The notes beneath the pieces were generated by a model. The model saw only the letters and a program-made list of their open reading frames with translations, made no database searches and was not told the DNA's origin. Both the position numbers and the translations under genes were made by a program. Source: a virus (taxonomy: Duplodnaviria; Heunggongvirae; Uroviricota; Caudoviricetes). From it: a stretch of DNA of 35,514 nucleotides. The stretch lies in the IMG/VR virus record IMGVR_UViG_2698536443_000010, positions 1 through 35,514 of that record; one strand, given 5' to 3'. How positions within the stretch are numbered: the first letter of the stretch is position 1; the number at the start of each line of letters is the position of its first letter. Positions 1-35,514 of this stretch are shown piece by piece.

Positions 1-65
1 CCTCCGGCAGAAGCAGAAAAAGCTTATTATGCTTCCATCGGAAACGATGATCTGGCAGCCTGAGT

Positions 66-458
66 TCACAGATAAAACACTCTCCAGGAAACCCGGGGCG
101 GTTCACACTTCGTATTATCATCAACCTTGTCAAACCGCCGATTCATCTCATCCATAATCTTGTCAAAGCGTTTATCCATCGCTTCGGTAAGCTCACCCTT
201 CAGGCTGTTAATGTCTGATTTGAGCTGCTCTTTCAGGTTAGCTGTATCAGATTTAAGCTCACCTTTCAGATTCGCAATATCGCATTCAAGATCACCTTTC
301 AGATGTGCTATGTCTGCTTTGAGTTCACCTTTCACCTCACCAACATCGGCTTTAGTTGAGAGGTTTGTAGTGCGTTCAGCAAGCGTCGCAAGGTCGTTTC
401 TTGTTAGCGATAAATCACCTTCGAGCCGCTCAATTCGCCTTTCAAGTTTATCTGACAT
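66..458 (-). CDS. Hypothetical coiled-coil protein with five 11-residue repeats (LKGELKxDIAx-type); start chosen at ATG 458 with GGAGG RBS, ORF extends in frame to 575
   Basis: ORF track 66..575; GGAGG 5-6 nt upstream of ATG at 458; 5 x 33-bp tandem DNA repeats at 190..354 encode the repeats. No recognised homologue. Confidence 0.5.
   Translation of the reverse strand: MSDKLERRIERLEGDLSLTRNDLATLAERTTNLSTKADVGEVKGELKADIAHLKGDLECDIANLKGELKSDTANLKEQLKSDINSLKGELTEAMDKRFDKIMDEMNRRFDKVDDNTKCEPPRVSWRVFYL
190..354. repeat. Five imperfect 33-bp tandem repeats (coding, within the coiled-coil gene)
   Basis: Units begin agctcaccc / agctgctct / agctcacct / agatcacct / agttcacct, each followed by ttca(g/c). 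Confidence 0.8.
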
Positions 459-558
459 TCCGCCTCCACTACTGCCGCCATCGCCACCATGATAAAGCAC
501 ATCACGCTCAGAATGCGACACACTACCTGCTGAATTACCGAAAAGATTTCTTGCTACA

Positions 559-1059
559 TTACCCATTATCACCATCCTGCGCTTTGTCTTTCTCCAACCA
601 CTTCAGCACCGCAGACGTACGATAAAGGCTCAGGTAACCACAATTCAGGCAATGCAGCGTGTAATAAGTTTTGCGCATATCAGGTATGCTCTTAACATCA
701 CCCAAAAAAGCATAAGATACATAATGCTTTATGTTCTCTTTAATTAACTCACTCTGCTCCTCCAGGGGTAGATTGTTAAAATTTTCTGGTTTCTTATTTT
801 TATCCCAGCAAAGATCCATACTTTCTGGAACAGATAATCGCGACGATCCACATGAAGGGCAGACACTGGAGACCCCCTTCTCAGACAAGAAACGGAAGAA
901 GATTTCTGGCGTAATCTCCATCAGCCGCTCTTTATGTTTTTTGACACGACTCATCGACTTCTTATTGATTTCATCAGCTTCTTCTTTGCATTTATCTTCT
1001 ATATATTTCGATAGTAAATAGTCATATAACTCTTTTTTTGTAGGTTTTTTTATTTCCAT
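559..1059 (-). CDS. Hypothetical protein with two CxxC pairs (CPSC ... CLNC), putative zinc ribbon; AT-rich moron
   Basis: 166-aa ORF; start 2 nt downstream of the int stop codon; strongly AT-rich, Lys/Glu-rich N-terminus. Confidence 0.5.
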   Translation of the reverse strand: MEIKKPTKKELYDYLLSKYIEDKCKEEADEINKKSMSRVKKHKERLMEITPEIFFRFLSEKGVSSVCPSCGSSRLSVPESMDLCWDKNKKPENFNNLPLEEQSELIKENIKHYVSYAFLGDVKSIPDMRKTYYTLHCLNCGYLSLYRTSAVLKWLEKDKAQDGDNG

Positions 1060-1061
1060 AG

Positions 1062-2039
1062 TTACATTCCTCCCAAGGGATTAAACCTCACCGCATCCTG
1101 CAAGTAATCCGGCGCAAGATGGGCATAAATCATCGTTGTCTGAATCTTTGCGTGCCCCAGAATTTTCTGGAGCGTCAGAATATTGCCGCCGTTCATCATG
1201 AAATGACTGGCGAAGGTGTGGCGCAGCGCATGAACAGCCTGGCCGTCAGGAACATCAGGTGCGACCGTTTTGATGACATCGCGAACCAATGAATAATCCA
1301 GCGTCGGAAACACCAGTTTCCCGCCCCGTTTTTTGATCTTTTCAAACAGGCTTTCAGAAATAGGAACGGTACGGTTTTTGCTGTTCTTCGTTTTTGAAAA
1401 AGTGATTCGACAATGAAGAACACGGCGCTGCTCCAGTGCCGCTACCTCGCCCCATCGCGCCCCGGTCGACAGAAGGATTTCGACGGCCAGCCGTTCATCG
1501 GGATTTTCAGCCAGTGCATCCAGCAACTGAACACATTCAGACTTACTCAGATATCCCATTTCACGCTCGTTAACCTTCATTCCTTTAAGGCCTTGAACGG
1601 GGTTATCGTTAAGAAAATGGCCGGATGAGATGAGTGCGGTAAACATCGCGCTTAACGCCCCAATCTCTCGATTTATGGTGCTGGGCTGTATCCCCTGCTC
1701 TATCCTGGACACACGTAGCTCGGTGAGCATCGTTGTATTAAGTTTATGCACGCACGGGTCATCCATTGCCTCACTCAAGCGCAGCAATTTAAGGCGCGTG
1801 TTATGCCCTGACTTCATTAGCTGGCCGTGGTATTTCCACCACAAGTCAATAAGCACTGACAGCGGACGGCGATCAATGGAGTTTCCTTTCCACTCATTGT
1901 TATGCTGTTGCGCCAGCACCCACCGCTCATATAAAACTGCATCCGATTTCGTTTTAAATTTTTTGCGAATGCGTTTGCCTTTACGCCCCTCAGGACGCAT
2001 GTCAAGAAGATACCCTCCCGGAATTGATTTTATGCTCAT
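1062..2039 (-). CDS. int: Tyrosine integrase, P2 Int-like
   Basis: Resembles P2 Int from MSIKSI...RPEGRKGKRIRKKF; C-terminal HALRHTFASHFMMNGG...ILGHAKIQTTMIYAHL catalytic region. Start at internal ATG 2039 by homology; ORF extends to 2189. Confidence 0.9.
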   Translation of the reverse strand: MSIKSIPGGYLLDMRPEGRKGKRIRKKFKTKSDAVLYERWVLAQQHNNEWKGNSIDRRPLSVLIDLWWKYHGQLMKSGHNTRLKLLRLSEAMDDPCVHKLNTTMLTELRVSRIEQGIQPSTINREIGALSAMFTALISSGHFLNDNPVQGLKGMKVNEREMGYLSKSECVQLLDALAENPDERLAVEILLSTGARWGEVAALEQRRVLHCRITFSKTKNSKNRTVPISESLFEKIKKRGGKLVFPTLDYSLVRDVIKTVAPDVPDGQAVHALRHTFASHFMMNGGNILTLQKILGHAKIQTTMIYAHLAPDYLQDAVRFNPLGGM

Positions 2040-2088
2040 TCGTGAAGCCCCAGCGTTACAAGACCACCATGCCCCCAGCGTTCCATGA

Positions 2089-2400
2089 TTAGCCGGGCTG
2101 TGTGCCAGTCTTGCGGGATTTTTGAGAAGACGATGTGTTTTCTGGCCCATCAGGGGAGAGAGAAGGACTGATCTGCCCAGCAGCCTCATTTGTTTCGTTA
2201 CTCATCAACCACGTAGTGTATTTTTTAAATTCCGGGTGCATTGTGATTTTCAGTAAAACCTCCGTTCCCACACCTCGAATACCAGTCTCGTATTGCTTAA
2301 CCGTACCAACCGCAATACCTATTGAATCCGCGAACTTTGCCTGACTAAGCCCCTCAGATTCTCGAATTGCTTTTAGCTTCTTTGATATCTCTATTGACAT
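2089..2400 (-). CDS. C: Immunity repressor, P2 C-like
   Basis: MSIEISKKLKAIRESEGLSQAKFADSIGIAVGTVKQYETG (HTH) and FKKYTTWLMSNETNEAAGQISPSL resemble P2 C; AGGTG RBS before ATG 2400; divergent from rightward early genes. Confidence 0.8.
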   Translation of the reverse strand: MSIEISKKLKAIRESEGLSQAKFADSIGIAVGTVKQYETGIRGVGTEVLLKITMHPEFKKYTTWLMSNETNEAAGQISPSLSPDGPENTSSSQKSRKTGTQPG

Positions 2401-2495
2401 GGTGTGCACCTGAATACTATATTGGTTATCAGTTGAGTACCACTTGACGCTACAAAGAGCCACAAATAGCACCAGATTGAATAGGTTATCACACC
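2401..2495. promoter_or_regulatory. Immunity switch region (divergent Pc/Pe-type promoters, operators)
   Basis: Intergenic between leftward C-int and rightward early operon; direct repeat GGTTATCA at 2424..2431 and 2484..2491; TTGACG at 2445..2450. Confidence 0.4.
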
Positions 2496-2774
2496 ATGGC
2501 AAAAGTCCTTAACACATACGAACAAGCGGATTTTGAGCGTTTGGCGGCGTTCTACCCATACCGTAATGAACATGGGCTACCGGTACTTGAAGAAAGCCTA
2601 GAGGATTATGCGAAACGCACAAATCAAAGCATTCTCGCTGTAAGAAGGCAGGCTGATAGATCGGTAATTCCCGTTACTCAAGAAGGAAGAAACACAAAAC
2701 GCAAAGTAAATCTCTTCGCAATTTTCCTGAAAACCATCAGAAACGCAGAGAAATACGTGCAGATGACAAAATAA
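2496..2774 (+). CDS. First rightward early gene, Cox-position regulator/excisionase candidate (by position only)
   Basis: 92-aa ORF immediately right of the switch; sequence does not obviously resemble P2 Cox. Confidence 0.4.
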   Translation: MAKVLNTYEQADFERLAAFYPYRNEHGLPVLEESLEDYAKRTNQSILAVRRQADRSVIPVTQEGRNTKRKVNLFAIFLKTIRNAEKYVQMTK

Positions 2775-2788
2775 CGAGGTGTCATTTT

Positions 2789-3127
2789 ATGCTGAAACAA
2801 CGCCGTAATTTTTGTACCGGAACAGAACGCCACGCTAACCGTTTCACTACCAGTGCATCACGCAGCAACATCCGCTACAGCCTGAGTGATACACACGCAA
2901 CGCCGGATGGCTACCCAGTAAAACAAATCGGCGAGCACGCCTGGCTGATTGAGAAAGCTGGAATCGTGATCCACAAATGCCCACGCAATCCGTTTACCGG
3001 AAACCGCATTTTTGCACTGAGCTGTGGCGACAATCAGTTCGGGCAGGATTTCACATTATACGAAGCACTTCGCACGGTTGATCGTCTGCTTCGCGGGCAA
3101 AGTTTTATTAAACAGGCTGATTTATAA
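2789..3127 (+). CDS. Hypothetical early protein
   Basis: 112-aa ORF with GAGGTG RBS; early operon context. Confidence 0.45.
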   Translation: MLKQRRNFCTGTERHANRFTTSASRSNIRYSLSDTHATPDGYPVKQIGEHAWLIEKAGIVIHKCPRNPFTGNRIFALSCGDNQFGQDFTLYEALRTVDRLLRGQSFIKQADL

Positions 3128-3137
3128 CAGGTGCTTT

Positions 3138-3425
3138 ATGACCAAAGACAATGCACAAGGTGTATTTATCCGTTTTATTGATTTTCGCGGTGAACTGTTA
3201 TTACGTGCATCCGCTATTGACGGAGTGACTCCGGCGGGTAAAAACGGAGCCGACGAAGCCACTTACGTTTATCTGAACGGCACGCGACTGCTTGTGGAAC
3301 TTCCGTACCAGACCGTACGAGAAATCATCAGCGAAGCTGAAAAGGCACGCCAGGTTAATGGCGATGAACCCTATATCGAAATTATTTGTATGGATTCAGA
3401 AGCTGAAATACAGAAAGCAGATTAA
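3138..3425 (+). CDS. Hypothetical early protein
   Basis: Internal ATG 3138 with AGG RBS, chosen because the 3024 start would overlap the upstream gene. Confidence 0.45.
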   Translation: MTKDNAQGVFIRFIDFRGELLLRASAIDGVTPAGKNGADEATYVYLNGTRLLVELPYQTVREIISEAEKARQVNGDEPYIEIICMDSEAEIQKAD

Positions 3426-3433
3426 AGGGCGTT

Positions 3434-3679
3434 GTGATGGGCAAAGAATATAAAACTCTCATTAACAAAGCACTTGAGCGTTTTTATTTTCGCTTAAGTG
3501 CATCAGGCGCTCATGCTGAACGTGCGGCCCGTGACTCATTGACCAGAGCAATCCGAAGTCTGTATGACGTGGCTTTTTACGCTGATGATCTGGATGCACT
3601 TAACGAACTTTCCGAGCTGATCTGTGCCGCAGAATGCGGGGAACATATTGAACCGTATAAGCTGGGAAATATCGCATGA
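3434..3679 (+). CDS. Hypothetical early protein
   Basis: 81-aa ORF, AGGGCG RBS. Confidence 0.45.
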   Translation: MMGKEYKTLINKALERFYFRLSASGAHAERAARDSLTRAIRSLYDVAFYADDLDALNELSELICAAECGEHIEPYKLGNIA

Positions 3680-3789
3680 GTATATTTATTTCATGGCTTG
3701 TTCTGATTATTTCGGTGGTCTGCGCCATTGGGATTATGCGAATTATTAATTCAGTAAAAAAGATTGAACGCTTTTTCACTGAAGAATAA
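3676..3789 (+). CDS. Small hydrophobic peptide (37 aa, MSIFISWLVLIISVVCAIGIMRIINSVKKIERFFTEE), putative single-TM protein
   Basis: ATGA start/stop overlap with upstream gene; below the ORF-track length cut-off; translated by hand. Confidence 0.3.
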   Translation: MSIFISWLVLIISVVCAIGIMRIINSVKKIERFFTEE

Positions 3790-3875
3790 CCGCGCAAATA
3801 AGACCCCAGGTTAAATAAGAAAATGTGAAAACAATCCGCATTCGCGGAGGTATTCGCACACGCCAAGGAGGCGTA

Positions 3876-4079
3876 ATGGCAATTAAGCATTTTCCTGTCG
3901 TTCGTTTCACCTCCAGAGGACGTGAATACGAAGTTGACGAACGCCTGATTACCACAATCGACAAACACCGTTCAGAAAAGGATGCACATCACATCTATCT
4001 CACTGACGGCACTTACTTCTGCGCCACCAACGTGGTGCAGGTGAATCTTATCAGACAGGTACAGGAGTCACGCAGATGA
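3876..4079 (+). CDS. Hypothetical early protein
   Basis: AAGGAGG RBS directly upstream of ATG 3876 (in-frame ORF from 3825). Confidence 0.45.
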   Translation: MAIKHFPVVRFTSRGREYEVDERLITTIDKHRSEKDAHHIYLTDGTYFCATNVVQVNLIRQVQESRR

Positions 4080-4321
4080 CCATTCTGGACTACATCGCTG
4101 CCAATCCGGGTTGTAGCAGTGGAGAAATCGCCGCAGCACTGAATACACCAACCACAACCATTAATGCGGAGCTACGCCGTCTCTGGCGCAGCGGTTTAGT
4201 CACAAGAAAAGAGCGCAAAACAGGCGGTCGCTTTTCTTATCAGGTAAACCTGATGCCGTTTGGGTGTAGCAACCCACTAACCCAGATGTTCAACCAGCTA
4301 CTGAGGGAAATCAGAGCATGA
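4076..4321 (+). CDS. Small putative winged-helix DNA-binding protein
   Basis: 81 aa; ILDYIAANPGCSSGEIAAALNTPTTTINAELRRLWRSGLV resembles a wHTH; ATGA overlap with upstream gene. Confidence 0.45.
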   Translation: MTILDYIAANPGCSSGEIAAALNTPTTTINAELRRLWRSGLVTRKERKTGGRFSYQVNLMPFGCSNPLTQMFNQLLREIRA

Positions 4322-4446
4322 GCACCTCCAACTGCCGGAAACCACGTCGGGCTTCAGCAGCTCATCCGGCAGCAAAACAAACTCCATTAATTCCTGTTCC
4401 GGGCCTTTCCTGCACCTTGCGGCGGGAGGCCTTCGCACATCTGTAA
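4318..4446 (+). CDS. Possible small ORF (42 aa), ATGA-coupled to upstream gene
   Basis: Hand translation MSTSNCRKPRR...AFAHL; no other support. Confidence 0.2.
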   Translation: MSTSNCRKPRRASAAHPAAKQTPLIPVPGLSCTLRREAFAHL

Positions 4447-4462
4447 CAAGAGGATTGCCGCA

Positions 4463-4828
4463 ATGATTCTCGCCAACGACTTTCTTGAATACCTGCTCAA
4501 CACAGAGCGTGATCTTGCCGCTCGCGTGCGTGATCGTTATGACATGTACCTGAAATCCCTGCCTGTACCGCAGCTCGCTGACGGAAAGATTGTTATTGAT
4601 GGTCGCTACATGATTGACAGCCACGAGGGAAATTACAGGCTTTACCGCATTGAAGGTGGCACCCCGTCCGTTATTGGCATTTACCAGCGCCCATCCTCTG
4701 CAATCGTCGATGTGATTGCCGACAGCATCCGCATCACACATCGCCATGCCGACACAGAAGACACCGTGCTGGAAATTCAGCGGCTGGCTACAGTCTGCCG
4801 CGACACCCTGAATGGCATGACGAAGTAA
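4463..4828 (+). CDS. Hypothetical early protein
   Basis: 121-aa ORF, AAGAGG RBS; immediately upstream of A. Confidence 0.5.
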   Translation: MILANDFLEYLLNTERDLAARVRDRYDMYLKSLPVPQLADGKIVIDGRYMIDSHEGNYRLYRIEGGTPSVIGIYQRPSSAIVDVIADSIRITHRHADTEDTVLEIQRLATVCRDTLNGMTK

Positions 4829-4834
4829 ATCACT

Positions 4835-7657
4835 ATGACGGCAGAGTACATCAGGGACTGGCAACAACCGCGCCACGCAGTGGGGCGTGAAGGAACGGGG
4901 ATCCCCGCTCCTGAATCCGCGCTTTCCTCCTGGCTGGATGCCCACCGGGCAGAGAACGAGCGCCGCCAGGAAATGGCTGATGCGGCGTTCTCCGCCACGC
5001 CACTGGGCAACCTGATTAATAAAAGCCTGGACGCACAGGAAAAACAGGACAAAACCATCACACTGGCAGGAGACGCCAGAAAACAGGCACGCGGCGCGGT
5101 GGATGAAGCCATGGCCTCGCTGCGCCTGCTGCCGTCCTATCTGCGCGATCCGCTTATTCGCCACCTCTCCTTCCTGCGCAAAAAACAGGAAGCCGATCGC
5201 CGGAAAGGCAAAAAGAGCTGGCAGGCGGAACGCTATGCACGCGGAACCCTGCGCAAAATATTCGAACGTCTGGATCGCACTGACGGACACTGGCTGACAC
5301 CGGGTTATCGCTCCCTTGCCGGACGCGAACGCCTGGACGATTTGCTTTACCTGCCGCAGCTCAACAAACACCAGATACAGACGCTGGCCACCATGACGGC
5401 GGCGATGTTCAGCAGCACCTTCGAAAAACTCTGCGATGGCTTTGGCGCGACCGATGGCGAACTGACCATGGATGTAACGCTGAAGGCGTATCAGATGCTG
5501 GCCCGCATGGCGTTACACCTGCACATCATGCCTCCACATTATGACGCACTGACAACAGATAAAGACCGGAGGAACGAACCGGACACGGAGCTGCTGCCGG
5601 GCACAATCCTTCGCCTGACCTGTGCGGAATGGTGGAAACGCAAACTGTGGCTGTTACGTTGCGAGTGGAGAGAAGAACAACTCCGCGCCGCCTGTCTGGT
5701 TTCCAGAAAAACATCACCCTATCTGAGCCAGGACGCGTTAAGCGAGTTTCGCGCACAGCGCGAGAAAACACGCGATTTCCTGAAAAGTTTCATGCTGGAA
5801 AATGAAGACGGGTTCACGATTGATCTCGAGACGGTGTATTACGCGGGAGTAAGTAACCCGGTTCACCGTAAAGCAGAAATGATGGCCACCATGAAGGGAC
5901 TGGAACTTCTGGCCGAAGCCCGTGGCGACAGAGCGGTGTTTCTGACCGTCACCTGCCCGTCAAAATACCACGCAACAACGGAGAACGGTCATCCGAACCC
6001 CAAATGGAACGGGGCCACCATGCGCGACTCCAGCGATTACCTGGTTAACACGTTTTTTGCGGCGGTCCGCAAGAAACTGAACCGCGACGGCCTGCGCTGG
6101 TATGGCATCCGCACGGTGGAGCCTCACCATGACGGCACCGTGCACTGGCATATGATGGTCTTTGCTCATCCGGAAGAAATCGACACCATTGTGTCCCACA
6201 CCCGCGATATTGCCATTCAGGAAGATCGTCACGAGCTGGGCGATGACATAACTCCGCGCTTTAAGGCGGAGTATGTAGACGGCTCAAAAGGCACGCCAAC
6301 CAGCTACATCGCCACCTACATCGGGAAAAACCTGGACAGCCGCGCCGTGGATGGCATCGACCCGAAAACGGGCAAGCCACGCGTTGACCACGAAACCGGA
6401 AAATCAATGGCCGAGAGCGTGGAACGCGCCATCGGCTGGGCGCGCCTTCACCGGGTCCGCCAGTTCCAGTTCTTTGGCATCCCCTCCCGCCAGGTATGGC
6501 GTGAACTGCGCCGCCTTGCCAGCCAGATGGCACGCAACCCGGAAGGCCCGCAACGGCTGAAGGATGACGCAATGGATGCGGTTCTTGCCGCCGCTGATGC
6601 CGGATGTTTTGCCACCTACATAGAGAAACAGGGCGGCGTACTTGTTCCACGCAAAGACTACCTGATTCGCACCGCCTACGACCTCGCCGATGAGCTGAAC
6701 GATTACGGCGAACAGAGCGTACAGATTTACGGGATCTGGTCACCACTCATCGGGGAATCCTCCCGTGTGTGCACGCATCCGGATAACTGGAAGCTGGTAA
6801 GACGCAAACCGGAAGCGGAAGACAGCGCCCGCGAAAATGGTTTTGACCTTCAGGGCGGCCCTGCCGCCCCTTGGACTCGTGGCAATAACTGTCCCCGTGT
6901 ACAGGAAACGGACAACAACGGGACAAAACAGCCGGAAGAACGGCCAGCACCGTGGCCGCAGCTCCCTGACGGCGTTGATGTGGATGAATGGATGCGCTCA
7001 CTGAAACGGCACGAACGCCGGGCGCTGATGCGTTCGCTTCGTGACAAACAGGCAAAAAACAGCAGTGATGAAATGCAGAGCTGGACACAGAGCCGCAAAC
7101 AGCAGCGGCCTTTGCCTGATAACCACGAATTACTCGCTAAAGAATGGCGGGAGTCTGCTGAATCTCTCGGTCTGCATATCGGTGAACAACAGATGCAGCA
7201 CCTGTTACGGGGCGGCAGTCTGTACGTTGACGGCAGCATCATTGCACCGCAGGGATTTGAAATTGTACGCAAACCGGATACCCGCCCGGACAGCCGAATC
7301 ACGCAGCTCTGGCAGCGCCTGAGCCGTAATCATGGCGTAAGCAGCACGGAGATCCGCCATAACCCGGTCGCCAGCTATCTGACACAGCTGGGGGCATCAG
7401 ACCCTGAAGCCGCCGCACGCCTGGCATCCACACTTCAGCAGGACCAGAACACCATGAAAACACCCGTTACCGTGCTTTCTGACATGCTGCGCGCCATCCG
7501 CGACGCAGAGCACGCACAGAGAATCAGTGAAACCACTGAACGCGCCAGCCGCAAAGCAGACCTGCTGCGGGGTGGCCTGACCAGTGGAAACAAAAAACAG
7601 ACAGAAACGGGACTCACGAATCCCGTAAATGAGCAAAAAACGCGCAGCGATATATGA
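4835..7657 (+). CDS. A: Replication initiation endonuclease, P2 gpA-like, with long C-terminal extension
   Basis: Central region FLTVTCPSKYHATTENGHPNPKWNG...RWYGIRTVEPHHDGTVHWHMMVFAHP...SYIATYIGKNLD typical of the P2 A rolling-circle initiator; 940 aa. Confidence 0.9.
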   Translation: MTAEYIRDWQQPRHAVGREGTGIPAPESALSSWLDAHRAENERRQEMADAAFSATPLGNLINKSLDAQEKQDKTITLAGDARKQARGAVDEAMASLRLLPSYLRDPLIRHLSFLRKKQEADRRKGKKSWQAERYARGTLRKIFERLDRTDGHWLTPGYRSLAGRERLDDLLYLPQLNKHQIQTLATMTAAMFSSTFEKLCDGFGATDGELTMDVTLKAYQMLARMALHLHIMPPHYDALTTDKDRRNEPDTELLPGTILRLTCAEWWKRKLWLLRCEWREEQLRAACLVSRKTSPYLSQDALSEFRAQREKTRDFLKSFMLENEDGFTIDLETVYYAGVSNPVHRKAEMMATMKGLELLAEARGDRAVFLTVTCPSKYHATTENGHPNPKWNGATMRDSSDYLVNTFFAAVRKKLNRDGLRWYGIRTVEPHHDGTVHWHMMVFAHPEEIDTIVSHTRDIAIQEDRHELGDDITPRFKAEYVDGSKGTPTSYIATYIGKNLDSRAVDGIDPKTGKPRVDHETGKSMAESVERAIGWARLHRVRQFQFFGIPSRQVWRELRRLASQMARNPEGPQRLKDDAMDAVLAAADAGCFATYIEKQGGVLVPRKDYLIRTAYDLADELNDYGEQSVQIYGIWSPLIGESSRVCTHPDNWKLVRRKPEAEDSARENGFDLQGGPAAPWTRGNNCPRVQETDNNGTKQPEERPAPWPQLPDGVDVDEWMRSLKRHERRALMRSLRDKQAKNSSDEMQSWTQSRKQQRPLPDNHELLAKEWRESAESLGLHIGEQQMQHLLRGGSLYVDGSIIAPQGFEIVRKPDTRPDSRITQLWQRLSRNHGVSSTEIRHNPVASYLTQLGASDPEAAARLASTLQQDQNTMKTPVTVLSDMLRAIRDAEHAQRISETTERASRKADLLRGGLTSGNKKQTETGLTNPVNEQKTRSDI
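7605..7629. repeat. 25-bp dyad-symmetric element, copy 1 (aaacgggactcacgaatcccgtaaa), inside the 3' end of A
   Basis: Arms acggga / tcccgt separated by 8 nt; 21/25 identical to copy 2. Confidence 0.7.
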
Positions 7658-7677
7658 AGCGCGCACAAAACAGGCAA

Positions 7678-7702
7678 AAACGGGATTTCAGAATCCCGTA
7701 AA
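7678..7702. repeat. 25-bp dyad-symmetric element, copy 2 (aaacgggatttcagaatcccgtaaa), upstream of parM-like gene
   Basis: Same dyad arms; lies 32 nt upstream of the parM-like start. Confidence 0.7.
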
Positions 7703-7733
7703 CGATTAATTAATCAACATAAGGAAAAGCGAC

Positions 7734-8693
7734 ATGAAAATTTGTATCGACGACGGCTCCACCAACATCAAGCTGGCATGGACTGAGAACGGCGAACGCC
7801 GCAACGCCATCAGCCCGAACAGCTTCAAGTCGGAATGGTCTGCGCCGTTCGGTGGCACGCAGCCCGCGAACTACATGCTTGATGGCGTGCGCTATGGTTT
7901 TGATCCGGTCAGCGATCGCTTTGTCCAGACGACCGACACGCAATACCAATACAGCGATGTGAATGTCATTGCCATTCATCACGCGCTGGTCAAATCAGGC
8001 ATCACACCACAGGAGGTGGATGTGGTTGTCACCCTGCCACTGAGCGAGTATTTCGACACAAACGCACAGCCGGACATGGCCAACATCAACCGCAAAAAAG
8101 CGAACGTTATGCGCCCGGTGGAGTACCAGAACGGCGAAGCATTCACTATCCGTAACGTGCGGGTTATGCCTGAATCCATTCCGGCTGGCTTTAAGGCACT
8201 GGCTGACATGAGTCCGTTTGAATCCCTGCTGATTGTGGATTTGGGCGGAACCACGCTGGATGTGGCAAAGGTTCAGGGGCAACTGGCAGGTATCAGCCAG
8301 GTGTTTTGCGATCCACACGTAGGCGTTTCTCTGATGGCCGATGCCGTACTGGCGGTGATGGCCACTAACGGTATGCGCACCAGTCACCACATCGCCAATA
8401 CCATTATCGAACATCGCCATGATGAAGCCTGGCTGCGCCAGCACATCCACAATGACGCGCATTACGCCAGCCTGATGGCGGTTATTCGTGAAAAGGAAGA
8501 AACACTGAAACAACGCGTGATCCGCGCGCTGGCGGTTTTTTCGGGTTACGGGCGGGTGATGGTTGTCGGTGGAGGGGCGGAGATTGTGGCACCCGCTATC
8601 CGCGAAGCCTGCGGAGTTAATGCGACTTTCATCGCGGACGGGGTGCCACAGTTTGCTCTGGTTAATGGGCTGTACGCAATGGACAAGGAGTAA
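7734..8693 (+). CDS. parM: Actin-like segregation ATPase, ParM/StbA family
   Basis: MKICIDDGSTNIKLAW...YSDVNVIAIHHAL...VMPESIPAG...LLIVDLGGTTLDV...VMVVGGGAEI matches conserved ParM blocks of plasmid R1 as recalled. Confidence 0.85.
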   Translation: MKICIDDGSTNIKLAWTENGERRNAISPNSFKSEWSAPFGGTQPANYMLDGVRYGFDPVSDRFVQTTDTQYQYSDVNVIAIHHALVKSGITPQEVDVVVTLPLSEYFDTNAQPDMANINRKKANVMRPVEYQNGEAFTIRNVRVMPESIPAGFKALADMSPFESLLIVDLGGTTLDVAKVQGQLAGISQVFCDPHVGVSLMADAVLAVMATNGMRTSHHIANTIIEHRHDEAWLRQHIHNDAHYASLMAVIREKEETLKQRVIRALAVFSGYGRVMVVGGGAEIVAPAIREACGVNATFIADGVPQFALVNGLYAMDKE

Positions 8694-8697
8694 ACCA

Positions 8698-9009
8698 ATG
8701 ACGACACCAACCAGACGGATAAGTTTCTATCTGAAGCCTGCGGCCGTCAAGAACGAAAGCGAAGCATGCGCCTGGCTGGACAGCCTTACACCAGAAGCCC
8801 GCAAAAGCGGCCAACGCGTGGCTTTTCTGGCCGGGCTGGCACTTCTGAAAATGAATCCAGCAGAGGCTTACCGACTGGCTGCATGGGCTGACGATGAGGC
8901 GTTATCAGTGACACAAACCAGGACAGAATGCCCCGCGTCACAGCCAGTATCAACCGCACAGATAACCAGTCAGATGGCCGGAAATATCCGGGCATTATTT
9001 CCCGAATAA
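8698..9009 (+). CDS. parR: ParR-like adaptor candidate
   Basis: Immediately downstream of parM with AAGGAG RBS; RRISFYLKP...AGLALL...RALFPE resembles R1 ParR as recalled. Confidence 0.55.
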   Translation: MTTPTRRISFYLKPAAVKNESEACAWLDSLTPEARKSGQRVAFLAGLALLKMNPAEAYRLAAWADDEALSVTQTRTECPASQPVSTAQITSQMAGNIRALFPE

Positions 9010-9014
9010 CACAA

Positions 9015-9038
9015 CATCAGGGCGCATCCGCCCTGATG
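9015..9038. terminator. Hairpin downstream of parR-like gene
   Basis: Inverted repeat atcagggcg / cgccctgat with 4-nt loop; weak T tract. Confidence 0.4.
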
Positions 9039-9107
9039 ACTTTAATCCGGGAACATAAACAAGGGGGACAAAATGCAACACATTGACAGAGAAAAAGGAA
9101 AAAAAGC

Positions 9108-9326
9108 ATGAACAGAAAACAGAAACAAGAGTTGAAATACTTCTTACGTAAAGAAATTGCCAGGCTTGAAGATGCAGAGTCACAATCATCAGAAATTCCG
9201 TTCGGAATGGATATCAACGACGCCCGTATGCTTCAGGCATACCGTATAGCTCAGGCTGCACTACAGACAAAACCGTTAAATAACATACATGAAAAGTATG
9301 ATTATTTTACGGATACCGCTTGCTGA
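9108..9326 (+). CDS. Hypothetical protein
   Basis: 72-aa ORF in the A-to-cos accessory region. Confidence 0.4.
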   Translation: MNRKQKQELKYFLRKEIARLEDAESQSSEIPFGMDINDARMLQAYRIAQAALQTKPLNNIHEKYDYFTDTAC

Positions 9327-9511
9327 CATCTGAAGAACAAAAGATAGCCCAACTTTTAGGCGACGCATGGAACCTGTATTTAACATTGCCAGTTGAGCAT
9401 CCAATGGGTAGAGATGAATTTTGCCGGGCAATTCATCATTGCCAAAATATGATGTTGGCACGCCCGGCCATCAGGACGCTGGCCAGGAAGGGGCAAGGCT
9501 ATAAAAGATAA
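9320..9511 (+). CDS. Hypothetical protein
   Basis: 63-aa ORF; followed by a terminator hairpin. Confidence 0.35.
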   Translation: MLTSEEQKIAQLLGDAWNLYLTLPVEHPMGRDEFCRAIHHCQNMMLARPAIRTLARKGQGYKR

Positions 9512-9514
9512 GTA

Positions 9515-9544
9515 AAACGCCCTCCTCCATGGCGTTTATTTCAA
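9515..9544 (+). terminator. Rho-independent terminator
   Basis: Stem aaacgcc / ggcgttt with 9-nt loop, followed by tttattt. Confidence 0.6.
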
Positions 9545-9995
9545 TGCACAATAGTGCACAAATTTGCACAATTTTTTTGAACGACTTTTTGCCCTTCCGG
9601 CCCGCGTTGCGGCTGGATCCGTCAAGGATCCGTGCGTGCACAAAAAAACGCGCTTTTTCTGCGCGCAGGTGACGGGGGAACAGCCCGCGTTTCAGGGGGT
9701 AAATAGCATTCCCTGAACGATGTCGCAGCGACACAACAGAATGGCTGTATTTCTCACGCTGAGCGTGAAAAAGGCGTGAGGGCTTTTGATTTGATGGGGT
9801 GAAAGGTAAGGCCGTCAAAATCGCACTGAGGCGGCGAGAACATACAGTCAACGCGGTGGGATTGCGTAAGAGTCTGACCGTCGATGGTGGCGATAAACTG
9901 GAAGGCGTCGTGAAATTATCTGACTGATACAGGAGCTGGAGAGTCGGGGCATAAATTTTTTATGCCCCGGCGAAGCAGCAGACAAGCGAAGCGCG
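9545..9995. other. Non-coding region expected to hold cos and packaging signals (exact cos not identified)
   Basis: Position between the accessory region and portal Q as in P2; palindromes at 9722..9732, 9754..9768 and 9945..9969. Confidence 0.4.
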
Positions 9996-11042
9996 TCAGG
10001 ATGTGGGCTGGGTGTCTAACAGTGCGTAAGGGTTAAAGCGGATCACCTCTTCGCCAAGCCAGTCATTGATGTGCTTCATGGCCTCCATGACGGGCATCAG
10101 CTCGTTAATTGCGTAAACCCGCGCAGCCTTCTCCACATCACCAAACGCACTTTTTTCGCCCGGCATCGCCCCCATCAGTTGCGGCGGAACGCGGTGCGCA
10201 GCCAGCACATCATCACGGGATGCCGCCTTAACATTCATGAACTCATCCTTTGCGGTGATCTGCTGGAACGGCAAAATTTGCACCCCCTCTTTGCCCCCGT
10301 TGGGCGCATGGATGAGCACGTTTTTAAACGCACCACCACCACGCGCACCCTGTAACGTTTCTTTCAGGGAGTCCATGCTTTCGCGGTTTACCTGCGCTGC
10401 ACCGATGTAGATGATGCACCCGGCGTGGGATCCATTGTCGTAATACAGTTTTCTGAACATGTCCGCCGAATGAGACAGGCTGGCCGAGAGTAATGCGCCA
10501 AGATATTCCGGCATGCCGTAAATTTCCTGGTTAATGTCCGGATTCATCAGGTGGCACACTTTGCCAGGGCGAAACTGAAACGCGTCCTTGCCATCCTGCA
10601 CATACCACCATGATTCAAGATCGCTTCCGCGTCGCATGTATTTCGCCAGTGCGTGCCGTAATTTAAGTGGTTCGCCGAGCATATTGCTCCGAAGCTCAAG
10701 GAATGCGTTACCGAACACAAACCAGTCCAGCGCCAGCGCCGAGAAATCCTGCCGGGAAAGCAGCGGGTGCGGGATGTAGCAACCGAGCAATACATTGCGC
10801 TTAAAGTAAAGCGCAGACTGATGCCAGGACGTTTGCCGGGCGGCTCTTGCCAGACCGTACCAGTCCACCGGGGTTTCATACCACCGCCCGTTATCAGCAC
10901 AGTACATATTGTCCAGCAGGTCATGCCCGGTCAGGCGATAAGGACCATCAAATGTGAATGCACTGAGCGATGATTCTTTCCTGAGCGCATCAGCGAGATC
11001 AATGCGTGAACTCATGCGCACTTTTTTATTTTTTCTGCTCAT
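9996..11042 (-). CDS. Q: Portal protein, P2 gpQ-like
   Basis: 348-aa ORF immediately downstream of terminase P on the same strand; ATGA-type overlap with P. Confidence 0.9.
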   Translation of the reverse strand: MSRKNKKVRMSSRIDLADALRKESSLSAFTFDGPYRLTGHDLLDNMYCADNGRWYETPVDWYGLARAARQTSWHQSALYFKRNVLLGCYIPHPLLSRQDFSALALDWFVFGNAFLELRSNMLGEPLKLRHALAKYMRRGSDLESWWYVQDGKDAFQFRPGKVCHLMNPDINQEIYGMPEYLGALLSASLSHSADMFRKLYYDNGSHAGCIIYIGAAQVNRESMDSLKETLQGARGGGAFKNVLIHAPNGGKEGVQILPFQQITAKDEFMNVKAASRDDVLAAHRVPPQLMGAMPGEKSAFGDVEKAARVYAINELMPVMEAMKHINDWLGEEVIRFNPYALLDTQPTS

Positions 11043-12793
11043 CAGAACTCCATAACCGTGAAACGCTCGTTTTCTCCTTCGCCGCCAATCGGTTCGTTAA
11101 TGACAGCAAGCATGGTTGCCCACGCAAGGTCGCCGTGGCTGATCCCCCTCGCTCGGTCCGTTTCGTAAGTGATAAAGCCGCCCGGTGTTTTCACCTTACG
11201 CACGGCGTTAAAGGCCGCGACCAGCTCGCGTTCGGCGCGATCGTATTCCCACCGCCCGGCACGCATTATTTGCAGCATTTTCAGTGCCAGCGACCGTTTT
11301 GATGACAGCGTGAAGGTGTACGGAATAGCAGCAGGGAAAAACCGCTTCACTATCTGATAAACAGCCTCCCCGTTCCCGCCCGTCACATCAATGCCGATGT
11401 GTTCCACGTTGTAGCGATACGTGAACTCTTCAATGACTCTGGCCTGCTCTTCAAACTCCAGCCCCTGAACGCGTCGAGTCTCCACCGTTCGAAAACGGCC
11501 ACCAGGAACAGCCGGAGGAACCACAACGGACACAGCGCCGCTGTCGCCGTTGCCACTACTGCCGTTTGCGTCATACCCAATCCATACCGGACGATTCCCC
11601 ATCGGTCGGGGAGCAAAAGGTTTCCAGTCTTTCCAGTCGTCGTATCCGTCAACACCGCAGCCAATCAGGATATTCAGGTTAAATGCCGATTCCCCTTCGC
11701 GGACAAACTCACACATATAGAGATTGAGGAACTCGTCTTCGGTGTTTTCATCACGAATTTCGTCGATATCGGTGTGTTTCCAGCCGTGATTAACCACATC
11801 TTCCAGCGTGACAATTTGCCGCCACGTCCGGTCAGGGCAGATAAGCCTGTTATGCAGCGTTTTCCAGTCCACAGAAAAACGCTGGCGTTTATGCGAGGCC
11901 TTTTTCTCGTTCCAGCGGTCGCCATTCCAGTAGGCGTATGCCTCGTGCGTTTCGGTGGATGGCGTGGAGAAGTAGGTGCGCCGCAGTCCGCTGAGGGTTG
12001 CCATAGCGCCAGCCACCTTGCGCAGTTCAGCAAAGCGACTGACCCAGAAAAATTCATCAAAATAAAAATTGCCCGTATAGGACTGTGCCGACGCAGCAGA
12101 AGTGCCGAGAAAATGCAGCTCTGCGCCGTTGGAGAGGATGATTTTATCGCCCCCTTTCAGCTCCACATCAACTTCAGCCGCGGCCTTCTGAATAATGCTT
12201 TTAAACTGGAACGCCTGACGACGCGACGCAGACAAAAAAATCTGGTTACGCTGGTAAGGTTGCGCCACATCGTCACGCAGCGCCATCAGCAGCGCTTCCT
12301 GTGCAAAATACCAGGTCGCCCCAATCTGTCGGGATTTCAGGATCATCCTGTTACGTATCCCGGCTTCCCTGCAAAGGGTCAGGGAGTCAAACCAGCCCCG
12401 CTGATGCCACTCCAGCCTGCTGATGATTTTTTCCCGCAGTGCGGCAATCTGTTCCGGCGTGAAATGATTTTTGAGTTTTTTCGCCCGGCCTTTCTTTCCT
12501 GCGGCCATCACATCCGGCTGGCCATCATGCAGCTTTTTAAGCTGCCGGGTCAGCAGGTCTATTTCCTTAAAGTCACCGCCTGTTTTATTCTGTTTTTCAG
12601 TAAGCTGGATGAGGCGCGCATCGATGGACTGCGTGACACGCTGCACGGGTGGCGTTTCATCCCACTGGTCACGTTTTTTCCACGCATAAATCGTGTTCGG
12701 GTTTATTCCCATCAGACGTGATATTTCTGCGGGCGGATAACCCTGCCAGTAAAGTTGCCGCGCACGCTGGCGCACAAAAGCGTCCTGAATCAT
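11042..12793 (-). CDS. P: Terminase large (ATPase) subunit, P2 gpP-like
   Basis: 583-aa ORF divergent from O; N-terminal MIQDAFVRQRARQLYWQGYPPAEISRLMGINPNTIYAWKK HTH-like region. Confidence 0.9.
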   Translation of the reverse strand: MIQDAFVRQRARQLYWQGYPPAEISRLMGINPNTIYAWKKRDQWDETPPVQRVTQSIDARLIQLTEKQNKTGGDFKEIDLLTRQLKKLHDGQPDVMAAGKKGRAKKLKNHFTPEQIAALREKIISRLEWHQRGWFDSLTLCREAGIRNRMILKSRQIGATWYFAQEALLMALRDDVAQPYQRNQIFLSASRRQAFQFKSIIQKAAAEVDVELKGGDKIILSNGAELHFLGTSAASAQSYTGNFYFDEFFWVSRFAELRKVAGAMATLSGLRRTYFSTPSTETHEAYAYWNGDRWNEKKASHKRQRFSVDWKTLHNRLICPDRTWRQIVTLEDVVNHGWKHTDIDEIRDENTEDEFLNLYMCEFVREGESAFNLNILIGCGVDGYDDWKDWKPFAPRPMGNRPVWIGYDANGSSGNGDSGAVSVVVPPAVPGGRFRTVETRRVQGLEFEEQARVIEEFTYRYNVEHIGIDVTGGNGEAVYQIVKRFFPAAIPYTFTLSSKRSLALKMLQIMRAGRWEYDRAERELVAAFNAVRKVKTPGGFITYETDRARGISHGDLAWATMLAVINEPIGGEGENERFTVMEF

Positions 12794-12947
12794 TGCTCCC
12801 CCTGAGTAATTACAGGAAGATTACCCGCGCGCGAAACTGTTCTCCTTAACCCCCTGTTCTGGCCGTTTTCTTACAACAAAAACCCTTTGTATCAGCCTGT
12901 TACGCTTTGCCATCATGACTGAAGAACCAGTCAGAGGGGCAAAAACT
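12794..12947. promoter_or_regulatory. Divergent late promoter region (PP / PO equivalent)
   Basis: Intergenic between divergent P and O; promoter elements not pinpointed. Confidence 0.5.
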
Positions 12948-13784
12948 ATGGCTAATGAAAAAAAGACATCCCGCAAAAAGTTTCGCGTGGCTGTCTCCGG
13001 ATCAACTGTTGATGGCCGTGAAATCAGTCCGGTGCATCTGCGTGAAGCCGCCGAGAACTTCAACCCGGATGTTTACGCTGCCCGCGTGAACGTTGAGCAC
13101 TATCTCTCGCCATGCCCGTCAAGCGAATTTTCCGCAATGGGCGATGTCACCGCACTGAGTACGGAAGACATTACGGAAGGTCCGCTGGCCGGACGTACTG
13201 CGCTGTATGCAGAAATCGAACCGACCGAGCGCATGAAGCAGCTTGTCGCGGACGGCAAGAAAATCTATTCCAGTATCGAACTGCACCCGCAGTTCTCCGT
13301 TAACGGGCGCGCCTATCTGGTCGGGCTGGCGATGACCGACACCCCGGCAAGCCTGGGCACTGAGCGCCTGAAATTCACGGCACAGCAACGTCAGGCGGTG
13401 ATGACGTTCAACAGTATCCAGGGTGAAGCGCCGCTTATCTCCGAAGCCATCGAGTCTGAAATCATCGAAATGGCAGAACAACGCCAGGAAGAAGGCACCC
13501 AGTGGTTTAACCGCGTAATGGGGATTATTGGCCGTGGCCGCAAAGCGGATGACGCCAGTTTTTCCCGTATTCAGGAAGCGGTGGAAGGCGTCGCAACGTC
13601 ACAGGCCGACATTATCGACCGTTTTAATGTGCTGGAAACCCGCCATCAGCAGGACAGCCAGAAAATTACGTCACTGACCACAGAGCTGGCAGCACTGAAG
13701 GAAAAACTGCGCACGCAGGACGGCGATCCGCAGAACCGGTTCACCGCAACAGGTGCAGCCTCCGACCAGCTGGCTGACTTCTGA
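12948..13784 (+). CDS. O: Capsid scaffolding protein, P2 gpO-like
   Basis: MANEKKTSRKKFRVAVSGSTVDGREISP and YLVGLAMTDTPASLGTERLKF resemble P2 O; ORF extends in frame to 12915. Confidence 0.9.
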   Translation: MANEKKTSRKKFRVAVSGSTVDGREISPVHLREAAENFNPDVYAARVNVEHYLSPCPSSEFSAMGDVTALSTEDITEGPLAGRTALYAEIEPTERMKQLVADGKKIYSSIELHPQFSVNGRAYLVGLAMTDTPASLGTERLKFTAQQRQAVMTFNSIQGEAPLISEAIESEIIEMAEQRQEEGTQWFNRVMGIIGRGRKADDASFSRIQEAVEGVATSQADIIDRFNVLETRHQQDSQKITSLTTELAALKEKLRTQDGDPQNRFTATGAASDQLADF

Positions 13785-13807
13785 TAAGACAAAGGAGCAA
13801 ATTTTTT

Positions 13808-14860
13808 ATGAATCTGGTGATGTCAGATATTACCCGCAACAAGCTGGGTTGCTATATGGCGCAGCAGGCGTCGCTTAATAATATTCCGGTTTCCGCACTG
13901 GTATCGCGATTTACCGTGGAACCCTCGGTGCAGCAGCGTTTTGAAAACGCCTCAAAGGAAAGCACCGAATTTACAAAAAGAATTAACGTGATCGGCGTGA
14001 CCGACCAGAAAGGCGAAAAAATCCTCCTGGACACCACCGGGCCAATTGCACGCACGAATACCAGTTATGACGGCACAAAACGCCGTAACCCGAATAACGT
14101 GGTTGATCTGAAAAACCGCAAATACCAGTGCGAACAGGTGAACTACGACACGTTTATTTCATATCCGCAGCTTGATGCCTGGGCGGCACATCCTGATTTT
14201 CAGTCCCGCATCAGCGCACAGATTGCCCGACAGGTGGCGCTTGACCGCATCATGATCGGTTTCAACGGCACGTCTCACGCGGATGAGTCCAACTTCAGCA
14301 CCAACAAGCTGCTTCAGGACGTTAACGTGGGATGGCTGGAGCACATCAGAACCGACGCCAGCGAACGCGTTATGAATGACGTGACGCTGACCTCCCGCAA
14401 CATGGACAACACCGTGGCGCACGCGGGTAAGTATGCGAACGCTGATGCACTGGTACAGGACGCGCGTTCATCCCTGCTGGATGAATGGCACAAGGAAGCT
14501 GACGACCTTGTGGTGATTATGGGGCGCAACCTGTTTAACTCGCTGCGTCTGCCCGTGCTGAACAGCATCAGCGGCCAGAATCCCAATGCGGAATTACTTG
14601 CCGGGCAGCTCATCCTGTCATCGCGCACCATTGGCGGGCTGGGCGTGTTCCTTGCGCCGTTCTTCCCGGATGCAACGATGCTGATCACCTCGTTCAACAA
14701 CCTGTCGATTTACTGGCAGAAAGGTTCAATGCGTCGCCTGATGAAAGACGAGCCGGAATACAACCGCATCGCCACCTACCAGTCCATCAATGACGCTTAT
14801 GTCGTTGAAGACTATGGCAAGTGCGCGATGGTCACTGGCCTGAAGTTCGCCGACAGCTAA
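13808..14860 (+). CDS. N: Major capsid protein, P2 gpN-like
   Basis: FTVEPSV...KGEKI...MIGFNGT...LQDVNVGWL...DDLVVIMGR...FFPDATMLIT...NLSIYW...YVVEDY resemble P2 N; AAGGAG RBS. Confidence 0.9.
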   Translation: MNLVMSDITRNKLGCYMAQQASLNNIPVSALVSRFTVEPSVQQRFENASKESTEFTKRINVIGVTDQKGEKILLDTTGPIARTNTSYDGTKRRNPNNVVDLKNRKYQCEQVNYDTFISYPQLDAWAAHPDFQSRISAQIARQVALDRIMIGFNGTSHADESNFSTNKLLQDVNVGWLEHIRTDASERVMNDVTLTSRNMDNTVAHAGKYANADALVQDARSSLLDEWHKEADDLVVIMGRNLFNSLRLPVLNSISGQNPNAELLAGQLILSSRTIGGLGVFLAPFFPDATMLITSFNNLSIYWQKGSMRRLMKDEPEYNRIATYQSINDAYVVEDYGKCAMVTGLKFADS

Positions 14861-14905
14861 TCAACTCACGGCGGGCATCATGCCCGCCAGTAACGGAGAG
14901 AACAA

Positions 14906-15706
14906 ATGATTACTCCTGCACAGCAACACTGGCAGAACGTGATGGCACAGCGCGCAGGCCGGGCGAATGAAGGCGTGGACCACGCCGCGCGTACCGCGCA
15001 TGAAGAGGTGCTGTATCGTCTGCGTCTGGCACAGGCCCGGCTTAAGGGTGTACAGGCCAGAAGCGCGAAAGCCGCCATCAAAAAAGAGTTGTTGCCGGAT
15101 TTTTCCGGCTGGATTGAGGGAACGCTGGAGGCTGACGGCGGGCAGCAGGATGAAGTGATTGCCACGCTGATGGTGTGGGCGATTGACTGTGGCGATCTTC
15201 CGCTTGCGCTGCGTATCGGCGCGTATGTGGTCCGTCACAACCTCATCATGCCGGATAACTTTGGCCGTACTGCTGCCACGGTACTGACCGAAGAAATCTG
15301 TAATCCGGTACTGACGCAGGCCGGGACGGATGCCGACGCGGATTTGTCCGCCTTTATCGAACCACTGGACACCCTCCGGGAGATTGTCACCGACCAGGAC
15401 ATGCCGGACGAAGTGCGCGCCAAATTATGCAAAGCGTGCGCCTTTGCCCGCCGTGGCCTGAGTGATGCGGACAGCATGGCCCTGTCACTGAAGCTGCTGC
15501 GCGAAGCAATGCACCTGAACCCGAACGCAGGTGTGAAACGCGAGATTGCAACCCTTTCCCGCGCCCTGAAAAAAGCCGATTCCGCAGCCGCACCAGAAGA
15601 CGCCAGCGCACAGCAGGCGCAGGACGAAAGCAGCAAAAGTAAAAAGACAACGCGGAAGCCTGCAACACGAAAAACCACCGCGACGCAGAAGGCGAAGCGC
15701 GGTTAA
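14906..15706 (+). CDS. M: Terminase small (endonuclease) subunit, P2 gpM-like
   Basis: KKELLP...DMPDEVRAKL...AGVKREI and basic C-terminal tail resemble P2 M. Confidence 0.85.
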   Translation: MITPAQQHWQNVMAQRAGRANEGVDHAARTAHEEVLYRLRLAQARLKGVQARSAKAAIKKELLPDFSGWIEGTLEADGGQQDEVIATLMVWAIDCGDLPLALRIGAYVVRHNLIMPDNFGRTAATVLTEEICNPVLTQAGTDADADLSAFIEPLDTLREIVTDQDMPDEVRAKLCKACAFARRGLSDADSMALSLKLLREAMHLNPNAGVKREIATLSRALKKADSAAAPEDASAQQAQDESSKSKKTTRKPATRKTTATQKAKRG

Positions 15707-15807
15707 CGACTGACCCCGTCAGCGGGCGGCGTGCGCGGTGTTCCGGTTTGACTCCGTGACCGTTTACACCGCGCACCCACCGCCCGATTTTTTCAGGAGT
15801 GAACCCC

Positions 15808-16302
15808 ATGAGTATGGTTGCCAGAACCAACCCCGGACCCGCAGAGGACGACATCACCGATACCGATGATGGTGATACCCGTATTTCAGCGGGTGCATTC
15901 TGGCCGGATATTGTGCTGCGTGAACTGCGTCTGGCGGTACGACTGCCGGGGCGCGTGACCACCTCCCGCCTGCTGCATACCGCCACCGGAGCTGTGGCAC
16001 ACGTTACCCGCGAGCTGGAAGCATGGCAGCAGGAACAGCAGGCGGCTGGCCATCAGACGCTGGCCGATGTTCCGGCACCCGTAATTAACGGAGAAAGCGT
16101 CAATCTCTGGCACTGGCGCAATGCGGTTTACACCGCCACACGCGCCCTGATTCTGGAGCGTTACCGCGATGCGGACACAACGGACAAGGGCGACCGCCGG
16201 GCGGACGCACTGGATATACAGACATCGGATTTGTGGCGCGATGTGAGCTGGGCCATCTCTGACATTCTGTGCCGCCCGCGAATCTTTGCGGAGTTGTGCT
16301 GA
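15808..16302 (+). CDS. L: Head completion / stabilisation protein, P2 gpL-like
   Basis: GAFWPDIVLRELR...RLLHTATGAVAHVTRELEAWQ...INGESV...ILERYRD resemble P2 L; AGGAG RBS before ATG 15808. Confidence 0.85.
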   Translation: MSMVARTNPGPAEDDITDTDDGDTRISAGAFWPDIVLRELRLAVRLPGRVTTSRLLHTATGAVAHVTRELEAWQQEQQAAGHQTLADVPAPVINGESVNLWHWRNAVYTATRALILERYRDADTTDKGDRRADALDIQTSDLWRDVSWAISDILCRPRIFAELC

Positions 16303-16502
16303 TGAAAGTGAAGGCACTGGAAGGCGACACCGTGGATTCGCTCTGTTTCCGGTACTACGGCACGACGCAGGGCGTCACCGAAAAGGTGCTGGATGCCAAC
16401 CCCGGACTCTGTCAGCAGGTATTTCTGGACGCCGGGCAGGAAGTGGAGATGCCGGAGCCGGAGAAGAAGAAACGAGAAATGATTCAGTTGTGGGGGGAGT
16501 AG
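16302..16502 (+). CDS. X: Tail protein X, P2 gpX-like
   Basis: 66-aa ORF MKVKALEGDTVDSLCFRYYGTTQGV...; TGATG overlap with L stop. Confidence 0.8.
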   Translation: MKVKALEGDTVDSLCFRYYGTTQGVTEKVLDANPGLCQQVFLDAGQEVEMPEPEKKKREMIQLWGE

Positions 16503-16504
16503 CA

Positions 16505-16828
16505 GTGAGCACCATTCAAACAGGGATCACAGAGCAGGTTATTGCGTGGCTCTTTGACCACCTGCCAACGGTGTATGCAGTAGGCGCGGCGGTCAGCATT
16601 TCCGCGCTGATGAGTCTTTATGACGGACGAACACTGGTTCAGACCGTAACGGGATCGCTGGCGTGCGGCGTTCTTGCCATGGCCGTGGCCGGGTCGTTGC
16701 GCTTCTTCGGTTTTCCTGAAGATGCCGTGACGTTTATCGGCGCATCAATCGGTTTTATGGGCGCAGAGAAAGCACGCGACAAGGTTATTGCAGCCTTTAA
16801 TCGCAGGGTGAAGGAGAAGGACGAATGA
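16505..16828 (+). CDS. Putative holin (GTG start)
   Basis: 107 aa with hydrophobic segments and charged C-terminus (RRVKEKDE); immediately precedes endolysin with ATGA overlap. Confidence 0.65.
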   Translation: MSTIQTGITEQVIAWLFDHLPTVYAVGAAVSISALMSLYDGRTLVQTVTGSLACGVLAMAVAGSLRFFGFPEDAVTFIGASIGFMGAEKARDKVIAAFNRRVKEKDE

Positions 16829-17217
16829 GCAACACATTTAAATTCAGCAGCCGGAGCGAAAAGAATTTGCAGGGCGTAAATCCTGATCTGGTGAAAGTGA
16901 CCCGACGGGCACTGGAAATTTCGGAAGTGGATTTTGGTATCACCGAAGGGTTGCGCAGCCGTTACCGCCAGAAGCAACTTGTGGCCACAGGTAAGAGCCA
17001 GACCATGAACAGCCGCCACCTTACGGGACATGCCGTGGATGTTGTGGCTTATATCGGCAGCCAGGTGTCATGGGAGTGGCCGCTGTACGAAAAAATCGCA
17101 GCAGCATTCAGACAGGCCAGCCGGGAACTGAATATTCCGGTGGAATGGGGCGGCGACTGGAAGACCCTGAAAGACGGACCGCATTATCAGTTACCACACG
17201 GAGCCTATCCGGCATGA
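16825..17217 (+). CDS. Endolysin, peptidase M15-type (L-alanyl-D-glutamate peptidase-like)
   Basis: SRHLTGHAVDV and WGGDW...DGPHYQL motifs typical of M15 zinc peptidase endolysins; lysis cassette context. Confidence 0.75.
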   Translation: MSNTFKFSSRSEKNLQGVNPDLVKVTRRALEISEVDFGITEGLRSRYRQKQLVATGKSQTMNSRHLTGHAVDVVAYIGSQVSWEWPLYEKIAAAFRQASRELNIPVEWGGDWKTLKDGPHYQLPHGAYPA

Positions 17218-17621
17218 AGCTCTGGCCCACGCTGGGCGTCGCTTTCCTTCTGATTGCCGCATGGGGAACATCCATGCGTCTGTCGTGGTCGCTGGGCCGG
17301 GAGAACGCCAGAAACGAAGCGCAGGCCAGCGCCCTGAAAAGCACCGTCGACAACCTGAATATCATCAGCACCGGGGTACAGGATATGCAGCAGGTGCTGG
17401 CGCAACTCCGCGTGGAAAATCAACAGCGAAATCAGGACGGAGAGGCCAGACGTGAACAGCTACGCAACGATATTGCAAAAGATGAATGCGCCCACGCTTT
17501 GCCTGACGCTCGTTTTACTGACAGGTTGCGCAGGCACGCAGAACGCGCCACGGCCAGCGCCGTCAGTCCGGCTTATACCGCAGACGCTGACCATACCGGT
17601 AACACCTCCCCCCTTCCCTGA
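17214..17621 (+). CDS. i-spanin (Rz / LysB-like)
   Basis: N-terminal TM segment MKLWPTLGVAFLLIAAWG followed by coiled-coil periplasmic domain; ATGA overlap with endolysin. Confidence 0.6.
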   Translation: MKLWPTLGVAFLLIAAWGTSMRLSWSLGRENARNEAQASALKSTVDNLNIISTGVQDMQQVLAQLRVENQQRNQDGEARREQLRNDIAKDECAHALPDARFTDRLRRHAERATASAVSPAYTADADHTGNTSPLP

Positions 17622-17772
17622 CACTCCCACATGGGGAAATCTCGGTATATGGGGCGACCGCCTTCTGGATGCACTGGAAACCTGTAACGCGGATAAACGG
17701 GCCATTGAATTACTGGAACAGCGCAGACTGCAACGACTGAACAACGAGGACAACAACTATGCTGAAAACTGA
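17452..17772 (+). CDS. o-spanin (Rz1 / LysC-like lipoprotein), overlapping i-spanin in another frame
   Basis: Signal peptide with lipobox LLTGC, Pro-rich mature part (PVTPPPFPDTP); start within the i-spanin gene, extends past its stop. Confidence 0.55.
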   Translation: MNSYATILQKMNAPTLCLTLVLLTGCAGTQNAPRPAPSVRLIPQTLTIPVTPPPFPDTPTWGNLGIWGDRLLDALETCNADKRAIELLEQRRLQRLNNEDNNYAEN

Positions 17773-18226
17773 TTCCCTGCGTGAAGCCATGACCCGTTCA
17801 TGCCGATGGTGTCAGGCCAACCCGGAAAAATTCACCATTTTCGTGGAGAGCGGCAACATTGAAACGACAGGAGAAACCCCATCGTTTGTTTACCGCTATC
17901 AGATGGTGATGTTTGTCATGGATTACGCCGGGGAGCTGGACGACCTCACGCTGCCGCTGCTGGCGTGGTTATCCGAAAATCAGCCACAGTTGTTGCTCAA
18001 CCCTGAGCGTAATCAGGACATCAAATTTTCCGCCGTTATCAATGACGATGACAGCGCCGATCTCCTGTTTACGCTCCCCCTGCGGGAACGCGTTCGCATC
18101 ACGCGCAGCAGTCAGGGCACACCGCAGGCAGAACACCTGCCGGAGCCAAAACCCCGCCTGCCCTCTTCCGAAGGCGACTGGTCGCATGTATTCCAGGATG
18201 TGACGTGGGGTGAAAGCGATGGATAA
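17759..18226 (+). CDS. R: Tail completion protein, P2 gpR-like
   Basis: MLKTDSLREAMT...LLAWLSENQPQL resembles P2 R. Confidence 0.85.
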   Translation: MLKTDSLREAMTRSCRWCQANPEKFTIFVESGNIETTGETPSFVYRYQMVMFVMDYAGELDDLTLPLLAWLSENQPQLLLNPERNQDIKFSAVINDDDSADLLFTLPLRERVRITRSSQGTPQAEHLPEPKPRLPSSEGDWSHVFQDVTWGESDG

Positions 18227-18854
18227 GGCATTCACCCGCGTGGATGAAACCTTTGAGGCCATCCGCGACAGCCTGAATCAGCAGGCCATCAATAACATCG
18301 CCAGAAAGCTGGCACAGGATTTACGCCGCGCCCAGCAGGCGCGCATCCGGTCACAGAAAGCGCCAGACGGGACCGCATGGACACCACGCAGACGCCGCGT
18401 AACCCGGATACAGGAACGCATTCGCTTTATCTGGAATAACGAAGCACGCACGCTGAAAAACTGGCATCACGACACGGGGAAATACGGGCGAACCATTACC
18501 GGGTGGGATGAGGATAAAAACAATATCCGCATGTTTTACCGGGATGACATCGACCGTTTTCTGGAAATACGCACCCGGCGCATCAACCAGGACAGCACAA
18601 AGCGCGTCCCCATGTTCGTAAAACTGCGCACCGCCCGCTACCTGAAAGCCCGTGCAGATGCTTCCGGTGTGACGGTGGGTTACAGCGGCGTGGCCGCACG
18701 TATTGCACGCGTTCATCAGTTTGGTGAGCGCGATCAGGTTGCGCCGGGCATTTTCACCGATTACCCGGTACGTGAGCTGCTGGGTATCAGTCAGGCAGAT
18801 GAACGCCTGATTTATAACACGGTGCTGGGCCGGATTGCGGAGGCTGTACGGTGA
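18219..18854 (+). CDS. S: Tail completion / virion morphogenesis protein, P2 gpS-like
   Basis: Position between R and V; ATG 18219 chosen (in-frame GTG at 18210). Confidence 0.75.
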   Translation: MDKAFTRVDETFEAIRDSLNQQAINNIARKLAQDLRRAQQARIRSQKAPDGTAWTPRRRRVTRIQERIRFIWNNEARTLKNWHHDTGKYGRTITGWDEDKNNIRMFYRDDIDRFLEIRTRRINQDSTKRVPMFVKLRTARYLKARADASGVTVGYSGVAARIARVHQFGERDQVAPGIFTDYPVRELLGISQADERLIYNTVLGRIAEAVR

Positions 18855-19432
18855 GCGCAGAACTCATGCGACTGCTGAGCAATATCATCCGCACCGGGAT
18901 CATCTCTGAAGTTGACGAGAAGTCCTGGCGCGTGCGCGTTCGCAGCGGCGAACTGGAAACAGGCTGGCTGCGCTGGAACACCACGCGCGCGGGAGCCTTC
19001 AATGTGTGGCTGCCGCCATCACCTGGCGAACAGGTGGTAATTGCCTGCATTGGCGGCAACCCGGAAACCGCCATGATAATTGGCAGCCTGTGGAGTGATG
19101 CCAATCCGGCCCCCGGCAAAAGCCTGAAAGAAATCGTGATCAGCGCGCCGGACGGCGCGGTGTTCCGCTACGACGCGGACGCAGGCGCACTGAGCGCCAG
19201 CGGCATGAAAACGGCCACTTTACAGGCATCCGTCAGCGTGAAACTGGACACGCCCGTCGTGGAATGCACAAACCTTCTGAGAACGGCGACGCTTGACGTC
19301 ACAAAAGGGGGAAAGATGAGCGGCAATATCACGCACAGCGGCGGCGATTTCACCTCAAACGGCATCACAGTGCATACGCATAAGCACGGTGGCGTTAAAG
19401 GTGGCAGCGATTCGACAGGAGGCCCGCAGTGA
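18851..19432 (+). CDS. V: Baseplate spike protein, P2 gpV-like
   Basis: IRTGII...VVECTNLL...TKGGKMSGNITHSGGDFTSNGITVHTHKHGG resemble P2 V; GTG start overlapping S stop. Confidence 0.9.
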   Translation: MSAELMRLLSNIIRTGIISEVDEKSWRVRVRSGELETGWLRWNTTRAGAFNVWLPPSPGEQVVIACIGGNPETAMIIGSLWSDANPAPGKSLKEIVISAPDGAVFRYDADAGALSASGMKTATLQASVSVKLDTPVVECTNLLRTATLDVTKGGKMSGNITHSGGDFTSNGITVHTHKHGGVKGGSDSTGGPQ

Positions 19433-19779
19433 CAACCCGCTACACAGGAATGAATCCGGACGGGACGGGAAACCTGAACGATATGGAGCACCTGAAACAG
19501 TCAGTCAGGGACATCCTGATCACCCCGCTGGCAAGCCGGGTTATGCGACGGGAATATGGCAGCCTTGTGCCTGATTTGATTGACGAACCCATGAATAACA
19601 CAACTCGTCTGCAATGCATGAGTGCTGCCGTGATTGCGCTGACACGATGGGAACCCCGCATTGCCCTGGACGCCATCGACGTTGTCTGGAAGGCAGGAGG
19701 CCGCGCCGGGGTGACGCTGTCGGGCACTGTCATGCAGACCATGCAGAATGTTGAATTAACCATCACGCTGAGAGAGTAA
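19429..19779 (+). CDS. W: Baseplate wedge protein, P2 gpW-like (gp25 family)
   Basis: TTRYTGMNPDG...ILITPLASRVMRREYGSL...WEPR resemble P2 W; GTG start with GGAGG RBS. Confidence 0.9.
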   Translation: MTTRYTGMNPDGTGNLNDMEHLKQSVRDILITPLASRVMRREYGSLVPDLIDEPMNNTTRLQCMSAAVIALTRWEPRIALDAIDVVWKAGGRAGVTLSGTVMQTMQNVELTITLRE

Positions 19780-19782
19780 ATC

Positions 19783-20679
19783 ATGCCTGCTGTTGACCTT
19801 TCCCAGTTACCGGAACCCGCCATCATCGCGGAGCCTGATTTTGAGGCAATTCTGGCTGACACAAAGGCCATGATGATTGCGTCCTATCCTGCCGAACAGC
19901 GTGAAGCCGTCTCCGCCGCGCTGGAGCTGGAATCGGAACCCCTGAACGTTATCGCTCAAACCATGTCTTTTCGTGAAATGCTGTTACGCCAGCGGGTTAA
20001 CGAGGGCGCACGCGCCTGCATGTTAAGCCACGGTTCAGGGACAAACCTGGACAACCTCGCGGGCAATATGAACACAAAGCGCCTGGTTATCACTCCGGCA
20101 ACGGATACCACCGACGCGGTGATGGAGAGCGACACCTCGCTGAGATTGCGGGCGCAACGGGCGTATGACGGCCTGAGTGTTGCTGGCCCGTCAGGTGCAT
20201 ACGAGTATTTTGCACGCAGCGCCAGCGGTCTGGTGCGTGATGCGCGGGCCATCAGCCCGTCTCCGGCCTGTGTGACGGTTTCCATCCTGTCCACTGAGGG
20301 CGACGGCACAGCAACGGAGGCGTTGCTTAATACCGTTCGCGCCGTTCTGAATGCAGAGGATACCCGCCCGGTGGCCGACCGCCTGACCGTACAGAGTGCC
20401 AGAATCGTGACATGGCGGCTGAATGCAAAACTGTACTTTTACCCCGGCCCGGAATCCGAACCTATTCTGGCCGCGGCGGAATCGTCGTTCAGGAAGTGGC
20501 TGTCTGAGCAGGGGCTTATCGGTCAGGACGTGGCGTTGTCAGCCATTGCTGCCGCACTGCATGTGCACGGTGTGCAACGCGTGGAGATAATCGAACCCAC
20601 ACAAAATATGGCCATCAGCGACATACAGGCGGCGCGCTGTGAGTCATTCACCATCAGCGAAGGTGGGCGTAATGAGTAA
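19783..20679 (+). CDS. J: Baseplate assembly protein, P2 gpJ-like
   Basis: 298-aa ORF between W and I; size and position match P2 J. Confidence 0.85.
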   Translation: MPAVDLSQLPEPAIIAEPDFEAILADTKAMMIASYPAEQREAVSAALELESEPLNVIAQTMSFREMLLRQRVNEGARACMLSHGSGTNLDNLAGNMNTKRLVITPATDTTDAVMESDTSLRLRAQRAYDGLSVAGPSGAYEYFARSASGLVRDARAISPSPACVTVSILSTEGDGTATEALLNTVRAVLNAEDTRPVADRLTVQSARIVTWRLNAKLYFYPGPESEPILAAAESSFRKWLSEQGLIGQDVALSAIAAALHVHGVQRVEIIEPTQNMAISDIQAARCESFTISEGGRNE

Positions 20680-21202
20680 TTCACTGTTACCGCCATCAGC
20701 CAGCAATTTCATGCGTTGTGCCGAAGCTGTCGGAACGCGCATTACAGACACTCCGGTAGACCTCAACACGCTGTGGTCGCCGGACACCTGCCCGGTGCAT
20801 CTGCTGCCTTATCTCGCCTGGGCATTTTCCGTTGACCGCTGGGATCGCAACTGGCCGGAAGAGACAAAGCGACAAGTGATTCGTGATGCATGGCTGATAC
20901 ACCGACACAAAGGGACCATCAGCGCACTGCGCCGGGCCATTGAGCCGCTGGGATACCTCATTCGTGTGTCTGAGTGGTGGGAGTTCGGCGGAGAACCGGG
21001 AACATTTACCGTTGAAGTCGGCACGCTGGACAGTGGCGTGACGGAGGAAATGTATCTGGAAATGGAGCGGTTGATTGCTGATGCCCGCCCGGTCAGCCGC
21101 CACATGACAGGGCTGAATATCATTCAGGAGATCCCGGGGGATATTTTCGCGGCGGCAGCAACTTACGACGGTGAAGTCATTACCATTTATCCGGACGATT
21201 AA
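20672..21202 (+). CDS. I: Baseplate / tail-fibre attachment protein, P2 gpI-like
   Basis: [24 protein letters not shown]...VIRDAW...HKGTI...LGYLI...EWWE...PGTF...MERLIADA resemble P2 I; start at ATG 20672. Confidence 0.9.
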
Positions 21203-21204
21203 GC

Positions 21205-23337
21205 ATGAGTACCACAACACGAAAATTTAAAACCATTATCACTGATACTGGTGCCAAAAAATTAGCTCAGGCAGCCGCGCCAGATGGTAATCCTGTCCGC
21301 CTGACTCACATGGCCGTGGGCGACGGTGGCGGCACGTTGCCCACACCAGACAGTAAGCAGACCCGTCTGGTGCATGAGGTGTGGCGACATACTGTTAATC
21401 GCGTCATCCTGGACGCAACACATCAGAACCGCATTATTGCGGAGCTGGTTATTCCTCCTGAAACGGGAGGATTCTGGATCCGGGAAATTGGTGTGTTTGA
21501 TGAGCACGGCGATTTAATCGCGGTGGGCAATACTGCCGAAAGTTACAAGCCAGCCGTTGCCGAAGGGTCCGGACGTGCACAAACATTTCGCACCATTCTG
21601 ACAGTATCCAGCACTGCCACCGTGGCGCTTACCGTGGATAACACCATGGTTATGGCCACAGTGGATTACGTGGATAACAAACTGAAAGAGCATGAACAGT
21701 CACGACGTCACCCGGATGCCTCGCTGACCGCAAAAGGCTTTGTTCAACTCAGTAGCGCCACTAACAGCGATTCTGAAACGCTGGCTGCAACGCCGAAAGC
21801 GGTTAAGGTCGCGTATGATCTTGCTAACGGAAAATATACAGCGCAGGATGCCACAACAGCGCGAAAAGGCCTTGTCCAGCTTAGTAGTGCAACCAACAGT
21901 ACATCTGAAACGCTGGCGGCAACATCAAATGCAGTAAAAGCTGCCTATGACAATGCTGAAAAACGTCTGCAGAAAGCTAAGAATGGTGAGGATATCTCTG
22001 ACAAAGACACCTTTACGAAAAATATCGGTGCCTGCCGTGCATATAGTGCAGAGCTGAATATTGGTGGAGATAGTGAAGCATGGACAACTGCGCAGTTGAT
22101 TTTTTGGCTAGAGAGTCAGGGGGCATTTAACCATCCTTACTGGATGTGCAAAGGCTCATGGGCTTATGCAAGTAATAAGGTCATTACAGATACAGGTTGC
22201 GGAAATATTTGTCTTGCAGGTGCTGTTGTGGAAGTTATTGGCACCCGCGGCGCAATGACCATACGCATTACCACACCGAGTACATCCAGCGGTGAAGGCA
22301 TCCCTAATGCTCAATTTACTTATATTAATCATGGTGATGCTTATGCTCCTGGCTGGCGAAGGGACTATAACTCCAGGAATAAGCCAACAGCATCAGAGAT
22401 CGGGGCGTTACCGTCAGATGGGACAGCAGTATCGTCAGTTAATCTGGCTTCAAAAGGTCGGCTGACCGCCCTGACAGATAATATGCAGGGGGCCACAGGT
22501 CTGGAGTTATACGAGGCGTATAACAACGGATATCCAACAACGTATGGAAATATCATTCACCTGAAAGGGATGACAGCCGTTGGCGAAGGTGAGTTACTCA
22601 TCGGCTGGAGTGGTACAAGCGGTGCTCATGCTCCGGCATTTATTCGTTCACGACGGGATACGATCGACGCAAACTGGTCGCCGTGGGCGCAGCTTTACAC
22701 CTCGGCTCATCCTCCTGCAGAGTTTTATCCAGTCGGTGCACCAATCCCGTGGCCATCAGATACCGTTCCGTCTGGTTATGCCCTGATGCAGGGGCAGACT
22801 TTTGACAAATCTGCATACCCGAAACTTGCAGCCGCTTATCCGTCAGGCGTGATCCCTGATATGCGTGGCTGGACGATTAAGGGCAAACCTGCCAGTGGTC
22901 GGGCCGTATTGTCTCAGGAACAGGACGGCATAAAATCGCACACCCACAGCGCCAGCGCATCCAGTACGGATTTGGGGACGAAAACCACATCGTCGTTTGA
23001 TTACGGTACTAAAACGACCAGTTCATTTGATTACGGCACAAAAACCACAAATAGCGCAGGAGCTCATTCACACAATATACCTGTTGGTCACACTGGCGCG
23101 GGGAATGGTGTATCAGCCGGTTATAACGCTGCGTTAGGTACTGGTACCACGTCGAGCGCAGGAGAGCATGCTCACAATGTATATATCGGTGCCCATAACC
23201 ACACTATCGGCATTGGTGCTCATGCCCATTCTGTCATTATTGGTCCCCACGGACACACCATCACCGTTAATGCTACGGGGAACGCAGAAAACACCGTAAA
23301 AAACATCGCATTTAACTATATTGTGAGGCTTGCATAA
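21205..23337 (+). CDS. H: Tail fibre protein, P2 gpH-like N-terminus with divergent His-rich C-terminal domain
   Basis: N-terminal ~250 aa resemble P2 H ([23 protein letters not shown], duplicated [15 protein letters not shown] motif); C-terminus has [10 protein letters not shown] tandem repeats and HxH-rich repeats. Confidence 0.9.
22974..23055. repeat. About 2.5 copies of a 30-bp tandem repeat inside H (encodes [10 protein letters not shown])
   Basis: Direct reading of DNA and translation. Confidence 0.7.
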
Positions 23338-23915
23338 TGACATTCAGAATGAGTGAACAATCACGGACCATAAAAATTTATAATCTACTGACCGGAACCA
23401 ATGAGTTTATTGGTGAAGGTGATGCATACATTCCACCTCATACAGGTCTGCCTGCAAACAGTACCGATATTGCCCCGCCAGATATTCCGGCTGGCTTCGT
23501 GGCCGTTTTCAACAGTGATGAGGCATCGTGGCATCTCGTTGAAGACCATCGGGGTAAAACGGTTTATGACGTGGCATCAGGGGACGCGTTATTTATTTCT
23601 GAACTCGGTCCGTTACCGGAAAATGTTACCTGGTTGTCGCCGTATGGAGAGTATCAGAAGTGGAACGGCACATCCTGGGTGAAAGATGCAGAAGCAGACA
23701 AACTATTTCGGATAAGGGAGGCGGAAGAAACAAAAAACAGCCTGATGCAGGTAGCCAGTGAGCATATTGCGCCACTTCAGGATGCCGTAGATTTGGATAT
23801 TGCGACGGAGGAAGAGGCATCGTTACTGGCTGCATGGAAGACATATCGGGTATTGTTGAATCGTGTTGATACAACAGTAGCAGCGGATGTTGAGTGGCCA
23901 GTCGCCCCACAATAA
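23337..23915 (+). CDS. G: Tail fibre assembly protein, P2 gpG-like (divergent N-terminus)
   Basis: C-terminal [12 protein letters not shown]...EWPVAPQ resembles the P2 G C-terminus; TAATG overlap with H. Confidence 0.75.
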
Positions 23916-23923
23916 AAAGAAAA

Positions 23924-23949
23924 AGCCATCGACAGAAATATCGATGGCT
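23924..23949. terminator. Bidirectional terminator between convergent G and acetyltransferase gene
   Basis: Stem agccatcga / tcgatggct with 8-nt loop; T-run on the minus-strand side. Confidence 0.6.
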
Positions 23950-23958
23950 TTATGTACT

Positions 23959-24531
23959 CTATTTATACAATACAGCACCGCTCTTTTTAGTTATATATGT
24001 GCAGTTCGATGGTATATCTTTATTTATAAAAGACATTGCACCTATTTTTACATTATCCCCAATTTTACGGGATAATCCAATGATGCAACAATTAGCTCCG
24101 ATATCAACGTTGCTACCAATTTTTACTCTTGAACCAGGTATGTCACCATCTATCTGTCCAATGGTCGTATTCTGTCGTAACACCAGATTTTCACCAGCAT
24201 CAACAGCAAAATGAACAACAATTCCAGCATGATGGGGAATTGTTAACCCTTTTCCAATATTTGCGCCCAATCCAATTTCACAACCAAATTTGTTAATTAT
24301 TTTACTGTTTAACTTTTTGGCTGCTTTCTTATGTAATTTATTACCATTAATATACATTTCGTTAGCCAACCGCCACCAGAAAAGGAAATTCCGGTTACGC
24401 TGTTTTTTCTCTCTTAAAAGCCTCCAGATATCCATACGTTTCCGCCGAATTACTTCATATTTCCAGAAGTTTTTTAAATTAGTAGAGTTCCCAAATAAAA
24501 CAAAGTGAATTGCCATTAAGTAAGACAGCAC
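23959..24531 (-). CDS. Hexapeptide-repeat (left-handed beta-helix) acetyltransferase, CysE/O-acetyltransferase-like; AT-rich moron
   Basis: Isoleucine-patch repeats IGANIGKGLTIP...VKIGSNVDIGANCCIIG...KIGDNVKIGAMSFI; GTG start at 24531 after AAGGAG RBS (ORF extends to 24564; alternative ATG 24516). Confidence 0.7.
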   Translation of the reverse strand: MLSYLMAIHFVLFGNSTNLKNFWKYEVIRRKRMDIWRLLREKKQRNRNFLFWWRLANEMYINGNKLHKKAAKKLNSKIINKFGCEIGLGANIGKGLTIPHHAGIVVHFAVDAGENLVLRQNTTIGQIDGDIPGSRVKIGSNVDIGANCCIIGLSRKIGDNVKIGAMSFINKDIPSNCTYITKKSGAVLYK

Positions 24532-24687
24532 GATAATCTCCTTAATTATTATTTCAGACGACACATATTATAAGGTTAAGAGATTATAAAATCCTGTTGT
24601 TTGTTATTCAAAAACAATTTTCTGAGAAGGACATACAACAGCAAGTCGCCAGTCACCTTCATCAGGAAATTGGCGACATACGTTAAA

Positions 24688-25182
24688 TCAGAGCAGCCCC
24701 TTAACTGAGCTGGTCGCGCTATTAAGGGATGATGTCACCTTATCTTTGAAGCCGGACAACATATCGCTGAACGATGAGGATTGCAGGCGCTCCCGCAAAT
24801 CCTCATCACAGCGTTCAAGAGTCAGTGAAAATTCTATCTTTTTCGCCTTACCGTAGCGATCAAACTCGGAACGGGTCGTATTCGTTCCGGTCAGGACATA
24901 CATGCCGTAAATCTGCCCGACGCCATCAATCAAAGGCCAGGGTCGTCCTGTATACGCCTGCGTGGTCAGCAGCGACAGCGACACTTCGCCACCTGTAATT
25001 TCAGGATAAAGCACACCAGAAAGAACGATGCGATCATCACCTGCACCGATATACTGCCAGCTTGCTGAACGGTTAACGCGTTCATTTTTCACATGCCGCC
25101 AGCTTTTGTTTTGCTGTAACTGCTGATGCGGCAGCGTGCGCAGCTCAAAAACAAACATGCCGTAGATCATCATCATGGCCAT
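24688..25182 (-). CDS. U: Tail protein, P2 gpU-like
   Basis: SWRH...VNRS...GAGDD...LSG...ITGGEVSLSLLTTQAYTGRPWPLIDG...IYGMYV...LRERLQSSS...SGFKDKVT resemble P2 U. Confidence 0.9.
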   Translation of the reverse strand: MAMMMIYGMFVFELRTLPHQQLQQNKSWRHVKNERVNRSASWQYIGAGDDRIVLSGVLYPEITGGEVSLSLLTTQAYTGRPWPLIDGVGQIYGMYVLTGTNTTRSEFDRYGKAKKIEFSLTLERCDEDLRERLQSSSFSDMLSGFKDKVTSSLNSATSSVKGLL

Positions 25183-25188
25183 GACTCC

Positions 25189-28005
25189 TCAATCTTTATC
25201 GTAAAAACTGCCACGCCCGGCACGGGCGCGCCGTTCCATTTCTGCCCTGACCATTTCACCGACCAGTTTCGCCAGTTCGCGGGGATTCTGCGTAACAACG
25301 TTATGCAGATGAACATGAATTTCACCACCAAATTCGGAGGCAACAGGCTCCCGGTTACGGGAAGTTACAGGAACTGATGCCACTGGAGATCGTATAGCCT
25401 CCGCCACCGGGCGGGAGCTGGCCGCAACAACAGTGACCAGCGCCGGAGGCAGCGGAGCCGGGACCACGGGTGTGATATTAATTGCGGGGGCAGGCTTACT
25501 GACCTGCGCAATCTTCCGCTCCTGCCACTCCCCACGAACAGCAAGTGCCCGGGGCAGGTTTTTAAAGACAATATCGCCGGGGCCAATGCGTTTTTTCGTC
25601 TCCTCAACCAGCTTACCTGTGTTATCAGCAATTTTGCTGAGTCTGCGCAGCGTACCGGTATTGCTGTCTGTGAGCGGTTTATTGTCTTTGGGGTTATCAC
25701 CTCCGGTGCCATTGCCATTTTCCACAGGCTTCGGCGGATTGATTTTCGCCAGGTCCCCCTGAAGCAAGGCAACCTTGTCCTGAAGAATGGCCGCACGCTG
25801 TGCGTCTTCGATTTTCTTGCGCGCCCTTTCCGCTTCATCCGGAAGCACACCAAGCTTTTCAAGTATCCACGCCAGCGTATCCAGCAACATTTTTGCAGGT
25901 GTCAGAACAAGTTGTAACGCACCGCCAAGAACGTTACCGAATATCTCGCCAGCACTGGTACATTTATCCAGAGTTTCCTTGCTGGACTCCATCGGTGACA
26001 GCAGCGATTTAAACCAGTTAAACACCTGGCTGATCCCACTCCCGATTGCGTCAAAAACAGGACTAAACCGTTCAAAGGTTTCGCGCAACGGGGTCAGCCT
26101 TTCCATAATCCCGCTGAACACCCCGGCAAAAAATGCCCTGATGGGATCCCAGTATTTCCAGATAAGAACGGCAGCTCCGGCAAGCGCAGCCACGATAAGA
26201 CCAACCGGACTGAACAACGCCCCGATAGCGCCTCCCAGCAAAGAAACGGAACCCGTCACCATTCCCCATAGTGCTGGCAGAACCCTGACAGCATTCATTG
26301 ATCCGGTCAGGAGGGAAAAACCAAGACGCAGTTTTGCCAGCGGGCCAGCAAGCACACCAATAGCCAGCGACAACGAGCCAACCGTTGCAGTCATTGCCAG
26401 CAGTGCACCGCCTGCAATCAGTAGCTGGCGCGTCAGTGCGGGATGGGCCTGCGCCAGCGCCGTCACCTTTGATACCACACGCGTGAGCCACTGCGTGACA
26501 GAACGCAGCGGACCGTCAATCAGATCTGCAATGCGGATGCGCAACCCTTCCCATGCACTGCTGAGTGATTTCAGATCGCCGTCAAGGTTGTTGGCCATAA
26601 CCTTTGCCGTGCGTTCAGCCTCACCGCGCGCACCTTCAAGTTCTTTTCTCAGTTTGGGTAAGGAGCCGTCACCTGCCGCATCAACGAGGGCCATAAATGA
26701 TGTGAAAGCCTCTTCTCCGGCAATGTCCTTAAAGAACGATACCCGGTCAACTTCCCCGTATTTGCGGGTAGCTTTATAAAGGTCAGCCAGCACATCCTCC
26801 ATCGGACGCATTTTGCCCCCGGCATCCGAGACAGACACGCCAAGCTCTTTCAGCGCCTCTGCTGCCGCCTTTGGCGGTGATGCCAGACGAGCCAGGCTGG
26901 CACGCATTGCCGTCCCGGCATCACTCCCTCTGATACCCATATTCGCCAGCACGCCCGCCATCGCTGCGGCCTGCTCCAGCGATATTCCCAGCTTGCCCGC
27001 CACCGGACCTGCATATTTCATGGTTTCGCCCAGTGCGCGAAGGTCAGTGTTGGTACGGGTAAATGCTGCGGTGAGCGTGTCGCCAACCCGGTCCATCTGG
27101 TCAGCAGAAAGGCCGAACTGCGTCAGGATATTTGAGCCAATATCCGCCGTCTCGCCGAGATCCATGCCGCCAGCCGTTGCCATGCTCAGCACGCCCGGAA
27201 GCGCAGCCTGAATGGCCTGCGGAGTGAAGCCAGCCATTGCAAGAAATGCCTGCCCACTGGCGGCATCGCCTGCGGTGAACTGCGTTTCAGAGCCAAGTTT
27301 TAACGCCTGCTCACGCAGAGCCTTAAACTGCGGGCTGTTTTTGTCGATTCGCGTCAGTGCCTGAACGCGGGACATCTCTTTGCCGAACCCGATCGCAGGC
27401 TGTAAAAAACGCCCGGCAGCATAGCCGCCAGCCGCTGCCGCACCAATTGCCAGCGCACCACCTGTTTTCAGTTTTCCCGCGGTTTCCTGCACGCGCGAAT
27501 ACCGCTCACGCGCCCGCGTTACACGCGCAAGCGCCTGCCGTTCGCGTTCAAGCTGGTTGTTGTACTGTTCGGTGCGTCTGATGGCCTGCTGGATGGTGTT
27601 ATCGCTGCCTGTCAGGGAAATGCCGTGGCGTTTCAGCTCTCCGCCAAGCTCCCGCATTTTCTGAATTTCCCGTGTGCGCGATTCATTCAGGCGTTCAAGC
27701 CGGGTGCTTAACTGCTGCATCAGCTTTTGTTGTTTTTCGCTGAGCACTGTACCCGTGCGTTGTAACTGATTAAGGGCGTTAAGCTGGCGTCGTGCTTTCA
27801 CGATACCCGCATCCGCTTTACTGACAGCGTCGCGGGCGCGCTCAAATGAACGCGCCTGACGCTCGAGATTTTTGATCGCCCCCTGCGTTCGCTGGATGGA
27901 GTCACCAAACTGCCCCATCAGGCGGCGGGCGTTTTCGGCAGGCCGGGTCAGCCTGTCAACGGCGCTGAAAGCGACCCGGATATCAAGAGTCTTCATTGTC
28001 TGCAT
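25189..28005 (-). CDS. T: Tail tape measure protein, P2 gpT-like
   Basis: ~940-aa ORF with coiled-coil N-terminus and Gly/Ala-rich hydrophobic core, downstream of E/E'; start at ATG 28005 (alternatives ATG 27996, GTG 28050). Confidence 0.85.
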   Translation of the reverse strand: MQTMKTLDIRVAFSAVDRLTRPAENARRLMGQFGDSIQRTQGAIKNLERQARSFERARDAVSKADAGIVKARRQLNALNQLQRTGTVLSEKQQKLMQQLSTRLERLNESRTREIQKMRELGGELKRHGISLTGSDNTIQQAIRRTEQYNNQLERERQALARVTRARERYSRVQETAGKLKTGGALAIGAAAAGGYAAGRFLQPAIGFGKEMSRVQALTRIDKNSPQFKALREQALKLGSETQFTAGDAASGQAFLAMAGFTPQAIQAALPGVLSMATAGGMDLGETADIGSNILTQFGLSADQMDRVGDTLTAAFTRTNTDLRALGETMKYAGPVAGKLGISLEQAAAMAGVLANMGIRGSDAGTAMRASLARLASPPKAAAEALKELGVSVSDAGGKMRPMEDVLADLYKATRKYGEVDRVSFFKDIAGEEAFTSFMALVDAAGDGSLPKLRKELEGARGEAERTAKVMANNLDGDLKSLSSAWEGLRIRIADLIDGPLRSVTQWLTRVVSKVTALAQAHPALTRQLLIAGGALLAMTATVGSLSLAIGVLAGPLAKLRLGFSLLTGSMNAVRVLPALWGMVTGSVSLLGGAIGALFSPVGLIVAALAGAAVLIWKYWDPIRAFFAGVFSGIMERLTPLRETFERFSPVFDAIGSGISQVFNWFKSLLSPMESSKETLDKCTSAGEIFGNVLGGALQLVLTPAKMLLDTLAWILEKLGVLPDEAERARKKIEDAQRAAILQDKVALLQGDLAKINPPKPVENGNGTGGDNPKDNKPLTDSNTGTLRRLSKIADNTGKLVEETKKRIGPGDIVFKNLPRALAVRGEWQERKIAQVSKPAPAINITPVVPAPLPPALVTVVAASSRPVAEAIRSPVASVPVTSRNREPVASEFGGEIHVHLHNVVTQNPRELAKLVGEMVRAEMERRARAGRGSFYDKD

Positions 28006-28512
28006 TCCCGCTGCGAAGTGCCGCCCGCTCACGCCAGCTAACCACTTCACCGGGCGTCATCATGAAGATTTCGGCGGGCGACCAGTTAAAAATAACGGCA
28101 ATATCTGCCACAAAGTCTTCTATGTGCTCAAAGCACACAACCGTGATCAGGCTTCCGTCGCCTGTTCGTTCTTCCCGCCAGAGTCCGCACCGCTCAAAAA
28201 ATTTACGGCAACCACACATAACTGAATAAAGTCACGGGATGCCATTTTTTTGATCGTCACTTCATCCAGTCGCGGTGATGTCACGCGTGACAGCAGCGTA
28301 AACATGGCTTCCGCTTTCAGATTCAGCACATCAGACAGCGACAAATCTCGCAGAGATCCAGCCTGCTTAATAGCCCCGGAGATCTCCACATACGTGATTT
28401 TTTCGCCGCCTCGCTCAATTGGTTGGGTAAGTTTTACGCCACACTCACTGGTTTCTTTCACAGTGTCAGCAACTACCGTGTTTTCGGTATCGATGTTTTT
28501 CGTCTCTTTCAT
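27983..28512 (-). CDS. E+E' fusion produced by programmed -1 frameshift
   Basis: Heptamer T TTT TTG in the E zero frame (minus strand, 28201..28195); the -1 frame stays open to 27983, overlapping the T start. Confidence 0.65.
28147..28512 (-). CDS. E: Tail assembly chaperone, P2 gpE-like (zero-frame product)
   Basis: Position between FII and T; contains the TTTTTTG slip site near its 3' end. Confidence 0.8.
   Translation of the reverse strand: MKETKNIDTENTVVADTVKETSECGVKLTQPIERGGEKITYVEISGAIKQAGSLRDLSLSDVLNLKAEAMFTLLSRVTSPRLDEVTIKKMASRDFIQLCVVAVNFLSGADSGGKNEQATEA
28195..28201 (-). other. Slippery heptamer TTTTTTG (-1 programmed ribosomal frameshift site)
   Basis: Zero-frame codons AAT TTT TTG; -1 frame reads AAA TTT TTT GAG. 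Confidence 0.7.
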
Positions 28513-28566
28513 CAGGAAACTCCTTTCAGTCAGAGGCGACGCACTGCGCCGCCTGCATATTACTTA

Positions 28567-29079
28567 TCAGCCAAGCCCGAGCGCGGAACGGATGCGATCG
28601 GGCACAATGTCCTTGCCGTCCTTCCGGTAAATGAAGTTCAGCAGGTCAATCTCCCACAACGGGCGATCGTTAACACTCAGCTTGTAGTAGGTGTTTTTAA
28701 TGGCGTAAGTGTGTGATGTGGCTTCGCCCTGTTTGGCTTCCCCCATATCAATTTCCGTCACACGTCCGCGCATTTCGACTTCATACAGGTCGCTTTCTGC
28801 ATCGGTGTAATATTCACCCGCAAAACGCAGCAGCGTGCCGTCAATCGTGCCGCCATACTTAAGGAACAGCTCACGAACTGCGCCCCCCATGACAAAGCTC
28901 GCATCAAGCGCGGAGTCGTCCAGACCGAGATCAATACTTACCGCACCCATCATGCCACCACCCCGGTAGCTGTCGGTTTTGCGCGTCAGCTTAGGCAGAG
29001 TGACGGACGTCACCTTACCCACTTCGTTTTCACCATCCACAAACAGCGTAAAAAAGCGAAGATGTTTTGACACAGCCAT
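28567..29079 (-). CDS. FII: Tail tube protein, P2 gpFII-like
   Basis: 170-aa ORF directly downstream of FI; size and position match P2 FII. Confidence 0.85.
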   Translation of the reverse strand: MAVSKHLRFFTLFVDGENEVGKVTSVTLPKLTRKTDSYRGGGMMGAVSIDLGLDDSALDASFVMGGAVRELFLKYGGTIDGTLLRFAGEYYTDAESDLYEVEMRGRVTEIDMGEAKQGEATSHTYAIKNTYYKLSVNDRPLWEIDLLNFIYRKDGKDIVPDRIRSALGLG

Positions 29080-30263
29080 CAGGCACCTCCCAGCACCGCA
29101 AATGCGGGACCAAAGAATTCATCAGTAAACGTCTGGTAAAGCTCCATGTCTTCCAGTGGCGGAACGGGCGTATATTTGTAGCGAATACGCACACGCCCCT
29201 GACGTAAATCCGTGGTGCCGTTATCCACCACGTCATACCAGCACGACGCCCCAATCAGTTTCCCGGCAGTAACCAGTGAATCCAGTTTTGCCCTGATGGC
29301 ACTGATAACATCTTTCACGTTCGCAGGCGTCAGTGGACTGTCGATGGTTTCAAACTGCGCTTCCGCAATTGAATCAGCCAGCACCTGTGCGGTTCGGGTA
29401 TACACCTCAAAGATGTAGGCGTTCGTTTCCGGTGTGCGGTTGCCCCAGAAGCGGAACCCGTTGCGACGAATAATGGTCGTGATTTCTTTGTTGTTGAGGC
29501 TGTTGGCATCACTGTCTTCGGCCTGCAACGACCAGAACACATGCCTCGACATCCCCAGCACATTCTTAACCGGAACGTTGGAGAGTGATTTGTGCCATCC
29601 CTGCTCATGGTCAATGTACGCACGAAGGCCGCACGCATAGGCAGGCGCGGGGAACGTTTCGTTTTTGCCACTTTTCGGGTTGTAGGCGATGAAGTCCGGC
29701 CATAAGAGCATCACCTCACGTTCGTTGAATTTCTGGCGGTAGGTAATCGCATCAGCCATCGTGTCACAGCCATGACATGAGGCATACACAAACGCGCGCA
29801 GTTTACCCGCAATCACGCACAGGGATTTTGTCACCGCCTCCGTATCCAGCTCCGGCGCGGCCAGAATACGCGGACGGTATCCGATGCTTTCATCCTGCTC
29901 TGCAACAAGCAGCGCATACATCCCCGTATAGCTGCCGTCAGATTCAGAACCACCGATAACCAGTTGATCCTGCGTCTTTCCGTCTTCTTCTTTGTGTTCA
30001 GCCACGCGAACGACGATCACCTTTGTGCTCACCTGGTCTGCAATGGCCTTAAGCGCACGATAAAGCGTCCCCGTTGTCCCGCATTTTCCCAGCACGTCAT
30101 TGACGCGGGTCAGCAGTGTGGGCTTGTTCAGCGGGAACAGCTCCGCGTCCGCATCATCCGCCGTTGCCACGATACCGATAACACTGGAATCAACATCATT
30201 AATCGCTGTTACCAGGTCGGTACTTTCCGTAACACGGGCACCATGAAAACGAGTTTCACTCAT
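29079..30263 (-). CDS. FI: Tail sheath protein, P2 gpFI-like
   Basis: 394-aa ORF at the head of the FI-FII-E-T-U block; size and position match P2 FI. Confidence 0.85.
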   Translation of the reverse strand: MSETRFHGARVTESTDLVTAINDVDSSVIGIVATADDADAELFPLNKPTLLTRVNDVLGKCGTTGTLYRALKAIADQVSTKVIVVRVAEHKEEDGKTQDQLVIGGSESDGSYTGMYALLVAEQDESIGYRPRILAAPELDTEAVTKSLCVIAGKLRAFVYASCHGCDTMADAITYRQKFNEREVMLLWPDFIAYNPKSGKNETFPAPAYACGLRAYIDHEQGWHKSLSNVPVKNVLGMSRHVFWSLQAEDSDANSLNNKEITTIIRRNGFRFWGNRTPETNAYIFEVYTRTAQVLADSIAEAQFETIDSPLTPANVKDVISAIRAKLDSLVTAGKLIGASCWYDVVDNGTTDLRQGRVRIRYKYTPVPPLEDMELYQTFTDEFFGPAFAVLGGA

Positions 30264-30420
30264 AGCTTCAGCCCCTTGTATCCGTTAAATGATTCGGCAA
30301 CAATCATCACCCACCACGCGCGTAATCTCACTCCTGCGCCGTTCTCCCGCCACGGCGACAACAAAAAGCAGTAACCCCCTCCGCACGCACATGCGACCAT
30401 GCCGCACAGGGAGGGAACAG
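30264..30420. promoter_or_regulatory. Divergent intergenic region between FI (minus) and D (plus); presumed promoters
   Basis: 157 bp between divergent starts; no TGT-N12-ACA element found by eye. Confidence 0.35.
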
Positions 30421-31524
30421 ATGACCGACACCACCATGCAATTGCTCAGTCAGGGCACAGACCCCGTGAAAATGCCGGATTTTGATATTCTCGCGGAGGG
30501 TAAAACGCTGTCAGGCGTGGCAGAGCGCCTGATGAGCCTGTCACTGACCGACAACCGGGGATTTGAAGCGGACCAGCTCACCATCACGCTGGATGATGCG
30601 GATGGTCAGTTGCAGCTACCGCCACGGGGCGCGCGCCTGACGGTTCTCATTGGCTGGAAAGGAGAACCGCTGACAGAAAAAGGCACTTACATTGTTGATG
30701 AAATCGCTCACGAAGGACCGCCGGACAGGCTGACTGTTTCAGCCAGAAGCGCAGATTTTCGGGATGAATTTAACGTTAAACGTGAGGTGTCCTGGCATGA
30801 TGTGACCGTTGAGCGTGTGGTATCCGCCATCGCTCATCGGTATGGTCTGAAACCGCAAATCAGCGAAATGCTGATGGATATCGAAATCGACCACGCCGAC
30901 CAGACCGAAGAAAGCGACATGTCCTTCCTTACGCGCATGGCGGAAATGCTGGGCGCAATCACCACAGTAAAAAGCGGCAATCTGTTATTCATCATGCCAG
31001 GTGGTGGCGTGAACGCACAGGGCCAGCCGTTGCCCTCGTTCGCCATTACACGCAGCAGCGGCGATCGCCATCAGTTCCGTATTGCTGACCGCGAGGCGTA
31101 TACGGGGGTACGCGCCTACTGGCTTGATCTTAATTACGGGAAAAAGAAAAAAGTCAGCGTGAAACGCCGTAAACCGCCAAAACCCAAAAAGGAGAAAAGC
31201 AGCAGCCGTGAAGGTGATTATATGGAAGGCGCGGAAGGCAATGTGTTTGTGTTACGCAAGACTTATCAGAACGAGCAGGCAGCAAGACGCGCAGCGGCGG
31301 CAAAGTGGCAGCAGCTACAACGCGGAGCCGCAGCGTTCTCCATCACACTGGCACGTGGACGCGCAGAACTCTACCCCGAAATGCATGGCACGGTAACAGG
31401 CTTTAAAAGCGAGATTGATAATCAGGACTGGATTATTGCGAAAGCCGAGCACACCATTGATAACAGCGGCTTTACCACGCAGCTTGAGCTTGAGGCAAAA
31501 ATCCCGGAATGGATAGCAGAATGA
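30421..31524 (+). CDS. D: Late control / tail protein, P2 gpD-like
   Basis: LSLTDNRGFEADQL...RSADFR...SWHD...FLTRLAE...ITRSSGDRH...YTGV...REGDYM...NVF...KWQQLQRG...FTTQLELE resemble P2 D; GGGAGGG RBS before ATG 30421. Confidence 0.9.
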   Translation: MTDTTMQLLSQGTDPVKMPDFDILAEGKTLSGVAERLMSLSLTDNRGFEADQLTITLDDADGQLQLPPRGARLTVLIGWKGEPLTEKGTYIVDEIAHEGPPDRLTVSARSADFRDEFNVKREVSWHDVTVERVVSAIAHRYGLKPQISEMLMDIEIDHADQTEESDMSFLTRMAEMLGAITTVKSGNLLFIMPGGGVNAQGQPLPSFAITRSSGDRHQFRIADREAYTGVRAYWLDLNYGKKKKVSVKRRKPPKPKKEKSSSREGDYMEGAEGNVFVLRKTYQNEQAARRAAAAKWQQLQRGAAAFSITLARGRAELYPEMHGTVTGFKSEIDNQDWIIAKAEHTIDNSGFTTQLELEAKIPEWIAE

Positions 31525-31688
31525 GACTCTTAAATGTATTAGTCCAGACACGTACTAGCGGGCTAAACGGCACAGTCTTATCTGACCATCTGCCCCTAAC
31601 ACAGAGCAGACGGTCCTTGATCTTACCCACTAATAATGGACGCGCGACTAATATAATTTATTGCTTTTTATTTATACCTCACTGAGAT

Positions 31689-32324
31689 TTAGCGAGCTAA
31701 TATATTCAAAGAATTTAACAATTGAGTGTCGAGTGTTTCAGTTGCAGGAATCGGTAATCCATTCGCAATGCGGTAATTTTTCACAGACAGCCTTGTGGAT
31801 GGCCCCATTATGCCGTCAATATTTCCGTTATAAAATCCCCTGTCCAGCAATGCGAACTGAACTCGCATAATCAATCGCTTACGTTTCTCTGCATCAGAAG
31901 CAAGCCCATTACTCGTACGGTTAACCTCTGAAGTTCCAACAGAACTCGTGTTAGTGGTTCTATTATTATCGTTAGAACGAAGTGCACGCACCGAGGAAGA
32001 GGACGATGAGGAACTTGCACCTGAACTTGAAGAACCAGATGAACGTGGTGAGCTGTATGTTTTTGGATAATAGGGGGTACTTCCACCATAGTATCCACCA
32101 CCTGATGAGGATCTATGAGAGCTATGGCTCCTATGAGAGCTATGGCTTCGATGCCCTGCGATATAAAATGGGACTTCCGTGTTAAGTGGAGCTATCACTA
32201 AATCATGCTCATTAAGAGTCATACCAGGTAAATCACTCGCTCCTGTAGATGAATCGCTTGCCCATACAGAATTGTTGAGAGCCAAAAATCCCGGAAGTAG
32301 AGCAGCAAAATTAAACTTTTTCAT
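31689..32324 (-). CDS. hxsA: His-Xaa-Ser repeat protein (HxsA-like): signal peptide, HRS/HSS repeat tract, Ser/Gly-rich linker, peptidoglycan-binding-like C-terminal domain
   Basis: MKKFNFAALLPGFLALNNSVWA signal peptide; HRSHSSHRSHSSHRS; C-terminal LIMRVQFALLDRGFYNGNIDGIMGPSTRLSVKNYRIANGLP; ATGA overlap with upstream radical-SAM gene. Confidence 0.7.
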   Translation of the reverse strand: MKKFNFAALLPGFLALNNSVWASDSSTGASDLPGMTLNEHDLVIAPLNTEVPFYIAGHRSHSSHRSHSSHRSSSGGGYYGGSTPYYPKTYSSPRSSGSSSSGASSSSSSSSVRALRSNDNNRTTNTSSVGTSEVNRTSNGLASDAEKRKRLIMRVQFALLDRGFYNGNIDGIMGPSTRLSVKNYRIANGLPIPATETLDTQLLNSLNILAR

Positions 32325-33433
32325 AAAATTGGTCTCGGTGATTGATGAAAACGGCCTTTTGAGGAACTGAAATAGCCAGCACAGGAAGGCTTCTGAGTAC
32401 ATTCATCACATTCTTTTGGATAGTAATTTTTCCAATCAGAGATCGACTGAACAGCAAGCTCCCTAGCCCTTTCAGGAAGATAACACAAAGGATAATTAAA
32501 AATTGTCAGAGGTATGCCTGACCTGTATGCAGCGTCTATGGCAGAGATTATTTTCTCACTATAACTACTGTGATCAATGAAGATGGTGGACCAGTTTTTT
32601 CGTGCCCAACCGATAGGCTCCAACCCCATAAGGGAAATCTGATTGATGTTGGAGAACACACGGCCAGCGAATTCTACAATATCATCCAATTCGGTATAGT
32701 TAGCCAGTGTAGGAATAACTCTAAGTTCGATATTAATCCCCAAGTTTCCTGCATTGATTAACCCTTTAACCGTTTCATTAAATGCGCCATCACTCCCTAC
32801 CAGATGATCATGCACAAGTGGTCTTGATGAGTAGAGCGGGATACCAAAGGTGATTTTGATCTTTTTGCTTCGCTTTGCCATTTCCTGTGTAAAGTTGATA
32901 TCAGCAAATTTGCGTCCGTTTGTTAAAACATGTAAAGCAGTATCTGGTGAATTCTCGATGATAAAATCAATGAAGTGAAGGAAGTCATCCCCATATAGCA
33001 AAGGTTCACCACCGCTGACCCCAACAACTCCGTTCAAGCCAAATGAAGCTATAGCAAGAGCTGATTGGGTAAGTAGCCAGTCATCATTTATTTTCTTTGG
33101 TGGCTGCGAACAAAACAGACACAAGTTATTGCAGCGTTCCGTAACTAAGACAGTATTATGATTGGCTTTGCGTGACAGAATAACGCGTATCATATTGCCA
33201 TTGTTGATTATCCCAATATCTCCATCTTCAATTGACTCAAATAATTCAGTGCTAATAACAGAGAAATCAAAGCATGGTGGAATGGCATCATTATTGCCTT
33301 CAGCAACTACTAGCAAATTGGGCAAAAAGAATAAAGGGTTCACTGGTTTTTGTTTGCATAACCGATAGAACCCCGTGGGCACGTTCTCTGTAGAAGCAAA
33401 ATGAAAGATATCGTTCCTGATAACCTCAGACAT
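32321..33433 (-). CDS. hxsB: Radical SAM enzyme with SPASM-like C-terminus (HxsB-like maturase; B/C assignment tentative)
   Basis: CNNLCLFC (CX3CX2C), GGEPLL motif, C-terminal Cys cluster CDECTQKPSCAGYF. Confidence 0.75.
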   Translation of the reverse strand: MSEVIRNDIFHFASTENVPTGFYRLCKQKPVNPLFFLPNLLVVAEGNNDAIPPCFDFSVISTELFESIEDGDIGIINNGNMIRVILSRKANHNTVLVTERCNNLCLFCSQPPKKINDDWLLTQSALAIASFGLNGVVGVSGGEPLLYGDDFLHFIDFIIENSPDTALHVLTNGRKFADINFTQEMAKRSKKIKITFGIPLYSSRPLVHDHLVGSDGAFNETVKGLINAGNLGINIELRVIPTLANYTELDDIVEFAGRVFSNINQISLMGLEPIGWARKNWSTIFIDHSSYSEKIISAIDAAYRSGIPLTIFNYPLCYLPERARELAVQSISDWKNYYPKECDECTQKPSCAGYFSSSKGRFHQSPRPIL

Positions 33434-34814
33434 ATGCCCATCCTTTTAGCATCTCAGCCTTCGAACCACCCTCTGAGATGCAGTTCATCAGATACCTGAA
33501 CATCCCCTTGTGATATTGACAAAACGTTGAACGACTCCTATCACCGACAGGCTCACCCTGTACACTTATGTTCTGGCATGGATCTGAACCACAAAATGGT
33601 TGATATGCACATGTATCACAACCTGGCAGAGCAAAATTGAACGATGAACTCAATACTGCGTTATAGTAAGGACTATCAGAAAATGATAGCGTCTTAACTT
33701 CACCCGCACTGAACTCCGTTTCAGGATTCACCTTCTGCAACATACGGCTCTCATCGCTACCATATACTCGACCGTCATAATTGAAAAGAATACTGTTAAG
33801 CACGACTCCACTTGGAGACTTTAAATCCGCATAACCACTAAAACCGGGATTGAAGATCCTTTTCAGATGAATGGAGGCCGAATGTTCCACAACCCTTATC
33901 CCTTCATTATTAATCTTAAGGATTTCATCTATCAACGAGGCATAGAAGCTGAAGTATTCGTCCATAGAAAAGGTGAAAGAAGCTTTTTGTGCAAACCCAT
34001 AGGGACTAACAGGTCGGATAAACATGTCCTTGAGACCAAGAGACAAGTGAGCCTGAACAATCGATTCAGGACGTTTGATAAGCTCTTTAGTAACTGTAGT
34101 AACCGTTGCAACGCGGCCAGCACCTAAAGAGTGTTTGATAGCCTCTACCCCTGACACTGTTCTACTGTACGCAAGCCCACGACCAAGAATTCGATTACTG
34201 TTGTGAACAACTTCCTCACCATCAAGCGACACAGAGAACGTTATGTTCCGGTCTCTCGACCATTCAATCATATCCTCATTCAAGACGGACAGACTTGATG
34301 CCACCACCATCTCAAAATTGGTTCTTCCCAGCGTTTCAGCACATTGATCATAGATGCTCTGAATTAAATCAAACCGCAAGAGAGGCTCCCCACCCTGTAT
34401 CTCTATTTTGTAAGGTGGCGTTGATAGTTTTTTAATAGCCGAAATAATATCGGGGATGAGCTCAGGATTTAGGTCGTAACCTGAGGCATTAACAGAAGCT
34501 CTACTAACCTGGCAATACTTGCATGTATGGTCACAACGTAATGTGGGTACAATCATGAAAATTGGCCTGACAGCCAGTTCATTCATCAATCGTTTTGCAA
34601 AAGCAGAACTTAAAGCATAGGGAGTTATAGCAGATGAGCTTTCACTGGTTATGAAAAGCTTACTTTCTAGCACGTTTGATTGCTCCGAACTAATTCGCTC
34701 ATCAGAAAGATCAATAAGGTCTTGCTCACCAATGAAATGATGAAAACCTGCAAGGTTGCTTATAAACACCTGTCCATTAGGCAATCTGTCAAAATTAAAT
34801 GGCATCAATTCCAT
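33426..34814 (-). CDS. hxsC: Radical SAM enzyme with SPASM-like C-terminus (HxsC-like maturase; B/C assignment tentative)
   Basis: CDHTCKYC (CX3CX2C), GGEPLL motif, C-terminal CDTCAYQPFCGSDPC. Confidence 0.75.
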   Translation of the reverse strand: MELMPFNFDRLPNGQVFISNLAGFHHFIGEQDLIDLSDERISSEQSNVLESKLFITSESSSAITPYALSSAFAKRLMNELAVRPIFMIVPTLRCDHTCKYCQVSRASVNASGYDLNPELIPDIISAIKKLSTPPYKIEIQGGEPLLRFDLIQSIYDQCAETLGRTNFEMVVASSLSVLNEDMIEWSRDRNITFSVSLDGEEVVHNSNRILGRGLAYSRTVSGVEAIKHSLGAGRVATVTTVTKELIKRPESIVQAHLSLGLKDMFIRPVSPYGFAQKASFTFSMDEYFSFYASLIDEILKINNEGIRVVEHSASIHLKRIFNPGFSGYADLKSPSGVVLNSILFNYDGRVYGSDESRMLQKVNPETEFSAGEVKTLSFSDSPYYNAVLSSSFNFALPGCDTCAYQPFCGSDPCQNISVQGEPVGDRSRSTFCQYHKGMFRYLMNCISEGGSKAEMLKGWAYV

Positions 34815-35128
34815 TATGAAAGCCTCTCATCAACACTGCGAAGCACTTTATGGACAATAGAGTCTCTCAACGCCCCTGTTTTATGCTGTAGCTTTTCTCG
34901 CAAAGAGTAATCATTAAGCAGCCTATCGAATTCATAAAGGAATTTGGGATTATCGTTTTCAAAAGAGATTATCCAGTGGGAAACGTCTTCATGGAGTTTC
35001 CATCGAGTAAGCGGAGTCATCCAATATAGACTATTGCGTATAACCCATTCAGAATATAGTTCTTTCTCAAACACTCTTTCGCTCATTGCAATTATCTTCC
35101 AATACAAATATTCATGATCAGCAACCAC
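34814..35128 (-). CDS. hxsD: HxsD-like small protein with LLNDYSLRE motif
   Basis: FDRLLNDYSLREKLQ matches the LLNDYxLRE signature; first gene of the operon; start uncertain (GTG 35128 or ATG 35086). Confidence 0.65.
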   Translation of the reverse strand: MVADHEYLYWKIIAMSERVFEKELYSEWVIRNSLYWMTPLTRWKLHEDVSHWIISFENDNPKFLYEFDRLLNDYSLREKLQHKTGALRDSIVHKVLRSVDERLS

Positions 35129-35162
35129 TTTAAAGCGGATTTTTCCTATGGCAACAATAATA

Positions 35163-35182
35163 TAACATATCCATAGATATGT
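35163..35182. repeat. Perfect 20-bp palindrome AACATATC-cata-GATATGTT in the hxsD / ogr divergent intergenic region
   Basis: Read directly; candidate operator. Confidence 0.6.
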
Positions 35183-35338
35183 TACAGATGCCTTGTTTCC
35201 CGTTGACTAATACATCACAACGTTAGTAATGGCTATCACAATTGTGAACTTCCACTTTTCACACAAGACAAGCTGTTAATTGGAATCTGTATCAGTACAA
35301 CTTAGAATAGAGGAAGCACCACAGTAAGGGAGGTCGCT

Positions 35339-35509
35339 ATGTTCCGTTGTCCACTTTGTGGCGCATCTGCCCGTATCCGCACTAGTCGTCCGGAAAATGA
35401 TTCAAACACTGTGCGGCAAAAGTGGATTTGCCCCTATATTTCCAGACATCTGTTATCACTTAACCCATTACAAGCCCGCTGCCGCAGATATTCCCGTGGC
35501 GAGCGATAA
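35339..35509 (+). CDS. ogr: Ogr/Delta-family late transcription activator, divergent or possibly frameshifted (56 aa)
   Basis: N-terminus MFRCPLCGASARIRTSR resembles P2 Ogr MFHCPLC..ARTSR; strong RBS AGGGAGG; C-terminal half lacks the expected second Cys pair. Confidence 0.55.
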   Translation: MFRCPLCGASARIRTSRPENDSNTVRQKWICPYISRHLLSLNPLQARCRRYSRGER

Positions 35510-35514
35510 CCCAG

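Follow-up and report, generated by a model that had tools for sequence, protein, structure and literature searches.

Introduction

The closest described relative of the locus considered here is HXS, a four-gene antiphage system of Escherichia coli that has been characterized experimentally in a single study (Li et al., Nat Commun 2026, and preprint; PMC13128918). In the account given there, the His-Xaa-Ser system was first described by Haft and Basu (2011). The hxsDBCA operon from E. coli strain MEM (CP012378) restricted 110 of 113 coliphages, and all four genes were needed for this effect. Restriction does not involve abortive infection, and phage adsorption is unchanged. T7 mutants that escape HXS are altered in gp15 and gp16, which are ejectosome proteins, and both a DpnI/Southern assay and electron microscopy (TEM) showed that entry of T7 DNA is delayed by the system (PMC13128918).

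Several properties of the published HxsA protein bear on the present analysis. Its residues 1-22 form a signal peptide, and it also contains five HxS repeats and a peptidoglycan (PG)-binding domain; the protein is periplasmic and was detected by antibodies. When the signal peptide was replaced, periplasmic HxsA and defense were both lost, and mutation of the PG-binding domain likewise abolished periplasmic localization and defense. N-terminal cleavage of HxsA needs HxsB, HxsC, and HxsD and their Fe-S Cys motifs; residues 23-47 are required for defense and are absent from the mature form, and linker residues 114-139 are dispensable. Furthermore, a covalent +8 Da change on HxsA was mapped to SHRSS, the last HxS unit, and conversion of any single HxS unit to AAA led to loss of defense. 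HxsC and HxsD form a complex. Periplasmic HxsA binds DNA in vitro, a gel shift that is the basis of the inferred DNA trapping, and the authors propose that wall-anchored, basic HxsA intercepts incoming phage DNA. Metals go unmentioned in that paper. HXS is termed "typically chromosomally encoded," and for 77% of hxs operons the location is outside any predicted prophage (PMC13128918).

It is rare for radical-SAM enzymes to mature an entire exported protein, as they do with HxsA, in place of a small peptide, and HXS defense acts in the periplasm, before phage DNA gets to the cytoplasm. The role of HxsA was a real open question from the naming of the family in 2011 until the answer appeared in print in 2026. 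Because the architecture reported below is the one that defines this family, and because the family has since been functionally explained, both the architecture and the function of HxsA are already known. What the present locus adds is limited to its prophage location, at the junction between gpD and ogr, and to the disruption of ogr by IS2. The value of the analysis lies in correct annotation: a lysogen of this P2-like prophage carries a predicted broad antiphage and superinfection-exclusion module along with an ogr gene cut by IS2. This is relevant to phage-susceptibility typing of E. coli with this prophage, for example the matching O26:H11, STEC, and ETEC isolates.

The hxsDBCA Operon

Throughout, "the window" refers to the whole stretch of DNA that was analyzed, which is 35,514 nt in length. 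On its minus strand, positions 31689..32324 form an intact ORF of 211 codons, as confirmed by translation. We consider it highly probable that this ORF is hxsA, encoding the effector of the HXS antiphage system, and that it shares a transcript, and is coupled in translation, with hxsD, hxsB, and hxsC. The encoded 211-aa His-Xaa-Ser repeat protein matches the TIGR03979 profile with 161.8 bits (cut-off 121.65), in an alignment that spans HxsA aa 4-209 and profile positions 4-189 of 190. This alignment runs from end to end, and the family model therefore includes both the signal region at the N-terminus and the domain at the C-terminus. At the level of DNA, the gene is 100% identical to the annotated hxsA (WP_012817792.1) of NC_013361.1.

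The three partner genes lie on the same strand. First, hxsC (32321..33433, minus strand) encodes a radical SAM maturase of 370 aa that matches TIGR03977 with 397.5 bits (cut-off 267.9). Second, hxsB (33426..34814, minus strand) encodes a radical SAM/SPASM-type maturase of 462 aa (TIGR03978, 560 bits; cut-off 370). Third, hxsD (34814..35086, minus strand) encodes a protein of 90 aa (TIGR03976, 90.6 bits; cut-off 50), for which an in-frame GTG at 35128 would provide an alternative to the ATG start at 35086 and give a product of 104 aa. Together with hxsA these genes follow the order D-B-C-A on one strand, and all four score above the NCBIfam equivalog cut-offs. The start ATG of hxsA shares bases with the stop codon of hxsC (ATGA), hxsC and hxsB overlap by 8 nt, and hxsB and hxsD overlap by 1 nt. 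Given these overlaps between neighbors, the four hxs genes constitute one tightly coupled minus-strand operon. The region 31600..35423 is 100% identical to the genome of E. coli O26:H11 str. 11368 (NC_013361.1), where PGAP names hxsA, hxsC, hxsB, and hxsD. Promoter and terminator scans of the operon returned counts no higher than those in shuffled sequence, and Rfam and tRNA scans found no RNA gene in or near it.

The residues on which the published system depends are present in the maturases. HxsC contains Cys105, Cys108, Cys342, and Cys345, and HxsB contains Cys98, Cys101, Cys399, and Cys402, in each case matching the positions mutated in PMC13128918, and HxsD keeps the conserved motifs LYW (aa 20-22) and LLNDYSLRE (aa 56-64). 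HxsB additionally gives weaker profile matches to TIGR03942 (anaerobic sulfatase maturase, 1.1e-14), to TIGR03906 (QhpD, 1.7e-8), and to PapB-type peptide maturases. The AlphaFold2 model of HxsD (pLDDT 94.6) predicts a beta-alpha-beta-beta arrangement followed by a long helix. We considered and rejected the identification of HxsD as a PqqD-like RiPP recognition element (RRE), as this confident model is without matches to the winged-helix fold of PqqD or other RRE domains. A profile search of PDB sequences with HxsD returned no match. In PADLOC-DB v2 (2023), which is older than the HXS paper and contains no model of HXS, there was no match for HxsA or HxsD, and HxsB and HxsC gave only weak matches, of approximately 28 bits, to pVip (viperin-type) radical-SAM proteins.

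Architecture of HxsA

HxsA begins with MKKFNFAALLPGFLALNNSVWA, which is followed by SD. We assign this segment (aa 1-22, 32259..32324, minus strand) as a predicted signal peptide, called by hand from the rules for n-, h-, and c-regions: MKK supplies two Lys, a 13-residue hydrophobic core follows with a Kyte-Doolittle 9-mer maximum of 2.18, and NNSVWA precedes the SD at which the mature protein would start. The predicted signal peptidase I site, between VWA and S, has V at -3 and A at -1. The 211-aa protein lacks Cys altogether, and hence any lipobox, and the n-region, which is MKK without RR, contains no twin-arginine motif. Export of HxsA as a lipoprotein or by the Tat pathway is excluded on these grounds.

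In the preliminary description, the five HxS triplets were listed next after the signal peptide. The five units are indeed present, at aa 58-72, but they are not adjacent to the signal peptide: the two are separated by an acidic stretch of 35 aa (aa 23-57, 32154..32258, minus strand) that has a net charge of -5 and ends in the conserved APLN..P.YIAG. This region is probably a leader or recognition segment. The K+R-D-E balance of HxsA increases from +6 to +10 once residues 23-47 are removed, and the span corresponding to the mature form, aa 48-211, thus has a net charge of +10.

The five tandem His-Xaa-Ser units (aa 58-72, 32109..32153, minus strand), HRSHSSHRSHSSHRS, read HRS-HSS-HRS-HSS-HRS. 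The tract carries the pattern of the HxsA family, in that it starts with HRSHSS and ends with SHRS, and the modification motif of PMC13128918, SHRSS, sits at aa 69-73. Based on the His and Ser frequencies of HxsA itself, the chance expectation for a run of five units is approximately 9e-10. At the DNA level, Tandem Repeats Finder detects an 18-nt unit within the tract, in 1.9 copies with 100% match, at 32113..32147. Short tandem repeats encoding the HxS units had been proposed at 32107..32140; the repeat is real, and its coordinates were a few bases off.

A disordered, basic linker rich in Ser, Gly, Tyr, Pro, Asn, and Thr (approximately aa 73-142, 31899..32108, minus strand) connects the tract to the C-terminal domain. 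AlphaFold2, given the homologue alignment as input, models residues 1-140 of HxsA as disordered, and pLDDT is low in the linker, falling below 50 across most of its length. The same model predicts a three-helix domain at approximately aa 143-210 with pLDDT above 90. In the translation, aa 73-111 reproduce exactly the Ser/Gly/Tyr-rich linker string quoted in the preliminary description, and aa 151-191 the C-terminal one.

Several lines of evidence indicate that the C-terminal region (approximately aa 143-211, 31692..31898, minus strand) is a PG_binding_1 peptidoglycan-binding domain. First, PG_binding_1 (PF01471) matches 70 of the 74 aligned HxsA homologues, with a best E-value of 5.9e-18; HxsA alone reaches 22.3 bits, 0.7 below the Pfam cut-off of 23. 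Second, a profile of the HxsA family matches PG-binding domains in the PDB, namely SleB (6tci, 5.8e-7; also 4fet), an L,D-transpeptidase, SltB3, and, more weakly, phiKZ gp144. Third, the best Foldseek PDB matches to the C-terminal model (6tci, 5anz, 7qvd, and CtpB) are all PG_binding_1 domains. The target-normalized TM-score for 6tci is 0.61 and the top matches have a probability of 1.00, with E-values that are weak because the domain is short. The prediction of a PG_binding_1 domain at the C-terminus, which had been made for this protein before, is thus carried by the family profile, the structural model, and the fold search together.

This architecture bears on an earlier bioinformatic reading, in which HxsA is a classical RiPP precursor whose HxS core is released as a small modified peptide and whose remainder is discarded. 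It is true that hxsA adjoins two radical-SAM maturases related to peptide maturases and that the short NCBIfam families HxsA2 and HxsA3 (96 and 81 positions) weakly match the HxS tract. However, HxsA, at 211 aa, has a signal peptide of the Sec type and a PG-binding domain that is folded and conserved. Furthermore, mass spectrometry of active HxsA covers approximately residue 48 to the C-terminus, and the PG-binding domain is needed for defense (PMC13128918); an intact, modified HxsA of approximately 17 kDa has already been reported as the only active species. We find the precursor reading hardly credible. The opposite view, that HxsA is an exported, wall-associated substrate of radical-SAM enzymes unlike a RiPP precursor, agrees with the sequence, profile, and structure tests and with the published work. 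The further proposal that the protein is displayed as a surface structure does not, as its published function is antiphage defense in the periplasm (PMC13128918).

Conservation among HxsA Homologues

A search with HxsA returned 617 proteins at E <= 1e-3; the analysis covers the 120 listed, of which 108 are full-length, and residue conservation was read from an alignment of 74 sequences. Among the 120 listed of the 617 matches, 104 of the 108 full-length proteins have a signal-peptide-like N-terminus. The Sec-type signal peptide that the preliminary description had recognized in HxsA is therefore well founded, being in agreement with these homologues, with the rule check on aa 1-22 and its VWA-S junction, and with residues 1-22 of the published protein (PMC13128918). 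A net acidic segment precedes the tract in 89% of 107 homologues (median charge of the segment, -4), and the parts that follow, namely the HxS units, the linker, and the C-terminal domain, are basic across homologues. The linker ranges in length from 33 to 127 aa but is consistently low-complexity, with approximately 75% of its composition drawn from S, G, T, P, N, Q, Y, and A.

The number of HxS units, compared over the 108 full-length homologues among the matches listed, is mostly 4-6: the longest run has 5 units in 66 proteins, 6 in 24, and 4 in 14, and four proteins have 2-3. The position of the run is near-constant in almost all 108, and it nearly always starts with HRSHSS and ends with SHRS. 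In the 74-sequence alignment, A56, H58, S60, H61, S69, H70, and S72 are invariant and L47 is conserved in at least 90% of sequences. Given these invariant residues and the near-constant position and ends of the run, the HxS tract is a constrained motif and not a freely variable repeat. The succession of signal peptide, acidic region, HxS units, linker, and PG_binding_1 domain is a signature of the family and no oddity of this gene.

Approximately half of HxsA is low-complexity and modelled as disordered, as might be seen if the ORF were a product of chance or an artefact of composition. We regard the probability of this as negligible, given that the protein matches TIGR03979 above its cut-off, is annotated in RefSeq, corresponds to a protein detected by antibodies (PMC13128918), and has 617 homologues with invariant residues in both the tract and the domain.

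The same conservation could be taken to indicate that the His tract is mainly a Zn, Ni, or Cu site of a wall-bound periplasmic protein, with a role in metal handling or in a metal-dependent structure; metal binding had been raised in the preliminary description. The five His occur at a strict 3-residue period and are invariant or nearly so among homologues, and metals were outside the scope of PMC13128918. Nevertheless, this interpretation seems quite improbable. The operon gives phage resistance, and this resistance depends on both radical-SAM enzymes, on each single HxS unit, and on a covalent modification (PMC13128918); moreover, hxs genes are found in prophage or island cargo, not in metal regulons. 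Separately from this question, metal binding could still serve as a cofactor of HXS defense.

Prophage Location and Distribution of hxs

The window is a P2-like prophage that contains an integrase, replication gene A, capsid and tail genes, gpD, ogr, and hok, and its tail region is 97-98% identical to phage P88 and relatives (Peduoviridae). The hxs operon and its flanks make up a low-GC cargo segment of 3,777 bp (31522..35298) between gpD and ogr, with a GC content of 41.4% versus 54.2% in the remaining prophage. The left neighbor of the cargo is gpD, the tail/baseplate hub gene (30289..31524, plus strand), which matches Phage_GPD with an E-value of 4.4e-17 and is 97-98% identical to its counterparts in P88-like phages. 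To the right lie the first 28 codons of the late-gene activator ogr (35339..35423, plus strand). The gene is cut there by IS2: the match to the complete ogr gene in NC_013361.1 and in P88 ends at 35423, and the IS2 end that follows (35424..35514) matches IS2 copies from many records with 100% identity. The distance from the end of gpD to the ogr match is approximately 11 bp in P88, PhiR44_2, Chuche, and P884B11, compared with 3,777 bp here. The P2-like prophage gained the hxs cassette by horizontal transfer, as an insertion.

This arrangement recurs. Three IMG/VR viral contigs have the layout ogr-hxsDBCA-gpD-sheath-tube, and hxsA directly adjoins gpD in at least 30 E. coli genomes. In the phage genome collection that was searched, no genome carried hxs, and the matches were confined to ogr, gpD, and IS2. 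We find hxsBC in 154 of 5,426 complete E. coli genomes, with a best-match identity of at least 99% in 46, 90-95% in 45, and approximately 71-75% in 63. One locus was sampled from each of the other two clades, and in these the operon is part of an integrase- and relaxase-bearing island with a DUF6119/TIGR04141 gene adjacent. The island loci are in rough agreement with the published observation that 77% of hxs operons are outside prophages (PMC13128918).

The junction itself may also be of interest. Phage 500465-2 carries a different gene between gpD and ogr, on the minus strand, which encodes a protein of 340 aa with a weak, sub-threshold HEPN_RiboL-PSP match. As a different gene occupies the same junction in another phage, this site could be a cargo hotspot. 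We put forward, tentatively and with less than even confidence, that HXS is here owned by the temperate phage, that the gpD-ogr junction is a further cargo or defense hotspot of P2-like phages, and that HXS serves there as broad superinfection exclusion.

Fit to the Tested Operon

The fit of this copy to the tested MEM operon was judged by residue numbering and peptide mass. Representatives of the three E. coli hxs clades do not differ in HxsA residues 1-92. The identity of this copy to the two other clades is 84-90% for HxsA, 62-81% for HxsD, 76-94% for HxsB, and 80-94% for HxsC. The HxsD residues numbered Y23, D61, and R65 in PMC13128918 are Y21, D59, and R63 here, and this shift of +2 fits the 92-aa "MAM" form that is found in related HxsD proteins, a form compatible with the other E. 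coli clades and not with this HxsD. Because of the shifted HxsD numbering, the operon tested in PMC13128918 probably belongs to another clade.

The published precursor ion of m/z 714.5 (5+) is reproduced here by residues 48-79 plus 23.96 Da (calculated 714.52). This increment corresponds to +7.97 plus one oxidation or, equally within rounding, to two additions of +12.00. Residues 48-78 were tried for the same ion and gave no fit, the values being 677.1 for the unmodified peptide and 678.7 with +8. We read the mismatch between 48-78 and 48-79 as a detail of numbering or oxidation and not as an error in PMC13128918.

Predicted Mode of Action

We infer the defense role of this copy from the related E. 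coli operon of PMC13128918, and we expect that the HXS of this prophage would behave like the published system. By that analogy, HxsB, HxsC, and HxsD would act on HxsA ahead of export and would bring about both the removal of the N-terminal ~47 residues and the +8 Da change in the last repeat, SHRSS. Mature, strongly basic HxsA would accumulate in the periplasm, for which the PG-binding domain is needed, and would delay phage DNA entry or block it, leaving the cell alive (PMC13128918). In a lysogen, the system may act as broad superinfection exclusion to the benefit of the prophage. Additionally, the acidic segment 23-47 may be a leader that is recognized by the maturases and that masks the basic core of HxsA; the change in charge from +6 to +10 on loss of these residues fits such masking.

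How mature HxsA would stop the DNA is a matter on which two views can be taken. With the defense role unchanged, wall-anchored mature HxsA might obstruct the ejectosome channel or passage through the peptidoglycan, instead of acting as an electrostatic trap for DNA. The T7 escape mutations lie in gp15 and gp16 of the periplasm-spanning ejectosome, the authors themselves note that DNA is normally inside a protein channel and list channel-blocking alternatives, and the PG-binding domain, which is present in 70 of 74 homologues, is essential (PMC13128918). On the other hand, no interaction of gp15/gp16 with periplasmic HxsA was seen in pull-down, DNA is shifted in vitro by periplasmic HxsA, and the restriction of 110 of 113 phages makes recognition of a single phage protein less likely (PMC13128918). 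The strongly basic character of mature HxsA (aa 48-211, net +10) also speaks against obstruction. We consider obstruction possible but rather unlikely; under either view, the ORF at 31689..32324 would encode the defense effector.

Comparison with Known Systems

The present locus has in common with the HXS system of PMC13128918 the gene order D-B-C-A, the signal peptide at residues 1-22, the five HxS units, the SHRSS motif, and the PG-binding domain, as well as the Cys positions of HxsB and HxsC and the LYW and LLNDYxLRE motifs of HxsD. It differs in that this copy is cargo of a P2-like prophage, whereas the tested operon comes from another strain and probably from another clade.

A typical RiPP precursor is a short leader-core peptide that has neither a Sec signal peptide nor a folded domain, and HxsA departs from this type. 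A parallel is offered by AtsB/anSME, which are paired with Ser-type periplasmic sulfatases, and by QhpD, which is paired with the gamma subunit of quinohemoprotein amine dehydrogenase. As in HXS, the target of the cytoplasmic radical-SAM/SPASM enzyme is Ser or residues close to it, within an entire protein that then functions in the periplasm. However, HxsB scores far below the cut-offs of TIGR03942 and TIGR03906, and HXS has another target motif, employs two maturases together with HxsD, and serves defense instead of the formation of an enzyme cofactor.

With regard to superinfection exclusion, the Imm and Sp proteins of T4, which are discussed in PMC13128918, likewise act at the envelope and at the step of DNA entry, and, like them, the system is here phage-borne. 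There is no sequence relationship, and HXS differs in consisting of four genes, in having a post-translationally matured effector, and in its broad range.

The predicted C-terminal domain of HxsA shares its three-helix fold and sequence motif with the PG_binding_1 domains of SleB, SltB3, L,D-transpeptidases, CtpB, and the phiKZ gp144 endolysin. In SleB, SltB3, CtpB, and others this domain is joined to an enzyme, whereas in HxsA it is joined to a disordered, HxS-bearing tail.

Finally, Rousset et al., in 2022, are reported to have located the defense cargo hotspots of P2-like phages at the old/tin and Z/fun loci. The present locus resembles these hotspots in that a low-GC defense cassette is placed between conserved phage genes, and differs from them in its site, which is the junction of gpD and ogr.

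Location and Genomic Setting of the hxs Operon

The hxs operon lies in a low-GC insert of 3.8 kb (31522..35298; 41.4% GC vs. 54.2%) that sits precisely between gpD (30289..31524, plus strand) and ogr of this P88-like prophage. In related phages, gpD and ogr are spaced by 11 bp. Phage 500465-2 has a different gene at the same junction, which encodes a 340-aa protein with a weak match to HEPN_RiboL-PSP (22.5 bits, below the cut-off). The gpD-ogr junction looks like a variable cargo site.

The start of ogr, which encodes the late-gene activator, and an IS2 element occupy 35339..35514. IS2 begins at 35424, fills the remainder of the window, and breaks ogr after 28 codons. It is probable that the prophage cannot activate its own late genes, yet it retains hxs. 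IS2 adjoins the same hxs locus in several E. coli genomes, including those of TD225-C4, ETEC4068, and ETEC4075.

Cargo may also be present elsewhere in the prophage. An ORF at 23959..24564 (minus strand) occupies the same position as a gene annotated as "serine acetyltransferase" in the prophage of E. coli O26:H11, and this site is likely another cargo position. The gene for tail-fibre assembly lies on one side of the ORF and the tail module, which has the opposite orientation, on the other. An Rfam match to the IS009 RNA family (23680..23878, plus strand; 188.4 bits vs. a gathering score of 117) falls in the region of the tail-fibre assembly gene, within its 3' portion. At the attachment end, two ORFs that adjoin the integrase (66..575 and 559..1059, both minus strand) have no match in the O26:H11 prophage region; one has coiled-coil-like Pfam matches only, the other has no Pfam match, and the two may represent further cargo.

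Immediately after the phage replication gene is a plasmid-type partition pair, composed of ParM (7734..8693, plus strand; StbA_N, 1.8e-82; ParM_N, 1e-68) and a second ORF (8563..9009, plus strand; Plasmid_stab_B, 4.3e-24). A P2-like prophage that is integrated would not be expected to carry such a pair.

Comparison with Other hxs Loci and Related Phages

A gene of ∼540 aa belonging to the "sporadically distributed" DUF6119/TIGR04141 family comes directly after hxsA in loci sampled from the other two E. coli hxs clades, as it does in four contigs from IMG/VR. The two E. coli loci, L003 and L004, in which this gene is located at 4657..6300 and 4743..6350, respectively, are within islands that bear an integrase and a relaxase. 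This gene, which may be a linked defence gene, is missing from the window.

A precursor ion of m/z 714.5 (5+) was reported in the experimental study of the HXS system (Li et al. 2026; PMC13128918). This ion fits residues 48-79 of the HxsA encoded here with the addition of 23.96 Da, and at the rounding of the published m/z an addition of +7.969 with one oxidation is indistinguishable from two additions of +12.000. Residues 48-78 with an addition of 8 Da were also considered as the source of the ion and do not match.

The tail module (sheath, tube, E/E', tape measure, and U; 24688..30263, minus strand) is opposite in strand to gpD and ogr, an arrangement that differs from the gene order of P2. 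The same opposed orientation is seen in P88 and is therefore normal among phages of this group rather than the result of a rearrangement in this strain.

Follow-up and report, generated by a model that had tools for sequence, protein, structure and literature searches.

Phages P2 and 186 genetically require ogr and B, respectively, for their late (head, tail and lysis) promoters. Together with Delta of P4, the products of these genes belong to the Ogr/Delta family, whose members act on late promoters via the alpha subunit of RNA polymerase. The zinc finger of Ogr binds one zinc through four cysteines arranged as C-x2-C-x22-C-x4-C, and the late operons of P2 depend on this protein (PMC3931495). 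In phage P88 (NC_026014.1), an ogr/Delta gene encoding 86 amino acids lies at 34476..34736; the gene is intact but unannotated in the RefSeq record, which has an annotation gap at this place, between the tail protein D gene and a hok-like gene. A second known system that is relevant here is HXS, an anti-phage system published in 2026 that blocks phage DNA entry; 77% of the hxs operons of E. coli are located outside predicted prophage regions (PMC13128918).

Here, we analyze a stretch of 35,514 nucleotides from a virus of the class Caudoviricetes (positions 1 to 35,514 of IMG/VR record IMGVR_UViG_2698536443_000010; hereafter, the window), with emphasis on a 56-amino-acid open reading frame (ORF) near its right end. 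A previous sequence-only reading of this DNA took the ORF for an ogr/Delta-type activator with a divergent or disrupted zinc-finger half, which could reflect either a frameshift (mutation or sequencing error) or genuine divergence. The disruption is real, but both proposed causes are wrong. The ORF is a chimera, and we consider it very probable that it resulted from transposition of the insertion sequence IS2 into the ogr gene of a P88-like prophage, an insertional knockout that is predicted to be a null allele. Disruptions by IS2 are already known as a kind of event, and so are the types of gene and of prophage concerned here.

Results

Prophage context of the window

By sequence comparison, the window is a P88-like prophage (Xuanwuvirus, Peduoviridae) of the P2 family: it shows approximately 97% identity to P88 and is collinear with it over the replication, head, lysis, baseplate and tail modules. 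The prophage at the btuC-ihfA locus of E. coli O26:H11 strain 11368 is 97.9% identical to the window over positions 5138..35423 and 100% identical over the last 724 bases of this range. The host would be an E. coli strain close to O26:H11, with the prophage residing between btuC and ihfA. Unlike the 11368 prophage and P88, the window copy has two insertion sequences, IS2 within ogr and IS629 within the DUF1640 gene close to attL; unlike P88, it also carries an hxsABCD cargo between gpD and ogr. The IS629 at the left end is a second insertion-sequence hit on the same prophage. The window appears to be a contig of a short-read draft assembly that is broken in multi-copy repeats at both ends (IS629 on the left and IS2 on the right). 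Because the contig appears to be broken 92 bases into IS2, the remaining parts of IS2 and ogr are missing from the window. The coordinates of all features are given in Table 1.

Another difference from P88 is found after the tail-fibre genes, where collinearity is lost in the region at approximately 21951..24682; at this place, P88 carries an invertase and alternative fibre genes. In the near-identical prophage of O26:H11 11368, the matching region contains a gene annotated as serine acetyltransferase. This region is probably a second cargo slot.

Table 1. Features of the window and of the sequences used for comparison
Feature	Position	Strand	Remarks
IS629 terminus	1..105		100% identity; cuts the 3' end of the DUF1640 gene just inside attL
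DUF1640-gene ORF hit by IS629	66..575	-
GTTCT-N12-ACAACAAAA(A/G) sites, window	12856..12882; 30341..30367	+	Putative operators
ORF in the non-collinear region	23959..24564	-
hxsA	31689..32402	-
hxsC	32321..33433	-
hxsB	33426..34814	-
hxsD	34814..35128	-
Sigma-70-like promoter candidate for ogr, TTGGAA-17-TAGAAT	35280..35308	+	Consensus scan, 9/12 matches
Shine-Dalgarno AAGGGAGG	35326..35333	+	5 nt before the ogr ATG; read from the sequence
Chimeric ORF, 56 aa	35339..35509	+	ATG start; 28 ogr codons, 28 IS2 read-through codons and TAA
ogr 5' remnant, codons 1-28 (MFRCPLCGASARIRTSRPENDSNTVRQK)	35339..35422	+	100% identity to the O26:H11 11368 gene
IS2, first 92 bases from the right end (IRR, TGGATTTGCCCC...)	35423..35514	-	Transposase on the - strand; cut by the window end
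IS2 transposase (OrfB/InsD), last 26 codons and stop	35434..35514	-	From translation
Complete IS2 of STEC384	3845..5175 of L003		Flanked by a 5-base duplication, TGAAC
GTTCT-N12-ACAACAAAA(A/G) sites, P88	14214..14240; 33253..33279 of L008		Putative operators

The ORF begins as an ogr/Delta gene

The 56-amino-acid ORF is present, as claimed, in the ORF list and in translation. It resembles the genes of the Ogr/Delta family (P2 Ogr, 186 B and P4 Delta) in its location 3' of gpD (30422..31524), close to the attachment site that bounds a P2-type prophage on the right, as well as in the N-terminal pattern MF.CP.C......RTSR of its product. In Chuche and P88, ogr is found directly after D, and in the sister prophages it is followed by hok and then by host ihfA; the order after the intact ogr of O26:H11 11368 is a hok/gef gene, host ihfA and pheT. 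In a DNA alignment, positions 35250..35422 of the window agree with the 11368 prophage at every base, and over 34700..35423 the identity is 100% both with this strain and with many other complete E. coli strains. The Shine-Dalgarno sequence is conserved in O26:H11 11368, STEC384 and Chuche. A sigma-70-like promoter for ogr is a weak candidate, found by pattern only; its TAGAAT hexamer lies within a stretch that is conserved with phages Chuche and P88.

In O26:H11 11368, the sequence continues as an intact gene of 261 bases annotated as 'ogr/Delta-like zinc finger family protein' (WP_001781539.1). The 86-amino-acid product reads MFRCPLCGASARIRTSRPENDSNTVRQK followed by YYQCNNLECGVCFSTLEAFHKF...PQN, and the window departs between these two parts; past position 35422, the intact ogr DNA runs on as TATTACCAATGTAAC... 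/ ...GCAAAAGTATTACC. The Ogr/Delta likeness previously noticed in residues 1-17 of the ORF thus extends further, with residues 1-28 identical to the intact protein, and a tblastn search of the window with the intact Ogr protein gave a match limited to residues 1-29. Unlike in the members of the family, codons 1-28 alone survive in the window, and neither a second ogr/delta gene nor the missing 3' part of ogr was found in the whole window, including by tblastn.

Alignment with P2 Ogr and 186 B identifies four conserved cysteines in the intact protein, C4, C7, C32 and C37, of which the last two correspond to C30 and C35 in P2 Ogr. The P88-type protein differs from P2 Ogr and 186 B in length (86 versus 72 amino acids) and in cysteine spacing (C-x2-C-x24-C-x4-C), and is approximately 34% identical to these proteins in the part that aligns with the window ORF. 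The product encoded in the window retains C4 and C7 only; the second cysteine pair and everything 3' of it are gone, and the four-cysteine zinc motif C-x2-C...C-x4-C is not formed. The intact protein scores 52.3 bits against the Pfam profile PF04606 (Ogr_Delta), matching profile positions 1-45 of 47, whereas the 56-amino-acid ORF scores 22 bits over residues 3-18 (profile positions 1-16 of 47). The gathering score of this profile is 26.3 bits; therefore, the intact allele passes and the window ORF falls below, as a truncated remnant of a family member.

Homology to ogr ends at the terminus of IS2

In the DNA alignment with intact alleles, there is no indel: identity holds through ...GCGGCAAAAG (35422), and then the window reads TGGATTTGCCCCTATATTTCC... 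When positions 35200..35514 were compared to phage genomes by sensitive blastn, the homology was split: the P88-like ogr genes of Chuche, PhiR44_2, P88, P884B11 and Shae_phiSM (annotated as 'transcriptional regulator') matched up to position 35423 and no further. The whole-window BLAST alignment with the O26:H11 11368 prophage also stops exactly at 35423. From this position on, the remaining 92 bases are 100% identical in blastn to the right terminal repeat of IS2 (U82084.1 'insertion sequence:IS2', Stx phages and others), with the right-end inverted repeat TGGATTTGCCCCTATATTTCCAGACATCTG..., and the OrfB/InsD transposase frame reads inward from this end. Over these 92 bases, the right inverted repeat and the 3' end of the transposase are 100% identical to those of IS2 (IS3 family, 1331 bp), an element known for gene disruptions in E. 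coli and Shigella. Unlike in a complete IS2, 92 of the 1331 bases lie in the window, and the left end and the 5-base duplication lie outside.

An important comparison is provided by STEC384, in which a complete IS2 of 1331 bases is inserted in the same ogr in the same orientation, 121 bases further downstream. The end of the transposase in the window has the same offset as the CDS annotated as 'IS3-like element IS2 family transposase' in STEC384, 11 bases inside the terminus. The window and STEC384 are common from exactly TGGATT onward, and their flanks differ immediately before this point. Because this independent, complete insertion shares exactly the same start, the terminus of IS2 is fixed at TGGATT.

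An assembly artefact, in which the contig end was mis-joined to an IS2 end while the real ogr is intact, would agree with the draft-contig style of a window that ends within repeats on both sides. It would also agree with the absence of the junction from every other genome searched: the exact ogr/IS2 junction was found neither in 5,426 complete E. coli genomes nor in a viral contig collection and a one-genome-per-species set. However, the breakpoint coincides with base 1 of the inverted repeat of IS2, whose position is defined independently by STEC384; a random mis-join would seldom be so exact. The position of the breakpoint exactly at the terminal base of IS2 is therefore a strong argument for real transposition. 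Moreover, IS2 is known to be inserted in the same gene in other genomes. Thus, we regard a mis-join as very unlikely, and transposition of IS2 into ogr as the appropriate explanation of the junction.

In STEC384/379 and in the P0001 fusion, IS2 entered this ogr independently and at other positions. These late insertions keep the four cysteines, and their product might still be active. Altogether, IS2 is found at three or more different sites in this ogr (the window, STEC384/379 and P0001).

The C-terminal half of the ORF is IS2 read-through

Translation from the ogr start would run for 28 codons into the right inverted repeat of IS2 and then stop, yielding a chimera of 56 amino acids. The tail (residues 29-56) consists of the 28 residues WICPYISRHLLSLNPLQARCRRYSRGER. 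A database search with the 56-amino-acid ORF returned 751 hits, and ten of these sequences were examined. Eight of the ten have unrelated N-terminal parts and end in ...WICPYISRHLLSLNPLQARCRRYSRGER, one has the tail with a single-residue variant, and one, P0001 (93 amino acids), is a further fusion of Ogr to IS2, with a third insertion site. The source names among the ten include outer membrane pore protein, melibiose carrier, toxin YeeV (CbtA toxin) and lysis protein S. The tail is the end of many functionally unrelated truncated proteins of E. coli and Shigella.

Since the tail is shared in this manner and is identical to IS2, the cysteine in WIC, the stop at 56 amino acids and the DIC-YH...YKP string in the +1 frame are all explained by IS2. 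The ORF has cysteines at positions 4, 7, 31 (WIC) and 48, and none shortly after 31, in agreement with the previous statement that the expected fourth cysteine is missing a few residues later. The proposed third-ligand cysteine does exist at residue 31, but its codon belongs to IS2 and its position is coincidental. Likewise, the +1 frame is indeed open to the window end, reading ...FPDICYHLTHYKPAAADIPVASDNP (frame 3 is closed), but as a clue to the lost zinc-finger half it is spurious, being IS2 sequence throughout.

These data bear directly on the proposal of a frameshifted ogr, i.e., an indel or a sequencing error near 35420..35470 with the true C-terminal half in the +1 frame. The open +1 frame, with its cysteine and YKP loosely recalling Ogr, gave this proposal some appeal, but the alignment to intact alleles proceeds without an indel until homology is lost totally from 35423, and the 92 bases after the junction are IS2. 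In a very permissive tblastn comparison of Ogr residues 29-86 to positions 35400..35514, chance matches of 2-4 residues alone were found in any frame. With no indel, with a tail that is 100% IS2 and with no likeness to the C-terminal part of Ogr in any frame of the 92 bases past 35422/35423, a frameshift is refuted, and its probability is practically nil.

We assign an equally negligible probability to a genuinely divergent, short Ogr-like activator of 56 amino acids with an unusual second zinc-binding half. The good Shine-Dalgarno sequence, the start codon and the cysteines at 4, 7, 31 and 48 would suit such a protein. Against it, residues 29-56 are encoded by the terminal repeat of IS2 and are common to unrelated truncated proteins, and the Pfam score is below the threshold, with a match to profile positions 1-16 only. 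In addition, an exact-sequence lookup shows no record of the 56-amino-acid protein in protein databases, and no homologs of the same 56-amino-acid architecture were found, the homologs being 86 amino acids long. This type of ogr is present in 1,200 of the 5,426 complete E. coli genomes, and a single match spans 80% or more of the ogr query in 1,196 of the 1,203 records matched. The ORF is accordingly best described as an ogr gene interrupted by IS2.

It should be noted that the ogr/IS2 junction creates a terminator-like hairpin at 35415..35432, in which GGCAAA...TTTGCC precedes a T-rich stretch. The insertion probably gave rise to this hairpin by chance.

Late promoters

The sequence-only reading had reported no TGT-N12-ACA site at the expected late-promoter positions, and a motif scan bears this out: the window contains three such sites, compared to 8.65 expected by chance, and none of the three is located in the P/O or FI/D intergenic regions, where late promoters are expected. 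The sites are likewise absent from the late promoters of P88, a free phage whose ogr is intact. Because P88 lacks the same sites, their absence is a lineage trait that is uninformative on the present allele; the P88-type late promoters differ in this respect from the targets of P2-type Ogr.

A different pattern, GTTCT-N12-ACAACAAAA(A/G), is present in both the window and P88, with a single site 5' of gpO and another 5' of gpD, at the places where TGT-N12-ACA would stand in P2. The site centres are approximately 79 and 68 bases upstream of the start codons of gpO (position taken from the P88 annotation) and gpD, respectively. The pattern was derived from its two sites in the window, with conservation in P88 as the sole independent support, and its sites may be regarded as putative operators of the P88-type activator. 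The divergent P/Q and sheath promoters showed no match to the pattern.

The hxs cargo

A complete hxsABCD (His-Xaa-Ser radical-SAM) operon is carried between the 3'-terminal codons of gpD and the ogr gene, in a cargo of 3.8 kb (31522..35295). P88 and Chuche have merely ~40 bases at this place, and the operon is clearly a prophage cargo. All four hxs proteins exceed their own NCBIfam cutoffs. PADLOC 2.0, the library of which is older than the HXS paper, gave weak viperin-like radical-SAM matches alone for these proteins. The cargo starts with TGATCTTACCCACTAATAATGGAC (31610..31640), just 3' of gpD, a sequence that we take to resemble the terminal repeat of the IS3 family. No inverted partner of this sequence was detected at the opposite end, and a search for inverted or direct repeats flanking the cargo gave nothing convincing.

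Discussion

We propose that IS2 inserted between positions 35422 and 35423, right after codon 28 of ogr. On the far side of the element, one would expect the left end of IS2 (...GGGGGCCAGTCTA, as in STEC384), a duplication of AAAAG and then TATTACCAATGTAACAACC (TATTACC...). This other junction, the expected duplication and the 3' part of ogr are all outside the window, and the full insertion is not directly visible.

A product without C32 and C37 would be unable to form the four-cysteine zinc site. From the loss of the second cysteine pair and of everything downstream, we infer that the allele is almost certainly null, with the activator function lost; the reasoning extends to the P88-type protein the need for a zinc finger that is known from P2 Ogr and 186 B. 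The prophage would then be defective in late gene expression and unable to complete a lytic cycle unless Ogr/Delta is supplied in trans, possibly by another P2-like phage or a P4-like satellite.

Alternatively, the truncated fusion could keep or gain activity, for example, by disturbing late transcription in P2-like phages that enter the cell. A small protein could well be produced, given the promoter-like site, the ribosome-binding site and the 28 intact codons, but it would contain half of the zinc site and a tail that is accidental IS2 read-through, common to many pseudogene products. The residue aligned with what we take to be the RNA-polymerase alpha contact position of P2 ogr52 (Tyr42) is also gone from the fusion, which counts against activity. 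Taken together, these features make an active fusion highly improbable, even less probable than an assembly artefact, and we retain the interpretation of a null allele.

The knockout by IS2 could also be more than mere decay if it was selected as 'locking-in', immobilizing a prophage that carries the HXS anti-phage cargo. In favour of this notion, independent genomes show IS2 at three or more different sites of this small gene, but we consider such selection unlikely. The notion of ogr as a hotspot of IS2 insertion was also rejected, given the number of E. coli records in which a single match covers most of the gene. Disruption of this ogr by insertion sequences is rare, and the presence of IS2 at three sites is unremarkable given the activity of IS2 in E. 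coli.

In annotation, the ORF should be labeled as an IS2-disrupted ogr pseudogene and not as a new activator, and the prophage scored as probably defective for late gene expression. More generally, seemingly divergent C-termini at contig ends often represent read-through into the ends of insertion sequences. The window adds one more case of prophage inactivation mediated by insertion sequences, in an IS-rich, STEC-type E. coli background.
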